64,000 nt of DNA from a virus (Duplodnaviria > Caudoviricetes). The stretch lies in the IMG/VR virus record IMGVR_UViG_2935109043_000001, positions 22,210 through 86,209 of that record. One strand, given 5' to 3'. Below the pieces are notes generated by a model, which made no database searches, was not told where the DNA came from, and saw nothing but the letters and a program-made list of their open reading frames with translations. Positions 1 to 64,000 of this stretch are shown piece after piece (within the stretch, counting starts at the first letter, position 1; each line of letters starts with the position of its first letter). The translations under genes were made by a program, and so were the position numbers.

Positions 1-945
1 ATGAGCCGGCCTGTCCCGAAGGGGGACCCGCCGCCGCACGGTCACTCCAACCGGTACGCGAGGTGGCACTGCCGCTGCGCACCCTGCACGCGGGCCGCGT
101 CCCGCGCGGATGCTGAACGGCGCCTCGACCGCCTGGCGGGCCGTTCGCGCAAGGTCTCCGCGGAGGCGTGCGCTGCTCACATCGCCACGCTGGTGGCGGC
201 TGGGCTGAGTCAGCAGCAGATAGCGGACGCGGCTGGAGTCTGGCAGGTCACGGTGTCCCGGATTCGGTCCGGGCAGGGAAACGTGAGCCGTGTGACGCAG
301 GATGCGATTCTCGCGGTGCCTGTGGGGCTGCGGCCGGTGAAGGGTCAGGTGTCTTCGGTGGGTGCGGTGCGGCGTCTTCGGGCGTTGTACGCGCTGGGCC
401 ACTTCGCGCGGGACATCGCGGAGAGGTCGGGCCTGTCGAAGGACGCTGTGGCTGATCTGGTGGCTGGCCGGCCGGCGACGTTGGACGCGTCTCGGGATGC
501 GGCTGTGCGGGCTTGTTTCGACGAGCTGTCGATGAAGGTTGGCGGCTCGGCGAAGACGCGGCTGCGTGCGCAGGCTGAGGGTTGGGTGCCGCCGTTGGCG
601 TGGGATGAGGACGCGATTGATGATCCTGCGGCTGTTCCGCAGGTGGATGCTGCGGCGGCTGTTCCGGAGTCGGGTGAGCGGGCTGTTGCTCGTTGGCTGG
701 CGGGGGAGTCGGTGGTGTTGTCGCAGTCGGCTCGGGCGGAGGTGGTGGGTTATCTCATGGAGTGGTCGTCGTTGTCGTCGGCGGAGATTGGGGTGCGGTT
801 GGGGGTGTCGGCGGGGGCGGTGGAGAGGCAGTGGGAGCGGTTGGTGAGGCGGGCGCGTGTGGAGGGGCGTCCTGTGCCGTGGCGGCGTGTGTCGCGTGAT
901 CGGAATCGAATGTTGAAGCAGAGCGAGATGGGAGAAGCAGCATGA
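1..945 (+). CDS. Multi-HTH DNA-binding phage protein with Cys-rich N-terminus (candidate transcription regulator)
   Basis: HCRCAPC motif; HTH-like segments [51 protein letters not shown]. Confidence 0.7.
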
Positions 946-1475
946 GTGGCGAGACTGTGATCACGGTGGTCGGCAACCTGGTGGCCGATCCGGAACTTCG
1001 ATTCACCCCTGGTGGTGCGGCGGTTGCCCGCTTCACGGTGGCGTCGACTCCGCGGGTGTTCGACAAGCAGACGAGTGAGTGGAAGGACGGGGAGTCGCTG
1101 TTCCTGTCGTGCTCGGTGTGGAGGCAGGCCGCGGAGAACGCGGCGGAGTCCCTGACGAAGGGGATGCGCGTCATCGTGCAGGGCCGGCTGAAGCAGCGGT
1201 CGTTCGAGGACCGTGAGGGGCAGAAGCGGACGGTGTATGAGCTGGATGTCGAGGAGGTGGGGCCGAGTCTGCGGAGTGCGACGGCGCGGGTGGAGAAGGC
1301 GTCGCGTGGCGCCGGCGGCCAGGGGCAGCAGCAGGGTGGTGGCCAGCAGGGTGGTGGGTCGCGGTCTGGTGGTTGGGGTGGTGGTCAGGGTCCGGCGCAG
1401 GATGCGTGGTCGTCGGGTGGCGGGCAGCAGGGGCAGCAGGGTGGTTGGGGTGGTGGTGATGAGCCGCCGTTCTGA
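942..1475 (+). CDS. ssb: Single-stranded DNA-binding protein
   Basis: [21 protein letters not shown] fold; Gly/Gln-rich linker; acidic C-terminus DEPPF. Confidence 0.97.
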
Positions 1476-1528
1476 GGTGGTGTGAGGGGGGAGGGGCTGG
1501 CTTTCGGGTTGGCCCCTCCTTTCATGCG

Positions 1529-1561
1529 CCATACTCCATTGCGTAACGCAATGGAGTATGG
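1529..1561. promoter_or_regulatory. Perfect 16-1-16 palindrome (operator-like), copy 1
   Basis: CCATACTCCATTGCGT-A-ACGCAATGGAGTATGG; same arms recur at 14610-14644. Confidence 0.85.
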
Positions 1562-1598
1562 GATAGTGGTCATGCCGACAACACGCGAAAGAGGCGCA

Positions 1599-1706
1599 AT
1601 GCCCACCTGCGACTGCACCAGCCACGCCGACACCGGCACCCACGGCTCCGACTGCATCCACTGGGACCTCCCCACCGACGACCCGTCCGACCACTACGGC
1701 CTCTGA
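1599..1706 (+). CDS. Small Cys/His-rich hypothetical protein
   Basis: RBS AAAGAGG; MPTCDCTSH...CIHW; first ORF after the palindrome. Confidence 0.5.
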   Translation: MPTCDCTSHADTGTHGSDCIHWDLPTDDPSDHYGL

Positions 1707-1716
1707 GGAGCACCCG

Positions 1717-1944
1717 ATGACCACGCCCACCGTCACCACCGTCCCCGGCGGATTCGTCGTCGCCACACCCCTCCACGACGGCAACGTCCTGGTCGAGAGC
1801 TTCTTCCTCGGCGAAAACGAGGAGGGCACGCCGCTGACCCAGCCCCTCACCCACTGGACGGTGCCGCAGGCCGAGACCGCCGCGGAGGTCACGGAGCACG
1901 TCCGTCAGCTCCGGGACTTCATGTCGCCGGCGGCCGTCGCCTGA
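1717..1944 (+). CDS. Hypothetical protein
   Basis: RBS GAGGAG; GC3-biased codons. Confidence 0.7.
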   Translation: MTTPTVTTVPGGFVVATPLHDGNVLVESFFLGENEEGTPLTQPLTHWTVPQAETAAEVTEHVRQLRDFMSPAAVA

Positions 1945-1955
1945 CCCTTCAAGCC

Positions 1956-2028
1956 GCCCCGTGTAGGCAAGCCCATCACCAGCACCCCCTGTCTGGTCGG
2001 GCGCGCGGTTCGAATCCGCGGCGGGGCA
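1956..2028 (+). ncRNA. tRNA-like element (acceptor stem plus T-arm; non-canonical D and anticodon arms)
   Basis: GCCCCGT/GCGGGGC 7-bp stem; CGCGG-TTCGAAT-CCGCG T-arm; discriminator A. Confidence 0.65.
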
Positions 2029-2066
2029 CCCAAGAACCCGGCCCAACGTGCCCCTGGAGGCTTCCC

Positions 2067-2615
2067 ATGCGAATGTACCGAGTAGCTCACAGCACAATTC
2101 GCGCCGGGGGTACCTACATTGGCCCCTACTGCAACAACAGCATGCTGCCCGCGCCGCATCACGACGAGATGGCGTGGATGCAGATGGAGCACGAGGACAG
2201 CGTCTTCTGTCCAGGCCCACAGGAGGACCCTTTCCTGCGGCACATCTCCGAGGACGAGTTCTGCGCCTTCGTCGGTGAAGAGCCCCTGTACGTCTGGTTT
2301 TCCGGATACTGCGCGAAGCTGAAGGCGGCAGGGTACGTCATCCGTGTGTACGACGTTCCTGACGCCGACGTTCGGTGTGGCAGGCGCGGGCAGGCGGCGT
2401 TCAAGATGGGTAGCGCTGAGGAGCGGGACGTCCGCCCAATTCTGGAGCGTTTTCTGGGTCGTGACGCGGAGGAGCGTCAACAGCGACAGGCGATCTACGT
2501 TCCGGCGTCGAAGGTCGCCGTCATGCTCGGCCAGGTGCGCGACATGACCGCCGACAAGCCGTATTTGGCGGCCGTGCTGCGGCAGGAGCTGCGTGACGCT
2601 CTCATCCTCGACTGA
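2067..2615 (+). CDS. Hypothetical phage protein flanked by tRNA-like elements
   Basis: RBS GGAGG; 182 aa ORF. Confidence 0.75.
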   Translation: MRMYRVAHSTIRAGGTYIGPYCNNSMLPAPHHDEMAWMQMEHEDSVFCPGPQEDPFLRHISEDEFCAFVGEEPLYVWFSGYCAKLKAAGYVIRVYDVPDADVRCGRRGQAAFKMGSAEERDVRPILERFLGRDAEERQQRQAIYVPASKVAVMLGQVRDMTADKPYLAAVLRQELRDALILD

Positions 2616-2624
2616 GAACTTTCA

Positions 2625-2666
2625 GCCCTGATGGCCGTAGGGGAGGTTCGACTCCTCCCCAGGGCA
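2625..2666 (+). ncRNA. tRNA minihelix-like element
   Basis: GCCCTG/CAGGGC stem stacked on GGGAGG-TTCGACT-CCTCCC; only a 10-nt linker replaces the D and anticodon arms. Confidence 0.6.
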
Positions 2667-2730
2667 CCTCTTCCTCCCTCACCACCCTTGCCGCGCTTGG
2701 CGTGGCCTACCGCTCGACGGGAGACACCCG

Positions 2731-3093
2731 ATGACCACACCCACCCCGGCACAGGTCGCCGACGTACTCGACCGTGCCGCCGACCACATCGACCGCGTCG
2801 GCTGGATACAAGACGAGTGGTGGGAGGGGACGCCCCCTGACCTCCACCCCGACGCCGTTTCCGTGGACGCCGACAGTGCGCTCGCTGTCGCTGCCGGTGC
2901 GGAACCGTTCGCCCCCGACAGTGGCCTCACGACTGAGCAGGCCTTCGTCTACCACGCGGCGGCAAGCGCACTGCGCCAGCACGTCGGCTGTGGCCTCATC
3001 CTCTGGAACGACAAGCCGGGCCGCACGCAGGCTGAGGTGACCGCGGTCATGCGCGCGGCGGCTGCCTCGCAGCGGAAGCTGGTGGCCTCGTGA
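2731..3093 (+). CDS. DUF6197-like phage protein
   Basis: AADHIDRVGWIQ...WNDKPGRTQAEV motif. Confidence 0.7.
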   Translation: MTTPTPAQVADVLDRAADHIDRVGWIQDEWWEGTPPDLHPDAVSVDADSALAVAAGAEPFAPDSGLTTEQAFVYHAAASALRQHVGCGLILWNDKPGRTQAEVTAVMRAAAASQRKLVAS

Positions 3094-3653
3094 CGACCAT
3101 CCCCGCCATCGACCCGTACGCGGTGCGGGACCAGGCCGTGCACGCGTGGCTGATGCACGCCACCACCCACCGGTACGACGCCCGCCTCAGCACCTGGACG
3201 CACAGCGTGAACGCGGCTGGCGAGCCCGTGTGGTCCGCCGAGCTCGCCGGCGCTGACACGGCGACCGCTCTGCCCCGCTTCGCGTCCACGACCCGCCTGC
3301 CGCTGCGTACGGACTCGGATGTTCTGCCGATCCTCAGCGTCGAGTTGGAGGGGCGTGTGGCGGTGTGGTGGCGGCAGGGCGGGGTGTGGGTGGAGTTGTG
3401 GCATCCGGACCCACTGCCGCCTGTCCCGGTGCCGTTGGGCGGGTTGTGGCGGCGGACGACCGAGGCCCTGCCGAAGCCCAGCCCGAGCCTGTTCCCCCAG
3501 CGGCATCCCGCGTGTACCTGCTCGCCCCCTGACCGTTCTGAGAGTGCTGGGCCGCAGTACCCCGACGAGGACTGCCCTGAGCACGGCAACCCCGACGTAC
3601 TCGCCCTCCCCAAGACCGCGTTCCCCACCCAGACCAAGGAGACCAACCGATGA
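3090..3653 (+). CDS. Hypothetical protein
   Basis: GTGA overlap with upstream gene. Confidence 0.65.
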   Translation: MTTIPAIDPYAVRDQAVHAWLMHATTHRYDARLSTWTHSVNAAGEPVWSAELAGADTATALPRFASTTRLPLRTDSDVLPILSVELEGRVAVWWRQGGVWVELWHPDPLPPVPVPLGGLWRRTTEALPKPSPSLFPQRHPACTCSPPDRSESAGPQYPDEDCPEHGNPDVLALPKTAFPTQTKETNR

Positions 3654-3829
3654 TCCACCGCCTGTGCAACGTCGCCGGATGCGACCACAGCACCCCCGTC
3701 AACCCGACCGACACGGACGCCGCGTTCGACACGATCACCGACCACTACCAGGACAGTCACGGCATGGACCCTTCGCAGGCGGGCTACTTCGGCGCGTGGC
3801 ACAGCACAACGAAGGAGAGCGCCCGATGA
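3650..3829 (+). CDS. Small hypothetical protein (C-x4-C...H-x4-H, possible Zn-binding)
   Basis: RBS AAGGAG; ATGA overlaps at both ends; 59 aa, absent from the ORF track. Confidence 0.6.
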   Translation: MIHRLCNVAGCDHSTPVNPTDTDAAFDTITDHYQDSHGMDPSQAGYFGAWHSTTKESAR

Positions 3830-4446
3830 GCGACCGCGAGATCCTGCGCCAGGCCAGCGACAACAGTGACGACTGGAGCGACGAGACGTGGGCCGCATGG
3901 GGCCGTCTCGCCGACCAGGCTCACGGGCGCGAGTCCGTTCCGGCTCTGCTCGCTGAGGTGGAGCGTCTCCGCGCCGAGCGGTCCGAGCTGAACCAGATGA
4001 TCCGCTCCTCCAACCTGGCGGCGGTCACCGCCCGCGCCGAGCGAGACCGCTTCCGTTCCGCCTGGCAGTCCGCCCGTTTTCGTGCGGAGGCCCGTGGTGA
4101 AGGCATCCTCCGCGAGGCCAAGAACAGGGACTTCTGGCAGGAGGAAGCACACCGCCTCGGCGCCGAGCTGGCCGCCCGCCCGTCCGTCTCGCCGCAGGTG
4201 TGGCTGCTGATGCAGGGCGAGGACCACGAGGGCGGCAACGTGCTCGGCGTTTACGCCACGCGCGCCGCCTCCCGTGGCGGGTTCATCGCGGCAGCCCGAC
4301 GCCTGCACTTCGAGATCGACGGTGCCGAGGAGCGAGAGGGCGGCAGCCTCCACCTGCACGCCGGGTGCGACTGGCTCTCCCTCACCCCGCACGCCATGAC
4401 CACCGCCGAGGCCATCGAGGCGGGTGAGGACAACCTGCCGTTCTAG
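3826..4446 (+). CDS. Hypothetical coiled-coil phage protein
   Basis: RBS AAGGAG; VPALLAEVERLRAE motif common in phage early proteins. Confidence 0.7.
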   Translation: MSDREILRQASDNSDDWSDETWAAWGRLADQAHGRESVPALLAEVERLRAERSELNQMIRSSNLAAVTARAERDRFRSAWQSARFRAEARGEGILREAKNRDFWQEEAHRLGAELAARPSVSPQVWLLMQGEDHEGGNVLGVYATRAASRGGFIAAARRLHFEIDGAEEREGGSLHLHAGCDWLSLTPHAMTTAEAIEAGEDNLPF

Positions 4447-4457
4447 CCGCGTTGGAC

Positions 4458-4488
4458 GGTGCCGCCCTGCCCGTACCAGGGCGGCACC
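4458..4488. terminator. Intergenic 12-bp hairpin (terminator or processing site)
   Basis: GGTGCCGCCCTG-N7-CAGGGCGGCACC. Confidence 0.55.
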
Positions 4489-4508
4489 CGACCACAGGAG
4501 ACCACGCC

Positions 4509-4682
4509 ATGACCCACCCCACACCCGTCGCCACCGACGACACCGCCATCCTCCGCCAACAACTCGCCGGAGCCCTCGCCGAACTCGACCTGCACCGGCA
4601 GTGGCTCACCTACCGCACCCAGCAGCTCGCCGACGCACACGACCTCATCCACAACCTCACCCACCCGGAGACCCGCTCATGA
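4509..4682 (+). CDS. Small hypothetical protein
   Basis: RBS AGGAG; coupled to next ORF. Confidence 0.6.
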   Translation: MTHPTPVATDDTAILRQQLAGALAELDLHRQWLTYRTQQLADAHDLIHNLTHPETRS

Positions 4683-4897
4683 GCGTCTACTACGCCCCGC
4701 CCACCGAACACCAGAAGCTCATCGCCACCGCCCTCGACACGATCCAGGCCACCCACTACTACCGCGAGGAAGACCCGCACGCCGACGCCGCCCGCGAGTA
4801 CGCCGACGAGCAGCTCGCCCTCGCCGCCCGCAACCTGACCCGCGCCGTCGACGCCCTCCCGGCCGACGAGCAGCCCATCGGCTGGACCGCCGAGTGA
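4679..4897 (+). CDS. Small hypothetical protein
   Basis: RBS GGAG; ATGA overlap. Confidence 0.65.
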   Translation: MSVYYAPPTEHQKLIATALDTIQATHYYREEDPHADAAREYADEQLALAARNLTRAVDALPADEQPIGWTAE

Positions 4898-5256
4898 CCG
4901 TCGTCCAGGTGAGCGTCGGCCCGTCACCTCACAGTGACGGGCCCACCCCACACCAACACCTGAAGAACCTCCCCCGACACCCCGCCGACCCCCGCTACAC
5001 CGTCACCCGCCGGCAACTCGACATCCTCCGCCTCATCGCCAACGGCCATACCGCCACCGCCATAGCCCGACGGCAGGGCATCTCCTACAACACGGTCACC
5101 TCGCAGGTCGCCAGCATCCACCGGAAGCTGCGCGTCTCCGACCGGGCGCAGGCCGTTGCTGTGGCGCTGCGCATGGGTCTGCTGGACATGGACGACGTGG
5201 TGGTGCCGGACGGCGCGAACTCCAGCTACCGCACCGACAGGGAGGGCGCCGCGTGA
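4894..5256 (+). CDS. Stand-alone LuxR-type HTH regulator
   Basis: TRRQLDILRLIANGHTATAIARRQGISYNTV...KLRVSDRAQAVAVALRMGLL. Confidence 0.9.
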   Translation: MTVVQVSVGPSPHSDGPTPHQHLKNLPRHPADPRYTVTRRQLDILRLIANGHTATAIARRQGISYNTVTSQVASIHRKLRVSDRAQAVAVALRMGLLDMDDVVVPDGANSSYRTDREGAA

Positions 5257-5404
5257 GCCCCGCATGTGTGGCGGCCGCGCCGTGCTGCGGTGAGCTGCTG
5301 ACACTGCCCGCGATGGTCGACCTGGCCGGCCGCGTGGTCGTGCCCGCTGAAACGTGGTGCCGCATCCATCAGGCGTGGCACACCGACATCGAGGAGAACG
5401 AACG

Positions 5405-5875
5405 ATGACCAACCCCGTGATCAGGAAGACGCCGAAGGAGCTGCATGAGCAGCGTGCCCGGCTGATCGCATCCACCGGCCTGTCCGAGAAGGTGCTGCGG
5501 GAACGGGGGGAGGCGTTCCAGCTCTACCCGGAGCACCAGGCGGTGTGGGACACCGTGCACGGCATCGACTACCTCCTCGACGGCGCGGAGCCCTCGCCAG
5601 AACAGGCGTCGGCACTTGCACGAACTGCCATCGAGCACCTGAAGGGAATGGACACCTGGGGCCCTACCGTCATCTCGCCTGCCGCCAGAACTGCTCTCGC
5701 GACGTGGCTGCGTGAGACCGACGCGCTCCATGAGGCCCGGCGCTGCACGGACGGACCGCCCGACTGCACGTGCACAACCGGCTGCGGATGGTGTGGCGAC
5801 GAGGACTGGCCCTGCTCCGACATGCGACACGCTCAGGCGGTTGCCCGCGAGATTCTGGGCGGTGGTTTGGGATGA
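5405..5875 (+). CDS. Hypothetical protein with Cys-rich C-terminus
   Basis: RBS GAGGAG; CGWCGDEDWPC. Confidence 0.65.
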   Translation: MTNPVIRKTPKELHEQRARLIASTGLSEKVLRERGEAFQLYPEHQAVWDTVHGIDYLLDGAEPSPEQASALARTAIEHLKGMDTWGPTVISPAARTALATWLRETDALHEARRCTDGPPDCTCTTGCGWCGDEDWPCSDMRHAQAVAREILGGGLG

Positions 5876-6519
5876 CTGCTGGCCGTTCCGCTGCCGCTCG
5901 TGCCGCCCAGTTACGTGCCAACGCCCGCCGGAGCTGGTGGCAGCGTCTCCTCGCCCTCCTCGGCATACGCACCCCGCACGCCCGCCGCACCGCCAACGCT
6001 GCCGCACGCTGGGCCCACGGCGCCGAAGGCGAAGCCCACACCGCCCGCCTTCTCGCCCCACTCCAGACAGCGGGCTGGCACCTCCGCCACGACCTCGCCC
6101 TACCCCGATCCCGCGCCAACCTCGACCACGTCCTCGTCTCCCCCTGCGGCACGGCGCTCGTCGTCCTCGACACGAAACGCTGGCACCGCGGCAAACCCAC
6201 CCACCTCCTCAGCGGCCGTATCCACTGCGGCCAGGACGACCGGCACAACCAGGTCGAGGCCGTCGCACGCTACGCACACCGCGTCGCCACCATCCTCGGC
6301 CTCCCCGCCGGGCAGGTCGCGCCGCTCCTCGTCATCCACGGCTCCCCGATCCTCGGCGGCCGGCTCGAAGCCCACACACCGCACGGCCTGGTGCACGTCC
6401 TCGGCACGGACGGTCTGCTGCCCACGCTCCACGCCGCACCCCAAGGCCGGGCAAACGCCCACGCCGCGGCCAGGCTCGCGGCCCGCGTCGACCAGCATCT
6501 CCGGCCCTACCAGCAGTAG
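5872..6519 (+). CDS. NERD-domain nuclease-related protein
   Basis: GAEGE...HDLALP...ANLDHVLV...VLDTKRW. Confidence 0.88.
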   Translation: MTAGRSAAARAAQLRANARRSWWQRLLALLGIRTPHARRTANAAARWAHGAEGEAHTARLLAPLQTAGWHLRHDLALPRSRANLDHVLVSPCGTALVVLDTKRWHRGKPTHLLSGRIHCGQDDRHNQVEAVARYAHRVATILGLPAGQVAPLLVIHGSPILGGRLEAHTPHGLVHVLGTDGLLPTLHAAPQGRANAHAAARLAARVDQHLRPYQQ

Positions 6520-6531
6520 CCAGCACCATCC

Positions 6532-6563
6532 GGCGCCCACCCCAGTCCACAGGGGTGGGCGCC
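6532..6563 (+). terminator. Intrinsic terminator-like hairpin
   Basis: GGCGCCCACCCC-N8-GGGGTGGGCGCC followed by TTCT. Confidence 0.6.
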
Positions 6564-6602
6564 TTCTCCTGTTTCGGGCGGAGACCGGCGTATCCTCAGC
6601 CG

Positions 6603-6833
6603 GTGGCAATCGAACTGAATCCCGAGTTGATCGCTCTGCAAGAGGCGGCGGATGAGGCTGGCCGGCGTGTGTCTGCGACACCGAATGACGGTGAAGCCCG
6701 GCAGGCGTGGTTCGCTGCCGCGGCGAGGGTGCAGGCCGCGGTGACGGAGCACGCGGCGGCGGCTGGGCTGAACCGGTTCGAGGTGGAGAAGGCTCTGCGC
6801 CGGCATGTGCGGCATCCGGAGCTGCGGGACTGA
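6603..6833 (+). CDS. Small hypothetical protein
   Basis: VAIELNPELIALQ...FEVEKALRRHVRHPE; coding-like frame. Confidence 0.6.
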   Translation: MAIELNPELIALQEAADEAGRRVSATPNDGEARQAWFAAAARVQAAVTEHAAAAGLNRFEVEKALRRHVRHPELRD

Positions 6834-7047
6834 CACGTCCTCTTCCCCCGCCCTGCCGTGCGCCCGCATCCTGGCCGTGCAGCAGGGCGGCGCCATGTCC
6901 GCCCTCGGGGACGGTAGGGGGCGGTCCGGGTGACGTGTGGCCGGTGCGGGGCGGAGGCGTTGCAGCAGGGCGCGGGATGGGTGTGCAGTCAACTCTGCGG
7001 GTGGTCTTCGACTGCGCCCGGGCCGTCGTCGCCGGTACGGTCGGCGG

Positions 7048-7230
7048 ATGATGGATAGTCCGCAGCCGCAGATCACGTTCACGTCGTGTCGCCAGTGTGG
7101 TGCGGAGGTGGCGGGGTTGGATGGCCGGTATGCGTGTGGGGTGTGTGGGTGGGTGAATCGGTATGACGAGGGGCATCGGGCGTTGCCGTCGGCGGAGGAT
7201 GATCCGGACTACCCGGGGCCCGGCGCCTGA
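7048..7230 (+). CDS. Small zinc-ribbon protein
   Basis: CRQC...CGVC. Confidence 0.65.
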   Translation: MMDSPQPQITFTSCRQCGAEVAGLDGRYACGVCGWVNRYDEGHRALPSAEDDPDYPGPGA

Positions 7231-7450
7231 CAGTGAGGGCGCTACGGTTACCGATGGCCGATGCCTCCTGCTGTACTCAGGACGGTGTGGGCAAGTCCCC
7301 GGGGTCGGCGTTCACGCGCCGTCCGGGTGGCGTCAGGGAGTCGGGCGGCGCGCGCGCCTCCGGGTGTTGGAGCACCTGGAGAGCTGCTGTCCGGCTCCCG
7401 CTTTTGCTTTGAAGCGCAGGTCAGCGCCCCATACCCCTAGACTCGAACGT

Positions 7451-7783
7451 ATGAACGACCTCACGCCTGAGCAGCGCCTGGAGAAGCATCGCGCGGTGCG
7501 GGACTGGCTGGGCTGGCAGTACCGGCAGGCGCAGAAGACGGTGAACGATCTGGAGCGGCAGATCGACGCTGACCGGCAGCGGGCGGAGAAGGCGCGGCGG
7601 GAGCGGTCGTGGAAGGTGCAGCCGGAGCGTGCGGGCCGTCCGGCGGTGCTGCATCGCGGGGGCTGCTCCCTGCACAAGGCCGAGCTGGAGAGCCTCCTGA
7701 ATCGCGAGGAAGCGTTGATCGCGTTGGAGGAGGGGTTGGAGGCGTGTGAGGTGTGCTGGCCGGAGGTGGATTTGCGGGGGTGA
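7451..7783 (+). CDS. DUF6233-like protein
   Basis: LHRGGC...EEALIAL...ACEVCWPE. Confidence 0.7.
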   Translation: MNDLTPEQRLEKHRAVRDWLGWQYRQAQKTVNDLERQIDADRQRAEKARRERSWKVQPERAGRPAVLHRGGCSLHKAELESLLNREEALIALEEGLEACEVCWPEVDLRG

Positions 7784-7860
7784 CCTGCGGTGGGAGGTTT
7801 TTACGGAGGTCCGTGAAAACCCCCTGGAGTGTATAGCGCTGAACATGTATAGTGGTGCAC

Positions 7861-8079
7861 ATGAACGAAGAGAGGATCACCACCCTCACCAACCAGGCCG
7901 CGACCCTCTCCGCGCAGCGCAACACCGTCACCACCAGCCTCAAGGACATCGCCGCCGCCATGTGGCACGAAGGACTCCACAACGTCCGCGACCTCGGACG
8001 ACGCACCGGCCTGTCCCGCGCCACCCTGTACGCCGCACTGCGCGAACGCGGCATCGAACCCACCAATCGAGAGAAGTGA
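7861..8079 (+). CDS. Small HTH protein
   Basis: VRDLGRRTGLSRATLY; TGTATAG direct repeat immediately upstream. Confidence 0.75.
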   Translation: MNEERITTLTNQAATLSAQRNTVTTSLKDIAAAMWHEGLHNVRDLGRRTGLSRATLYAALRERGIEPTNREK

Positions 8080-8089
8080 GGACACCGTC

Positions 8090-8980
8090 ATGGGACGAGT
8101 AGTGCGCCGCGTGCCGCTCGACTTTGAATGGCCCCTGAACAAGGTATGGGAAGGGTTCCTGCTGCCCGACCGACTGACTGAGGAACCGTGCTCGGACTGT
8201 AAGGGCGGCTACTCGGCACGCTACGAACAGCTCCAGGACCGCTGGTACGGCAATGCTCCGTTCAACCCGGCCGAGACAGGGTCGACGCCGTTCACCGCAG
8301 ACACGCGTGCAGCACGGGAACTCGCCGAACGTAACGTTTCGCAGGCGCCCGACTTCTACGGCACCGGCGAGGCCGCCATCCTGTGGGAGGCCACTCGGCT
8401 GGCCAACCTGTGGAACGACCAGTGGGGCCACCACCTCGCGCAGGGAGACGTTGACCTGCTGGTCGAAGAAGGGCGACTGCGGGACTTCACGCACACCTGG
8501 AGTCGAGAGACCGGCTGGCAGGCCAAGGTCCCGGCCGTTCGTCCCACGGCGGCCGAGGTCAACGAGTGGTCGCTGCGCGGGATGGGCCACGACAGTTCCA
8601 ACGCGTACATCGTCTGCGTGGCGCACTGTAAGCGTGAGGGTGTGCCTTCCTTCTGCACGACGTGCGACGGGCACGGCCTCCGCGAGGTGTACCCCGGGCA
8701 GCGCGCGGAAGCTGAGGCTTGGGTGGCGACTGATCCTCCGGCGGGCGAGGGCTGGCAGTTGTGGGAGACCGTGAGTGAGGGGTCGCCTGTCAGCCCGGTC
8801 TTCGCGACTTCCGATGCCTTGGCGGTTTGGATGTCAGACCCGGCGCGCGGTACTCGGTGGGTCCCCCAGGAGGCGGCTGCGAAGTTCATCGCGGATGGCT
8901 GGGCACCGTCCTTCGTGTCCTCGCCGAAGACTGGTGTCGTGTCGGGCGTTGAGTGGGTGGGTCACTCCTCCGAGCGGTGA
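8090..8980 (+). CDS. Conserved hypothetical phage protein
   Basis: MGRVVRRVPLDFEWPLNKVWEG...GWQLWETVSEGSPVSPVF; two CxxCxG motifs. Confidence 0.8.
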   Translation: MGRVVRRVPLDFEWPLNKVWEGFLLPDRLTEEPCSDCKGGYSARYEQLQDRWYGNAPFNPAETGSTPFTADTRAARELAERNVSQAPDFYGTGEAAILWEATRLANLWNDQWGHHLAQGDVDLLVEEGRLRDFTHTWSRETGWQAKVPAVRPTAAEVNEWSLRGMGHDSSNAYIVCVAHCKREGVPSFCTTCDGHGLREVYPGQRAEAEAWVATDPPAGEGWQLWETVSEGSPVSPVFATSDALAVWMSDPARGTRWVPQEAAAKFIADGWAPSFVSSPKTGVVSGVEWVGHSSER

Positions 8981-8994
8981 CGCCTGCAATGATC

Positions 8995-9033
8995 AGGGTG
9001 CCCCCGGCCAGGGAAAGTGGCCGGGGGCACCCT
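8995..9033. terminator. Bidirectional terminator hairpin between the convergent operons
   Basis: AGGGTGCCCCCGGCCA-N7-TGGCCGGGGGCACCCT. Confidence 0.75.
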
Positions 9034-9054
9034 CACGTGCACTCTAGATCAGTC

Positions 9055-9120
9055 TCAGGTGGGCTCTGTCGTGCCCCAGCCGAGGTCGACCACACCCCAC
9101 CCGATGTCGCTGCTCATCAT
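9055..9120 (-). CDS. 21-aa peptide MMSSDIGWGVVDLGWGTTEPT
   Basis: G-rich RBS (GGGAGGGGG) directly upstream; repeated D[IL]GWG; lies between the PKS stop and the terminator. Confidence 0.5.
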   Translation of the reverse strand: MMSSDIGWGVVDLGWGTTEPT

Positions 9121-9170
9121 GTCCCCCTCCCTGCTGCTTGTGGTGCCCGGCAGCCTACGCCCGGCCGCTG

Positions 9171-10223
9171 TCACGCCGCCCAGGTTCCACGGATCGCGGC
9201 CGTGTTGAAGCCCGGCCCGTAGGCGACCATCACACCGTGTGCCCCGGCGGCGGGCGGCTCCGCGTGCGTCCGCTCCAAAATCCGCAGCACACTGGGACCG
9301 CCCAGGTTCCCCTCGTCCCCGAGCGTCGCCGTCGAGTGGCGTGTGTCGTGCTCGTCCAGGCCGAGAGCCCGCGCCGTGTCCGTGATGATCCGCTGACTGC
9401 CGGGGTGGATGACGGCCCAGTCCACGATGTGCTGCTGGCCGAGCCATCCAGTGACGCCGGGCAGTACGTCGTCCGCGGCGCTGAGGGCTTCCTTCGTGGA
9501 GTCGAAGTGCAGCCCGGCGGCGTCGATGCGGCCGGCGTATCGGGTGAGGCTGTCTGGGAGGACGTGCTCGTACGTGTCGGCCGGCCCGGTGAGGGTGAAG
9601 CCGGGGCCGTGGGGCTGGTTGCTGACGATGGTCGCCGCCGCGGAGTCCCCGAACAGCGCCTTGTAGATCATGTGCTCCACGGCGTTGTCGGCGTGGTTGT
9701 AGATCGCGGAGATGACCTCCGCGGCCACCACTAGGACGCGGGACCCGGGCCGTGCGGCGACCATGTCGGTGGCACGGATGAGGGCCTGTGTGCCGCCGGC
9801 GCAGGCGAGCGTGGTCAGCCCGACCCGCTGCACAGTGGCGGGGAGGCCGAGGCGCTGCACGAGGTGGACGTCGAGGCCGGGAACAGCCCAGCCGGTGGAG
9901 TGCGTGGTGACGATGCCGGTGATGTCCTGCGGGTCGAGGCCGTGGAGTGCGAGCGTGTCGCGTGCGGCTTGCTCAGCCATGTCGAGGGCGTCCTCGAACG
10001 CCGCGGTGGCGCGGGTGTCGATGGTCGCGGTGCCGGTGATGGTGTCGGCGGTGAGGGGCCTGGTGAAGTGCCGGGTCTGCACTCCGGTGTTGCCGACGAT
10101 GCGGAGGATGGACCGCAGCCGCGGGTGGTCGGCGTGGTGGTGCCGGATGTCGTCGGCTATCTCAGCGGTGGTGACTTTGTGGGCGCCGAGGACGGTGGTG
10201 GGCTGGGCAATGTGGATGGGCAT
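9171..10223 (-). CDS. Type III polyketide synthase (chalcone-synthase fold; RppA/PhlD/germicidin-synthase class)
   Basis: Catalytic Cys-His-Asn in LACAGG, IHPGS, GNLGG; ALFGDSAAA; YGPGF; 350 aa. Confidence 0.95.
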   Translation of the reverse strand: MPIHIAQPTTVLGAHKVTTAEIADDIRHHHADHPRLRSILRIVGNTGVQTRHFTRPLTADTITGTATIDTRATAAFEDALDMAEQAARDTLALHGLDPQDITGIVTTHSTGWAVPGLDVHLVQRLGLPATVQRVGLTTLACAGGTQALIRATDMVAARPGSRVLVVAAEVISAIYNHADNAVEHMIYKALFGDSAAATIVSNQPHGPGFTLTGPADTYEHVLPDSLTRYAGRIDAAGLHFDSTKEALSAADDVLPGVTGWLGQQHIVDWAVIHPGSQRIITDTARALGLDEHDTRHSTATLGDEGNLGGPSVLRILERTHAEPPAAGAHGVMVAYGPGFNTAAIRGTWAA

Positions 10224-10270
10224 GGTGGGCTCCCCTGTGGCGGCGTCGGAACGGGTGCGGGGGAGTGCTC

Positions 10271-10300
10271 ACGGTACGGCGGTTTGGCTTGATCGTTGCC
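10271..10300 (-). promoter_or_regulatory. Putative PKS promoter matching the late-gene promoter motif
   Basis: GGCAAC-N18-TACCGT on the minus strand. Confidence 0.55.
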
Positions 10301-10341
10301 TCAGCTTTTCGCCGTCTTGACGCGCGACCAGCCGAGAATGA

Positions 10342-10381
10342 TCCTCAGGCCCGACCGGTTGCTACCGGCCGGGCCTGAGGA
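10342..10381. terminator. Hairpin separating the PKS from upstream genes
   Basis: TCCTCAGGCCCG...CGGGCCTGAGGA. Confidence 0.6.
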
Positions 10382-10395
10382 GTGGCTGAGATGGG

Positions 10396-10749
10396 TCATT
10401 CCTTGTAGGCGATGGGGCCCAGTCCTTGGTGTGCGCGGTCGAGAGCGGCGTACAGCTGTTCCGCGGCGGCCTGCGCGTCATCGAGCCCGCCGAGCGTGGC
10501 CGCCAGGTCAGTGTCGAGGGTGTCCTTGTCGCTGCGGAGGTGCCCTTCTGCGTTCAGGGTCTCGATGTGCTGTCTGATCTGTTGAACGGCTTGGGGGAGG
10601 CGCATGGCGAGCTGGGAGAGGTTGGCGACGACGCTGTAGGCGTCGCCGGGGTACTCCCAGTCGGCTTGTGGGCTTTGGGTGGCGTGGTTGAGGGCGCGGA
10701 TGTGTTCGGCGGCCGTGTCGGCATGCTGGGCGGGGCTCTGCTGGGTCAT
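10396..10749 (-). CDS. Hypothetical helical protein
   Basis: RBS GAAGGTG; AEHIRALNHAT...YPGDAYSVV. Confidence 0.7.
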   Translation of the reverse strand: MTQQSPAQHADTAAEHIRALNHATQSPQADWEYPGDAYSVVANLSQLAMRLPQAVQQIRQHIETLNAEGHLRSDKDTLDTDLAATLGGLDDAQAAAEQLYAALDRAHQGLGPIAYKE

Positions 10750-10786
10750 GGCGTCACCTTCTCGTGCGGGTCGGACAGCTGGGGCG

Positions 10787-11611
10787 TCAGCGGGCTCGGA
10801 GCATCGGCGTGCGGGCGTGCGCACGCTCCGGCCCCGGATGAAACACGAGGATCACGAGGCGGGCACCGGGTGCGGCCATCGGCTGCGCCGCGCACATCGT
10901 CACCCACCCATCACCCAGCACCGCATGCCGTATCGGCCGCTCATCGCCGTCCGGGTGGATGTAGCCCGTCGACCCGTGCGTGTACAGGGCGTTCAGTTCG
11001 GGGTCGGCGTGTACGTCCCGTTCGATGGCTTGAAGCGTCGGGTCGTCGGGGCGGGCGGCGAGCGCGGCCCGGAGCTGGGGGAGGACGAACGGGGCCCAGT
11101 CGGTGGCCCAGTCGGTGAGGTGTTCGCGGCCGTCCCACAGCATCCACCGCATGGTGTTGTCCGGCGCCTCGGCCTGCGGGAACAGTTCGGCGAACTGGCT
11201 GTTGCAGGCCAGCAGGCCCCACGATGCGTCGGTCACGTACGCCATGTGCGTGATGCCGTCCACCGCGGTCTGCCACACCCCCGGCACCTGATGCCCGGAC
11301 TGCGGATACAGCGGCGCCGGCGGGTCCTCCGCCCGCGCGTACCGGTACAGGGCCACCCACTCCTGCTCGGTGAGTGAGAGGAGCTGCGCGACGGCCTGGA
11401 GGAGGTCTGAGGGCGGGTGTTTGTAGATGCCGGATTCGAGGCGGTGGTAGGTGCCGATGGCTCGGCTGGTGAGGATGTCGACTTGTTGTTGGGAGAGGCC
11501 GGGGGCGCGTCGGCCGCTGCCGGTGGGTCGGGTGAGGCCGTGGGTGGTGGGGTCGATGAGGGCGCGGCGTTCTTGGAGGAGGGCTTGGAGGGCTTTCTTG
11601 CGGGTGTGCAT
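10787..11611 (-). CDS. MmyB/MltR-family regulator (XRE HTH plus PAS-like ligand-binding domain)
   Basis: GRRAPGLSQQQVD...YHRLESG; MAYVTDASWGLLACN; NTMRWML; RHAVLG. Confidence 0.92.
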   Translation of the reverse strand: MHTRKKALQALLQERRALIDPTTHGLTRPTGSGRRAPGLSQQQVDILTSRAIGTYHRLESGIYKHPPSDLLQAVAQLLSLTEQEWVALYRYARAEDPPAPLYPQSGHQVPGVWQTAVDGITHMAYVTDASWGLLACNSQFAELFPQAEAPDNTMRWMLWDGREHLTDWATDWAPFVLPQLRAALAARPDDPTLQAIERDVHADPELNALYTHGSTGYIHPDGDERPIRHAVLGDGWVTMCAAQPMAAPGARLVILVFHPGPERAHARTPMLRAR

Positions 11612-11984
11612 GGTGTGGATTCCCCCGTGTTACTGACTGGTTATCAAGCGGCTTCTTGTGGGCGTGTTTTTGGTGTGAAAAACCTACCGAAGAAAGGTGG
11701 TGGGTGTGTGGTGCATGCTCGTCCTTGCAGCGTCCTGCCTGGCTCTGTTGGGGCTGGTGTGGGGGGTTGTGGCCGTCTCGTGACAGTGCTGTGGTGGGGT
11801 TTCGGGGATTCCGGGGTTCTGCTTGCGGTGGTGTCAGCTTTTTAGGGGCGTGCAGGGAGTCGAATTCCGGCTTGGGTGGCCGTGAATACCGCAGCCTCTC
11901 CTTGCACGTCCCTTTTCTGCTGCCCGAAATCGGGTTGGGGAAGCAGCGTGGCGGCCCGGTGGGGACGGGCCGCCGGTAGTGGGG

Positions 11985-12392
11985 TCAGGACGGGCCGAAG
12001 CGCCACCAGCCGTCGTAGCCGTCCGGAACAGCCGGATAGTTCGCGAGCATCGGCTGGAGGATCGCGAGGTGCCGCTGCTGCTCGGCGAGGGTGACGTTGC
12101 CCCAGTACGAGTCGCCGTCCCATCGGCCGTGGGTGTCTCCGCCGTAGCGGCCGTCGGTGTGCTGCTCCAGGAACTGGCGGGCGTCGGCGGGCTCGGGGTG
12201 CTGAAGGTCCCAGAGGTGTCCGATGCAGGCGACGGTGACGCCTCGGCGGCGACGGAACCAGACGGCGTTGATGGTGCCGTCGTAGGTGTAGTCGTTGCGG
12301 CCCTGCGGGGTGTCGGTGCGGCTGCCGCGCAGGCTGTTGAGGTCGACGGCGTAGGGCTTGCGGGAGATCAGGAACTTGTCTTCGCGGATCAC
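11985..12392 (-). CDS. Hypothetical protein
   Basis: RBS GGGAG; GTGA overlap. Confidence 0.7.
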   Translation of the reverse strand: MIREDKFLISRKPYAVDLNSLRGSRTDTPQGRNDYTYDGTINAVWFRRRRGVTVACIGHLWDLQHPEPADARQFLEQHTDGRYGGDTHGRWDGDSYWGNVTLAEQQRHLAILQPMLANYPAVPDGYDGWWRFGPS

Positions 12393-12619
12393 GGGGACTC
12401 CCTGACGAGGGCGTCGGCGAGGATGGCGGCGATGCGGTCGATGGGTCCGGAGAGGTCGACCTCGATGACGCGGCCCTGATACCAGACGACGGGCTGAAAG
12501 CGGGTGCGGCGGCACTCTTCCTCGGTGCTGTTGCCGCACTCGCCGGAACAGGTGGCGGCCCGGATGGCGTCGGCGATCCGGTCGCGGAGCTGCTGCGGGT
12601 CGGGCTGGGCAGTGGTCAC
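12389..12619 (-). CDS. Small hypothetical protein
   Basis: Coupled ORF; QLRDRIADAI. Confidence 0.6.
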   Translation of the reverse strand: MTTAQPDPQQLRDRIADAIRAATCSGECGNSTEEECRRTRFQPVVWYQGRVIEVDLSGPIDRIAAILADALVRESP

Positions 12620-12888
12620 GGCGTCTCCAGACGGTCGAGGGTGGGCGTGCCGGCGGCGTCCAGGGCCCCGTTGACGGCGCGCCAGATCATGGCGTTGCGG
12701 TGGAGGGTGTCGGCGGGCATGTGCGTGCCGAGGTCGCGTATCCGTGCCCAGGTGACGGCGTAGGCGGCGTCCCGGCCGAGGTGTGTCTGCTGTGCCTGGG
12801 TTTCCAGGGCGGCGAGGCGGGCGTACAGGTCGTCGAGGGCGTCGTCGGTGATCGAGGTAGCCGTGTACCGGACCAGAGCAGTCGTCAT
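12616..12888 (-). CDS. Small hypothetical protein
   Basis: RBS AAGGAG; ITDDALDDLY motif. Confidence 0.65.
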   Translation of the reverse strand: MTTALVRYTATSITDDALDDLYARLAALETQAQQTHLGRDAAYAVTWARIRDLGTHMPADTLHRNAMIWRAVNGALDAAGTPTLDRLETP

Positions 12889-13091
12889 GGGCGCTCCTTG
12901 GCGCAGATGGGGCAGAGGTCGAGGAGGGGCCCGCCTTCGGGGTGTCGGCGGGTGCGCCAGCCGTCCATGCGGCGCAGGGACCGCAGTTCGGCGTGGGTGG
13001 TCACGCGGGTCGGCGAGTGGGTCTCGGCGCCGCACGGCTCGCCTCGGGGCGGACCGTCGCAGACGATCACGAGGTAGGTGTCGGCGCTCAT
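12885..13091 (-). CDS. Small Zn-finger-like phage protein
   Basis: CDG...CG...GW...DLCPIC. Confidence 0.7.
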   Translation of the reverse strand: MSADTYLVIVCDGPPRGEPCGAETHSPTRVTTHAELRSLRRMDGWRTRRHPEGGPLLDLCPICAKERP

Positions 13092-13465
13092 GCGACCGCC
13101 TTCCGGGATCGGCCGCTGTGCCAGGGCAGGGCCAGCCCGTCGTCTGCGGCACGGGGAACAAGGTGGAGGTGGAGATGCCAAACCGACTGCGTGGCGTGCA
13201 CGCCCTTGCTGGTGATGAGGTTGGCGTGCACCAGGTCCAGGTCACGGCAGAGCTGCGCTGTCCGGCGGGCGGTCGCCCCGGTCACGTCGGGGTCGTCCGC
13301 GAAGTCGGTGACGTGGGTCTTGGGGATGATCAGGGTGTGGCCGTCGACGACCGGGCCGAGCGGCACGATGGCGACGGCGTCAGACCAGTCGCGGACGGCA
13401 GTGGCGGGCGCCCGGCCGTCGATGATGAGGCAGAACGGGCAGTCGCGGGTGAGGGTGGCGGTCAT
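13088..13465 (-). CDS. HIT-family nucleotide hydrolase
   Basis: CPFC; GHTLIIPK; QSVWHLHLHLVPR. Confidence 0.93.
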   Translation of the reverse strand: MTATLTRDCPFCLIIDGRAPATAVRDWSDAVAIVPLGPVVDGHTLIIPKTHVTDFADDPDVTGATARRTAQLCRDLDLVHANLITSKGVHATQSVWHLHLHLVPRAADDGLALPWHSGRSRKAVA

Positions 13466-14013
13466 CGGGCACCGCCCGTCTCGACCTCGTCGGCGGGGCG
13501 GAGCTCGCGGGTGGCGAGGTCGCGCAGCGCGCACGGGCCGCCGTTGCAAGCACCAGTGTCGCCGCACTGCGGGCAGGCGAGACCCTGCTGCTCGCGGAGC
13601 AGCACGGCCGCCCGGTCGGTGGGCGGGGGCGTAGCGGGCTGCTCAGCGCCCGTGCCATCCACCCGGACCATCGGATCGGCTCCCGTCCATGATCGGCTGT
13701 CGATGTCGGAGATCCACGCCAAGGCGACCGCAGCCACCTGCACCAGCTCGGTACGCAACAGCGTCGGGTCGGACTCGGCCAGCGCCTCCTGGACCTCCTC
13801 GGTGAGGATGTCGTTCCAGGTGAGCTGCCCGGTGCGGGTGGTGTGGTCGCAGTGGCGGCGGGCCGCGTCAGCGCGTTCCTTGTCGGTGGCGCTGCCGGTG
13901 CCGTCGGGGTGGTGCTGGTCGCCGAAGCGGGCGATCTGACGCTGCCGCTCCGCGTCGACCTCGACCATGTGCCGGTCGAGACCGGGGGTGGCGAGGGTGG
14001 GCTGGGTGGTCAC
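13462..14013 (-). CDS. Hypothetical protein, MazG-like all-alpha nucleotide pyrophosphatase features
   Basis: ILTEEVQEA...ELVQVAAVALAWI. Confidence 0.65.
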   Translation of the reverse strand: MTTQPTLATPGLDRHMVEVDAERQRQIARFGDQHHPDGTGSATDKERADAARRHCDHTTRTGQLTWNDILTEEVQEALAESDPTLLRTELVQVAAVALAWISDIDSRSWTGADPMVRVDGTGAEQPATPPPTDRAAVLLREQQGLACPQCGDTGACNGGPCALRDLATRELRPADEVETGGAR

Positions 14014-14025
14014 CGGGTGGTCCTT

Positions 14026-14331
14026 TCAGAGAGACCAGAGGGTGGGCTGGTGGTCGGTGAGCGCCAGTTCGGTCTGGCCGGGCAGTAGATCGTCCGGGCG
14101 TGGGGCGGGAATGGTGGCGCGGACGGTGCGCTGCCGCTGCTGGCGTTCGCATACGGGGCCGAGGCCGGATGGTGTGGGGTGGCGCATGGCTCGTCCGCAG
14201 CGTCGGCAGTAGGCGGTGGTGTGCGTGCTGGGCGGAAGCTCGGCGGGTGGTGTGTCGCCGGGGAGGGGGAGTGTGGTGATGGGCCGGCCGCGCCAGTGGT
14301 GTTTGGTGGGGTGCGGGGCGACGGTCGTCAT
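14026..14331 (-). CDS. DUF6011-like Zn-binding protein
   Basis: CRRCGR...GLGPVC. Confidence 0.75.
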   Translation of the reverse strand: MTTVAPHPTKHHWRGRPITTLPLPGDTPPAELPPSTHTTAYCRRCGRAMRHPTPSGLGPVCERQQRQRTVRATIPAPRPDDLLPGQTELALTDHQPTLWSL

Positions 14332-14516
14332 GCCGCGTCGGGGACGCCCGGGCCGGCCTGCCGGGCGCGGCGCTTCTCGGCGTCGATGGCGTCGAGGGCG
14401 GCGGTGAGGTCGGCGAGGTGTTGGGCTTGTTCGGCGGGGGTCCAGGCGGTGGGGCGTTGGCCGCCGAAGTTGCCGGTGGGGATGTCTTCGGTGAGGGCTT
14501 TCGCGAGGTGGTTCAT
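14328..14516 (-). CDS. Small hypothetical protein
   Basis: RBS GGAGG; first ORF of the leftward operon. Confidence 0.6.
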   Translation of the reverse strand: MNHLAKALTEDIPTGNFGGQRPTAWTPAEQAQHLADLTAALDAIDAEKRRARQAGPGVPDAA

Positions 14517-14609
14517 GGGGCCTCCCGGGGTGGGGGCGGGGTGTGGTGGTTTCAGGGTGCGCGGTTTCCGGCGGGGTGTTGCCCCGGGTTTCGCGCTCCT
14601 CCTGATGGT

Positions 14610-14644
14610 CTCATACTCCATTGCGTGACGCAATGGAGTATGAG
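14610..14644. promoter_or_regulatory. Perfect 17-1-17 palindrome (operator-like), copy 2
   Basis: CTCATACTCCATTGCGT-G-ACGCAATGGAGTATGAG. Confidence 0.85.
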
Positions 14645-14691
14645 GATTGAAGAGAAGGGTGCCAGGCCAAAACCCAACACCCTCCTGCTGA

Positions 14692-15093
14692 TCAACTGGC
14701 CGACGCGACCCGCCCCAACCCCGACAACGGCACCTCCGCCCGCCGCACCGCAGACGACGCCGACAACAACGCCCCCTGCACACCCAACAGCTCGGCCGTT
14801 GCCACCTCAGCCCGCGCCACCGCGTCCCCGCCGTCATCCGCGACCAGCACGCCCTCCCGCTCCAGCCGGCGCACCGCCCGCTTCGCCTCCGCCGCCACGG
14901 CCGCCAGCCGCTCCATGGCCAGGCCGACACCGACGAGGGTCGCGGCGATCTGCGAAGGCTCCCGGTACGCGTGCGGGTGCCGACCTGCGGCGAGGAGCTG
15001 TTTCGCGGTCTCGGCGAGGGTGATGGCGTGGAGCTTCGGCGCGTCGCCGGCATCAAAGGTGGGTGGTGTGGGGGTGGTGTGGGTGGTGGTCAT
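14692..15093 (-). CDS. Hypothetical helical protein, loosely similar to 10396..10749
   Basis: RBS GGAG; similar layout (xPxxxxxxxxxL...RL...L..EG.L..D). Confidence 0.6.
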   Translation of the reverse strand: MTTTHTTPTPPTFDAGDAPKLHAITLAETAKQLLAAGRHPHAYREPSQIAATLVGVGLAMERLAAVAAEAKRAVRRLEREGVLVADDGGDAVARAEVATAELLGVQGALLSASSAVRRAEVPLSGLGRVASAS

Positions 15094-15214
15094 GTTGGTC
15101 TCCGCAGGGCCAATTGAGGTCTTTGTGGGGGAGTGTGCCAGCCGCGACGGACAGTCCGGGCCTGGTTCTGGTAGTGGCCACCGCCGGAACGCGGGTGGTG
15201 TGCAGAATCGGCGC

Positions 15215-15820
15215 ATGACAGAAGCGTGGGGGGTAGTGATCGCCGCACTGGTCGCCGGTGTCGTCGCGGTCGCAGGCAGCTTCATCGGCCTGTACGTCGG
15301 CCGGCGACAAGTCCAGGACCAGGCGAGCGCGGAACACGAACAGTGGCTTCGGAACCAGCAAAAGGAGGCGTACAGCAAGTACCTGGCTGCGTGGGACAAG
15401 GCCTTCGCAGACGTGAGACGGGAAGCTCTTGTACAGCGCCCCCCAGAAGCGGACGTCATCAACACCAGTCGGGTGAACAGCTTCGACGAGGACGACTGGC
15501 ACCGCGCCTCGGGAACAGTCAAAGCGGCGTTTGCGGCGGTTGAACCAGAACGGGAGCAGGTTCTGCTGCTTGGACCAGCTTCGGTGGATCTAGCAGTCAC
15601 ACGTATGGGTGAGGTTCTTGAGGTGTTGAGGTTGGCGTTTATCCACGAGCTGCTCGCTGGGCCGCGTCCTGACGTGCCATGGAAGCAGGCACTCGTCGAG
15701 GCGCAGACTGCGCGTCATAATCTGGCGGACGCGATGCGGATGCAGGTGCGATCGGCTCCGATGGTCGGCCCGGTGAAACAGCGCGGAGGTGGCCAGCAGA
15801 GCAGGGCGTTGTCTGGCTGA
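15215..15820 (+). CDS. Membrane-anchored hypothetical protein (moron-like)
   Basis: N-terminal hydrophobic helix WGVVIAALVAGVVAVAGSFIGLYV; weaker GC3 bias than neighbours. Confidence 0.7.
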   Translation: MTEAWGVVIAALVAGVVAVAGSFIGLYVGRRQVQDQASAEHEQWLRNQQKEAYSKYLAAWDKAFADVRREALVQRPPEADVINTSRVNSFDEDDWHRASGTVKAAFAAVEPEREQVLLLGPASVDLAVTRMGEVLEVLRLAFIHELLAGPRPDVPWKQALVEAQTARHNLADAMRMQVRSAPMVGPVKQRGGGQQSRALSG

Positions 15821-15889
15821 CGGGTGAGGTGTCGTGGCGGGCGTCGTGTCGCGGGTGCGGTACGGCGCCCGTTGTCGTGTGCTGGATGG

Positions 15890-16870
15890 GTGTTGGAGCC
15901 GCCGATTCGTCCGATGACTGCCGAGGCCCGCGCCGAGCTGCCGCCGGCGGGGAAGCCGGGCTCGATGTTCTGGCAGCAGAAAGTCGACGGGTACCGGATC
16001 GTGGCGTTCATCCGCGGCGGCCGGCTGTACCTCCAGTCGAAGTCGGGCGCGGACCTCACCGCCCACTTCCCCGAGCTCCAGGCCACGGCCGCAGGCGCCG
16101 GGGAGGACCTGGTGTTGGACGGGGAGCTGGTGGTGCTGCGCGACGGCCGTCTCGATTTTGAGGCGTTGCAGCAGCGGGCCCGGCTGGGCGGGTTCCGGGC
16201 CCGGTCGGCGTCACGGTCGTCACCGGCGCATGTGGTGCTGTTCGACCTGCTGGGCGCTGACGGGGTGTCGTGGATGGGACGCCCGTACCGGGAGCGGTGG
16301 GCGCGCCTGGAGCAGCTTGTGGAGGGCGGCGCGTTGGGTGGCCGGTGGGTGCTGGTCGGGTCGACGCTGGATCGTGACCGGGCGGTGGAGTGGATGGACC
16401 CGGCGTGGGGCCGTGTGGGTGTCGAGGGTGTGGTCTACAAGCCTGCTGGGGGCGTGTACAGGCCGGGGAAGGCCGGGTGGGCGAAGGTGCGGGCGCGGGA
16501 GACGGCGGAGGGCGTGGTGGCGTCCGTGACGGGCCCGGTGGCGGCGCCGGACACGCTGCTGCTGGCCCGCCGGGACGCGGAGGGGAACTTGCGGATGGTG
16601 GCCCGCACTGTGCCTCTCGCCGCGGCGGTACGCCGGCAGGTCGGTGCGCTCCTCACTACGGCGGGGCCGGACCATCCGTGGCATGGGGTGCGGTTCTCGG
16701 CCGGCTGGGGCATCAAGGCGACGCTGCCGCACACACCGGTCGAGCCGGTGCTGGTTGCCGAGTTCGCCGGGGACACGGCGGTCGATGATGCGGGCCGCTA
16801 CCGGCATCCGGTCCGGTTCGTGCGGCTCCGCGACGACATGGCACCAGACGCGGTACCGCCGATGCCGTGA
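15890..16870 (+). CDS. ATP-dependent DNA ligase (LigC/LigD-ligase type)
   Basis: QKVDGYR adenylation motif; LDGELV; LFDLL; EGVVYK; RYRHPVRFVRLRDD. Confidence 0.93.
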   Translation: MLEPPIRPMTAEARAELPPAGKPGSMFWQQKVDGYRIVAFIRGGRLYLQSKSGADLTAHFPELQATAAGAGEDLVLDGELVVLRDGRLDFEALQQRARLGGFRARSASRSSPAHVVLFDLLGADGVSWMGRPYRERWARLEQLVEGGALGGRWVLVGSTLDRDRAVEWMDPAWGRVGVEGVVYKPAGGVYRPGKAGWAKVRARETAEGVVASVTGPVAAPDTLLLARRDAEGNLRMVARTVPLAAAVRRQVGALLTTAGPDHPWHGVRFSAGWGIKATLPHTPVEPVLVAEFAGDTAVDDAGRYRHPVRFVRLRDDMAPDAVPPMP

Positions 16871-16877
16871 GCGGGTG

Positions 16878-17213
16878 CTAGTCGGTGGTGGCGCGGCCGC
16901 GGGTCGCGTTGCGGATGTGGGCTGGGCTGAGGCCGGTACGGGCGGCGAGCGTGTCGAGGGTGGCGCCGGCTTTGTGGGCGGCGCGGATGGTGTGGTTGCG
17001 CCAGGCGACGTGCTGCTGGCGTCGGTGTGCGGAGGCGATGGTGCGTTGGAGGAGGACAGCGGCGTGGAGGAGGAGGGTGGCTTTCCAGCGGGCGCCGGGG
17101 CGGGGCACGGTTGCGGGCACGGGTCTCCCTTGGGCGGTGTGGTGTGGTGTGTCCGCTATGACGGTGACGCCCCGCCGTGGGGTGATCAAGAGCGCGAAGT
17201 GGACAGGTTGCAC
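16878..17213 (-). CDS. Small HTH-like protein
   Basis: IRAAHKAGATLDTLAARTGLS. Confidence 0.55.
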   Translation of the reverse strand: MQPVHFALLITPRRGVTVIADTPHHTAQGRPVPATVPRPGARWKATLLLHAAVLLQRTIASAHRRQQHVAWRNHTIRAAHKAGATLDTLAARTGLSPAHIRNATRGRATTD

Positions 17214-17271
17214 CCATTGTCAGGAAACGGAAGCAGGGGTGTAATGGGGCGCCACAAACGGGAGGGGGCTC

Positions 17272-17547
17272 ATGTCGAGGCGCAGACGAGTTGGGACACG
17301 GCCGGAAGATATTGCGGCTGAGAGAGCCAGGCCGGCTATTGAGGTCTGGATTCCGCCGTTCAAGCCTGACGGCCCCCGGAAGGTGCGGCCTCGCGTTCCA
17401 GCTCCCGAGGAGACCGCGGAAAGCGAGTCCGCCGCCGAGTCGGATGGGTGGATCACCAAGCCTCTGGACCCTGCGCGGTCAACCGGGCCGAGCCGCAGTG
17501 TGCGCGCAGTTCCGTCGGGGCTTCCGGGGCTCGGCAGGCGGCGTTAG
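17272..17547 (+). CDS. Hypothetical protein
   Basis: RBS GGAGGG; ends RAVPSGLPGLGRRR. Confidence 0.5.
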   Translation: MSRRRRVGTRPEDIAAERARPAIEVWIPPFKPDGPRKVRPRVPAPEETAESESAAESDGWITKPLDPARSTGPSRSVRAVPSGLPGLGRRR

Positions 17548-17681
17548 CTGTCCGAGGACGTTCGCATGGCAAGGGGCGGCAACCGCGGTGGGGTGCCGCC
17601 CCTTGGTCACGCTCATCGTGGCTGCTCATGTACCGCATGCCCTGGCCGTGGGTAGTGTGCTGTGGCCGCCCGGATGGGTCC

Positions 17682-18077
17682 TCACCTGTCTGTTGGCTTC
17701 TCCCCGAGTGCGGCCAGCTCGGTTACGGCCAGGTGCTCGAAGCCGGCCGCGGGGCGTTCTGCGTACTTTTTGAAGAACTCCCAGGCTGACTGTCGGGTCA
17801 TGCCGAGCGCGTGGCCGACCTCGGTCCAGGTGGCGCCTTCTCGGCGGGCTTCGCCAGTGATCCATCCACGGCTTGCTGTCATGGACTCGGCCAGCAGCCT
17901 CGTTGCCGTGAGCGCCTCCAGCGCGGTCACAGGTTCCGTGCGGTCGTTGTCGTGCTGCGAAAGGTAGTTGTTGATGATCGAGACGAGGGTGGGCATCGGG
18001 ACCCCCCGCATCTCTGTCTCGTCAGGGAAGTCGTCGAGGTAGTTGGCCAGGATCGCTTTTGCATTCATGTCCACCAT
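17682..18077 (-). CDS. Small HTH protein
   Basis: ARREGATWTEVGHALGMTRQSAWE. Confidence 0.75.
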   Translation of the reverse strand: MVDMNAKAILANYLDDFPDETEMRGVPMPTLVSIINNYLSQHDNDRTEPVTALEALTATRLLAESMTASRGWITGEARREGATWTEVGHALGMTRQSAWEFFKKYAERPAAGFEHLAVTELAALGEKPTDR

Positions 18078-18080
18078 GCT

Positions 18081-18122
18081 CGTAAGGCTAGCCTGACGGG
18101 CGGGTGTCAGGCTAGCCTTACG
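18081..18122. promoter_or_regulatory. 17-8-17 inverted repeat between divergent HTH genes
   Basis: CGTAAGGCTAGCCTGAC-N8-GTCAGGCTAGCCTTACG; each arm contains the palindrome AGGCTAGCCT. Confidence 0.8.
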
Positions 18123-18125
18123 GAC

Positions 18126-18569
18126 ATGTCTCTGGTCACGTGGCACCGGCCCGCCTTTGAAGGCCGAGAAGATGAATTGGTCAACCAAAACGCAATCGCC
18201 GAACTGACCGGCGTCACGCGAGCCGCCGTCTCCAACTGGACGAGCCGCGACCCGACCTTCCCCGCCGTGGTCGCCATCCAAGGCAACTACGCCCGCGCCC
18301 CGCGGCTGTACGTTCTCGCCGAGGTCCAGGCGTGGCTCGCCGAGCGGTCGTCCCGGCCGCGCAGTAAGCCGTCACGCCGTACACCGGCCCGCCCCCGCTA
18401 CGAGATCCTCGCCGAGCGAGCGGAGCGCGCCAAACGCCGCATCGCTGAAGAGGGGCAGCGCATGTCCTCGCTCTACGCGGAACTCGGCAAGGCCGCGGAG
18501 CGCCTGAAGCAAGCCCAGGATGAGCTGGCGGCAATCACAGCCGAGGCTGAGAAAACGCCAAAGCCGTAG
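18126..18569 (+). CDS. AlpA/excisionase-like HTH protein with C-terminal coiled coil
   Basis: NAIAELTGVTRAAVSNW...FP...LYVLAEVQAWL. Confidence 0.8.
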   Translation: MSLVTWHRPAFEGREDELVNQNAIAELTGVTRAAVSNWTSRDPTFPAVVAIQGNYARAPRLYVLAEVQAWLAERSSRPRSKPSRRTPARPRYEILAERAERAKRRIAEEGQRMSSLYAELGKAAERLKQAQDELAAITAEAEKTPKP

Positions 18570-18665
18570 CGGCGGCGATCCGGGAGAGCACCGAAGCCCG
18601 CCAGCAGTAGAAGCACGACGAGAGGCGGCAACCGCGGTAGGTTGCCGCCCCTCCGAACAGCGGAG

Positions 18666-19223
18666 CTAGCCTGCGTAGGCGTATGCCTGACCGTCCCCCT
18701 TGGAGCAGGCGCAGCGCTCCATGATGAGCACGGCGGAGAGAGGAACCGGCTTCGGGTGCGGTCCTTGCACTGCAACCCATCCTCGGCGAGCGCACCTGTC
18801 ACAGTCGGCGCGGCTGGGGCGCCCCTCAATGTCAGCGGGCGCTCCTAGAGGTGGACGCTCCGTAGCGTCAGGGTGGTAAATGAGCAGCCCTTGGGATACG
18901 TCAGCATCTACCTCGTACGTGACTTCGCCCCCGGCGTCAGACATCACTGCTGCCGCATCGCCTGTGTCTCGGATGTTCCACGCGATTACGGGCGCAGTCC
19001 AGCCGGTTCCGTCCACTCGGATGCCGGCGATCATCCAGCCTCCTCCCGGAACACTGGCGACGATCTTTTCGGCTTGTCTGATCATCAGGAAGCCGCTGTA
19101 GGCAGAGGCCGGAACCAGGCCGGTTTTCCCGGCGACGAGAGGCGATCCTTCGTCGTCCCAGGCAGCGACCTCGCGTTGCTGGTAGTCGCTGTACATGGCG
19201 TGATAGCCGCTGGCAGGAATCAT
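18666..19223 (-). CDS. Hypothetical protein
   Basis: RBS GGAG; internal duplication (VAAWD / VIAWN). Confidence 0.6.
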   Translation of the reverse strand: MIPASGYHAMYSDYQQREVAAWDDEGSPLVAGKTGLVPASAYSGFLMIRQAEKIVASVPGGGWMIAGIRVDGTGWTAPVIAWNIRDTGDAAAVMSDAGGEVTYEVDADVSQGLLIYHPDATERPPLGAPADIEGRPSRADCDRCARRGWVAVQGPHPKPVPLSAVLIMERCACSKGDGQAYAYAG

Positions 19224-19354
19224 GTGCACTCCGTTTTGAGGCTCGACGGCGGGTTCGGGGCGGGGTGGGGTTGGTGGCTGAGGCCCAGTCTTGTGGGTGG
19301 TGTGGCCGGGTGGGGGCGGAAACTGGAACCTGCCCCCACCCGGGGTGTCACGGG

Positions 19355-20734
19355 TTAGAACGGTGCCCGTGCGGGCCGGTTGCGGTTCTCGCGGAGCAGG
19401 CTGCGCATGTCGGCGGTGCGGGCCTGGACCTCGTCGGGGCTGGGGATCTCCACCGTCGACACGGCCGGGGTCTCCTCGGCCGGCGTGACCACCGTCGGCC
19501 ACGCCCCCGGAGCCGCAGGAGCCCACGAGGTGGCCTCAGGACGCGGCGGAGGCACCACGTCACCCGAACGGCCCCCACGCGGCTCTGACGGGCGCTCAGC
19601 GGCCCGCACGGCATCCTGCTGCTCCAGGCGCCGCTGCACCCGACGATCCGCCTTCAACTCGACGCAGAACGGGCACGCATCACCCGTATCCACGTCCCGC
19701 CGGTCATCACACCGTGTGTTCCCGCACTCCGCCTGCGACGCCACCAACGCCAACACCACACCGAGCGGCTTCTCGAAGCCGTCGTCGCCATACTGGCTGG
19801 CCCAGTAGCCATCCCACCGCGGATTGATCCGGTAGGAAGCGAGCTGCTCCGGCGTCCGCGGCCGCGGCCCGTCCGCGTCGAGCGCGGCGAGGATCTTCTC
19901 GCTGATGTTGGTGGGGGTCTCGACGGGCAGGTCGCGTGCGAGGAGCGGGGGGAGCAGGTCGCGGACGGCCTGCACCTGGGCGCGCTGGGTGTTGGTGATG
20001 GGCTTCTTGTCGCTGGACGCGGCGGAGCCGCCCTTCGGGCCAGTGCTGCCGGTGGTGCGCTGTACCGCACTACGGGAACCGCCGGGTTCACGGCCGGCAG
20101 CGGCTGGACTGGTAGTCCCCTCGTGCTGCGATTCGTTGCCGGACGCGGCGGAGCCGCTCACACGGGAGCCCCTACTACCTGTAGTAGCCCTACGGGCGTC
20201 AGGGGACTGATGGCTCGCTGGTGGACAACCTGAGGGATCACTGATGGATAGGGGGCCAATCTGTCCTGACCCTGAGGCCAATGTGTCCTCACCCTCAGGA
20301 CAATCTGTCCCCTGCCTCAGGACAGATTGTCCTGTCAGCAGGTCAGGAGGCGCTTCCGGGTCCAAGATGCCCCCCTCCATACCCTCCGGGGAGTCCGCCC
20401 CCTCGAAGCTCAGCCGCTCCACGAGGTTGTCGTCATAGACCCGCTCAGGGCGCCGCATGGACGCCAGCAGCCGCAGATTCACCCTGGTCAGGTTGGTCGC
20501 CGGCTCACCCTTCTCGTTACGCCGGACCGACTTGATCAGGCGCAGCTCGATGAGCTTTGCCCGCGACCGCCGCACTGTGCGGACCGAGGTGCCAGTCATG
20601 TCCGCGAGACGCTGCTCGCCGGGCCAGCAGTAGCCGTGCGCGTCGGTGAAGTTCGTGAAGGCGAGCAACAGGGTCTTCTCCGGCCCGGGGATGCCCTTGG
20701 CCGCGAAGACCATCGCCATGTGCTCGACGCTCAT
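19355..20734 (-). CDS. Phage replication initiator (N-terminal winged HTH, replisome-organizer type)
   Basis: KTLLLAF...GYCWPGEQRLADMTGTSVRTVRR; internal iterons; C-terminal Cys cluster. Confidence 0.85.
   Translation of the reverse strand: MSVEHMAMVFAAKGIPGPEKTLLLAFTNFTDAHGYCWPGEQRLADMTGTSVRTVRRSRAKLIELRLIKSVRRNEKGEPATNLTRVNLRLLASMRRPERVYDDNLVERLSFEGADSPEGMEGGILDPEAPPDLLTGQSVLRQGTDCPEGEDTLASGSGQIGPLSISDPSGCPPASHQSPDARRATTGSRGSRVSGSAASGNESQHEGTTSPAAAGREPGGSRSAVQRTTGSTGPKGGSAASSDKKPITNTQRAQVQAVRDLLPPLLARDLPVETPTNISEKILAALDADGPRPRTPEQLASYRINPRWDGYWASQYGDDGFEKPLGVVLALVASQAECGNTRCDDRRDVDTGDACPFCVELKADRRVQRRLEQQDAVRAAERPSEPRGGRSGDVVPPPRPEATSWAPAAPGAWPTVVTPAEETPAVSTVEIPSPDEVQARTADMRSLLRENRNRPARAPF
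20254..20332. repeat. Four 22-bp-phased iterons (putative replication origin)
   Basis: GG(A/C)CA-N3-TGTCC units start at 20254, 20276, 20298 and 20320. Confidence 0.8.
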
Positions 20735-20960
20735 CCGGTCACCTCCGTCACACGCGCGGACGCGGAGCGTGACTCTGTTGTCGAAACGTCGACTGCGGGT
20801 ACAGTCATGGGTGAGACCTCATTCGCTTAGAGACTCGTTCGCAGCAGGTGGCCGCCTGCTGTGGTGTTGATCGGCCGGTAGGAGCCTTGCTCCGCCGGCC
20901 TTTCGCATATCTGAACGCTATCGAGCATTTCGCGGGGTATTGCCCCTGCTAATCCGCCCG

Positions 20961-21233
20961 TCACGAGGGGCCTGGAGCGGGCTTGCGGCCTCGGCCGCCG
21001 CGCCGTGGGCCGTCCTCGAACATGGCGAGGAACTTCCCGGTCTCCATCGTCTTGGCGTTGCCCGCCATCACGTACGGCATCTGGTTGGGTCCGTCGCCGA
21101 ACGCCCAGTCGGGGTCTGTCCGGGCGATGTACCGGAGCCCGTCGGGGGTGATGCTCTCGACCAGGCCGAGCTCCGTGAGGAGGGCGGCTCCGGTGGTGAA
21201 GGTGACGAACGGGGGGAGCTTGTCGGGGGTCAC
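20961..21233 (-). CDS. Small putative DNA-binding protein
   Basis: RBS GGGGGA; GAAACTTCG-N7-CGAAGTTTC inverted repeat upstream (21249-21273). Confidence 0.65.
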   Translation of the reverse strand: MTPDKLPPFVTFTTGAALLTELGLVESITPDGLRYIARTDPDWAFGDGPNQMPYVMAGNAKTMETGKFLAMFEDGPRRGGRGRKPAPGPS

Positions 21234-21469
21234 TGAATCCCCCCGTCCGAAACTTCGAAGTCAGCGAAGTTTCTGGGTAGGGTCGACATCGGCAGGTCTC
21301 TCTTTCAGGGGCGAACTGTCACCGGCCGTCACGCCTCCGCAGGGCGCCGGCCACAGGGCGGTCGGCCGGTCTCATCACCGGTCGGCCGTCCGTCTTTCTA
21401 CGGCGGTCTCTTCATCTGCTCCTCCTCGCAGCCGTAACGAACTCCGCAGCTCAGGTCACATGGAAGCCC

Positions 21470-22723
21470 TCAGTCTCTTGCTCCTGTGCGCTCCGCGAGG
21501 CCAGCGAGTTCAGGGCTGGCCTTGGAGCCGGTGACGAGGATCATTTCGTGCACGGCCTCGCGGACCGCCGTGTGGTTCTGGACCATCTCCGGGCTGAGAG
21601 CCTCGGCGCGCAGCAGGCAGCCGACAGCGTCGGCCGTTTCGCGCCGCTGCGCGTGGGCTCGCCCCAGGTCCATCAGCAGCCTCCCCTGACGTTCGGGGGA
21701 GAGCGCGTCGGCGTTGATGCTGTGCCCTATGTCGAGAGCCTCGCCGGCGTCGCCGAGATCGACCGCGGTGGACACGGACTGGACAGCGACGTTGGTCGGG
21801 CCGAACTCCAGGTGGTAGTCGTTGCGGTCCTCTCCGAGACGCTCGGCGACCTGGCGGGCCGCCTCGATCTCTGCGCGCGCCTCCGTCCGCTGACTGGACC
21901 GGGCATGCATCAGCGCCTTGGCCAGATGCAGGGAGCCCAGGACGGAAAGCCCCTCCGGAGGCAGGTCGCCCTGCGCCTTCAGCGCGTCGATGGCGCCACG
22001 CACGGCGTGCTCAGCCTCGGCGGGGGAGCCGAGCCGGACGAAGGCGTGGACCATGCGGAAGATGCCCGCGAAGACCAGGTACACGTCGCCGGACTGTTCG
22101 GCTGCGGTCACTGCGCGGTCTGCGGCGACCCACGCGGCCCGAGAGTCGCCCTGGCGCGCGAACGCTGAAGCCAGGGCGTGGTACGCGTGGGCGAGGAGCT
22201 TGTACGCCGTCGACCGGTCAGCGTCCGAAGCGGTTCGGACGGCCCGCTCCAGGTCGGGCACCAGGGCGGTCACCATGTCGCTGACCTCGGAGTGCCGGGC
22301 AGCATGCGTGAGCGACCACATCTCGTCCACCTGGGCACTGAGGGCGGCCAGGTCGGGCTGCTCGGTGTCCGTACCGAGGAGAGCTCCGAGTGCCGGGTGA
22401 CCGGCAATGACGAGTCGTGCGCCGTCCAGGTCGTTCGCTACCAGTTCGGCAGCGGCTGGCGGCGCATCGATGGGTGCCCCTGGGTCGAGGGCCTGTGTCG
22501 ATACGCCGAGGGCGTTGGCCAGCTCGCGAAGCAGGTCGAACCGGCGGATCGGCTGAATGCCCCGCTCGACCTGAGACATCCAGCTCGGCGTCCGTCCGTT
22601 CAACTGGGCGGCGAGCTGCTGCTGCGTCATGCCCCGGTCCTTGCGGAGCTCGGCGACTCGTCTGCCGAACTCTCGGTCGCGCGGGTCGACGTCCTTCCCG
22701 GTCGGCTTGCTCGACTTGCTCAC
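21470..22723 (-). CDS. XRE-HTH regulator with TPR-like C-terminal domain (candidate repressor)
   Basis: RVAELRKDRGMTQQQLAAQL...WMSQVERG; FGPTNV; helical repeats. Confidence 0.9.
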   Translation of the reverse strand: MSKSSKPTGKDVDPRDREFGRRVAELRKDRGMTQQQLAAQLNGRTPSWMSQVERGIQPIRRFDLLRELANALGVSTQALDPGAPIDAPPAAAELVANDLDGARLVIAGHPALGALLGTDTEQPDLAALSAQVDEMWSLTHAARHSEVSDMVTALVPDLERAVRTASDADRSTAYKLLAHAYHALASAFARQGDSRAAWVAADRAVTAAEQSGDVYLVFAGIFRMVHAFVRLGSPAEAEHAVRGAIDALKAQGDLPPEGLSVLGSLHLAKALMHARSSQRTEARAEIEAARQVAERLGEDRNDYHLEFGPTNVAVQSVSTAVDLGDAGEALDIGHSINADALSPERQGRLLMDLGRAHAQRRETADAVGCLLRAEALSPEMVQNHTAVREAVHEMILVTGSKASPELAGLAERTGARD

Positions 22724-23046
22724 GTTCCCTCCTTTCCGGCCGGCCTCTTGCCGACCGTCTCGTTCAGGAACGTCACCTCGGTGCTGGTCAGGTGCTGCTC
22801 CCTCTCCTTCAAGAAGTGCTTGGTGTGGTGCTGGTTCTCGTGTGCCTGGAACGCGTCGCGGTCGGCGTACAGCTCGTAGAAGACGCGCACGAGGGGTTCG
22901 CCCTCGGGGACGTGCACGACGTAGACGAGCGTGCCGGGCTCACTGCGGATGCCCTCGATGGTGCGGGCCACGAGGGCGTCGAACTGCTGGGCAGCGTCGG
23001 CGTCGCGGGTGGTGAAGCGCACGACGAGTGCGTATCCGCTTGTCAC
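22720..23046 (-). CDS. ABM-domain (antibiotic biosynthesis/quinol monooxygenase, LsrG/YgiN-like) protein
   Basis: EPGTLVY...FYELYADRDAFQAH; RBS AAGGAGG before GTG; stop overlaps the XRE start. Confidence 0.9.
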   Translation of the reverse strand: MTSGYALVVRFTTRDADAAQQFDALVARTIEGIRSEPGTLVYVVHVPEGEPLVRVFYELYADRDAFQAHENQHHTKHFLKEREQHLTSTEVTFLNETVGKRPAGKEGT

Positions 23047-23127
23047 TTGTTCCTCCTTTGATGCCATGGCCACAGTCTCACATGTCGAGGAAAAGTGCGA
23101 GCATGAGAGGGAAACTCGCGGAAGCGG

Positions 23128-23156
23128 TTGACTCGCACTGAGAGTGCGAGTAGCTT
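23128..23156 (+). promoter_or_regulatory. Rightward housekeeping-type promoter overlapped by a palindromic operator
   Basis: TTGACT-N17-TAGCTT; ACTCGCACT-N3-AGTGCGAGT at 23131-23151; extra AGTGCGAG half-sites near 23094 and 23286. Confidence 0.75.
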
Positions 23157-23261
23157 CGTTCATGTCGCCACCACGGCGGCAGCAAAAAGGGCCCGGCGTC
23201 CTACCGCCGGGCCCTGGATGCGAACCACTGTCCTACCTGCTCTACCAGGAGGCCGATCCGC

Positions 23262-23435
23262 ATGCAGATCAAGGATCGCACACACAGTGCGAGCGCGACT
23301 CGCACCACCACCCCCGACGTGAACGAGTGCCTGCGTCAGTCCCGCAGCACCACCGCGCCGTCGACCGCCCGCCAGCTCGTCGCCATCGGCATCCGCCGGC
23401 CCGGCCACGGCCCGCTGATCATCAAGGCGGTCTGA
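23262..23435 (+). CDS. Small hypothetical leader protein
   Basis: RBS AGGAGG; 57 aa. Confidence 0.45.
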   Translation: MQIKDRTHSASATRTTTPDVNECLRQSRSTTAPSTARQLVAIGIRRPGHGPLIIKAV

Positions 23436-23437
23436 CC

Positions 23438-23914
23438 ATGGCCACCAACGACCCCGCCCGCGACGCCGCCGAGCACTACTTCCGGAACCTCGTCCGTCTC
23501 CGCGACGAGCTCGACACCGACAACCCCGACCGCGCTGTCATCTCGGTCAGTCTCCCCAACGGCACCTTCATCGGCTCGGTCGACCTCCCCGCCACCATCG
23601 TCGGCGAGCTCGGCGACACCGCCGAAGTCCACGCCGACTACGCCGAGCCGAACCTCGCCACCACCCTCGGCTGGGACGAAGTCACCATCTCCGACGACCT
23701 CACCCACGCCGTCGAAGAAGCCCTCACCCCCGCCCTCAACGACACCGTCGACGGCCTGCACCTCGAAGCCCTCGCCGACCTCGAAGACCACTTCGCCAGC
23801 GTCGACCCCATCGACCTCCTCGACGAGGCGCTCAGCGCCAACAACGCCGAGCAGGGCCTGCGGGCCTTCGAGTACCTCGTCACCGGCGAGATCAACGAGG
23901 ACGGAGCCCTCTGA
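23438..23914 (+). CDS. Acidic hypothetical protein
   Basis: Strong GC3 bias; coupled to next ORF. Confidence 0.75.
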   Translation: MATNDPARDAAEHYFRNLVRLRDELDTDNPDRAVISVSLPNGTFIGSVDLPATIVGELGDTAEVHADYAEPNLATTLGWDEVTISDDLTHAVEEALTPALNDTVDGLHLEALADLEDHFASVDPIDLLDEALSANNAEQGLRAFEYLVTGEINEDGAL

Positions 23915-24327
23915 TGCAGCCCTACTCCAACACCACCGTCCTCACCGGCCCCATCGCCCCCGTAGACGACACGCCCCTCGGCGACGTCATCGCCGACACC
24001 GCAGGCGTCCACGCCGGCATCGACCTCATCCGCGAAGGACTGCTCCTCCTCGCCACCGACCACCTGCCCCTCGACCTCGTCCCCACGATCCTGACGACCC
24101 TCGCCGGCGGAGCAGACGGCACCGACCAGGCCCCCGACCTCCTCACCGCCATCGGCCACCTCGTCGCCCGCCTCTCGGACCCGGCCGCCAACCAGGTGCT
24201 GCTGGACCTGCCGGAGCAGCGGCAGAAGGACATCGAGCGGCAGGGCGAGCAGGCCCTCTACCGGCTGACCGACCCGTGGCTGCGCGAGCCCGCCAACGAG
24301 GCCGCCGCCCTGATCGACGGCATCTGA
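23914..24327 (+). CDS. Hypothetical protein
   Basis: TGATG coupling; GC3 bias. Confidence 0.75.
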   Translation: MQPYSNTTVLTGPIAPVDDTPLGDVIADTAGVHAGIDLIREGLLLLATDHLPLDLVPTILTTLAGGADGTDQAPDLLTAIGHLVARLSDPAANQVLLDLPEQRQKDIERQGEQALYRLTDPWLREPANEAAALIDGI

Positions 24328-24400
24328 CCAACCCCCACCCGCGCGGGGGCGGTCTGACGCCGACAACAGGCCGCCCCCGCCTCACCCCGAGAGGCACCCC

Positions 24401-24637
24401 ATGAACACGCAGCCCACCACCTACCACTGGGTCCTCACCCTCACCGGGACCAACGCCGCCACCGGCGTCGCCGTGTCCACCGGCGGCTACGGCGTGATCC
24501 CCATCGGCGCCGGAGCCAGTCGCGTCGAGGTCATGCAGAGCCTCCACCGGAATGTTCTCGCCCGCGCCGCCGCAGACGGCATTCACCTTGTCAACGTTCG
24601 GGTCCTTTTCTGGTCCCTCGAACCCGACGCCCTCTAG
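24401..24637 (+). CDS. Small hypothetical protein
   Basis: RBS GAGG; YHWVLTL...VLFWSLEPDAL. Confidence 0.7.
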   Translation: MNTQPTTYHWVLTLTGTNAATGVAVSTGGYGVIPIGAGASRVEVMQSLHRNVLARAAADGIHLVNVRVLFWSLEPDAL

Positions 24638-24696
24638 CCCCGCCAGCCTCGACCCAGCCGCAACGCTCCACGCAACAACCACAGAAGGGACCACTC

Positions 24697-24978
24697 ATGA
24701 CCACGCAGACACCCACCACCTGGCCCGAAGGCGTCATCGGCCGCTACCTCACCGTCGGCGGCGCCACCGTCGACATCACCCACGACAACCTTGGCCCCGA
24801 CGCCGAGCCGTGCCTCTCCACCGCCTACTGCACCGGCTGCGGCAGGCACATGGACCACTACTGGACCACCCATGTCGGCAGGTACGACAACGGCCGTACA
24901 GGAGCCGAGCGGGCCGCCCGTGAGTGGGCTCAGACCCACGCCGGACACTGCCGCGCCTTGCCCAAGCCGACCGCCTGA
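24697..24978 (+). CDS. Small Zn-binding hypothetical protein
   Basis: RYLTVGGATVD; CTGC...WAQTHAGHCRALP. Confidence 0.75.
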   Translation: MTTQTPTTWPEGVIGRYLTVGGATVDITHDNLGPDAEPCLSTAYCTGCGRHMDHYWTTHVGRYDNGRTGAERAAREWAQTHAGHCRALPKPTA

Positions 24979-24988
24979 CCCACACCCA

Positions 24989-25036
24989 GCCTCGGCCCAG
25001 CCGTGACGGTGCCGGATCGAATCCGCGCCCGAGGCA
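24989..25036 (+). ncRNA. Third tRNA-minihelix-like element
   Basis: GCCTCGG/CCGAGGC-A acceptor-like stem; GG-ATCGAAT-CC T-loop variant. Confidence 0.5.
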
Positions 25037-25076
25037 CGCAACCACCACCCGCACCAACAACCCGAAAGGCCCCACC

Positions 25077-25487
25077 GTGACCGAACAGTTCGAAACCATC
25101 CGCTACACCGCCGACATCATCTGCATCCGCGACGGCCACATCCTCACCATCGAACGCGGATCGGACCCCCACAAGGGCCAACTCGCCCTCCCCGGCGGCC
25201 ACGTCGACCCCGGCGAAACCAGCCGCGCCGCCGCCGCCCGCGAACTCGCCGAAGAAACCAACATCCACATCCAGCCCGACGACCTCACCTTCGTCGGCAT
25301 CTGGGACACCCCCAACCGAGACCCCCGAGGCCGCTACATCACCGCCGCCTACGCCATCACCGTCCCCACCAGCACCCTCGCCACCGCCGGAGACGACGCC
25401 GCCTCCGTCTACTGGGTCCCCATCGACAACCCCGGCCCCCTCGCCTTCGACCACCAGGACATCGTCGCCGCCGCTCGCCGCCACTAA
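25077..25487 (+). CDS. NUDIX hydrolase
   Basis: Nudix box GGHVDPGETSRAAAARELAEET; RDPR; LAFDH. Confidence 0.95.
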   Translation: MTEQFETIRYTADIICIRDGHILTIERGSDPHKGQLALPGGHVDPGETSRAAAARELAEETNIHIQPDDLTFVGIWDTPNRDPRGRYITAAYAITVPTSTLATAGDDAASVYWVPIDNPGPLAFDHQDIVAAARRH

Positions 25488-25526
25488 CCCGCCTCAGCTC
25501 GTACCAGCGACCCGAAAGGCCCGGCC

Positions 25527-25694
25527 ATGGACCAGCAGCCCACCCCCGCCTACCAGCCCGTCAGCGACGACGACGCCCGACTCCACCTCGCCCAGATCAT
25601 CGGCAGCGACCTGAACACCACCGTCTGGTCGGGCGACTGGCACCAGACCCTCCGCGACACCGCCGCCGCCTGGACCACCCACCTCGCCGCCTAG
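25527..25694 (+). CDS. Small hypothetical protein
   Basis: RBS GAAAGG; 55 aa. Confidence 0.5.
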   Translation: MDQQPTPAYQPVSDDDARLHLAQIIGSDLNTTVWSGDWHQTLRDTAAAWTTHLAA

Positions 25695-25706
25695 GAGACC
25701 CCCGCC

Positions 25707-25898
25707 ATGCAGTACACCGCTGCCGACTACCGCCGCAAAGCCGAAGACGCCATCACCGACCACCGCAACGGCCGCAACCACGATGGCCTCGCCGAAGCCA
25801 CCATCTACGCCCAGCTCGCCCTCGCCACCGCCATCGAGAACGCCGAAACCCTCCCCACCGGCATCACCCTCACCCCGCCCACCCGCCACAGCCACTGA
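25707..25898 (+). CDS. Small hypothetical protein
   Basis: RBS AGGAG. Confidence 0.6.
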   Translation: MQYTAADYRRKAEDAITDHRNGRNHDGLAEATIYAQLALATAIENAETLPTGITLTPPTRHSH

Positions 25899-25912
25899 AA
25901 GGACCCTCCGTC

Positions 25913-27406
25913 GTGACCACCGCCCCGGCCGGCCAGACACCACCCCCACTCCCCGCCCTCGGGGACTGGCAGCCCCTGCCCAACCCCGGGGCCACCACCA
26001 CCCCGACCACCACCAAAAACCCCACCCGCGCCAACCGCGGCGCCACCTCCCTCCTCACCCTCACCACACTCGCCCTCCTCTACATCGGAGCCGGCGGCCC
26101 CCTCCACTACCTCACCCTCCACCCCACCCAGCAGCGCATCGCCCTCTACACCGCCGCCCTCACCGCCGCACTCCTCCTCACCCACATCACCCTCCCCAAG
26201 CTCCGCGCCGCCACCACCCGACCCAAGACCCCCGCCGGACAGATCGCCGTCACCATCGGCGCCATCGTCTGCACCGGCGTCGGCCTCAACACCGCCTGGG
26301 CCTTCACCGCCAGCCACCTCCACATCACCGACACCTTCACCCGCATCGCCCTCTGCGGCACCGGCGAAATCGTCCTCATCGCCCTCGGCCTCGCCGCACG
26401 CGACAACTTCCGCCGCGACCAAGCCGCAGGCATGCCCGGCATCCTCGTCTGGATCATCACCGGCTTCCTCGCCGTCCCCGCCTTCGCCGAAGGCGCCGCC
26501 ATGGCCACCGGCTTCTCGGAAGGCGCAGTCGCCGGCGCCTGGCGAGCCATCTTCGGCCCCGTCGGCGCCGCCATCCTCTGGCACTTCGCCATGGGCCTCG
26601 AAATCAAGGCCGCCGACGCCACCGCCCGAAGCATGGGCGTCTTCGCCCGCCTCGGCCGCCGCCTCGGCCAGCACATCCTCACCGCCTTCGGCATCGGCGA
26701 CACCGACACCACCACCACCGAACTCCTCCGCCAACGAGCCCGCACCCGCGCCGCCAACCTCGCCGACCGCTACCGCAACCTCCCCAAGTGGGCCAAGAAC
26801 ACCCCCTACGGCCACTGGATCCTCCGCCGCCTCCGCACCGCCCTCCGCACCGCCGACATCGCCACCGACGAGACCCAGCGCAACACCCTCCTCGCCGACC
26901 TCGCGGTCTCCTCCCACGCCCCGACCCTCGCCGAACTCCACCACACAAACCCGTGGGGTCTCCCGACGGCGAACCTCGAACCGGTTCGGGAACTGCCCGC
27001 CGCCGAACTTCCCCCCGCCCCGGAACCGGCCCCCCTCAAGGTTCGCGAACCTCAGCCCCGCACCGAGGTTCCGAACCGCGCCGGAACCGACGAGGAGAAG
27101 CCCGCGAACCAGGTTCGCGAACCCCAGAACACCCAGGTTCGCGAACCTCAGCCTCCCGCGAACCAGCCCGCCCAGCGCGACAAGAACCAGGTTCCGCGAA
27201 CCCCCGAACCTCGAACCCCGAACCTCAGCGACCGCGCCGCCGCCAAGAAGGAACAGGTTCAGCAGGTTCTGAACCTCATCGAGAACCGCGGCTACGACGC
27301 CGTGAAGCTCGCCCTCGTCATGGACGAGACCGGCATGGCCAAGACCACCGCCTACAACCGCCTCAACGAAGCCCGCGCACTCTGGACCAAGCGGAACGTC
27401 GCCTGA
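25913..27406 (+). CDS. Polytopic membrane protein with C-terminal HTH (Spd/DUF2637-like plasmid spread protein)
   Basis: About 6 hydrophobic segments; Pro-rich REP linker; VMDETGMAKTTAYNRL HTH. Confidence 0.75.
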   Translation: MTTAPAGQTPPPLPALGDWQPLPNPGATTTPTTTKNPTRANRGATSLLTLTTLALLYIGAGGPLHYLTLHPTQQRIALYTAALTAALLLTHITLPKLRAATTRPKTPAGQIAVTIGAIVCTGVGLNTAWAFTASHLHITDTFTRIALCGTGEIVLIALGLAARDNFRRDQAAGMPGILVWIITGFLAVPAFAEGAAMATGFSEGAVAGAWRAIFGPVGAAILWHFAMGLEIKAADATARSMGVFARLGRRLGQHILTAFGIGDTDTTTTELLRQRARTRAANLADRYRNLPKWAKNTPYGHWILRRLRTALRTADIATDETQRNTLLADLAVSSHAPTLAELHHTNPWGLPTANLEPVRELPAAELPPAPEPAPLKVREPQPRTEVPNRAGTDEEKPANQVREPQNTQVREPQPPANQPAQRDKNQVPRTPEPRTPNLSDRAAAKKEQVQQVLNLIENRGYDAVKLALVMDETGMAKTTAYNRLNEARALWTKRNVA

Positions 27407-27590
27407 ACCTGCGAACCCGAACCATGAACTGCTCAACCGACACCTGCACCCGAACCGCTCTGGTTCGCGAACCTCTCCCGCTCTGCCGAACCTGCACCCT
27501 CCAGGTCGTCCTCGCGAACTACGTCAACGCGAACCTCGCAGCAAGCGCAACGCCTGAGGTCCGTGGCCCAGCTCCAGAGGCGGTTCGCAG
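26965..27590. repeat. Dense cluster of GAACC/GGTTC motifs including four perfect GGTTCGCGAACC palindromes
   Basis: Palindromes at 27040, 27112, 27136 and 27462; half-sites continue across the gene boundary. Confidence 0.8.
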
Positions 27591-27768
27591 CTTCCAGGAC
27601 GCGATCACGGTGGCTCTCTACCTGAAGGTAGGGCGCCGTCCTACGTCCGCAGAGATCCGTGAGGCGCTCGTCAGTGCCGACCTGGCCTCTGTGTCCAGGC
27701 CCACCGCGCAGCGCATTCGAGATCGGGTGGAAGCCGCCCACCCTCACCTTCGTACCTCGAACAACTGA
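27424..27768 (+). CDS. Small Cys-rich/HTH-like protein
   Basis: CSTDTC...CRTC; SRPTAQRIRDRVE. Confidence 0.55.
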   Translation: MNCSTDTCTRTALVREPLPLCRTCTLQVVLANYVNANLAASATPEVRGPAPEAVRSFQDAITVALYLKVGRRPTSAEIREALVSADLASVSRPTAQRIRDRVEAAHPHLRTSNN

Positions 27769-27777
27769 GGAGTCACC

Positions 27778-27963
27778 GTGACCACCAGCCTCGCCCCGGC
27801 CGCCGCCCCCACCACGGGGGCGGCCCCCGCCCCGGCCAGCCCGCAGACCACCACCCAGCCCACCGTCGACCCCGAGTACGCGGAGATCGCCGACGAGCTG
27901 TGGGCCGCCATCTGCCACATCGAATCCCTCAACCCGTACACCGCAGAGGAGGCCAGTAAGTGA
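27778..27963 (+). CDS. Small hypothetical protein
   Basis: RBS GAGGAG. Confidence 0.55.
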   Translation: MTTSLAPAAAPTTGAAPAPASPQTTTQPTVDPEYAEIADELWAAICHIESLNPYTAEEASK

Positions 27964-30005
27964 GCACGCAGATCGACACGCAGACACCCTCCGCGACCCC
28001 GCTGGACCTCACGTTGGGTAACGGAGGTGGGGGCGGGGCGGGGCGGGGCGGAAGCGAAAACAGCCCACAGAGCCCCCTGGTAGTCGTTCAGGGCGGCCGA
28101 TCCGCTTCCCCGCCCCGCCCCGCCCCGACCGCATCACGGGGCAACCAGGACAATTCGCTCCGGAACGGATACGCCGCGATCTCACACGGAGTGAGCGGCG
28201 AAACCGCCGCGATCGGCATCGGATTCCTCGCCGCCGGCCCCATCGGAGCCATCGTCGGAGGCGCCACACTCCCCGCCCTCGTCGCCGCCTCCATGTGGCG
28301 AGCCCGCCGCCGCGAACACGACCAGGACAGCAACAGCAACCAGAACGCCAGCACCAACCCCGCAGGCCCCAGCCGCGACCGCGACCGCTCCGGCGGCGGC
28401 CGAGGCCGCAACAACGGAACAGACGGAAGCCGCCACAACTCACCCAACGGACCGGGCGGCGGCCACAAGCCCTCCAAGGACACCAAGAACCACACCGACA
28501 CCCCCGGAAAGAACCGCAAGCCGAAGGCGAAGGACCCCGTCCTCAACAAGCTCGACAAGATCGGCAAAAACCTCAACGGCAAGCTCAAGAACAACCGCGA
28601 CAAGAACCGCCGCCCCGACCACGACAAGACAGGAAAGGACAACGGCGCCAACAACGGCAAAGCCCCCCAGGGACCGAAGGGACCGAAGCGCCGCAAGGAC
28701 CACAGCGCCAACTACCCCGACGACCGCCGATGGCGAGGCCGCGGCCACAAAGACAAACCGAAGAACCAGCGCAACGACAAGCGGACCAACCGCGGCGACA
28801 CCCTGTCGACCACCTCACCCGACGGCCTCGACCCGAAAGACCCCAAGGACGGCGGCACCCCCGTCGATGACCGCATCGCGCTCATCAAGGCCCGCCGCGA
28901 ACGCCACCAGCGGCGCCGCGCCATCAAGGCCGGCAAGAAAGCCGCAGACCGCGCGGCCCGCGACGGCAGCCTCGGCGACCCAGCCTCAGTGAAGCTCCAG
29001 GTCATCCGCGAAGAGAACCAGAAGATCGACCTGGAACTGCGCAACGAGAACCAGCTACTCGCCCTCGCGGCAGCCACAGAACGACGAAGGAGCACCCCCG
29101 TGAACTACCCCGCGATCACCACCGCGCCCGCCGGCACCCGCACCGCCGGTGCCGCCGTCGCACGGCAGATCGACCCCCGCAGCTCCGCCGCCTACACGCT
29201 CCTCGCCGCCATGGCCGACCAGCTCGCCCACGGCCTCCACAACGACGAGGACGCCGACATGGCAGACCACGTCGTAGAGCTCGTCGGCATCCCCAGCATG
29301 TGCCGCAACCTCGCGGTCGCCGTCCGCGAAGCCGCCGCCGCCCTGTCGAAGACCGCGCCGCTCCACCCCTCCGTCGTCAAGCACCTGAACTCCGCCGCGG
29401 TCGCCGCACTCACCGCCGCCCGCATGGCCGACACCATCATGATCGTGTTCGTGCAGGCGCACCGCGAGGACATCATGCGAGTCCTCGACCCCCGCGTCGG
29501 CGAAGAACGCTGGAACATCCGCAACGCCGCCGGCACCCTCGACGCCGCGAAGCTCCGCGCGGCCGTCGCCTCAGCACACACAGCCCGCCTCGCCCTGCCC
29601 GCAGGCACCTCACCCGCAGGCGCAACGAACAAGGGCTCCGGCAACCTCGTCCCCGTCTCAGACGCCCAGACGAAGAAGCTCATCACTCTCATGAAGGGCT
29701 TCGACCGCGGCCACATGACCGTGTGCCTCTCCGAAGTCGCCGGATCAGCCGCAGGCGTCGAAGTCGTCGCCGACGCCATCACCAAGCTCTACCGCCGGAT
29801 GTCCAGGACATGGCCGACCGAGCAGGCAGTCGACGAGACCGTCCGAGCGACCGCCTCCAAGGTCATGTCCGTCGCCGACGAGCTCCGCAAGGCCATCAAG
29901 GCAGCACAGCGCGCACACGAACGTGAACTGCGGCTCAACGCCAAGCCCCGCAAGGGCGCGCGAGCCGAAAAGAAGTGGGACGTCACTACCAGCCGCAAGG
30001 GCTGA
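27960..30005 (+). CDS. Membrane-anchored protein with basic low-complexity region and duplicated helical C-terminal domain (TraA-like position)
   Basis: Transmembrane segment; K/N/D-rich stretch; two related AHRE/AHER-containing repeats; immediately upstream of the FtsK-like gene. Confidence 0.7.
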   Translation: MSTQIDTQTPSATPLDLTLGNGGGGGAGRGGSENSPQSPLVVVQGGRSASPPRPAPTASRGNQDNSLRNGYAAISHGVSGETAAIGIGFLAAGPIGAIVGGATLPALVAASMWRARRREHDQDSNSNQNASTNPAGPSRDRDRSGGGRGRNNGTDGSRHNSPNGPGGGHKPSKDTKNHTDTPGKNRKPKAKDPVLNKLDKIGKNLNGKLKNNRDKNRRPDHDKTGKDNGANNGKAPQGPKGPKRRKDHSANYPDDRRWRGRGHKDKPKNQRNDKRTNRGDTLSTTSPDGLDPKDPKDGGTPVDDRIALIKARRERHQRRRAIKAGKKAADRAARDGSLGDPASVKLQVIREENQKIDLELRNENQLLALAAATERRRSTPVNYPAITTAPAGTRTAGAAVARQIDPRSSAAYTLLAAMADQLAHGLHNDEDADMADHVVELVGIPSMCRNLAVAVREAAAALSKTAPLHPSVVKHLNSAAVAALTAARMADTIMIVFVQAHREDIMRVLDPRVGEERWNIRNAAGTLDAAKLRAAVASAHTARLALPAGTSPAGATNKGSGNLVPVSDAQTKKLITLMKGFDRGHMTVCLSEVAGSAAGVEVVADAITKLYRRMSRTWPTEQAVDETVRATASKVMSVADELRKAIKAAQRAHERELRLNAKPRKGARAEKKWDVTTSRKG

Positions 30006-30016
30006 CCCGAGAGGAG

Positions 30017-32203
30017 ATGAAAGCCGTGACCGCAAGCAGCATTCCCGCAGGGCTGGAGACGCCCAGCGACAAGCCGAAGCGCTGGGACTTCAGCCGGGAC
30101 GCCGTCACCCCTGGGCGCCTGGTGGCCTGGGGCAGTGAGCTCGCCGTCGCAAGTGCCCTCGTCGCGCCCCTCGCCGACATTCCCTGGGAGGCCGGCGCCA
30201 CCGCGGGCGTGCTGTTCACCGGCGCGGCCGTCGCCTACGAGAAGGCCCGCGGCTCCTGGCGGCGCGTCATGGTCGCCCGCGCCTCCTCCTGGCTCGCCAC
30301 GACCGGATGGCTCTCCTACGCCCTCGCCACCAGCCCCACCCTCCTCACCATGGTCATCGGCGGGTCCGTGTGGGCCACCGGCGCAGCCGTGAACATCGCC
30401 GTCGACAGGTGGGGCGAGACAACCCGCGAAGCGGAGAAGGAACTCGACAACCGCCTCAAGGACGGCGAAGCCATCAAGGCCGCCCAGGACGGCTGGGCGA
30501 AGCTGCTGTACGACATCTGCGGCATCGACGGCGCCGTTGCCGACCCCATCGTCCACAAGTGGACCTCCGGCGCCGGCGAAACCGTGAAGATCACCCTCCC
30601 GGCCCACATGAACATCAACGCCCTGCGCGGCTACGAAGCCGAACTCGCCGGAGCCCTGCACCTCCCCAAGGGCGGCGGTATCGCCTTCTCCGACGGCGAC
30701 GCCAACGTGCCCCGCAACGTTGTGTTCATCGCGATCACCCGGAAGAACATGATGTCCGGCGCCATCGCCTACCCGAAGCTCACCCCCACCAGCATCAACC
30801 GGCCCATCGGCTTCGGCGTCGTCGGTGACGGCGCCGAAGCGGGGCTGAACCTCAAGGACGAGGGGTTCATCGCCATCGGAGCCCAGGGCTCCGGCAAGAC
30901 CGCCCTCATGAAGACCCTCGGCCTCGGCCTGATCCGCTGCGACGACGCGATCGTCTGGGACATGGACACCTCCGCGAAGATGTCCGCGATTTTCATCAAC
31001 CCCTACCTGCGGCACGGCATCGGCGTACCCCTCATCGACTGGCCCGCCACCAACGAAGACGAATGCCGCCTCATGGTCCGCGCCGCCCGCGACATCATCG
31101 CCGCCCGCAAAACCGAATACTCCGACCTCCTCGAAGACGAAGACATCGACAACCTGCCCGCACGGCCCGAGATCCCCGCCATCCACATCCGAGTCGACGA
31201 GACCAAGTCCATGCCCGACGACGTCCTCGAAGGCATCGACTTCATCATCGAAGAGGGCCGCTCCGTCAACGTCCGCGTCTCCAACACGGGCCTCCGAGCC
31301 ACCCGCGAATACATCACGGGGACAATGGACGAGCTCACCCCCGGCCGGATCGGGCTCCGCACCAACAACGCCAGCGAGCTGGCCATGCTGTTCCCCGGCT
31401 ACGGCGCCCCCGACATGGCCCTATTCACCGACCCCGGCACCGTCGTCTACATGTCCGCAACCAAGGGCCCCTTCCAGCCCACCCCAGCCAAGGCGTACGC
31501 CACCATGGCCGAAGCATTCACCGAGGGCACCGACGAACACGAGCGCATGGCCAACCTCTTCATGGACGCCGCCCGGCAGCTCTCCACCATCCGCCCTGAC
31601 CTCGACGCGATCTCCGCGAAGGCAGCGGGCCCCGCCTACGGGCAGCGCTGGGCCCGCTGCATCCCCAACCTCCGCGGCGACGCCTACGGCAACGTCACTC
31701 CCGACCGCATGCACGAGTCGGTGTGGGAGCTGTACCGATCCTGGCCGGCGCCCCTCTCCTACGACGTGCTCCTCGGCCGCTCCTACGACGACGGCGGCAT
31801 GGCCAGTACCGACTCGACCATGAACATCCCCCGCCTGTCCGAAGTGATGCTCGACGACGACGCCATGGAACTGGCCGCGGCCCAGGAAGCCGCCATCGAG
31901 CTGGCCAAGACCAACGTCACCACGAAGACCCACGACGACCTGGCCATCGAACTGTTCGCCTCACTCGGCCGGCCGGCCAAGCCCAGCGAAGTGTTCCCGC
32001 TGATGGTCAAGGCCAAGTACACCAAGTCGGACCGGACGTTCCGTGACCTGTGCGCGAAGCTGGCCCTCCAGGACAAGCTCGTGAAGGGGGATGATGGAAC
32101 CTACGCGGCAACCGAGTGCGAGGGGTCCCATGCAGCCCGACGAGTTCCCGGACATGGATCTGAAAATGACGCCTATGGAGGCGGCGATGCTCCACATGAG
32201 TGA
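30017..32203 (+). CDS. FtsK/SpoIIIE-like DNA translocase (Streptomyces TraB-type conjugation protein)
   Basis: N-terminal TM helices; Walker A GAQGSGKT; Walker B IHIRVDE; C-terminal wHTH-like segment. Confidence 0.85.
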   Translation: MKAVTASSIPAGLETPSDKPKRWDFSRDAVTPGRLVAWGSELAVASALVAPLADIPWEAGATAGVLFTGAAVAYEKARGSWRRVMVARASSWLATTGWLSYALATSPTLLTMVIGGSVWATGAAVNIAVDRWGETTREAEKELDNRLKDGEAIKAAQDGWAKLLYDICGIDGAVADPIVHKWTSGAGETVKITLPAHMNINALRGYEAELAGALHLPKGGGIAFSDGDANVPRNVVFIAITRKNMMSGAIAYPKLTPTSINRPIGFGVVGDGAEAGLNLKDEGFIAIGAQGSGKTALMKTLGLGLIRCDDAIVWDMDTSAKMSAIFINPYLRHGIGVPLIDWPATNEDECRLMVRAARDIIAARKTEYSDLLEDEDIDNLPARPEIPAIHIRVDETKSMPDDVLEGIDFIIEEGRSVNVRVSNTGLRATREYITGTMDELTPGRIGLRTNNASELAMLFPGYGAPDMALFTDPGTVVYMSATKGPFQPTPAKAYATMAEAFTEGTDEHERMANLFMDAARQLSTIRPDLDAISAKAAGPAYGQRWARCIPNLRGDAYGNVTPDRMHESVWELYRSWPAPLSYDVLLGRSYDDGGMASTDSTMNIPRLSEVMLDDDAMELAAAQEAAIELAKTNVTTKTHDDLAIELFASLGRPAKPSEVFPLMVKAKYTKSDRTFRDLCAKLALQDKLVKGDDGTYAATECEGSHAARRVPGHGSENDAYGGGDAPHE

Positions 32204-32312
32204 GCTGATCTCCGGCCTGATGAAGGCCGGCCTCAGCGAGCACTCCGCTGTGCGCTTCGCAGCGATCTACTTCGCCGAGCAGTCGGGCCGCGAGAACGCG
32301 GACGACGACTGA
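32130..32312 (+). CDS. Small hypothetical protein
   Basis: MTPMEAAML...LMKAGLSE; overlaps the 3' end of the upstream gene. Confidence 0.55.
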   Translation: MQPDEFPDMDLKMTPMEAAMLHMSELISGLMKAGLSEHSAVRFAAIYFAEQSGRENADDD

Positions 32313-32330
32313 GTTCAACGCGACCAGGAG

Positions 32331-32359
32331 AGCCCCCGGGTCGTACCCGGGGGCTTTTT
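32331..32359 (+). terminator. Intrinsic terminator
   Basis: AGCCCCCGGG-N5-CCCGGGGGCT followed by TTTT. Confidence 0.85.
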
Positions 32360-32433
32360 GCGTCTCCAGTCAGCTCTCTGCTCGCCGATCCTCGCCCCCG
32401 ACGAAGGGAGGCCCACCCCACCCGGAGACCCCG

Positions 32434-33063
32434 ATGCCTACGACGCTCCTCACCCCTGACCAGCTCGACCAGCAGGCCGCCGCCCTCTACGACACCGCGG
32501 CGTGGCAGCAGATCGTCTCCGGCTGGACTCTCACCGCCCCCGAACCCCAGCCGTACACCGGCAACCGGCCCGTCGAGCAGACCACCGTCGGGGACTGGCG
32601 GGACCTCCTCAACGGCACCGTCGAAGACCTCATCGCCACCGCCACCACAACCCTCCCCCCAGCCGCACCCGCCGAACGGCCCCTCCCCGGCAGGCTCGGT
32701 GCGATCCTCCCCGACCGGCTCCACGCCTGGCGGCGCATCGGCCAGCCCGACATCCGGCCCAGCGTCCAGCTTGCTTACGCCCGCCACCTCCTCGTGGCAT
32801 GGGGCTGGCAGAACCGCCCGTACCGGCTCCGCGACGGCTGGGGAGCCCGCTGCCTGTGCGGGGCGCTGCTGTCCGCCCACCGTCTCGGCTACGGCAGCCT
32901 CGACACTGCGAACCGGTCTGCTGCGTGGCTGATGACGGGGCTGCGGCATGAGGGGTGGGCGGGTTTGATCGGCGAGTGGAATCGTGCGCCGGGCCGCACG
33001 GCGGGGCAGGCTCTCGCCCTGGTCGACACGGTCACGGGATGGGCGGCGCAGGCGGGGGAGTAG
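32434..33063 (+). CDS. DUF6197-like protein
   Basis: GWQN...RCLCGAL...WNRAPGRT. Confidence 0.75.
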   Translation: MPTTLLTPDQLDQQAAALYDTAAWQQIVSGWTLTAPEPQPYTGNRPVEQTTVGDWRDLLNGTVEDLIATATTTLPPAAPAERPLPGRLGAILPDRLHAWRRIGQPDIRPSVQLAYARHLLVAWGWQNRPYRLRDGWGARCLCGALLSAHRLGYGSLDTANRSAAWLMTGLRHEGWAGLIGEWNRAPGRTAGQALALVDTVTGWAAQAGE

Positions 33064-33111
33064 CAGGTGCGCTCTCCGTTCCGGAATCGCTCGCCTGTCG
33101 TTGCAACAGGC

Positions 33112-33333
33112 ATGACGAAGAGTGAACAGTCATTGACCGAGCAGCCTCAGCCCGAAGACATCGAGCGCTGCGGTCATCCGGCCTGCGTAGAGAGTCGAGA
33201 GAGGGATAGGCAGGTGCGCCGTCAGTACGACGAGGCCCAGGTCGAGGCTGAAGAGATGAGAGCGCTGCTGAGGGGTTTCGTGGAGCCCTTTGAAGCGCTG
33301 GAAAAGTACTGGGCTGTACGCGCAGGGGCATAG
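33112..33333 (+). CDS. Small hypothetical protein
   Basis: CGHPAC; coiled-coil-like. Confidence 0.45.
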   Translation: MTKSEQSLTEQPQPEDIERCGHPACVESRERDRQVRRQYDEAQVEAEEMRALLRGFVEPFEALEKYWAVRAGA

Positions 33334-33530
33334 CAGCCCGGACAAACGCCCGAATGTACGTCACGCTGGTCTTGCACGGCTCGGGAGACGTATCCCTGTT
33401 GAGCGTCCCCGCGCCTCGATGGGCAGTGCCCGAGCCGTGCTACAGACTGGTCCGCCCCGTGACGGAGGCGTTGACCACCGGCCCCGCGACCCACATCCCC
33501 CAGGGTTGCGGGGCCCCTTCACGTCACGGT

Positions 33531-34232
33531 CTACTTCACCTGTCGCCACACACCACAATCCCGCGTCGTGAACGCCCCGTCCGACGACTCGATTGTCACC
33601 GTGATCGACCTAGCGTCACCCGACACGAACTGGTTGTCGATGATCTGCCCATCCGGCGTCGACCGCTCCCAGTAACAGTCACTCAGCCCCGCCTCGCCGC
33701 CCGTCGTCCGATAAGTGCCCGGCCGCACCGACCGCGCCCCCACCTCCGACGACACCTCATACGAGCCGCCCAACAGCAACTGCTCCGCCTTGCCGTCGAG
33801 CACCTCCAGGACGGTCTTCTCCCAGCGCGGGCACAGCACCGGCACCCCCGCCCGCAACGCGAGCCGCTCGTCGCCCTCCGGCGGATTCGCACGGGTCAGC
33901 CACGCCGACGGCGGAAAGTCCGGGTCCCCGTCCTCGTCAACACCGTCGAGCGTCTCGCACACCGCATCCACGTACTCCGACGCCAGCTCATAGTCCGGGT
34001 CCGGCATCTTCCAGCCCTCAGCCTCCGCTCCGGCATCCACACGCTCCTGCGGGGACTCGATGTGCACCTCCTCCGTCGCCGACGGCGCCACCGACGGACT
34101 CACCGAAACCGACGCCGACGCAGACGGGGACGGCGCAGACTCCGCCTCCCCACCCCCACCGCACCCGGCCACCAACACCATCGCCACGGCCGAAGCCGCC
34201 CCCACCCCAAGTTGTCTCATGTGCCGCATCAT
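33531..34232 (-). CDS. Lipoprotein, antisense to the late operon (moron; possible superinfection exclusion)
   Basis: Signal peptide with lipobox LVAGC; PGTYRT...CYWER domain. Confidence 0.8.
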   Translation of the reverse strand: MMRHMRQLGVGAASAVAMVLVAGCGGGGEAESAPSPSASASVSVSPSVAPSATEEVHIESPQERVDAGAEAEGWKMPDPDYELASEYVDAVCETLDGVDEDGDPDFPPSAWLTRANPPEGDERLALRAGVPVLCPRWEKTVLEVLDGKAEQLLLGGSYEVSSEVGARSVRPGTYRTTGGEAGLSDCYWERSTPDGQIIDNQFVSGDARSITVTIESSDGAFTTRDCGVWRQVK

Positions 34233-34252
34233 CCCCGCCTCAACCCGACCGA

Positions 34253-34302
34253 GGGAACACAAGTCCACACATCAGGCATGATCTGTAACAGGCGCGGGGC
34301 CT
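34253..34302 (+). promoter_or_regulatory. Late promoter motif plus 13-mer box upstream of the small terminase
   Basis: GGGAAC-N18-CATGAT, then AGGCGCGGGGCCT. Confidence 0.6.
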
Positions 34303-34330
34303 AACCACACACAGCGGGAGCCCCACCGCC

Positions 34331-34822
34331 ATGAGCGCATCCAAAGCACAGCAAGCCGTCACCGCCGAACGCCGCGCCAAGCTCATCCGCATGCGGCTCG
34401 CCGGCCACGAGTTCGACGAGATCGCCCGCGTCCTTGAGTACTCGTCGGCGTCCGCCGCATCCAAAGACATGATCCGCGTCCTGGAGAAGCGCCGCGACGA
34501 ACAGGACGCCGAGGTCAGCGTCTACCGGCAGCAGGAAGGCGACCGCCTCGACGCGCTCCTCCGCGCCCACTGGGACGCTGCCACAAGTGGCGACGACCCA
34601 AAGGCCGCCGATCTCGTCCTGAAGATCATGGACAGGCGCGCCAAGCTCATGGGCCTCGACATGCCCGTCCGCGCCGAAGTGTCCGGCCCCGACGGCGGCG
34701 CCGTCCCCCTCGGCACCGGAGCCCTCGCCGAACTCCAACAGCTCATCTCCATCGCCGGACAGACCGGCGACCCCGACACGCTCCTCGACGGCGAGCAGGA
34801 CACCGGTGACAACACCGACTGA
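34331..34822 (+). CDS. Terminase small subunit
   Basis: N-terminal HTH; RRAKLMGLD; EVSGPDGG; position before the large subunit. Confidence 0.85.
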   Translation: MSASKAQQAVTAERRAKLIRMRLAGHEFDEIARVLEYSSASAASKDMIRVLEKRRDEQDAEVSVYRQQEGDRLDALLRAHWDAATSGDDPKAADLVLKIMDRRAKLMGLDMPVRAEVSGPDGGAVPLGTGALAELQQLISIAGQTGDPDTLLDGEQDTGDNTD

Positions 34823-37316
34823 CCTCGCCGAGGACGCCGTCCTCCAGCACTACCGGACCCTGCCCGTACCCGAACGCCGCAGGGTCGCCCGGCGTGCCAG
34901 CCCCGAACTCCGCCTCCGCCTCGCCTGGGTCGAGCGGCAGATCGCCATGGACCGCTCACCCGGCAGCCTCGCCGCCGTCCTCACCGAAGGCCGCGAGAAG
35001 CAGGCCCGACACCTCGACATGATCGATGCGGTGTTCATGCGGATCGCGGCAGGCGAACGCATGCAGGTGATGATCACGTGCCCACCCCGGCACGGGAAGG
35101 CGCTGGCGCTGGACACTCCGATAGCCACGCCAACAGGCTGGTCGACGATGGGCGAACTCAAGGTCGGCGATCAGGTCTTCGACGAGCAGGGTCGTCCCTG
35201 CAAGGTCACCTGGACGTCGCCCACCTGGTACGACCGGCCCTGCTTTGACGTGGTCACGGACAGCGGAGGCCACATCGTCGCCGACTACGCGCACGAGTGG
35301 AAGGCCAACCTGGACCGGCGGTGCCCGGACCGGCTTTACAACACCTGCGACCTCGCCCGCCCGCGCGGCAAGCAGGCCCTTATCTGGACGACGGGTGCCC
35401 TCCAGCTCCCGGACCAAGACCTCCTCGTCCCGCCCTACTTGCTGGGCGCCTGGCTTGGAGACGGGCGCTCCCTGGACGGCGGTATCACCGCCGAGCCCGA
35501 AGATGCGAAGCACCTGCGATCCGTGATCCACGACCTCGGGTACGAGACAGTCCAGTGGTCCAACCCGACGGTCTTCGGGGTGAACGGGCTGCGTAGCCAG
35601 CTCCGTGAACTTGGCGTGCTCGGCAACAAGCATGTGCCGGCGAAGTACCTGCGGGGGTCCGCCGCGCAGCGCAGAGCCCTGCTCCAAGGTCTGGTGGACA
35701 CTGATGGGTACGTGGCCAAGGACGGCCAAGTTGAGTTCTGCAGCATCAAGCGTGACCTCGCAGAAGCCGTCCAGGAGCTGGTGTACAGCCTGGGCGGGAA
35801 GGCCTCACTCATCGTCGGTGACGCGATGCTCAACGGGCGCTTCATCAGCAAGAAGTACCGCGTCATGTTCTACATGGAAGGGGTCGCCCGGCTGCCCCGT
35901 AAGGCGGTCCTGTGCCGCAGCGGGATACGTGCCAACCGGCACTACGTGATGGCCATGCGCCGCAGCGCCACGGCCACCCGCTGTATCGAAGTGGACTCGC
36001 CGTCGCACCTCTTCCTGGCTGGCCGAGCGATGATCCCCACCCACAACAGCCAGCGGGCATCACGCTGGGGTCCCCTCTGGTACCTGCGACGCAACCCCAC
36101 CGCCCGCGTCATGCTCGCCTCCTACGGCGCCGACCTCGCCGACGACCACGGCCGCTGGGTCCGCGACCAGCTCCGCGACTACGCACCCACCCTCGGCATC
36201 CGCCTCGACGACGGCAGCCGGGCCGCCAACCGCTTCGACCTCGAAGCGCCCCGCAACTCGTCCGTGCGAGGCGGCATGGTCACCGCTGGCGTCGGGGGGT
36301 CTCTGAATGGCAAGGGATTTTCGCTAGGCATCATCGACGACCCGTTCAAGGGCTCCGACGACGCCAACAGTCCAGCTCAGCGCGACCGCGTGTGGAACTG
36401 GTACCAGTCGGTCTTCTACACCCGCCGGGCCCCCGGCGCCTCCATGATCTTGATCAACACCCGCTGGCACGAAGACGACCTCTCAGGGCGCATCCTCTCC
36501 GTCGAACCCGAGAACTGGACCCTCATCGACCTCCCCGCCCTCGCCATGTCCGCCGACGACCCCCTCGGACGCGCCCCCGGTGACGCCCTGTGGCCCGAGC
36601 AGTACGACGCCGAGGAGCTGGCCCGCACCAAACGCGCGGTCGGCGAACGCGTCTGGTGGGCGCTCTACCAGCAGCAGCCCCGCCCCCTCGAAGGCGGCGT
36701 GTGGCAGTGGGCGTGGATCACCGCCAACCGCATCAGCCCCGCCGCGATGCGCGGTATTGACCTGTCTCGCATCGTCGTTGCCATCGACCCATCTGGCGGC
36801 GCTGGCGGAGCGAACGATGAGACCGGCATCGTCGCCGCTGGCCGCACCCGCGATGGCCAGTACTACGTGCTGGAGGACCGCTCCGGCCGGCACGGCGCCA
36901 ACGCGTGGGGCCGCGAAGCGTGCCTCCGCGCCGTCGAGCTGCGCGCGGACGCGTTCGTCGTCGAGACGAACTTCGGCGGCGACATGACGAAGCAGGTACT
37001 CATCCAGGCGTGGCAGGAGCTTGAGCGGCAGGACGCCACCGCAGGTATGCCCATGCCGCGGATCGTGGAGGTCGTCGCCAAGCAGGGCAAGCGACTGCGT
37101 GCGGAGCCGATCGCTCAGCTCTACGAGCAGGGACTCGTCCATCACGTGGGGGAGTGGCCGGCGCTGGAGACGCAGATGGTGACGTGGCTGCCTGGCATGG
37201 ACTCCCCGGACCGCATGGACGCCGCGGTGCACGCGCTGACTGAGCTGGCCGATCCGGCGTCGACGGGCCTGGGTACGGGCGCCTACCAGGACCAGCGGCT
37301 GCGGGGCAGGCGGTGA
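34806..37316 (+). CDS. Terminase large subunit containing an intein
   Basis: PPRHGK|S Walker A split by the intein; IIDDP Walker B; AIDP and SPDRMDA nuclease motifs. Confidence 0.96.
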   Translation: MTTPTDLAEDAVLQHYRTLPVPERRRVARRASPELRLRLAWVERQIAMDRSPGSLAAVLTEGREKQARHLDMIDAVFMRIAAGERMQVMITCPPRHGKALALDTPIATPTGWSTMGELKVGDQVFDEQGRPCKVTWTSPTWYDRPCFDVVTDSGGHIVADYAHEWKANLDRRCPDRLYNTCDLARPRGKQALIWTTGALQLPDQDLLVPPYLLGAWLGDGRSLDGGITAEPEDAKHLRSVIHDLGYETVQWSNPTVFGVNGLRSQLRELGVLGNKHVPAKYLRGSAAQRRALLQGLVDTDGYVAKDGQVEFCSIKRDLAEAVQELVYSLGGKASLIVGDAMLNGRFISKKYRVMFYMEGVARLPRKAVLCRSGIRANRHYVMAMRRSATATRCIEVDSPSHLFLAGRAMIPTHNSQRASRWGPLWYLRRNPTARVMLASYGADLADDHGRWVRDQLRDYAPTLGIRLDDGSRAANRFDLEAPRNSSVRGGMVTAGVGGSLNGKGFSLGIIDDPFKGSDDANSPAQRDRVWNWYQSVFYTRRAPGASMILINTRWHEDDLSGRILSVEPENWTLIDLPALAMSADDPLGRAPGDALWPEQYDAEELARTKRAVGERVWWALYQQQPRPLEGGVWQWAWITANRISPAAMRGIDLSRIVVAIDPSGGAGGANDETGIVAAGRTRDGQYYVLEDRSGRHGANAWGREACLRAVELRADAFVVETNFGGDMTKQVLIQAWQELERQDATAGMPMPRIVEVVAKQGKRLRAEPIAQLYEQGLVHHVGEWPALETQMVTWLPGMDSPDRMDAAVHALTELADPASTGLGTGAYQDQRLRGRR
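35100..36047 (+). mobile_element. Class 3 intein with LAGLIDADG homing endonuclease (316 aa)
   Basis: Starts ALALDTPI (Ala1) and ends IPTHN before Ser; LLGAWLGDG and LLQGLVDTDG; WCT triad (HEW, RCIEV, THN). Confidence 0.92.
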
Positions 37317-37320
37317 GGGG

Positions 37321-37368
37321 CAGAGTGTCGGCAGAGTGGTCCCACAGTGTCCCCAGAGTGGTGTCAGA
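37321..37368. repeat. Four 11-bp-phased CA(G/C)AGTG repeats
   Basis: Units start at 37321, 37332, 37343 and 37354; partial unit at 37365. Confidence 0.65.
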
Positions 37369-37531
37369 AGCCCGGGAGATGTGACACGAGGTTTGCAGCC
37401 ACTGATCTAAATCACGCTATGCTCGGTTGACACCCGAGCGTGCCGAACGACGCATCGGGTGCAAAAGGGAGACGGCGAAGCCCACCCTGCAAGGAAGACT
37501 CCGCCGTCGCCTATCTAACGGAAGCGCCTGG

Positions 37532-37624
37532 CTAGGAGCTGAGCCAGATCGTCCACTGGAGAGCCACCTCCAGGAAACTGACGATCAGGAATCCCAGCGC
37601 CCAGTCGGGCGTTTCGTTCTGCAT
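37532..37624 (-). CDS. 30-aa hydrophobic peptide MQNETPDWALGFLIVSFLEVALQWTIWLSS
   Basis: RBS AAGGGAG upstream; single TM-like helix; lies in the lower-GC insert between terminase and portal. Confidence 0.45.
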   Translation of the reverse strand: MQNETPDWALGFLIVSFLEVALQWTIWLSS

Positions 37625-37935
37625 CACAATCGCTGCTCCCTTGCTTGCGTCAGCCTCAGGACGGCTGACTGGATTGCCAAGGGGGTGAGCGCTTGTGCGA
37701 GAGTCACCTTACTGCGCCTCACCCGCACCGACCGACCGTGCACGGCCCGTCAGGCGCCTTAGTGCGCAGTCCAGTTGCTGCGAGTCCCGTTGTCGGGCTG
37801 CGAACCCCTCTGGGATACCAGTGAGATCGTCGGGGCCCTGCTGGTGAGGCCGCTTTCGAACTGCGCGCAACGGCTCTGTTGAGTTCACTCGTTCGGGTTA
37901 AAGGGGCGGGCGAATCTTCTGTGCTGCTCCTGGGA

Positions 37936-37985
37936 GGCAACGCTGCCCATGTCGGCCCGTACCCTGATCAGTAGGCGCGGGGCCT
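37936..37985 (+). promoter_or_regulatory. Late promoter motif plus 13-mer box upstream of the portal
   Basis: GGCAAC-N18-TACCCT, then AGGCGCGGGGCCT. Confidence 0.65.
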
Positions 37986-38005
37986 GATCATGGAGGGACT
38001 CTCCA

Positions 38006-39814
38006 GTGGGCCTCATCTCCGGAGCCCGGCAACTCGTGATCGACGCGTGGAGCTGGCTGAACTACAAGCCGATCTACGCCGACACCCGAGGCATGCCCCA
38101 CCGTCGGGCTTTCCCCGAGGCCGCCGCCACCTGGGTGCCAGCCGCCGACGAACGACGACTTGCCGCGTACAAGCTCCTCGCTGCGTACACCAGCAACCAG
38201 GCCGGCGAGCTCGCCGCCCTCCGCGACGGCGACGAGGCCCGTGACCGGCGGGAATTCGGCGACCCGTCCATGTTCGTCGACACCCTCGTCGCTCACGTCC
38301 TCGGCGACGGGCAGCGCATCGTCGTCCCCGGCGCCGAAGCCGACGACGACAGCACCGACGAGCAAGCCGTCCGCGTGCAGACCCTCCTCCGCGACTGGGC
38401 GGAACGCGAACTCCTCCCCATGCGGATGCTCCAGACCGAGCAGAAGGCCGTGCCGCTCGGCGACGGCGTGTACCTCCTCCACTGGGACCAGGACAAGCGT
38501 CGCGTCCGCGTCCGCACCTACGACCCGGGCTTCTACTTCCCGGTCCTTCCCGAGGACGGCGACGGATCTGACTATCCCGAGCGTGTGCACCTCGCCTGGG
38601 AGCTGCCTGAGGACCCGAAGCGGGGCGTGAAGGCGCGGGTGCGCCGCATCACCTACGAACTTGGATGGATCGAACAGGGCGAGAGGGATGTAGTCCGAGG
38701 TGGCCTCGAAGACGCCGACAGTGACCAAGAGCCCTCGGTGCAGCCGCGGCAGTACCCGTGGAACGACGAGCCGTCCTACCGCACCTGCTACCTGACCGAC
38801 GCGACGTGGGAGCTCGGCGACCTCACCGGGCCCGTCGATGTCGACTCCCTGCCGATGGACCGTGCTTCCTTCGCGGAAGGCGTGGATGGTGTGGTACTCG
38901 ACCGACGCGACCTCATGATCGATTTCGTGCCGCTTATCCACGTCCCCAACACCGTCCCCCCGGCCGAGGAGCACTGGGGGCAGTCCAGCCTCGCCAAGGC
39001 CCTCCAGGTCTTCGACGAGCTCGCCGGCGCCGACACCGACTCGTCCCGCGCGTCCGCGACGACCGGATCGCCGATCATCCACCTGTCCGGCAAGGCCGCC
39101 TCCGGCCGCAACCAGCTCGCCGTCGGCCCCGGCATGATCCTGGAGACTGGCGAAGGGGGGCGCATGGACACCGTCAACACCGCCCCGCAGCTTCAGGAAC
39201 TCCGCAGCCACCGCGCCGACCTCGCCGACCGGGCCGCGGCCGTCGTTCGTCTCCCCGCTGTAGCCCTCGGCACCCTCGACCCCACTAAGGTCCCCTCCGG
39301 CTACGCCCTCGCCCTGTCCCTCGGGCCCCTCGACTCTCTGATCTCCTCGATGCGTCTCGCCCGCGCGCACAAGGACCAGCTGCTCCTCAAGTTCGTGCAG
39401 CGCCTTCACCTCGCTGGGCAGCATCCCGAATGGGAAGGCGTCACCCCGCAGCCGGCGATCCTCGTCCGCGGCCCCTACACGCCCACCGACCAGGCCGCCG
39501 TGCTGGAGCAGGTCACCACCGGAGTCGCCGGGGGAGTGCTTTCCCTGGAGACGGGGGTGCGGATGCTGCAAGAGGCCGGCTACCCGATCGAGGACACCGA
39601 GCAGGAGATACGGCAGATCGAGTCCCGCGCGTTTGCCGCGGCGAAGGATTTGGCGGATGCCCTCGGTAACGCCACCGCGGTCGCTGAGTTCCTCGACCGC
39701 AAGGCCCCCGAGGCTGAGGAGGCGCCCGACGTTCGACTCCCGCCGATCCCCGCCAACGCGGCCGAGGCCGACGCCGCCGACCCCCTCCAGGACGGCGACG
39801 ACGATGAGGCGTAA
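38006..39814 (+). CDS. Portal protein
   Basis: Position after terminase; 602 aa; GDGVY, IHVPN, WGQSSL, SGYAL motifs; RBS GGAGG. Confidence 0.85.
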   Translation: MGLISGARQLVIDAWSWLNYKPIYADTRGMPHRRAFPEAAATWVPAADERRLAAYKLLAAYTSNQAGELAALRDGDEARDRREFGDPSMFVDTLVAHVLGDGQRIVVPGAEADDDSTDEQAVRVQTLLRDWAERELLPMRMLQTEQKAVPLGDGVYLLHWDQDKRRVRVRTYDPGFYFPVLPEDGDGSDYPERVHLAWELPEDPKRGVKARVRRITYELGWIEQGERDVVRGGLEDADSDQEPSVQPRQYPWNDEPSYRTCYLTDATWELGDLTGPVDVDSLPMDRASFAEGVDGVVLDRRDLMIDFVPLIHVPNTVPPAEEHWGQSSLAKALQVFDELAGADTDSSRASATTGSPIIHLSGKAASGRNQLAVGPGMILETGEGGRMDTVNTAPQLQELRSHRADLADRAAAVVRLPAVALGTLDPTKVPSGYALALSLGPLDSLISSMRLARAHKDQLLLKFVQRLHLAGQHPEWEGVTPQPAILVRGPYTPTDQAAVLEQVTTGVAGGVLSLETGVRMLQEAGYPIEDTEQEIRQIESRAFAAAKDLADALGNATAVAEFLDRKAPEAEEAPDVRLPPIPANAAEADAADPLQDGDDDEA

Positions 39815-39823
39815 CCGGGCAGG

Positions 39824-39872
39824 GGCAACACCTCCCGCATCTTGTGCTTTCCTTGATCTAGGCGCGGGGCCT
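39824..39872 (+). promoter_or_regulatory. Late promoter motif plus 13-mer box upstream of the scaffold
   Basis: GGCAAC-N18-TTTCCT, then AGGCGCGGGGCCT. Confidence 0.55.
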
Positions 39873-39896
39873 GACTGTCCGGGAGGACTCGGCACT

Positions 39897-40613
39897 ATGC
39901 GTCGCCCCACGCACCCCCGCCACACCACGACCGCCTGGGCGCACCCGTACAGCGGACTCGCCAGCATGTTCGTGTGCTACGCCGACGGCGGCGACCCGCC
40001 GACCCCCGCACCGCAGGCCCCCAAGCCCGCACCCCCGGCCGAGCCGGTACAGGTCACCGTCACCCAGGAAGACCTCGCCAAGCTCGCCGCCAAGGAGAAG
40101 GACCAGGGGCGCCGCGCCGGCGCCAAGGCCGCCCTGGAGGACTTCGCCACCGAACACGGCTTCAGCAACGTGGACGACGCCAAGGCGTTCATCGCCGCCG
40201 CCCGCCAGGCGCAGGAAGCCGCCCTGTCCGAGCAGGAGAAGCGCGAGAAGGCCCTCGCCGAACGTGAGGCCGCCGCCGAAGCCCGCGAGCAGGCAGCCCT
40301 CGCCCGCGAGCGTGTCGCCTCCCGCCGTGCGCTCCTCGCCGGCCTCGGCGCCACCGGCGACGACCTCGACGACGCCACCCAGCTCCTCCGCGCCGACGAC
40401 GACGCCGACGACGCGGCACTCACCGCCGCAGCCGAAGCCCTCAAGGCCCGCCGGCCCGAGCTGTTCGGCGTCCCCCCGACCTCGCAGGGACTCCCGGCCG
40501 CCCCCTCCGGCGGCCCCGCAGGAGGACCCCCCGCACGCCAGACCCCCGTCGGCAAGCCCGGCGACCGCGGACGCGAAATGCTCCGCCGCCGCGGCAAGCT
40601 CCCCGCCGCCTAA
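39897..40613 (+). CDS. Capsid scaffolding protein
   Basis: TQEDL; LSEQEK; Ala/Glu coiled coil; RPELF. Confidence 0.8.
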   Translation: MRRPTHPRHTTTAWAHPYSGLASMFVCYADGGDPPTPAPQAPKPAPPAEPVQVTVTQEDLAKLAAKEKDQGRRAGAKAALEDFATEHGFSNVDDAKAFIAAARQAQEAALSEQEKREKALAEREAAAEAREQAALARERVASRRALLAGLGATGDDLDDATQLLRADDDADDAALTAAAEALKARRPELFGVPPTSQGLPAAPSGGPAGGPPARQTPVGKPGDRGREMLRRRGKLPAA

Positions 40614-40710
40614 AGCCGCACCACCGCACAACGGGACCACGCCCCTCTCCTCGTGGACGCGCCACCACCGGTGACGCCGCACCCACAGCACAACCCTTGA
40701 GGAGAGGGCC

Positions 40711-41460
40711 GTGAACGACTTCCAGCCCATGACCGTCCTTCAGGAGGAAGCCACCGCCGACCGGCCGTGGCTCGCCTCCCTCGTCGGCACCAACGACACC
40801 AACACCATCGCCCTCGACCTGACGAAGTTCGTTGAGGGCGTCCACTACGAGCGCGGCACCTTCGGGCAGCCCCGTAACGTCCTCAAGTCCGGGCTCCCCC
40901 TCGGCAAGGTCACCGCCAGCGGCCTCTACGCCCCCTACGCGGGACCCACCAGCGAAGTCCAGACCGTCACCGTCACCGGCTCCCCGACCGGCGGCACCTA
41001 CACCCTCACGTTCTCCGGGCAGACCACCGCCGGCATCCCGTACAACGCGACGGCCGCCCAGGTGAAGACGGCCCTGGAAGCCCTGTCCAACATCAACCCC
41101 GGCGACGTCGCCGTCACCGGCGGACCGCACCCGGCCACCCCCGTCGTCGTCACGTTCACCGGCCAGTACATGGGCGACGACCAGGCCCAGATGACCGCCT
41201 CGGCGACGAACCTGACCGGCGGCACCAGCCCCGCCGTCACCGTCACCACCACCACGGCAGGCGGCGGCGCCGGCGCCAGCGACGGCACTCAGGTCTTCGC
41301 CGGGTTCCTCGCCACCGAGTCCCTCTTCGCGCCCGGCTCCACCAAGACCTCCGGAGCGCTCCTGTGGTTCGGCGAGGTCTTCGCCGCCAAGTGCCCCATC
41401 CCGCTCGACCCCACCGACATCACCGACACCGCTCCCGGCGTCAACATCCACTTCCGGTAA
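40711..41460 (+). CDS. Head decoration protein with inserted Thr/Gly-rich beta domain
   Basis: SGLPLGKVTASGLYAPY; EVQTVTVTGSPTGGTYTLTF insert; FAGFL. Confidence 0.8.
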   Translation: MNDFQPMTVLQEEATADRPWLASLVGTNDTNTIALDLTKFVEGVHYERGTFGQPRNVLKSGLPLGKVTASGLYAPYAGPTSEVQTVTVTGSPTGGTYTLTFSGQTTAGIPYNATAAQVKTALEALSNINPGDVAVTGGPHPATPVVVTFTGQYMGDDQAQMTASATNLTGGTSPAVTVTTTTAGGGAGASDGTQVFAGFLATESLFAPGSTKTSGALLWFGEVFAAKCPIPLDPTDITDTAPGVNIHFR

Positions 41461-41475
41461 GGAGCCCACCCAGCC

Positions 41476-42531
41476 ATGAGCACCACTCTCGACAGGCTCC
41501 TCCAGAACGTCACGCCGGAGGACATCAACGCCTATATCAACGGTCTGCCCACTCCGAACACGTACGCCCTCACGCAGAGCGTCATCCCGGAGCGGAAGAT
41601 CTACGGGCCGAAGTTCCGCATCGAGTCGAACAAGCGCCGCGTCAACGCCGCGAAGTTCCGCGCCTTCGACACCCCGCACGCGCTGGCGAGGCGCCAGGCC
41701 GAGCGGGTCGTCAACGAGGGCATGCTGCCCCCGGTCGGCCAGACCCTGGAGATGGGGGAGCTGTCCCTGATCCTCCACCACGCCCGCCGCGGCGCCGACG
41801 ACCAGGAGTTCATCGACGCCCTGTACGACGACCTGGAGCGTCACTTCACCTCCATCAAGACGGCCATGGAGATCGCCGCCGGTGAACTCCTCGCCACCGG
41901 CGTCGTCAACCTCCCGGGCGTCGGACTCGACGTCAACTGGAACGTCCCCACGGAGAACAAGCCCGTCGCGGCCACCCCGTGGGACCAGGCCGGCGCCACC
42001 CCGCTCACCGACGAGATGGCGTGGATTCGCTACCTCAAGAGCGTCGGCGCGCCGCGTCCCGCCCGGGTCATCACCTCCGAGCGTGCCGCGTCGGTACTGG
42101 CGTCGAACCTGGAGTACCGGACGGCGTTCTGGAACTCCTCCAGCCCGGAGACCACCCCCTCCGCGACGCTGTCCCCGCCGGACGTCAACGCCGTTCGTGC
42201 CCGCTGGAACCTGCCGCCCATCGAGATCTACGACGAGCAGGTCTGGTCCGACGACCAGTACATCCGCACGACCCCCGAGTCGCTGTGGGCCATGGTCCCG
42301 CCGAACCCGGAGCAGTGGGCGCAGACCCAGTACGGCGTCACCGCGGAGCAGGACAACCTGGACTCGACCGGGAACCCCGGCCTGGAGGCGTCCCGCGAGC
42401 CGGGCATGTACGTCTCCTACGAGAAGAAGTCCAACCCGGTGCAGTTCTCGACGACGGCGAACGCGGTGGCGATGCCGGTGCTGTACGTGCCGAACTTCCA
42501 CATCAGCGCCACCGTCCTGTCGGAGGACTGA
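41476..42531 (+). CDS. Major capsid protein
   Basis: 351 aa; AKFRAFD, MLPPVGQ, AVAMPVL; position. Confidence 0.9.
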   Translation: MSTTLDRLLQNVTPEDINAYINGLPTPNTYALTQSVIPERKIYGPKFRIESNKRRVNAAKFRAFDTPHALARRQAERVVNEGMLPPVGQTLEMGELSLILHHARRGADDQEFIDALYDDLERHFTSIKTAMEIAAGELLATGVVNLPGVGLDVNWNVPTENKPVAATPWDQAGATPLTDEMAWIRYLKSVGAPRPARVITSERAASVLASNLEYRTAFWNSSSPETTPSATLSPPDVNAVRARWNLPPIEIYDEQVWSDDQYIRTTPESLWAMVPPNPEQWAQTQYGVTAEQDNLDSTGNPGLEASREPGMYVSYEKKSNPVQFSTTANAVAMPVLYVPNFHISATVLSED

Positions 42532-42534
42532 TCC

Positions 42535-42807
42535 ATGCCGAAGCTGATCAGGTCCGTGTTCGTCCGGGACCCAGCCAAGCACCGTGACGTGCTGCTGCGT
42601 GCCGGCGAGGAGCCGTCGCCGGAGCTGGCCGCGCTCGTCAAGAACCCCGCCTGCTGGGAGGACGGTGAGGTGCCCACCTCTCCCGAGCCCAGCAAGGCGG
42701 AGGAGTCCGTCGCCGATGGCGACTCCAAGCAGGCCACCCGCAAGGTGGCCGCGAAGCCGGCCCGGGGCCGGAAGGCCGCCGACGCTGAGGGAGACGGCGG
42801 CCAGTAG
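42535..42807 (+). CDS. Small head-associated protein
   Basis: Directly after capsid; LVKNPACW. Confidence 0.7.
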   Translation: MPKLIRSVFVRDPAKHRDVLLRAGEEPSPELAALVKNPACWEDGEVPTSPEPSKAEESVADGDSKQATRKVAAKPARGRKAADAEGDGGQ

Positions 42808-42898
42808 GTAGACGTGGTGCGGGCCCTGCATGCCGGTGGGGCGCCGGTGGGGCCCGCATCCGTCCCCCTTCCCCTACTTGCCCGGATCGGAGGGCCCT

Positions 42899-43228
42899 GT
42901 GAATCCCGATGTGACTGCTTGGCTTCTCTCCCAGCTCGGGCCGACGACTGACCTTGCTGACCTTCAGGCCCGCTATGTGCGGTTGGGGTCGGGGCGGGCG
43001 GTTGCGGTTGAGGTGCTGCGGGAGCGGCTGGCTGTGCTGCTGGCGTCACCGGGTTCGGTGGCCGTGTCCGGCGTCGTCTCGGTCAGTTTCAGCGAGAACA
43101 TCAAGGCGTACGAACGGCAGATCGCCTCCCTCGAAGCCGGTGACCCGCCCGCCCCCGACGACCCCGACCCCGGCGTGGACCCGGACTCGTGGTCTGTGGT
43201 GCAGCTCGTAGAGCGGCCCCGCCGATGA
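42899..43228 (+). CDS. Head-tail adaptor-like protein
   Basis: RBS GGAGGG; position. Confidence 0.6.
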   Translation: MNPDVTAWLLSQLGPTTDLADLQARYVRLGSGRAVAVEVLRERLAVLLASPGSVAVSGVVSVSFSENIKAYERQIASLEAGDPPAPDDPDPGVDPDSWSVVQLVERPRR

Positions 43229-44064
43229 GCACCCCCGTCCGCCGTGGCCGTGCCCGCAGCCTTCGCGCCCGGCTCCTCGCCCTCATCACGGAGGCGGTCG
43301 GTCGTCTGACGGCGGCGTGGCGCATCCTGTCGACCGCCCAGACACGGCTCCTCGACGCGCTGGCCCGCATCCGGCCCGGCGGCCGAGCGAGGTCGGCGAC
43401 GCAGGAAGCGGTGCGGTTGTTCCAGCGGGCACTGGCCTCCTTCGACCGTGCCGTCGCCGCGTTCGTAGAGCGGTGGGCGAGCACCGATCTGCCGCTCGTG
43501 TACCGGGAGGGTGCCCTGTCGATGCTGGACATCGCGGACCGCCCGTATTCGACGTGGTCGTGGACGGCGCGGCATCAGGCGCGGATCACGGGCACGTCAG
43601 CGCAGTATTACGCGGACCTGATGGGCCGCCTCCAGGAGGCTCTGCGCCGGGCCCGCGCGTTCCTCCGCGCGGCTCAGGATGAGGCTCGGCGTCCGGATGG
43701 TCGTTTCGACCCGCAGGCTCTGCGCCGCGAGCACCCGCTCGACACCGTGGTGTACGCCGACAACGCCCGCCATCCGGTCGAGTCGTGGGCGCGGTCCGCC
43801 TTGTCGTGGCAGGCCGTCACGACCGCCAACACGGGGGCGGCGCAGACCGCCTTCGACCAGCTTGGCTGTACCCACGTGCAGGTCCGGGACGGCCGCGACT
43901 GCGGCTGGGCGTCACACCGGGACCCGGACCGCGCGCACGGCTCCCTCCGGACTGTGGAAGACGCCCTCGCCCACCCCATCGCCCACCCGAACTGCCAGAG
44001 GGAGCTTCGCCCGTACTTCGCTCCCGGCACCCGGCCCCGACTCGCCCCAGGAGGCACCACATGA
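43225..44064 (+). CDS. Minor head morphogenesis protein (MuF/gp7-like)
   Basis: DGRDCGW...HPIAHPNCQR. Confidence 0.8.
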   Translation: MSTPVRRGRARSLRARLLALITEAVGRLTAAWRILSTAQTRLLDALARIRPGGRARSATQEAVRLFQRALASFDRAVAAFVERWASTDLPLVYREGALSMLDIADRPYSTWSWTARHQARITGTSAQYYADLMGRLQEALRRARAFLRAAQDEARRPDGRFDPQALRREHPLDTVVYADNARHPVESWARSALSWQAVTTANTGAAQTAFDQLGCTHVQVRDGRDCGWASHRDPDRAHGSLRTVEDALAHPIAHPNCQRELRPYFAPGTRPRLAPGGTT

Positions 44065-44663
44065 CCCGCGTCTACATCGAAGCGAAGACCTTCACGGACA
44101 CCGAAGATCCGAGTGGCCCTACGAGGAAGCTGCTCAGCCTCGGCATGGCTTCTGACGACGGCCGCACCCTGTACGCCGTTAACGATGAAGCCGCCATCTG
44201 CGCGCTGCTCATCACCGAGGCGAACACGCCCGCCTTCCAAGCGCTACCCCTCAAGCAAGACCCCGTTGCCCTGGACCTCTCCGACCCCGACGTGTTCCCC
44301 TTCGAAGAGATCCACGACATGTTCCGGAAGTTCCTCGCGGACACCGAGGACCCCGAGCTGTGGTCCCGGGAAGGGCAGCGAGACCAGCACGTCATCCGGG
44401 AGGTGTTCGGCTACTACACCGAGGCCATGTATCCCCCGGGCTTCCCTGCCTGGATCGCCAGCGTCTCTGAACGCTGTGCTCGTCTGAACGCCGCCTCCGC
44501 TGAGCGATCGCCCAGGACGCTGGACCAGGCGCTGCCCATCCCGGAACGCCACGGCGCTCGACGCCATCACGCCTTCGTCAACGCGTACGACCTGATGCGG
44601 CGTATGCACCGAGCGGATGAGGTGGAGCAGAGCCTTGCCGTTGCCCCCGAGGCGGCGGCATGA
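44061..44663 (+). CDS. Divergent Rv2179c/RNase AS-like 3'-5' exonuclease paralog (degenerate motif I)
   Basis: YIEAKT...LLSLGMASDDGRTLYAVN...PELW...HHAFVNA. Confidence 0.7.
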   Translation: MTRVYIEAKTFTDTEDPSGPTRKLLSLGMASDDGRTLYAVNDEAAICALLITEANTPAFQALPLKQDPVALDLSDPDVFPFEEIHDMFRKFLADTEDPELWSREGQRDQHVIREVFGYYTEAMYPPGFPAWIASVSERCARLNAASAERSPRTLDQALPIPERHGARRHHAFVNAYDLMRRMHRADEVEQSLAVAPEAAA

Positions 44664-44705
44664 CCGCCCCCGGCACCCGGCCCCGACTCGCCTAGGAGGC
44701 ACCAC

Positions 44706-45275
44706 ATGAACCTGTTCTACGACCTGGAGTTCCTGGAGAACGGCCGCACCATCGACCTCATCTCCATCGGCATGGTCACCGCCGACGGCCGCGAGTACTA
44801 CGCGGTCAACTCCGACGCCCCCTGGGACCGCATCAATAATCACCCGTGGCTCATGCGAAACGTGTGGCCGCACTTGCCCCTCCGCGGCCACAAGAGCGGA
44901 CTCGTCACGGTCGGCGGCACGACCGAAGTCCAGCTCACCACCCCTGGGGTTGTCGATACGAGCGACACCCAGGTGAGGCCGCACTGGGTCATCGCCAATG
45001 AGGTGCGCGACTTCATCCAGGCCGCCGGGCCCGACGTCGAGCTGTGGGCGAACTACGGCGCCTACGACCACGTCTGCCTCGCCCAGCTCTGGGGCCGCAT
45101 GATCGGCCTGCCCGAGGGCGTCCCCATGTTCACCCATGACATTCAGCAGGAGGCCCGGCGCCAAGGGTTGAGGTGGGACGACCTGCCGCAGCAGGAGTCT
45201 GGCGAGCACAACGCGCTCGCGGACGCTCGCCACAACCAGAGGCTTCACCGCTGGCTCAAAGAGCGAGACGCATGA
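44706..45275 (+). CDS. Rv2179c/RNase AS-like DEDDh 3'-5' exoribonuclease
   Basis: FYDLEF; LISIGMV; ELWANYGAYDHV; EHNALADA. Confidence 0.9.
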   Translation: MNLFYDLEFLENGRTIDLISIGMVTADGREYYAVNSDAPWDRINNHPWLMRNVWPHLPLRGHKSGLVTVGGTTEVQLTTPGVVDTSDTQVRPHWVIANEVRDFIQAAGPDVELWANYGAYDHVCLAQLWGRMIGLPEGVPMFTHDIQQEARRQGLRWDDLPQQESGEHNALADARHNQRLHRWLKERDA

Positions 45276-45324
45276 CCGCCCCCGGCACCCGGCCCCGACT
45301 CGCCTCACGAGACTAGGAGAGACC

Positions 45325-45846
45325 ATGAACATGAAGACGGTCCTCGTCCCCACCGATGCAGACCTGGAAGACGCCGCACGCACCTCTTACGAGAGGCGAC
45401 TCCAGCGGCTCAAGGACCGCGACCAGGCCGCCGACTGGCCCACCTGGGACAACCTCGACCAGACGCACCGCGACGACGAGATCGCCAAGATGCGAGCCGC
45501 ACACATCGCGGGCCCCCACATCGCCGAACGGCTCGGGCTCCGCTCCTACTCTGCGATGATCACCGTGCCCGAGATCGGTCAGACCGTCATCTACGAGGGA
45601 TGGCCTGCGGTCGTCACCATGACCCGCGACTCGGCCATGTACGCGGCGGAACCGCTGGCGGCACGCACGGCGCTACCGGAACTGCGGACGGACCTGCATG
45701 TTCACCTGCACGTCCTGTCTGCGCTGGGCCCGCGCCCCGCCTACGCCGTGGACCACGGCGCCGACGGATGGCTGTGGCCGTACGAGGCAGCCACCGAGCG
45801 GGAGCGCTTCAACCCAAAGGGCACCCGTTCTGGTGCGGCAGCATGA
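45325..45846 (+). CDS. Hypothetical protein (third cassette)
   Basis: RBS AGGAG; PEIGQTVIY...PAVVT. Confidence 0.7.
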   Translation: MNMKTVLVPTDADLEDAARTSYERRLQRLKDRDQAADWPTWDNLDQTHRDDEIAKMRAAHIAGPHIAERLGLRSYSAMITVPEIGQTVIYEGWPAVVTMTRDSAMYAAEPLAARTALPELRTDLHVHLHVLSALGPRPAYAVDHGADGWLWPYEAATERERFNPKGTRSGAAA

Positions 45847-46226
45847 CCGCCTCCGGCATGAGCGAGCCGCTCCGTGAGGTCAGCATCACCACCGACGGCA
45901 TCACCGCCAACCTCACCCTCAACGGCACCAACATCACCCCCATGGTGCAGGGCTACACCATCGAGCACCGCGGCGGACAAGCCCCCATCGTCGCCCTCCA
46001 CGCCACACCCCACCGCGAAGGCGTCGCCTTCGAAGGGCTCGCCCGCGTCGTCCTCGCCGACCACGACCAAGACCCCGCCGACACCATCGCCGCCTACCTC
46101 GGCAGCATCGACCCCGCCGCCCTCCAACGCGCCGCCCTCGACCGCGACGACCTCGGCGACGGCAAAACCGACACCACCCGCGCGATTCTCCGCCAGCTCA
46201 TCGACTGGGCACAGGGGAGCACCTGA
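45843..46226 (+). CDS. Hypothetical structural-region protein
   Basis: ATGA overlap; GC3 bias. Confidence 0.7.
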   Translation: MTASGMSEPLREVSITTDGITANLTLNGTNITPMVQGYTIEHRGGQAPIVALHATPHREGVAFEGLARVVLADHDQDPADTIAAYLGSIDPAALQRAALDRDDLGDGKTDTTRAILRQLIDWAQGST

Positions 46227-46672
46227 TGGCCGGACTCGACCAAGCCCTCGCCGGAGTCGTCACCTGGATCGGCACCAACCTGCTGATCGACACCGTCGGC
46301 GTCACCGTGCCCGCCAGCGGACCGCCCGTCCTCGACCCGGCCACCGGCCACCTCATCTACCCCGACAACCTCGTCGTCTACGAGGGGCCCGGCGCGGTCA
46401 TCCCCGCCGGTGCGGCCGTCGACCGGTCGATGGTGCCCGACACGACCCTGCCGTGGGCAGCGCAGACCAAGTCCGCGTACATGCTGCTGACGCCGCTCAC
46501 CGGGCCCGTCCCGCCGGAGGGTGCCGTCGTCACCGTCACCGCCGTTCACGACCCGGCCCGCACCGCGCTCCTCGGCCGATCCTGGACGTGCGCAGACCCC
46601 AGCCAAGCCTCCACCGTCGAAGTCGTCCGCCGCACACCGCTGGACCAGAACCGGATACCGGAGGCAGCGTGA
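46226..46672 (+). CDS. Head-closure protein (DUF6093-like)
   Basis: VLDPATG...VYEGPG...DPARTALLGR. Confidence 0.75.
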   Translation: MAGLDQALAGVVTWIGTNLLIDTVGVTVPASGPPVLDPATGHLIYPDNLVVYEGPGAVIPAGAAVDRSMVPDTTLPWAAQTKSAYMLLTPLTGPVPPEGAVVTVTAVHDPARTALLGRSWTCADPSQASTVEVVRRTPLDQNRIPEAA

Positions 46673-47055
46673 CCCCCGACCAGCTCGCCGACCGCCTCGA
46701 AGCCGCCGCCGCCCGCGTCGGCCCCGCCGTCGAGCGGCACGTGGAGCACGCGGCGACGCTCGGCGCTGCCCGCATCCGCGCCAACGCCTCCGGCCGGCCG
46801 GGACCCAACGTCATCACCGGGGCGTACAGGGCGTCGTGGCGAACGACGAGCCGCAGCATCCCGCACGGTGCGACCTGCACCATCGGCACACACGCCCCGC
46901 AGGGCAGGCGCCTGGAGTTCGGCTTCTACGGGCCGGACAGCCTCGGCCGCGTCTACGCCCAGCCTCCCTTTGCCCACGTCGGCCCGGCCATTCCCGCGAT
47001 CGAGGCGGCTCTCCACGCAGGCATGGGTGACGCTGTCCGGGAGGTGTTGTCGTGA
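46669..47055 (+). CDS. HK97 gp10-like neck protein
   Basis: TGAYRASW...RRLEFGF...QPPFAH. Confidence 0.8.
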   Translation: MTPDQLADRLEAAAARVGPAVERHVEHAATLGAARIRANASGRPGPNVITGAYRASWRTTSRSIPHGATCTIGTHAPQGRRLEFGFYGPDSLGRVYAQPPFAHVGPAIPAIEAALHAGMGDAVREVLS

Positions 47056-47498
47056 TCGCCCGACTGCCCGTCACCATGGCCATGTCTGCGCTTCTCACCT
47101 CCGCCAGCGGCCTCCCCGTAGGACGCGGCCAGCAGCCCGGCAAGCCCCCGCCGTACTACCTGCTGTACAGCCTCGACACCCAGCTCGGCGGGCCCCCGTT
47201 TGCCGACATGAACGACGACGTGACGTTCGTTTACCAGGTGACATGCGTGTCCGGCCCCGACCCGGCCCGGCCCAACTCCGCAGGGTCCGCCGACCAGGGC
47301 GAGTGGATGGCCGACAAAGCCCGCGAAGCGATCCTCGGCCGCGACCCCGCGACCGGCCTGTGGCTGCACCCGATCACCGTGCCCGGCGCCAAAGTCACCG
47401 CCCGCCGCCTCGACGTCGAAGCAGGGGCAACAAGTGATCCAGGAGATGCCATCATGAGCTATGTGCTGAGGACCGCGATCTCGCTGACCTCCACCTGA
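47052..47498 (+). CDS. Tail terminator/completion protein
   Basis: PPYYLLY; YQVTCV; position. Confidence 0.75.
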   Translation: MIARLPVTMAMSALLTSASGLPVGRGQQPGKPPPYYLLYSLDTQLGGPPFADMNDDVTFVYQVTCVSGPDPARPNSAGSADQGEWMADKAREAILGRDPATGLWLHPITVPGAKVTARRLDVEAGATSDPGDAIMSYVLRTAISLTST

Positions 47499-47602
47499 CC
47501 CCCCCCACGGGGGCTTGCACGAGCCGTACCGCGACGGACCCACGCGGACGCCACCCCTTGGTGGCCGCCACCAAAATGCCATCGCATTCAGGGGTCCCCG
47601 CC

Positions 47603-48079
47603 ATGCCGCGCTTTTCCCGCAAGGGCATCACGAAGATCTTCTTCGCTGAGACCATCGCCGCCACCTCGTACATCCCCACCCGTACCGAGCTGACCGACGC
47701 CACCAACATCACCAAGCAGATCTCCGCCGTCGAAGGCTTCGCCCTGGAAAACCAGGAGATCGAGACGCCCGACATGGAGTCGACGTTCGACTCCAAGATC
47801 CCCGGCTCCGACACTGCTGCCGACTCCTCCATCACGTTCTACGAGGACGACACGAACAGCGAGCTGGAGGAGACCCTCGCCAAGGGCACCAACGGCTTCA
47901 TCGTGATCCTCCGCAAGGGCGACGTGCCCGCCTCCAACTCGATGGACGTGTACCCGGTCCGGGTCGCCTCCCAGTCCGCTGCGATCACCGTGGACAACGA
48001 GGCCGCCAAGTGGACCGTGCGGTTCTCCATCACCGACACGCCGGCGCTCAACGCGCCCGTGCCCGCGACCACGCCCTGA
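47603..48079 (+). CDS. Major tail tube protein
   Basis: PTRTEL...GTNGFIVI...VYPV; position. Confidence 0.85.
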   Translation: MPRFSRKGITKIFFAETIAATSYIPTRTELTDATNITKQISAVEGFALENQEIETPDMESTFDSKIPGSDTAADSSITFYEDDTNSELEETLAKGTNGFIVILRKGDVPASNSMDVYPVRVASQSAAITVDNEAAKWTVRFSITDTPALNAPVPATTP

Positions 48080-48183
48080 CCCGAGCCCTCTCAGCTCCCG
48101 GCCGGGCCCGCACCGCGTGTTCGGGAAGGGGCGCCCGTGCGGCGCCCGGCCGGGTCCCCTTCCCCTGACGGAGGACCACCCGC

Positions 48184-48729
48184 ATGACCACCACACCACC
48201 CGCCACCGCAGTCGACGCCGACGCGCACTGGGCCGCCACCCGCGCACGCCTCGCCAACCGAAGCCGGCCCACCGCCACCCTCACCATCTGCGACAACCCC
48301 ACCCTCAAGCAGAACCTCGCCGACGCCGAGTACCACGCCAAGCGCACCGCCGCCGAAGCCGCCGAACAAGCCGACGACAAGGTCGCCAAGGCCCGCGCCG
48401 CCGCAGCCAAGCGCGACCTGACCAAGGCCCAGCAGGCGTTCGAGGACGCCGCGATCCGCCTCCGCTTCCAGGCGCTACCCCGGCCCGACTTCGAAGCCCT
48501 CAAGAAGGCACACCCGCCGACCGAGGAGCAGGCCGAAGACGGCGCCGCCTTCGACAGTGAAACGCTCGCGCCCGTCCTCATCGCCGCCTCCAGCCTCGAC
48601 GGCATGACCGAAGACGACGCCCGCGAATACCTCGCCACCTGGGGCGAAGGCGAAGCCATCGCACTGTGGGCCACCGCCTGGAACATCCAGTCCCACACCC
48701 GCCTGGACACCGAACTGGGAAAAGGCTGA
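48184..48729 (+). CDS. Tail assembly chaperone
   Basis: AHPPTEEQ; ends LGKG with slippery site. Confidence 0.85.
   Translation: MTTTPPATAVDADAHWAATRARLANRSRPTATLTICDNPTLKQNLADAEYHAKRTAAEAAEQADDKVAKARAAAAKRDLTKAQQAFEDAAIRLRFQALPRPDFEALKKAHPPTEEQAEDGAAFDSETLAPVLIAASSLDGMTEDDAREYLATWGEGEAIALWATAWNIQSHTRLDTELGKG
48717..48723 (+). other. Programmed -1 frameshift site GGGAAAA giving the extended chaperone (to 49118)
   Basis: Canonical actinophage slippery heptamer; the -1 frame stays open to 49118. Confidence 0.88.
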
Positions 48730-49130
48730 TCACCGATGAGCGGCTACGGACCGAGCTGGAACTGTGCGACCGGTGGGGCATCCCCCACTCCCAGTTCCTC
48801 GGCGCCGCCGGCAAGTGGACGCCACGCGACCGGCAGAAAGCCCTCGCCTACCAGGCGTACGCGCGGTCGGTCTGCTCCCAGTGCGGCACACGGCACGACG
48901 ACTGGGACCACGGCGGCCCCGACGAAGAAGACGCATATGTGGCGGTCGGGCAGCGGTGCGTCGGCTGCCAGGTCATCGCCGACAAGCAAGCCGACCTCGC
49001 CAAGAACCTCAGCGAGGACGAGATGCGCGGCATGAAAGTCGCCCTCATCCCCGTCGCCGTCCAGGCCGCCGCCGAAGCCGCCCGGGAAGCCACCCGCAGC
49101 CGCACCACCCGAGACTGAGAGGAGACGGGC

Positions 49131-52100
49131 ATGGCCCAGTGGAACCTGTCCGTGGACCTCCGCGGCCAAGGCACCAGCTTGGCGCGGAGCCTCCAGCAGT
49201 CCGCCCGCCACGCCCGCACCCTCGCCACCGCCGTCCGCGCCGCAGACCAGCAGACCGCCGCCCTCGGCCGCACCAGTCGTACCACCGCCACCAGCGTCGG
49301 ACGCCTCGGCCGGCAAGCCTCCAGCGCCGCCCGTGACCTACGACAGATCGCCCGAGCCGCCCGTGACGCCGACCGGGCGCTCTCCCGCATCCAGCGGGAT
49401 ATACGGGTCCGCGTCCGCCTCGACGACGACATCACCGGCGCCAGCACGTCCGCGGCAGCGGCCCTCCGCACAGTGCAGGCCGCCTCCGGAGACACCTCCC
49501 GCGCCCTTACGCTTCTCCAGCGGCGGGCGGAGCGTACCGCTGACGCTCTTGACGATGTGGCCTCCTCGGCGCTCGGTGCTGCTACGACACTCAGCGCCCT
49601 GAACGCCGTCGCGGACGGGTCAACGAGCCGTTTGGACGGGCTGTCTGCCCGGGCCCGCACCCTCCGCAGCGAGATGGGCGACCTCGACGCGACGATCGGC
49701 CGCGTCCACACCCGGCTCGGGAGCCTCGGCGGGCAGCTTCGTACCGCTGGCGACGGGGCGAGCGACGCCAGCGGTAACACCAGCAACCTCATCCAGGCCG
49801 TCATCGCGCTGGGTACCGCGCTTGTTCCGGTGGCTGCGTCACTGGCTCCGATCGCTGCTGGTCTGGGCGCGGCGGGCGCGGCCGCGGCGGCGTACGGGCT
49901 GGCGATCGGCGGCCAGATCGTGCAGATGTCGGAGGCGTCGGAGGCGCAGCAGAAGTATGACGACGCCGTCTCGCAGCACGGGAAGCACTCGGAGGAGGCG
50001 GCGAAGGCTGAGGGGGAGTGGCTGCGGCAGGTGAAGGCTATGCCGCCGGCGACTCGGCAGGCGGCGGCCGCGCTGTCCGTGCTCAAGGATGAGTACGGCG
50101 ACTGGTCGGACATGCTCGCGGCGGACACGATGCCGTCGGTCACCAAGGGCCTCCAGCTCGCGACGATGGCTCTGCCGAAGTTCACGCCGATGGTGCGGGG
50201 CGCCTCTCGGGAGCTGGACCGATTCCTCAACGTCGCCGCCGGCGGTATGGCGACGCCGGGCTTCGACCGGTTCATGACCCGGTTCGCCGAGTTCTCCACC
50301 GCCACCCTGGCGCGCGCGACGAGCGGTCTGGTACGGCTCACGCAGGCGATGGACACCGGGAACATGGGCTCGGGCCTCAAGGAGTTCATGGACTGGGCAC
50401 GGTCGGTGGGGCCGCTCGTCGCGGAGACGTTCAGCAACTTGACCGAGGCCCTCTTCAACCTGCTGCAGGCCGCGTCGGACATGGGTGTCGGTGTCCTCAC
50501 CGCCGTCAACGCCCTCGCCCAGCTCGTCAACGCCGTCCCGCCCGAAGCCCTCTCCGTTTTCATCCAGCTCTACGCCGCGTTCAAGCTCGTCGCCGTCGGC
50601 ATTGCCGCAGTCGGCGCGGTCGCGGGCGGTAGCGCTGCCGCCGGGCTGGCCGCGTTCATCCGCTCCGCGCGCTTCGGCGGGCTCGGTGCGGCGATCGGCG
50701 GCGTCACGCAGCGCATGAGCGCCATGTCGAAGGTGGCGGGCAGCCTCGGTGCGCTCGGTGCGGTCGCAGTCGGTATCAGCATGCTCGCTGAGCACGCGCG
50801 TGGTGCACCGCCCGACGTGGACCGGCTCACGTCCAGCCTGAAGGAATTGGCGGCCACAGGCGGTACGAAGTTCTCAGGCGAGCTAGCGAAGACTTTCGGC
50901 AGCATGGACGAGCTGGTTGCCAAGGCGTCCAGCATCGACAGAGACATGGGGCAGCTCGACTTCGCCAAGAGTCTGACGTTCGGTCTCGTTGGGAACGGCG
51001 GTCCGATCGATTCGGCAGTCCGTGCGCTTGATGATCTGGTCCGTCAGGGCGACAGCTTGAATGCATTGGAGGAGGACTTCAAGGGCCTCGATGAGGCGTT
51101 CGCGCAGATGGCGACCAGCGGTTACGCGGATCAGGCTGCGAACAGCTTCGAGAAGTTCGAGCACGCGCTGCGGGAGTCCGGGAAGTCGTCGGCGGACATC
51201 GCAAAGATGTTCCCCGAGTACAAGGCTGCTGTTAAGGGTCTGGAGGCGGAGCAGCAGCTGGCCGCGCAGGGCATGGGGCTGTTTGGGCAGGCGTCGCAGG
51301 CGGTGCAGGCGAAGCTCGACGCGCAGAAGGCGTCGGCGGACGGGCTGCGGCAGTCCATCGTCGCCCTCAACGACGTGAACAGGGCGGGCCTCGGCGGGAT
51401 GAACGCCTTCGAAGCGGCGATCGATGCGACGGCGAAGGCTGCGAGGGACAACAAGAACGCCCTCCGAATGGTGAACGGCGAACTCGACCTGAACAGCGAG
51501 GCAGCCCGGAACGCCGACACGGCGCTGCGTGACCTTGCCGCCAAGACCGACGAGGCCGCGACGGCCGCTCGCCAAGCGGAGAAGCCGTGGGAGTACGTCA
51601 ACGGCATCTACGAGCGCGGCCGCGCGTCCCTCGTTCGGTACGGGAAGCAAATGGGCCTCAGCGGGGCCGAGGCGAGTCTGCTTGCCAACCGAATCCTCCA
51701 GATCCCGGAGCAGAAGGTCTCCACGATCGAGATGCGGCGTGAGGACGCCATCGCCGGACTCGACCAGGTCATCAAGAAGATGCAGGCGACGCCCGGGTCG
51801 AAGAGCATCAAGGTCAACGCGCTGACCGCCGACGCGCGAGCCATGCTCGAATCCCTCGGCTACCGCGTCAAGACGCTGCCCGACGGCCGAGTGCAGGTCA
51901 CCGCGCTCACCGGCTCCGCTCTCGGCGGGCTCCGCGCCGTCAAGGCCGCCCGTGACTCCCTGTCCGACAAGACCATCACCATCACCACCAACTACCGGGT
52001 CATCGGCCAGCAGGCACGCCGGTCCGGGTCGCACGGCACACAGCTCGGCTACGCGGACGGTGGTGTCGTCGACTACTACGCGGACGGTGGGCTGCGTGGC

Positions 52101-53465
52101 CCGAGCAGGCAGCGCGGCGGCCTCCGGCACTTCGCGAGCGGCTCTGAGAACCACGTCGCGCAGATCGCCCCGGCCGGGTCGTGGCGGGTGTGGGGCGAGC
52201 CCGAGACCGGCGGCGAGGGCTACGTGCCGTTCGCTCCGTCGAAGCGCCCCCGCTCCCGTGCGATCACGGAGGAGATCGTGCGGCGCCTCGGCGGTGACCC
52301 GCGCGCCATCCAGTGGAACGCGAACGGGTCGGTGACCGACTGGACGTACGACCCGAAGTCCGGGTCGCTGTACTCGGCGTCCGACGCCGGACGCGCCGGA
52401 CACAAGACCAGGAAGGTCAAGGGCAAGAACGGCAAGGTCACCATCAAGGAGATCGAATACTTCGACCTCGGCGCCGTCGAGAAGAAGCTCAAGTCCTCCG
52501 CGAAGGCCGCGACCGCATTCAACAAGAACCTCGGCATCATCACCGACCGCGCAGGCGCCGACGTGGCCGCCGCCCTGTCCTCCATGGGCGAGGATGGCGT
52601 GAAGCTCGCCGCGAAGATGGCCAAGGGCAGCAAGAAGTACGTCGACCAGATGTCCAAGGCACTCCTGGACCTCCAGAAGACCGCCAAGGCCAGCCTCACC
52701 GACTACACCCGCGCCCTCAACGCCGACACCAAGCTCGACGCCACGTTCGCCAAGAACCTGGCGATCCTCGCCGGCCGCGGCCACGGCGACCTCGCCGCGC
52801 AGCTCGCCTCGCAGAACGACACCGCCGCCCAGCAGCTCGCCGCCGCCGCGGTCAAGGACAACAAGAAGGCCAGCAGCGCGAACGACGCCGCGAAGAAAGC
52901 CAACGCTGCGCTCACGTCCGAGCAGGTCGAGCAACTCGTCGCCATCATCGCCGCCATCAAAACCAGCAAAACCGGCATCCACGACGTTGCCGACGCCACC
53001 GGCCTCGGCGAGGACGTCATCATCGACATCGGCTCCAAGGCCAAGACGCAGATCGTCGCCGCCCTCGGCTCCCGGTCGTCGCGCTTCACCACCGACCTCG
53101 CCAAGGCTGTCGCCGGCAAGGCGTACGCGAACGGCGGCATCCGCGAAGGCATCTACTCCACCGCCGGCGGCGCCGTCACGTTCGCGGAGCCCTCGACCGG
53201 CGGGGAGGCGTTCATCCCGCTCGGCGCGAACAAGCGCGACAAGGCCCTCCCCGTCCTCGCCGACGTCATGTCCCGCTTCGGCGTCGGCCGCACCGCCGCG
53301 CAGGACGCCCGCGTCGTCATCATCCGCGAGCAGGGCCCCCTCGTCGGCTCCCAGACATGGCAGATCACCGGCGGCGGCAACCCCGAGGACACCGCCCGGC
53401 AGATCGCAGCCCGCCACGCGTTCCAACTGCGCCGCCTGGCGCGAGGAGGGGCGGCAGCCCGATGA
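49131..53465 (+). CDS. Tape measure protein
   Basis: 1444 aa, Ala-rich helical; two A(D/N)GG...EPxTGGE motifs. Confidence 0.95.
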   Translation: MAQWNLSVDLRGQGTSLARSLQQSARHARTLATAVRAADQQTAALGRTSRTTATSVGRLGRQASSAARDLRQIARAARDADRALSRIQRDIRVRVRLDDDITGASTSAAAALRTVQAASGDTSRALTLLQRRAERTADALDDVASSALGAATTLSALNAVADGSTSRLDGLSARARTLRSEMGDLDATIGRVHTRLGSLGGQLRTAGDGASDASGNTSNLIQAVIALGTALVPVAASLAPIAAGLGAAGAAAAAYGLAIGGQIVQMSEASEAQQKYDDAVSQHGKHSEEAAKAEGEWLRQVKAMPPATRQAAAALSVLKDEYGDWSDMLAADTMPSVTKGLQLATMALPKFTPMVRGASRELDRFLNVAAGGMATPGFDRFMTRFAEFSTATLARATSGLVRLTQAMDTGNMGSGLKEFMDWARSVGPLVAETFSNLTEALFNLLQAASDMGVGVLTAVNALAQLVNAVPPEALSVFIQLYAAFKLVAVGIAAVGAVAGGSAAAGLAAFIRSARFGGLGAAIGGVTQRMSAMSKVAGSLGALGAVAVGISMLAEHARGAPPDVDRLTSSLKELAATGGTKFSGELAKTFGSMDELVAKASSIDRDMGQLDFAKSLTFGLVGNGGPIDSAVRALDDLVRQGDSLNALEEDFKGLDEAFAQMATSGYADQAANSFEKFEHALRESGKSSADIAKMFPEYKAAVKGLEAEQQLAAQGMGLFGQASQAVQAKLDAQKASADGLRQSIVALNDVNRAGLGGMNAFEAAIDATAKAARDNKNALRMVNGELDLNSEAARNADTALRDLAAKTDEAATAARQAEKPWEYVNGIYERGRASLVRYGKQMGLSGAEASLLANRILQIPEQKVSTIEMRREDAIAGLDQVIKKMQATPGSKSIKVNALTADARAMLESLGYRVKTLPDGRVQVTALTGSALGGLRAVKAARDSLSDKTITITTNYRVIGQQARRSGSHGTQLGYADGGVVDYYADGGLRGPSRQRGGLRHFASGSENHVAQIAPAGSWRVWGEPETGGEGYVPFAPSKRPRSRAITEEIVRRLGGDPRAIQWNANGSVTDWTYDPKSGSLYSASDAGRAGHKTRKVKGKNGKVTIKEIEYFDLGAVEKKLKSSAKAATAFNKNLGIITDRAGADVAAALSSMGEDGVKLAAKMAKGSKKYVDQMSKALLDLQKTAKASLTDYTRALNADTKLDATFAKNLAILAGRGHGDLAAQLASQNDTAAQQLAAAAVKDNKKASSANDAAKKANAALTSEQVEQLVAIIAAIKTSKTGIHDVADATGLGEDVIIDIGSKAKTQIVAALGSRSSRFTTDLAKAVAGKAYANGGIREGIYSTAGGAVTFAEPSTGGEAFIPLGANKRDKALPVLADVMSRFGVGRTAAQDARVVIIREQGPLVGSQTWQITGGGNPEDTARQIAARHAFQLRRLARGGAAAR

Positions 53466-54358
53466 CCACACCCACCCCGCTCACCGTCGGCCAGCACCAG
53501 CTCGGCTCCGTCCTCATCGGCCGCGGCACCCCCGTCGTCATCGCCGACATCGGGGGGCTCGGCCGTCCCGAGTCCCGCACCTACGACGTGGAGCCGCCGG
53601 GGGAGGACGGGGTGTGGCTTGGCCCCGACCTGTACGGCGGGCGCCTCATCACCCTCGACGCCGCCATCAAGACCCCAGGCGACCGCGAAACCGCCCTTGA
53701 CGTGCTGGCCGAGCTTCAGGCTGAGGCGGACACGCGGGCGGTCCGCGGGCAGGCCGGCACGACGATGACGCTGCGTCTCGCGTTCGACGGCCGGCCCGTG
53801 CGTGTGGCCCGCGGGCGGGTGCGGCGCCTGGACGCGGACCTGTCGCAGGCCATCCACGGATGGATTCCGCTGGAGGTCGAGTTCCAGGCCGAGGATCACC
53901 TCTGGTACGCGGACGAGCCCGACACGACCGGTATGCCGCTCGGCTCGATCACCGCCGGCGGGATGACGTTCCCGCTCGTGTTCCCCTTCGTCATCGCCGG
54001 CGATCCCGCCGCGGTTGGCCGCCCTGGCTACATCCAGGTGGCGGGGACGGCGGAGACGTGGCCGGTGATTCGGGTGATGGGCCCGTGTGCGAACCCGACG
54101 ATCCGTCACGTCACCACCGGGCGTGCTCTCACGGTGCAGGCGACGATTCCCGCAGGCGACTGGGTGGAGATCGACACCCGGCCCGGCTGGCGGACCGTCC
54201 TGCGCTCCAACGGCGGCTCCGCCCCACTCAGCCCCGCATCCCGCATCGACCAGTTCGTTCTCACCCCGGGGTTGAACGAGATCCGCTGGTCAGCGACCGA
54301 CAACACCCTCACGTCCAGCCTGGCCGTCACGTGGTGGCCCGCATGGAAGGCACTCTGA
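53462..54358 (+). CDS. Distal tail (Dit-like) protein
   Basis: Follows the tape measure; GPCANP; LTPGLNEI. Confidence 0.8.
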   Translation: MTTPTPLTVGQHQLGSVLIGRGTPVVIADIGGLGRPESRTYDVEPPGEDGVWLGPDLYGGRLITLDAAIKTPGDRETALDVLAELQAEADTRAVRGQAGTTMTLRLAFDGRPVRVARGRVRRLDADLSQAIHGWIPLEVEFQAEDHLWYADEPDTTGMPLGSITAGGMTFPLVFPFVIAGDPAAVGRPGYIQVAGTAETWPVIRVMGPCANPTIRHVTTGRALTVQATIPAGDWVEIDTRPGWRTVLRSNGGSAPLSPASRIDQFVLTPGLNEIRWSATDNTLTSSLAVTWWPAWKAL

Positions 54359-55308
54359 TGGCTCTGCATCCCACTCCGATCGCGACGACCGGCGCGACGC
54401 ACACCGCGCAGCAGTTCCGCATGATGATCAAGGATTTGGCGCGCGGCAACCAGGGCGTCACCACGGGCCTCGACCTCAAGGTGTCCGCTCTTGCGACGCC
54501 CGGCGCTGGTGTCCAGATCGGCAACGGCTCGGCGACCATCGCGGGCATGGTCTCTCCGGTGCAGGGCCACTACAACGCGTACAACATCGGCGTCGACAGC
54601 GTTGAGATCTCAGCGACGGGCGGCACGGCCCGATCCGACATGGTCATCCTCCGCGTTGAGGACCCCGAGTACGAGGGCACCCACGCCCCGGACACCGAAC
54701 CGACCGTGTTCTGGCAGGTCATTCCCAACGTCAGCAGCAGCGCAACGACCGTCCCCGCTGGATACTCGGCCATCCCCCTGGCCCGCATCGACATCCCCGC
54801 CTCCACCGCCACCATCACCAACGCGATGATCACCGACCTGCGGAAAGTCACCAACCCGCGGCGTGAACGCATCCTCTACCCGTACTACTTTCCCGGGCCC
54901 CTCGTGGAGATCTCGGGCACCAGCGAAACGTGGAAGACCTTCCCCACCCCCGTCATGGCGACCATCCCCATACCCGCATGGGCCGCCAGCGTAAAGATCG
55001 CCTACACCGTGTGCGGCATCCGTCTCGCCGACGGCAACATCTGGGGCAACTTCCGCTACATGCTGGGGTCCGTCGAGGCGTACCAGTACGTCGGAATCGA
55101 CGACAACCAAGGCAACGCCGCCCGACGCCAAACCGTGCAAATGATCGACACGATCGATCTACGCACCACCGCTGGTGCCGCGATGCGAGGCACCAACCAG
55201 CCGTTCTACTCACGGATGCGCACCCGCTCCTCCAATGGCGGGAAGATCGGCGCAGACGGCACTACTACCTTCAACATCGATGTCGAGTTCACCGAGGGCC
55301 CTCTGTGA
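54358..55308 (+). CDS. Minor tail protein
   Basis: RSDMVILRVEDPEY; IPLARIDIPA...ITDLR. Confidence 0.8.
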   Translation: MALHPTPIATTGATHTAQQFRMMIKDLARGNQGVTTGLDLKVSALATPGAGVQIGNGSATIAGMVSPVQGHYNAYNIGVDSVEISATGGTARSDMVILRVEDPEYEGTHAPDTEPTVFWQVIPNVSSSATTVPAGYSAIPLARIDIPASTATITNAMITDLRKVTNPRRERILYPYYFPGPLVEISGTSETWKTFPTPVMATIPIPAWAASVKIAYTVCGIRLADGNIWGNFRYMLGSVEAYQYVGIDDNQGNAARRQTVQMIDTIDLRTTAGAAMRGTNQPFYSRMRTRSSNGGKIGADGTTTFNIDVEFTEGPL

Positions 55309-56405
55309 CCGCCCGCAGCAGGTGGCGGTACTTCACCCGGAACGCCCTCACCGGTGCGGTCCTCCACCCTGCGCTGCCCCTTGCCGAGGTCGAGTTCGGC
55401 GCCGAACTCAACGGGCCCGGGTCCCTGTCCGGGACGTTGTCGCCGCGCTGGGTCAAGGCCAACACCAGCGCCCTCGAACCCGGCCTCGCTGAGATCTACG
55501 CCGAGGCTGACGGCATGCTCCGCTGGGGCGGCCTCATCTGGACCGTCGACCCGCAGGACCAGGAATACCGCATCGAGGCGGCGTCTTGGTCGTCGTACCT
55601 CAACCGCCGGCACGACCACCACGGCAACCTCGACGGCCGCGCCCCCTACGTGTATCAGGACCCGTGCCGCATCATCCGGGACATCTGGGCGTACGCGCAG
55701 GGCCAGCCCGACGGCAACCTCGGCGTCGTCGTCGACGCCACCACCAGCAACGCCAAGGCCGGCACGCCCGCCGAGCCCTGGCGGTCGTACTGGTACGAGA
55801 CGCCTGTCCTCGGCGACCTCATGGACAACTTGGTGGACGAGGACGCCGCCCCCCAATACACGAACCTGTGCAACTACCAGACGAACGGCACCATCCGGAA
55901 ACGCCTCGCGCTCGGCTACCCGCGCCTCGGCGCCCGCCGCACCGACATCAGCTTCCGCAGCGGCGTCAACATCGTCTCCGCGCCCGAGGTCACCTACTCG
56001 GCCGACGAGTACGCCAACGTCATCATCGCCACCGGCAGCGGTGAAGGCTCCTCCACCCGCTTCGCTGTCGACCCTGTCCGCGACGGCAGGCTCCGCCTGG
56101 AGCACATCCTCGCGCTGCCAACCGTCAACGGTGTCGACGTCCTCGGCCGCCGCGCCGCCGCCGAACGGAAACGCCGGCAGGTCATGGGCGAGGTCACCGA
56201 GATCACCGTCCGGGACCATCCCCACGCGCCGCTCGGATCGTGGCAGATCGGCGACGACGTGCAGGTCAGCGTCCACAACGCGTGGACAAGCTGGTCGGGC
56301 TGGTGCCGGGTCATCGCCGACGCCTACCGGCCCAGCACCCACCCCGACCAGGCGACGCTCACCCTGCGCCGCGCCGACGCCTACTCGTACGGAGCCGCAT
56401 CATGA
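55305..56405 (+). CDS. Minor tail/baseplate hub protein
   Basis: LNGPGSLSG; LRWGG; GYPRLG; IGDDV. Confidence 0.8.
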   Translation: MTARSRWRYFTRNALTGAVLHPALPLAEVEFGAELNGPGSLSGTLSPRWVKANTSALEPGLAEIYAEADGMLRWGGLIWTVDPQDQEYRIEAASWSSYLNRRHDHHGNLDGRAPYVYQDPCRIIRDIWAYAQGQPDGNLGVVVDATTSNAKAGTPAEPWRSYWYETPVLGDLMDNLVDEDAAPQYTNLCNYQTNGTIRKRLALGYPRLGARRTDISFRSGVNIVSAPEVTYSADEYANVIIATGSGEGSSTRFAVDPVRDGRLRLEHILALPTVNGVDVLGRRAAAERKRRQVMGEVTEITVRDHPHAPLGSWQIGDDVQVSVHNAWTSWSGWCRVIADAYRPSTHPDQATLTLRRADAYSYGAAS

Positions 56406-58699
56406 CCAGCGTCGACCGTCTCGCCCTGGAGGTGGCCAGGCTCCGCCGCGAGGTCGCCGAGATGCGCAAGGGACAGCGCGTCGCGCACGGCGCCACCGTC
56501 GAGGACGCCGCCATCGAGGTCCGCGATGATGCGGGCAGCCTGCGGGCCATCGTTGGGCAGCAGGGCGACGGCACCACCGGCATCCAGGTCGTCAACGGCC
56601 CGCCGCCGCCGGAGCCCACGCCGCCGATCCTGACGAGCGTCCTAGGCGGTGTCGCCGCGTCCTGGGACGGCCTGTTCGCGAACGGGGCGGTCATTCCGCT
56701 GGACTGGGCGCGCATCGAGGTCCACGCCGCCGCCGACGACGCGTTCGAACCCGGCCCGGCGACGCTCGTCACGACGATCGAGACGGCGCAGGGCGCCACC
56801 GTGATCGTGCCGACCGAGACGCCGGTGTACGTGCGGCTGCTGGCCCGCTCCACATCCGGCACCCCGTCGATACCGTCCGCGACGGCAGGCCCGGAGGGGC
56901 CGGCGCCGGTCGTGTCGACGGAGCTGCTCGACGGCATCGTCACCGAAACCAAGCTCGCCGCGGAGGCTGTGACCGCAGCGAAGATCAAGCTGGGTGCAGT
57001 CGGCGCCGACCAGCTCGCCCTCGGCGTCGGCAACCTCGCCCCCGACCCGTCGTTCGAAGGCCCTCGTACCGTGGCGCTCATCGACGGCCTGCCGGACTGG
57101 ACACTCGTCACCCCCGGCAGTGACAGCCCGACCGCCCTACACGTCGACTGCACCGCGCCCGCCACGGCGTGGAAGAACCTGGAGTTGGCGCGACTGCCTG
57201 TCCTGCCGGGGGAGCGGCACTACCTGGCGCTGGACTACCGGGTGTCCGCCGACTTCGACGGTGCTGGCGCGAAGGTGTTCTTCCGCTACGAGGACGCGAC
57301 CGGCACGGTCACCGGCTGGGGCGTCGCCGACGAGCCGCCTGTTCTGGGCGGGCCGTGGACACGGGTGACGGCTCAGGTGATGGCGCCGCCGGAAACGGTC
57401 GTCGCGGTGCTCGTGGTGGAAGCGTCTGAGGTGACGGTGGGGGAGGCGTGGTTCGACAACGTTGAGGTGCGCACCCTGATCGCGGGTGGCATGGTCGCGG
57501 CGGGCACGATCACGGCTGCTGAGATCGCCGCACTGTCGGTGGAGACCGGGCATCTGGTCGCTGAGGCGGTGTCGGCGGAGAAGATCGCCGCTGAGGCGGT
57601 CACCGCGGAGAAGATCGCTGCTCTGGCGGTGACGACGGACAAGCTCGACGCCAACTCGATCACGGTGGGGAAGCTCGCAGCCGGGTCTGTGGACGCGACC
57701 GCGCTGGCGGCCGACGCGATCACCGGCAAGGTCATCACGGGTGGCGAGGTCAACGGCGCCACGGTGACGGGTGGGCAGCTTCGCACCGCAGCGTCGGGGC
57801 AGCGCATCACCCTCAACGAGGCCAACCAGAACAAGGTCATCATCTACAACGCTGCTGGCACCCCCATCGCCGAGTTCTCCTACCGGGGTCTCGCCATCCA
57901 AGGAACCTCCGGCGCGCAGGTGTGGCTCGACCCGGAGAACACGTATCCGAACCTGCGCCTCACCAACGCCTCCCGCTTGAACTCGGCGGTCATCAACGTC
58001 GTCGAAAACACTCCGAACAGCGCCAACCTCGGACTCAACAGCGGCACGTTCACGGGCAGCGGCTACACCAACATGAAGTGGCGCACCTTCATGGGAGAAG
58101 ACTTCTGGGCTTCTGAGCGCATCCGCGACAACCAGCAGGCCATCATCATCGGCGGGCGCCAGTACCTCGACGCTACGTCAGCCAGCTTCGGCTACGTCGA
58201 CACCACCGGCGCCACCACGGAAGCCTTCATCCGCTGCACTCCCGGCGTGATCATGCCTCGCGCCCGGGTCAACATCCAGCCCATCACCGGCGACTCCAAC
58301 AGCAGCCTCTTCGCGCAGTCCGGGCCGGGACAGACCGGGAACCTCCTCAGCCTCTACAACAGCACAGCAGGCGCCTACCGCATGCAGGTCGACCTCGCTG
58401 GCAACACCAACATCGCGGGCACTCTCAGCGCGGGGAACATCGCCACCGGCACGGTCACGATCACCCCGTCGGCCGCCCACACCCCCACCAGCGCCAGCGT
58501 CAACTTCAACGTCACCGGCTCAACCGTCCGCGCCTACGCCACAGCCCAAACCACCGTGCCCGGCGTCCGAACCCCCGCCGGGGCGTCCGGCGTCACCGGC
58601 GTCGGCGTCTCCTCCATCACGAACAACTCGATGCTCGTGTGGGTCAACCGTGAGAACACAGTCGCAACGAACATTCACTGGATGGTGATCGGATCATGA
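56402..58699 (+). CDS. Tail fibre/receptor-binding protein with a carbohydrate-binding-like domain
   Basis: NLAPDPSFE...WFDNVEV domain; AVTAEKI repeats. Confidence 0.8.
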   Translation: MTSVDRLALEVARLRREVAEMRKGQRVAHGATVEDAAIEVRDDAGSLRAIVGQQGDGTTGIQVVNGPPPPEPTPPILTSVLGGVAASWDGLFANGAVIPLDWARIEVHAAADDAFEPGPATLVTTIETAQGATVIVPTETPVYVRLLARSTSGTPSIPSATAGPEGPAPVVSTELLDGIVTETKLAAEAVTAAKIKLGAVGADQLALGVGNLAPDPSFEGPRTVALIDGLPDWTLVTPGSDSPTALHVDCTAPATAWKNLELARLPVLPGERHYLALDYRVSADFDGAGAKVFFRYEDATGTVTGWGVADEPPVLGGPWTRVTAQVMAPPETVVAVLVVEASEVTVGEAWFDNVEVRTLIAGGMVAAGTITAAEIAALSVETGHLVAEAVSAEKIAAEAVTAEKIAALAVTTDKLDANSITVGKLAAGSVDATALAADAITGKVITGGEVNGATVTGGQLRTAASGQRITLNEANQNKVIIYNAAGTPIAEFSYRGLAIQGTSGAQVWLDPENTYPNLRLTNASRLNSAVINVVENTPNSANLGLNSGTFTGSGYTNMKWRTFMGEDFWASERIRDNQQAIIIGGRQYLDATSASFGYVDTTGATTEAFIRCTPGVIMPRARVNIQPITGDSNSSLFAQSGPGQTGNLLSLYNSTAGAYRMQVDLAGNTNIAGTLSAGNIATGTVTITPSAAHTPTSASVNFNVTGSTVRAYATAQTTVPGVRTPAGASGVTGVGVSSITNNSMLVWVNRENTVATNIHWMVIGS

Positions 58700-59064
58700 C
58701 CAGCCCCCTGAACCCCGACAAGCAGCCTGCACTCGACACCCCGGACGGTGACGAGCTGCCGTGGACGCCACCGGACCCCGGCCCCGTCACCGACCCTGAC
58801 CCGGAGCCCACTCCCGACCCGACACCCGACCCGTCCGAGGTCCCCGACCCCGACACCATCGCGTGGGAGCCGCAGACCTGGTACTCGGCGACCGTCGTCT
58901 GTCGGACCAGCGGCTGCCCCAACGAGAACCGCGTCGTCGACGTCCCCCTCGTGTACAGCAACAACGGTGTCGCCTCCTACGTCCAGGTCGTCGACGGCAC
59001 CTGCGGCAAGCGCTCCCAGTTCCTCACCGCCACCAAGCTCGACCCCCAGCCGGAAGAAGAGTGA
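58696..59064 (+). CDS. Small tail-associated protein (Pro/Asp-rich, Cys motif)
   Basis: PDP repeats; CRTSGCPN...GTCG. Confidence 0.65.
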   Translation: MTSPLNPDKQPALDTPDGDELPWTPPDPGPVTDPDPEPTPDPTPDPSEVPDPDTIAWEPQTWYSATVVCRTSGCPNENRVVDVPLVYSNNGVASYVQVVDGTCGKRSQFLTATKLDPQPEEE

Positions 59065-59075
59065 CCCCGAACAGG

Positions 59076-59105
59076 GGCAACACATCCCGGTCTAGGCCAT
59101 AGCCT
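59076..59105 (+). promoter_or_regulatory. Late promoter motif upstream of the lysis module
   Basis: GGCAAC-N18-TAGCCT. Confidence 0.6.
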
Positions 59106-59216
59106 GAACCCAGGGCGACCCTCCGCCCCCTGTGCACCATCTCCCGAGGGACGACCACCACCGTGGTCCGCCGACCACCAGCTCATGGGCGCGGGGAGAT
59201 CCAGGAGCACGGGCGA

Positions 59217-60038
59217 GTGCCCGACACCACCATCCGGCAATACGAAGTAGCAGGCCACCTCGGCCGGCACCAGGTCTTGGACCCGCGCAGCCTCGCCTAC
59301 CGGCGGCGCTACGACGGGCAGCCGCTCCGCGCCACAGCGTGGGAGCCACGCGTCCCGGTCCTCGACCAGCGGAACCTGCACGCCCAGGGGGTCCGCACCA
59401 GCGTGCACGGTCACGCCGAGGACGTGGACGCGCTCGCCTCCTGCACGGGTAACGCGGCTGTCGCTGCCCTGTCCGTGCTCCTCACCCCCGAGCGCGCCAC
59501 GCAGGCCGGACTCGACACCCGCGGCCCCGCCGCCTGCCAGAACTATGCGATCGGCCTGTACTCGCAGGCCACCCACCTCGACCAGTGGCACGACTACGCG
59601 TGGCCGTCGCAGGACACCGGCTCATCCGGGCTCGGCGTCGCCAAGGCCATGCGTGCGCGTGGGCTGATCGACCAGTACGGGCACGCCACCACCGCCGAAG
59701 AGCTGTGTGTGCTGCTCCAGACCGGGCCGGTGCTCCTCGGCATGCCTTGGCATGCGGCGATGTCCGAGCCCGACCCGGACGGGTTTATCGACTCCGACCC
59801 TGCTTGGCAGGACAGCCCGGTGGAGGGCGGCCACGAGGTGTGTGTGACCGCCCTGGAGGCCGTCGCGACGGACGGCGACCAGCTCATGCCCGAGCACACG
59901 ATCCTCCGCATCCGCAACTCGTGGGGCAGCAGTTGGGGCGACCACGGTGATGGCCGTCTCCGCCTCACCACCTACCTCAAGCTCCGCCCCGAGATCGACC
60001 TCATCCAGCCCCGCCTCGACACAAGGACCCGCCCATGA
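59217..60038 (+). CDS. Papain-like (C1) cysteine peptidase
   Basis: LDQ...SCTGNA; GGHE; RNSWGSSWG. Confidence 0.88.
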
Positions 60039-61555
60039 CCACCTGGCACGTCGCCGTCGACCACGTCGAAGACGACCACATCACCACCACCTACTTCGGC
60101 ACCTGCGACCAGGCCCACATCGACGAGGTGCGCGCCATCGCAGACCTCGACGAGTCCGGCCGCCTCGTCCGCGAGCACCCCCGCACCGAGGGCGCGTTCT
60201 GTGTCCTGCGTGAGGACGGCGACCTCGACGTGTACGTCCCCGACGGCGTCACCGAAGACCGCGTATACGCCCCGGACCCCGACCCCAAGGGCGAGAAGAT
60301 CGGCTCGGCCGAGTGGAGCTGCCACGAAGACGGCTGCTCGTGGACGTACAGCGCCCCCATCGTCGACAACGCGGTCCGCGCCGAGGGCTACAACGAGGCG
60401 CACCAGGCGCACCAGAAGGAAGCCCACGGCAAGCAGGTCGACACCGGCGGGGTCCTCGAAGCAGGAAGCACGTCCGTCTTGGGGGAGGACGGGCCCGAGG
60501 AGTACGTACCCCTACCCCGCGGCGCGTCCGGCCCCGCCTACGTCGCCGGAGTCACCCGCTTCGGCGGACAGGCCATCGGCGGCGCCATGGACACCCCCGG
60601 CAACCCGCCCCGCGTCGTCTGGCACACCACCGAGTCGCCCGCCGGCGGCTCCTACTTCACGTCGATCGCCGCCTACCTGATCCGGGTCGGCGCCGAACCG
60701 CAGGTCATCTACGACCCGGTCACCGACAAGCTCGGCCAGTTCGGGCCCCTCAACCGGTCCGGCCGCGCCCTCCGCAACGACGGCAGCCGCCGCACGAACC
60801 GTGAGGGCAAGGTGTGCATCCAGGTCGAGGTACTCGGCCGCGCCGCGTTCCCGTGGACGAAGGGCTTCGACCCGGCGGAGAAGCCGAACTTCCGGAAGCT
60901 CCTCGCGGCGATGCGGGCACACGGTGTGCCCGACACGTGGCCGGCGGGGAAGCCCCCGGCGACGGCCGCGGCCGCGACGAAGCGGGTCCGGTCGACGTGG
61001 CAGTCGAAGGGCGGCCACTTCGGGCACTCCCAGGTACCCGGTAACGATCACTGGGACCCGGGCGGCATCGACACCAGCATCGTGCCGGGCAAGGCCGGCG
61101 GATCGAGCGGCGGCGACACCAAACCGCCGACGACCAGCGGCACGTACACGGTGAAGAAGGGCGACACCCTGTCCGCCATCGCTGCGGCGCACGGCACCAC
61201 GGTGAAGGCCATGGCCGACCTGAACGGCCTGAAGGACCCGAACAAGCTGTCCGTCGGGCAGAAGCTGAAGGTCCCCGGCAAGGCGTCCACCCCGGCGAAG
61301 CCGCAGTACGAGCCGTTCCCCGGCGCCGCGTTCTTCCACACCGGCCGGAAGAGTCCCATCGTCACCGCGATGGGCCGGCGCCTCGTCGCCGAAGGGGTCG
61401 CCAAGTACAAGCAGGGCCCCGGCCCGAACTGGACCAACGTCGACAAGGCGTCCTACGCCGCCTGGCAGCGGAAGCTCGGCTACTCCGGCGCCGACGCCGA
61501 CGGCATCCCCGGCAAGACCTCGTGGGACAAGCTCCGCGTCCCCAAGCAGCTCTGA
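60035..61555 (+). CDS. Endolysin: N-terminal extension, Zn amidase, LysM, peptidoglycan-binding domain
   Basis: WHTTE; [14 protein letters not shown]; [13 protein letters not shown]; [11 protein letters not shown]. Confidence 0.93.
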
Positions 61556-61585
61556 CCACCCCCATCCACACCCCAGGAGTCCACC

Positions 61586-61948
61586 ATGCTGACCTTCAAG
61601 CGGGAACCCGCTCTCTTCCTGACCCTCATCGCCGTCGCGCTCAAGACCGGCGCCGCGTTTGGCCTCAACGTCAGCGGCGAGCAGCAGGCCGTCATCAACG
61701 CGGTCGCCGCCGCCGGCGTCGGCCTCCTCGTCGCCGTCCTCGCCTCCGATGGCATAGGCGCCGCAGTCCTCGGCTTCGTCCAGGCCGTCATCGCCCTCGC
61801 CGTCGGATTCGGCGCCGACTGGTCCGCAGAGCAGCAGGCGATCGTGCTGTCCCTCGTCGCCGCGGTGGTCGGCATGTTCGACCGCACCCAGGTCACCGCT
61901 CCAGTGCCCGCCACGGCGAAGCCGACCGCCGTCACCCCCTCTTCCTGA
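61586..61948 (+). CDS. Holin
   Basis: REPAL; four TM segments; RTQVT; follows the endolysin. Confidence 0.8.
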   Translation: MLTFKREPALFLTLIAVALKTGAAFGLNVSGEQQAVINAVAAAGVGLLVAVLASDGIGAAVLGFVQAVIALAVGFGADWSAEQQAIVLSLVAAVVGMFDRTQVTAPVPATAKPTAVTPSS

Positions 61949-61974
61949 CCTGAGACCTCACGGGAGTAACAGTC

Positions 61975-62319
61975 ATGGCTGGTGAGCCGTCTCTGGGTGA
62001 GCTGGGGCGGCTCATCCAGGCACTCCGCGAAGAACAGCGCGAGAACAACATGCAGGTCAACGCCCGCCTCGACAAGCTCGTGTCCGCCGAGGTGTACGCC
62101 GTCGAACGCGCCGTCATGCAGAAGGACATCACCGACCTGGAGAAGGCCGTGGAGAGTATCCAGACGCAGCGACGCCAAGACGTCGACAGCATGCAGGCGC
62201 AGCGGCAGCAGGACGCTCTGCGCGTGACGAACACCAGGCGGTGGGTGGTGGCGTCGGTGCTGATGCCCGTCCTCGGCCTGGTCTTGCCGATCCTGCTGTT
62301 CCTGGCGGGGGGTAAGTGA
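61975..62319 (+). CDS. Coiled-coil membrane protein of the lysis module
   Basis: EPSLGEL; C-terminal TM helix. Confidence 0.75.
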   Translation: MAGEPSLGELGRLIQALREEQRENNMQVNARLDKLVSAEVYAVERAVMQKDITDLEKAVESIQTQRRQDVDSMQAQRQQDALRVTNTRRWVVASVLMPVLGLVLPILLFLAGGK

Positions 62320-63002
62320 TGGGTACGCCGACGCGGCTGGAGGCGCTGAAGGAGCGGCGTCGGGGGAATGTGGCGGCGGGGCTGGTCGCACTGTTCGGTG
62401 CGGCTGTCCTCGCCCTCACCCTGACCGCGTTCATGGTCTTGTACCGGGATTTGGAGCGCGCGAACGAGGCTCGGGATCAGCTCGCTACGCAGGTGGAGGA
62501 GTTGGGCGCGACGCCGGTTGCGGGCCCGCCGGGGTCACGGGGTGAGCCCGGCCCTGCTGTCACGGGCCCGCCAGGCGCTGACGGCCGTGACGGTTTGGAC
62601 GGTGCCGACGGGCAGCCTGGTGAATCGGGACCGACCGGCAAGCCCGGGACTGACGGTGCTGATGGTGCGGACGGGCAGGACGGGGAACCCGGCGAGGCTG
62701 GAGGTGACGGGGCGGACGGCGTTTCCGGACCGGCGGGCGCTCCTGGTCCGGCTGGTCCTGCCGGCCCGCGAGGGGAGACCGGACCGCAGGGACCGGCTGG
62801 GCGGAACGGCTCGGATGGCAAGGACGGCCGTGATGGGCAGGCCTGTCCGTCGGGGTTCGAGTTGCGGCCGTGGGCGTTGGACGACGACGTGTTGGTGTGC
62901 CAGCGGGTGTCGGGCGGGGACGGGTCGTCGCCGGACCCTGATCCGTCGGGGTCGTCTCCGGCGGTGGGGATGTTGGCGCCGGAGCGTCGCCGTCTCCTGT
63001 GA
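62316..63002 (+). CDS. Membrane-anchored collagen-like protein
   Basis: TM helix, coiled coil, G-X-Y repeats, CPSGF...LVC. Confidence 0.85.
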   Translation: MMGTPTRLEALKERRRGNVAAGLVALFGAAVLALTLTAFMVLYRDLERANEARDQLATQVEELGATPVAGPPGSRGEPGPAVTGPPGADGRDGLDGADGQPGESGPTGKPGTDGADGADGQDGEPGEAGGDGADGVSGPAGAPGPAGPAGPRGETGPQGPAGRNGSDGKDGRDGQACPSGFELRPWALDDDVLVCQRVSGGDGSSPDPDPSGSSPAVGMLAPERRRLL

Positions 63003-63131
63003 CCTCATGCCCGTGTCCGACGAAAAACGGAACTAAATAAGGGTCATCAAGCAACTCGAACCAGTTCCCCCAGACAACAACCCTGCAATCTAGGGGCAAC
63101 AGGTGCCCGCACCTGCCCATACGCTCACCTC

Positions 63132-63704
63132 ATGCTGCTCTCCGACTGCCACATACGCGCCGCCATCAGTACCGGCCGGCTCGCCCTGTCCCCGTACGAT
63201 CCGGAACTCGTCCAGCCTGCGAGTGTCGACGTGCGGCTGGGCAACGAGTTCCGAGTGTTCGAGTCGCACCGGTACTCGCACATCGACCCCGCGGTGGATC
63301 AGCCGGGCATGACACGCCTGGTGTCGCCGGCGGCGGGGGAGCCGTTCGTGCTGCATCCGGGGGAGTTCGTGCTGGCGTCGACGCTGGAGCGTGTGGGCCT
63401 GGGTCCGGATGTGGCGGCCCGGTTGGAGGGGAAGTCGTCGTTGGGGCGTCTGGGGTTGGTGACGCATGCGACAGCGGGGTTTATCGATCCGGGGTTCGCA
63501 GGCCACGTGACGCTGGAGCTGTCGAACGTGGCGTCGCTTCCGATGAAGCTGTGGCCGGGCATGCGCATCGGCCAGCTGTGCCTGGTGGAACTGTCGGGCC
63601 CGGCGGAGCGGCCCTACGGCAGCGAGGGGCTCGGGTCGCGGTACCAGGGGCAGTCGGGGCCCACTGAGTCGCGGTCACATGTGCGGTGGCCGGGGTGTGC
63701 CTAG
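63132..63704 (+). CDS. dcd: dCTP deaminase
   Basis: [11 protein letters not shown]; [10 protein letters not shown]; AGFIDPGF; SRYQGQ; probably leaderless after GGCAAC-N19-TACGCT. Confidence 0.96.
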
Positions 63705-63739
63705 TAGTCCCCTGACCCCTCACCGCTAGGGTGGGGGCC

Positions 63740-64000
63740 ATGACCTGGTTGATCACTGGCGGCGCCGGATACATCGGTGCGCACGTAGTCCGCGCCCTGG
63801 ACGAGGCCGGCGAGAGCGCCGTGGTCCTCGACGACCTCTCCACCGGTGTCGAAGGCCGCCTCCCCGCGTCCGCCACCCTGGTTCAGGGCAACACCTTGGA
63901 CCGCGCGCTGCTCGACGAGGTCTTCGCCGGCCACGCCATCACCGGCGTCATCCACACCGCCGCGAAGAAGCAGGTCGGCGAGTCGGTCTCGCTGCCGCTG
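63740..64000 (+). CDS. galE: UDP-glucose 4-epimerase, 5' part (truncated by window end)
   Basis: MTWLITGGAGYIG; LDDLSTG; AAKKQVGES. Confidence 0.9.
   Translation, partial: MTWLITGGAGYIGAHVVRALDEAGESAVVLDDLSTGVEGRLPASATLVQGNTLDRALLDEVFAGHAITGVIHTAAKKQVGESVSLPL

What the first reader, a model, noticed from the sequence alone, without database searches (positions are those of the whole stretch)
9055..11611. Prophage-encoded type III PKS with an MmyB-family ligand-binding regulator: candidate polyketide signalling system
Seen: an intact type III PKS (Cys-His-Asn) bounded by hairpins on both sides. An XRE/MmyB regulator lies two genes upstream on the same strand, and both sit among typical phage early genes. 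Established: stand-alone type III PKSs (RppA, PhlD, germicidin synthase Gcs) make small diffusible pyrones/phenols, and MmyB/MltR proteins have a PAS-like pocket for lipophilic ligands. Inference: this is a synthase-plus-receptor pair giving the phage a small-molecule density signal (arbitrium-like logic, but polyketide), or a way to manipulate host germination/development.
Basis: partly seen in the sequence, partly recalled or inferred. Interest (0 to 1): 0.9.

Follow-up and report, generated by a model that had tools for sequence, protein, structure and literature searches.

The report
Known violapyrone genes on a phage-plasmid
The polyketide synthase and its regulator are real, but they are the already characterised violapyrone gene pair vioA/vioB, carried as cargo on an 86-kb Streptomyces plasmid that is also a phage; nothing yet shows that they act as a phage signal.

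Summary
Window 9171-10223(-) encodes an intact 350-aa type III PKS (Cys141/His273/Asn306). Window 10787-11611(-) encodes an HTH + MmyB/MltR-type regulator. Strong hairpins lie on both sides of the PKS. The element has terminase, portal, capsid, tape measure, endolysin, ParAB and two integrases.

It is not an integrated prophage. The 86,209-bp record is a near-complete circular phage-plasmid related to pCQ3, pCQ4 and pZL12.

The pair is not new. The PKS is 94% identical to pCQ3.110c and the regulator 95% to the pCQ3/pCQ4 regulators. Huang et al. 2016 report these as 95% identical to VioA and VioB of S. somaliensis. There, vioA on an ~85-kb plasmid makes violapyrone alpha-pyrones, and deleting vioB raises the yield about 8-fold.

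Added here:
- The regulator lies directly upstream of the PKS in 94 of 96 related loci.
- 64 of 80 species-representative genome loci carry only the pair, in non-phage chromosomal settings.
- The PKS tree needs at least three context switches.
- In phage-plasmids the PKS promoter belongs to a motif class shared with the portal and lysis-region promoters.

The density-signal idea remains untested and is weakened by these results. Interest is low to moderate.

The parts
9171..10223 (-). vioA-type type III polyketide synthase, 350 aa (P0001)
   Evidence: Pfam Chal_sti_synt_N/C. C141/H273/N306 are invariant. 94.0% identical to the PKS of pCQ3, NC_013449. It carries I174, L190, Y229, G231 and S242, the residue numbers named for VioA in PMC5898002 and PMC6024985 (sequence).
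10787..11611 (-). vioB-type regulator, XRE HTH plus MmyB/MltR ligand-binding domain, 274 aa (P0002)
   Evidence: MLTR_LBD 52.1 bits and HTH_31 23.8 bits. The model's best fold match is 3pxp. 95.3% identical to the pCQ3 regulator and 94.8% to the pCQ4 regulator.
10396..10749 (-). 117-aa ORF inserted between regulator and PKS; no family found
   Evidence: 96% identical to WP_015060956.1, which lies at the same place in pCQ4. Absent at this place from the 94% relatives L086 and NZ_CP109240. No Pfam or PHROG hit.
10342..10381 (-). 18-bp GC-rich hairpin after the inserted ORF and upstream of the PKS promoter; terminator-like, no T tract
   Evidence: -42.6 kcal/mol, z -7.1
10271..10300 (-). PKS promoter-like site, GGCAAC-N18-TACCGT
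   Evidence: One of 5 window matches to GGCAAY-N17-19-TANNNT, against 0.26 expected. It aligns with the conserved -10 block in 95 PKS upstream regions.
9055..9120 (-). 21-aa ORF with a strong Shine-Dalgarno sequence, just after the PKS stop
   Evidence: Sequence read. Shared only with L086, which has an extra GWG repeat. Significance unknown.
8995..9033 (-). 16-bp hairpin downstream of the PKS and small ORF; terminator-like
   Evidence: -44 kcal/mol, z -6.4
34806..37316 (+). Terminase large subunit of the carrier element, with an inserted LAGLIDADG segment
   Evidence: phrog_38 1.4e-100. Terminase_6N/6C plus LAGLIDADG_3. Most relatives match only residues 411-836.
38006..39814 (+). Portal protein of the carrier element
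   Evidence: phrog_64 1.5e-10
41476..42531 (+). Major head protein of the carrier element
   Evidence: phrog_29 8.5e-43
49131..53465 (+). Tape measure protein of the carrier element
   Evidence: phrog_10780 7.4e-15
60035..61555 (+). Endolysin of the carrier element
   Evidence: phrog_17214 1.1e-82

Best explanation
These are the vioA/vioB (violapyrone) genes, carried as accessory cargo by a circular ~86-kb Streptomyces phage-plasmid of the pCQ3/pCQ4/pZL12 type.

Taken from the literature on a ~95%-identical plasmid: the PKS condenses fatty-acid-derived beta-keto-acyl starters with methylmalonyl- or ethylmalonyl-CoA and lactonises them to 3-methyl-4-hydroxy-6-alkyl-alpha-pyrones. It needs no tailoring enzymes. 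The upstream regulator holds PKS expression down.

Shown here: the regulator has an MmyB/MltR-type PAS-like domain. The PKS has its own promoter between two strong hairpins.

Inferred: a lipophilic ligand, either an acyl precursor or the pyrone itself, relieves the repression. The cassette moves as a two-gene unit. It has passed between phage-plasmids and chromosomes at least three times, and both genes stay under purifying selection in either setting.
For: Identity chain:
- The PKS is 94.0% identical to the NC_013449 (pCQ3) PKS.
- The regulator is 95.3% identical to the pCQ3 regulator and 94.8% to the pCQ4 regulator.
- PMC4924298 Table 1 (section 6 read) gives VioA (350 aa) as 95% identical to pCQ3.110c and VioB as 95% to pCQ4.19c.
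- That paper places the genes on an ~85-kb circular plasmid. Deleting vioA abolishes violapyrone B. Deleting vioB raises it about 8-fold. Knock-outs of the flanking ORFs have no effect.
- The window protein is also 350 aa and carries I174, L190, Y229, G231 and S242, the numbering used for VioA (G231L from the abstract listed).
- vioA alone yields violapyrones in S. coelicolor M1146.

The pair as a unit:
- The regulator lies directly upstream on the same strand in 94 of 96 related loci. One exception is cut at a contig start and the other has a fragmented PKS. The HSP gap is 58-380 nt.
- Of the 40 best PKS-bearing PLSDB plasmids, 35 have the regulator within 1.3 kb upstream (my hand cross-tabulation).
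- dN/dS for the PKS is 0.14-0.44 in 9 phage-plasmid pairs and 0.05-0.25 in 7 chromosomal pairs. For the regulator it is 0.10-0.42 in 8 phage-plasmid pairs (the ninth could not be scored) and 0.02-0.14 in 7 chromosomal pairs.

The carrier:
- Structural and lysis genes are present.
- ParA, ParB and two integrases lie in the left 22 kb of the record.
- 29% of a 25-kb stretch matches phage ZL12 at 77% nucleotide identity.
- ZL12 itself has pZL12.99 (regulator) next to pZL12.100 (type III PKS, 72.6% identical).
- 26 of the 34 Streptomyces/Kitasatospora plasmids with a terminase match of about 50% identity or more also carry the PKS.
- The record ends are adjacent within the plasmid's galE.
Against: - The VioA and VioB sequences themselves were not compared. 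Orthology rests on two ~95% links through pCQ3 and pCQ4.
- The product of this particular enzyme is not shown.
- No expression data exist for this element.
- Six plasmids carry a 61-63% VioB-like regulator with no PKS among the 60 listed PKS rows. One was inspected and has no PKS downstream. The regulator can therefore work apart from the PKS.
- MmyB itself is thought to be an activator (recalled), whereas VioB is reported as negative. The family name does not fix the mechanism.
- A lytic cycle has been reported only for pZL12 (title of Zhong et al. 2010, seen in the reference list of PMC4487206). It has not been reported for the pCQ3/pCQ4 lineage.
Confidence: 0.85

Rival explanations
1. Phage density signal. 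The pyrone diffuses between cells carrying the element, binds the MmyB-type regulator, and so sets lysogeny, induction or transfer, in arbitrium-like logic.
For: - A synthase and a ligand-binding regulator are strictly paired on a phage-type element.
- In phage-plasmids the PKS promoter carries the same GG(C/G)AA(C/T)-N16-20-TAnnnT signature found in front of the portal, lysis-region and replication genes: 5 window sites against 0.26 expected. The strict motif occurs in 20 of 31 phage-plasmid loci and only 3 of 64 chromosomal loci. The PKS is therefore wired into the element's own transcription programme.
- Alpha-pyrones are signals in Photorhabdus (recalled).
Against: - 64 of 80 species-representative genome loci keep the pair with no other gene of this element nearby. 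The pair therefore works without a phage.
- 8 of the 34 Streptomyces/Kitasatospora plasmids with a terminase match of about 50% identity or more lack the PKS.
- One of these, pSAM1, has neither gene yet keeps the promoter motif at its portal and lysis-region genes. That motif is thus not the regulator's operator.
- None of the 95 regions upstream of the regulator gene has the motif.
- The only reported regulator phenotype is on product yield.
Confidence: 0.05
2. Germicidin-like developmental autoregulator or competition factor. The pyrones act on spores, hyphae or neighbouring Gram-positive bacteria, and so benefit the host and the element it carries.
For: - VioA chemistry is described as similar to that of germicidin synthase Gcs, and VioA clusters with Cpz6, DpyA and Gcs (PMC5898002 passages).
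- Violapyrones have weak anti-MRSA activity, best MIC 25 ug/mL.
- The cassette was retained under purifying selection after it moved to chromosomes, as expected for a host-beneficial trait.
- A wblA developmental regulator controls vioB and vioA transcription.
Against: - No germination or competition test of violapyrones was seen in the passages read.
- The antibacterial activity is weak.
- That germicidins inhibit germination is recalled, not taken from any call.
Confidence: 0.3
3. The database names are right: the enzyme is a PhlD-type phloroglucinol synthase or a THN synthase, not a pyrone synthase.
For: - Most database homologues are named PhlD, and a few THN synthase.
- The best solved relative is THNS 1u0m.
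Against: - The match to 1u0m is only 142.7 bits over the full length.
- No NCBIfam model reaches its cut-off. The best is DpgA, at 118.5 bits against 425.
- The vioA knock-out and heterologous expression give alkyl-alpha-pyrones for a ~95% relative.
- The position that aligns with THNS Tyr224 appears to be Gly231 here (my reading of the alignment; the numbering offset is inferred).
Confidence: 0.03

Closest known systems
vioA/vioB violapyrone cluster on the ~85-kb circular plasmid of Streptomyces somaliensis SCSIO ZH66 (Huang et al. 2016, PMC4924298; Hou et al. 2018, PMC5898002)
   Same: A 350-aa type III PKS with an XRE-type regulator of about 272 aa just upstream, on an ~85-kb circular plasmid. 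Both are ~95% identical to the same pCQ3/pCQ4 proteins that match the window at 94-95%. The VioA residue numbers are the same.
   Different: - The window has a 117-aa ORF and a hairpin between the two genes, as in pCQ4.
- Those papers treat the carrier as a plasmid. The word 'phage' occurs 0 times in PMC4924298.
- The VioA/VioB sequences were not compared directly.
Streptomyces plasmid-phage pZL12 / phage ZL12 (GQ919031), genes pZL12.99 and pZL12.100
   Same: The same gene pair in the same order, a homologous structural module, and a size of about 90 kb. The ZL12 PKS promoter has the same motif, CAGGGGCAAT-N18-TATGTT.
   Different: The PKS is only 72.6% identical, and large parts of the genome do not match at nucleotide level. 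The pZL12 paper was not held, so I do not know what it says about the PKS.
Germicidin synthase Gcs and Cpz6 (pyrone-forming bacterial type III PKSs)
   Same: The same fold and catalytic triad. VioA is reported as 53% identical to Cpz6 and as Gcs-like in its substrates.
   Different: Gcs (3v7i) is a distant match, 136 bits. cpz6 sits inside the caprazamycin cluster, not beside an MmyB-type regulator.
MmyB / MltR family regulators (PF17765; structure 3pxp)
   Same: An N-terminal XRE HTH plus a PAS-like ligand-binding domain.
   Different: 16% identity to 3pxp. VioB is reported as a negative regulator, whereas MmyB is regarded as an activator (recalled). The ligand is unknown.
Phage communication systems (arbitrium AimP/AimR) and pyrone signalling (PpyS/PluR); both recalled
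   Same: Only the outline: a small-molecule or peptide producer sits next to a ligand-binding regulator on, or acting on, a mobile element.
   Different: No evidence that the regulator binds the product or controls phage genes. The pair is mostly found outside phages.

Membership tests
Type III polyketide synthase | Cys-His-Asn catalytic triad | tested here: met
   C141, H273 and N306 are invariant in 16 of 16 sequences.
Type III polyketide synthase | Chalcone/stilbene synthase N- and C-terminal domains in a stand-alone protein of about 350 aa | tested here: met
   PF00195 93.8 bits and PF02797 28 bits, both over their cut-off of 27. 117 solved relatives at E<=1e-5.
VioA (violapyrone synthase) orthologue | High identity to the characterised VioA | tested here: inconclusive
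   Only by transitivity: 94.0% to pCQ3.110c, which is reported as 95% identical to VioA.
VioA (violapyrone synthase) orthologue | Same length and the residues probed in VioA (I174, L190, Y229, S242; G231) | tested here: met
   All five are present at those numbers in the 350-aa protein.
VioA (violapyrone synthase) orthologue | Two-gene cluster with vioB directly upstream on an ~85-kb circular plasmid | tested here: met
   One small ORF is inserted, as in pCQ4.
VioA (violapyrone synthase) orthologue | Makes 3-methyl-4-hydroxy-6-alkyl-alpha-pyrones | not testable with these tools
   Needs expression and LC-MS.
MmyB/MltR family regulator | MLTR ligand-binding (PAS-like) domain | tested here: met
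   PF17765 52.1 bits against a cut-off of 26.3. The best fold match is 3pxp, E 3.3e-8 over 274 columns.
MmyB/MltR family regulator | N-terminal XRE-type helix-turn-helix | tested here: inconclusive
   HTH_31 scores 23.8 bits, under its cut-off of 27. The model has helices at 41-93, and 3pxp aligns over the full length.
MmyB/MltR family regulator | Binds a lipophilic ligand | not testable with these tools
   No ligand test was possible.
pZL12-type phage-plasmid | Phage packaging, head, tail and lysis genes | tested here: met
pZL12-type phage-plasmid | Plasmid partition genes and an extrachromosomal circular replicon | tested here: met
   ParA and ParB. The record ends are adjacent within galE of an 86,299-bp circular plasmid. 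IMG/VR classes the record as 'linear', 95% complete.
pZL12-type phage-plasmid | Forms infective particles | not testable with these tools
   Reported only for pZL12, and seen only as a title in a reference list.
Phage communication (arbitrium-like) system | The receptor controls lysis-lysogeny genes of the phage | tested here: not met
   - The pair persists without phage genes in 64 of 80 genome loci.
- The only motif shared between the PKS promoter and phage promoters also occurs in pSAM1, which has no regulator.
- No regulator operator was identified.
Phage communication (arbitrium-like) system | The receptor binds the product of the neighbouring synthase | not testable with these tools
   Needs binding assays.

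The most novel reading that the evidence does not exclude
Phage-plasmids of the pZL12 family are the main reservoir and vehicle of the violapyrone cassette. On these elements the PKS is driven by the element's own promoter class, shared with the portal and lysis-region genes. Pyrone production would then rise when the element becomes transcriptionally active. The pyrone, a longer-chain germicidin analogue, would feed back through the MmyB-type repressor and act on neighbouring spores or hyphae. That would make it a small-molecule output of a temperate phage that shapes host development or the phage's own decisions.
Probability: 0.07. Interest if true: 0.8.

Novelty: already known. Interest (0 to 1): 0.3.

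Why it matters
It is in fact a gene pair whose product (violapyrones) and regulator phenotype were published in 2016-2018 for a ~95%-identical plasmid. The presence of the PKS on pZL12 and pSLE1 has also been noted in print (PMC4487206; PMC10023795 states that type III PKSs were found only in prophages on plasmids).

What may still be useful is the link between the two literatures. The 'plasmid' that carries vioAB is a temperate phage-plasmid. This makes violapyrone one of the few cases where a phage-borne biosynthetic gene has a chemically defined product.

The comparative data also suggest repeated movement of the cassette between phage-plasmids and chromosomes. On phage-plasmids the PKS promoter is of the element's own type. 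Why a phage carries an alpha-pyrone synthase can now be tested directly with existing strains and compounds.

Tried and rejected
- Expression: the look-up of sequencing runs listed no RNA holder. Read laying was therefore not used. This says nothing about expression.
- pZL12 paper: PMC2897331 is not held.
- Supplements are closed. Table S3 of PMC5898002 (the 21 other vioAB genomes) and the mutagenesis figures could not be seen. They may already list some of the elements found here.
- PHROGs has no family for the PKS, the regulator or the inserted ORF.
- phmmer of the regulator against PDB sequences gave only a chance-level hit. The fold search was needed to reach 3pxp.
- The promoter/terminator scan found nothing in 8000-13000. 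Folding showed the hairpins.
- Operator search: a Gibbs search of 95 PKS upstream regions returned a conserved -10 block (gTG-N3-GTAnnTTG) and a C-rich CACCCCCACA element, not a clear dyad. I could not define the regulator's binding site.
- I first considered the GGGGCAAC element as that site. I rejected this because pSAM1 has the element but no regulator.
- No sigma-70 region-2 gene lies in the record. The factor that reads this promoter class is unknown.
- I first suspected that galE at the record ends was host flank. Searches showed it is plasmid-borne.
- S. coelicolor's three type III PKSs (RppA, Gcs, Srs-type; PMC4573997, passages) were considered as relatives. None is described with such a regulator.
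- Literature on novelty:
  - 'MmyB-like' with 'type III polyketide synthase' gave 0 papers.
  - 'violapyrone' with 'phage' gave 6 papers. None links the two by title or abstract start, and I saw the listing only.
  - 'type III polyketide synthase' with 'phage-plasmid' and 'Streptomyces' gave 1 paper.

Limits of the analysis:
- The AU test group was named after the tree had been seen.
- The root is a midpoint on one long branch (L099), so the direction of transfer is suggestive only.
- The label 'PP' means at least one other gene of this record within 10 kb. For L099 it rests on a single 28% match.
- My gene calls are a GC3 heuristic, not a gene finder.
- The plasmid cross-tabulations were made by hand. 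In one search, 11 of 71 PKS rows were not listed. In one search, 2 of 62 regulator rows were not listed.
Full report
**What is there.** Window 9171-10223(-) is an open 350-aa frame with strong GC3 bias. It matches the N- and C-terminal chalcone/stilbene synthase domains. Its best solved relatives are S. coelicolor THNS (1u0m, 142.7 bits) and germicidin synthase (3v7i). No NCBIfam model reaches its cut-off; the best is DpgA, at 118.5 bits against 425. In an alignment with 15 homologues of 63-93% identity, Cys141, His273 and Asn306 are invariant.

Window 10787-11611(-) encodes a 274-aa protein with the MmyB-like ligand-binding domain (52.1 bits, cut-off 26.3) and an XRE-type HTH just under its cut-off. 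A model built from 23 sequences (mean pLDDT 83.7) finds the MltR structure 3pxp as its best match by far (E 3.3e-8). PAS domains follow.

Between the two genes lies a 117-aa ORF (10396-10749). It is 96% identical to a protein at the same place in plasmid pCQ4. It has no family match.

Two GC-rich hairpins bracket the PKS: 10342-10381 (z -7.1) upstream and 8995-9033 (z -6.4) downstream.

**The carrier.** The window is bases 22210-86209 of an 86,209-bp virus record. It encodes a terminase, portal, major head protein, tape measure, tail fibre, endolysin and an FtsK/SpoIIIE-like protein. It also encodes SSB, an ATP-dependent ligase, a replication initiator and a repressor-like HTH protein. The left 22 kb of the record holds two tyrosine integrases, a C5 methylase, ParB and ParA.

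The structural module matches Streptomyces phage ZL12, the 90-kb plasmid-phage pZL12, at 77% nucleotide identity over 29% of a 25-kb query.

The right end of the record maps to 22310-25102 of the circular 86,299-bp S. albidoflavus plasmid NZ_CP109240.1, and the left end to 25677-27081. Both lie in the plasmid's galE. The record is therefore an almost complete circular phage-plasmid cut in galE, not a prophage with host flanks.

**What the pair is.** tblastn finds the PKS in phage ZL12 (72.6% identity, annotated as a type III PKS, with a regulator directly upstream). It also finds it in 58 PLSDB plasmids at E<=1e-40. Most of the 40 listed are Streptomyces replicons of 85-102 kb. The best are pCQ3 of strain W9 (94.0%), NZ_CP109240 (94.0%) and pCQ4 of strain W75 (92.0%). 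The regulator is 95.3% identical to the pCQ3 and NZ_CP109240 regulators and 94.8% to the pCQ4 regulator.

Huang et al. 2016 (PMC4924298; passages and sections 6 and 23 read) studied the same pair on an ~85-kb circular plasmid of S. somaliensis SCSIO ZH66.
- VioA (350 aa) is 95% identical to pCQ3.110c.
- VioB (272 aa) is 95% identical to pCQ4.19c.
- Deleting vioA abolishes violapyrone B.
- Deleting vioB raises it about 8-fold.
- Flanking ORFs have no effect, so the cluster has two genes.

Hou et al. 2018 (PMC5898002; passages) add the following.
- vioA alone gives 14 violapyrones in S. coelicolor M1146.
- VioA groups with Cpz6, DpyA and Gcs.
- S242 is essential.
- 21 other genomes carry vioAB, 'most' on a plasmid.

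The window protein is the same length as VioA and has I174, L190, Y229, G231 and S242 at the numbers used for VioA. I could not align VioA itself. Orthology is by transitivity, but it is tight.

**Is the pair a unit, and is it phage-specific?** A profile scan gave 80 loci from species-representative genomes (the best 80 of 136 relatives found) and 16 IMG/VR loci. The regulator lies directly upstream on the same strand in 94 of these 96. One exception starts at the PKS and the other has a fragmented PKS. The HSP gap is 58-380 nt, median 131.5. The 563-nt gap in the window is due to the inserted ORF.

Among the 40 best PKS plasmids, 35 have the regulator within 1.3 kb upstream. One has it 3.7 kb away on the other strand. 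Four have none listed (hand cross-tabulation).

Only 16 of the 80 genome loci share any other gene of this record within 10 kb, and 14 of those 16 lie on contigs of 87-102 kb. The other 64 share the pair alone. They fall into at least five different syntenies. The neighbours sampled there are a GFO/IDH oxidoreductase, a GNAT, an isochorismatase, a MarR regulator and an acyl-CoA dehydrogenase, among others. None points to a biosynthetic cluster.

In the other direction, 26 of the 34 Streptomyces/Kitasatospora plasmids with a terminase match of about 50% identity or more have the PKS, and 8 do not. pSAM1, inspected in full, has neither gene.

Six plasmids have a 61-63% regulator homologue but no PKS among the listed rows. 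The one inspected has a sigma factor and small ORFs downstream instead.

**Evolution.** A tree of 96 PKS sequences needs only three changes between phage-plasmid and other contexts, against a shuffled mean of 27. An IQ-TREE quick search gives the same count. Chromosomal clades of 10 and 9 rows are nested inside phage-plasmid clades with 98-100 support. A third clade of 45 rows is sister to these. Holding all 64 chromosomal rows together costs 278.6 log-likelihood units (p-AU 3.5e-47). That group was named after the tree had been seen. The root is a midpoint on one long branch, so transfer from phage-plasmid to chromosome is suggested, not shown.

Both genes are under purifying selection in both settings.

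**A promoter class.** The PKS upstream regions share a conserved -10 block. In the window, GGCAAC lies 18 nt upstream of TACCGT. The pattern GGCAAY-N17-19-TANNNT occurs 5 times in the window against 0.26 expected, and 0 of 100 shuffles reached 5. There is a sixth site in the left part of the record.

The window and record sites lie as follows:
- about 45 nt before the PKS;
- about 180 nt before the replication initiator;
- about 40 nt before the portal gene;
- about 58 nt before the first gene of the endolysin region;
- just before dcd;
- before a gene upstream of the integrases.

The pattern was derived from the PKS site, so one match is there by construction.

pSAM1, which lacks the pair, has the GGGGAAY variant before its portal gene and before its lysis region. 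ZL12 has the motif at its PKS. The motif is therefore not the regulator's operator. It is a promoter type of these elements, read by an unknown factor; no sigma-70 region-2 gene is in the record.

The strict motif precedes the PKS in 20 of 31 phage-plasmid loci but only 3 of 64 chromosomal loci. The rate in shuffled sequence is 0.3%. On phage-plasmids the PKS thus seems wired into the element's own transcription, and that wiring decays after transfer to a chromosome.

**Verdict.** The molecular function is known from the literature for a ~95% relative. The presence of a type III PKS on pZL12 and pSLE1 is also in print (PMC4487206; PMC10023795).

It is weakened by the cassette's wide life outside phages. 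It cannot be excluded, because the regulator's ligand and the ecological role of violapyrones are unknown.

The points that appear not to have been made in the searchable literature are these:
- the violapyrone 'plasmid' is a temperate phage-plasmid of the pZL12 family;
- the regulator belongs to the MmyB/MltR family;
- the cassette has moved repeatedly between phage-plasmids and chromosomes;
- the PKS carries a promoter of the element's own type.

Noticed in passing
window 34806-37316 (+): The terminase large subunit is 836 aa. Most relatives match only residues 411-836, pCQ4 matches the full length at 98%, and a LAGLIDADG_3 domain lies at residues 288-335. This looks like an intein or homing-endonuclease insertion that is present in some members of the family and absent in others. 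Some relatives have an HNH gene there instead.
   Followed up: partly
window 10271-10300(-), 20915-20944(-), 37936-37965(+), 59076-59105(+), 63095-63125(+); record position 2586(+): The promoter-like class (A/G)GGGCAAY-N17-19-(C)(G/A)TAnnnT occurs 5 times in the window against 0.26 expected. The sites lie before the PKS, replication initiator, portal, lysis-region, dcd and an integrase-side gene. A GGGGAAY variant lies before the portal gene and the lysis region of pSAM1. The factor that reads it is unknown, and no sigma factor gene is in the record.
   Followed up: partly
window 10396-10749 (-): A 117-aa ORF is inserted between vioB and vioA, 96% identical to a pCQ4 protein. Homologues in L026, L028, L092, L094 and L101 lie upstream of the regulator instead. 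It has a weak sub-threshold match to a type VII secretion effector family (TIGR04197, 19.1 bits against 26). The vioB-vioA spacer seems to be a site where small genes come and go; pCQ4 has two there.
   Followed up: partly
window 9055-9120 (-): A 21-aa ORF (MMSSDIGWGVVDLGWGTTEPT) with a strong Shine-Dalgarno sequence lies right after the PKS stop and before the terminator hairpin. The closest relative, L086, has a longer version with one more GWG repeat. More distant relatives have none.
   Followed up: partly
window 63731-64000 and record 1-130 (galE); window 63132-63704 (dcd): The phage-plasmid carries its own UDP-glucose 4-epimerase (galE, from the annotation of NZ_CP109240) and a dCTP deaminase. 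The assembly break of the record falls inside galE.
   Followed up: partly
window 29975-32203 (+): An FtsK/SpoIIIE-like protein (phrog_31069). Its pSAM1 counterpart is annotated as a conjugative DNA transfer protein. The element may therefore transfer by Streptomyces-type conjugation as well as by particles.
   Followed up: no
L105 (NZ_CP108296.1 10917-18684) and five plasmids of 175-223 kb listed: VioB-like regulators of 61-63% identity occur without a PKS. In L105 the downstream genes are a small ORF, DUF3995, an RNA polymerase sigma factor and an SRPBCC protein.
   Followed up: partly
rows H192 and H193 (S. anulatus plasmids NZ_CP109342.1 and NZ_CP108641.1): A more distant type III PKS (about 40% identity) overlaps or abuts a gene annotated as a ScbR-family autoregulator-binding regulator on these two large linear plasmids. 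This is a different regulator partner for a related PKS.
   Followed up: no
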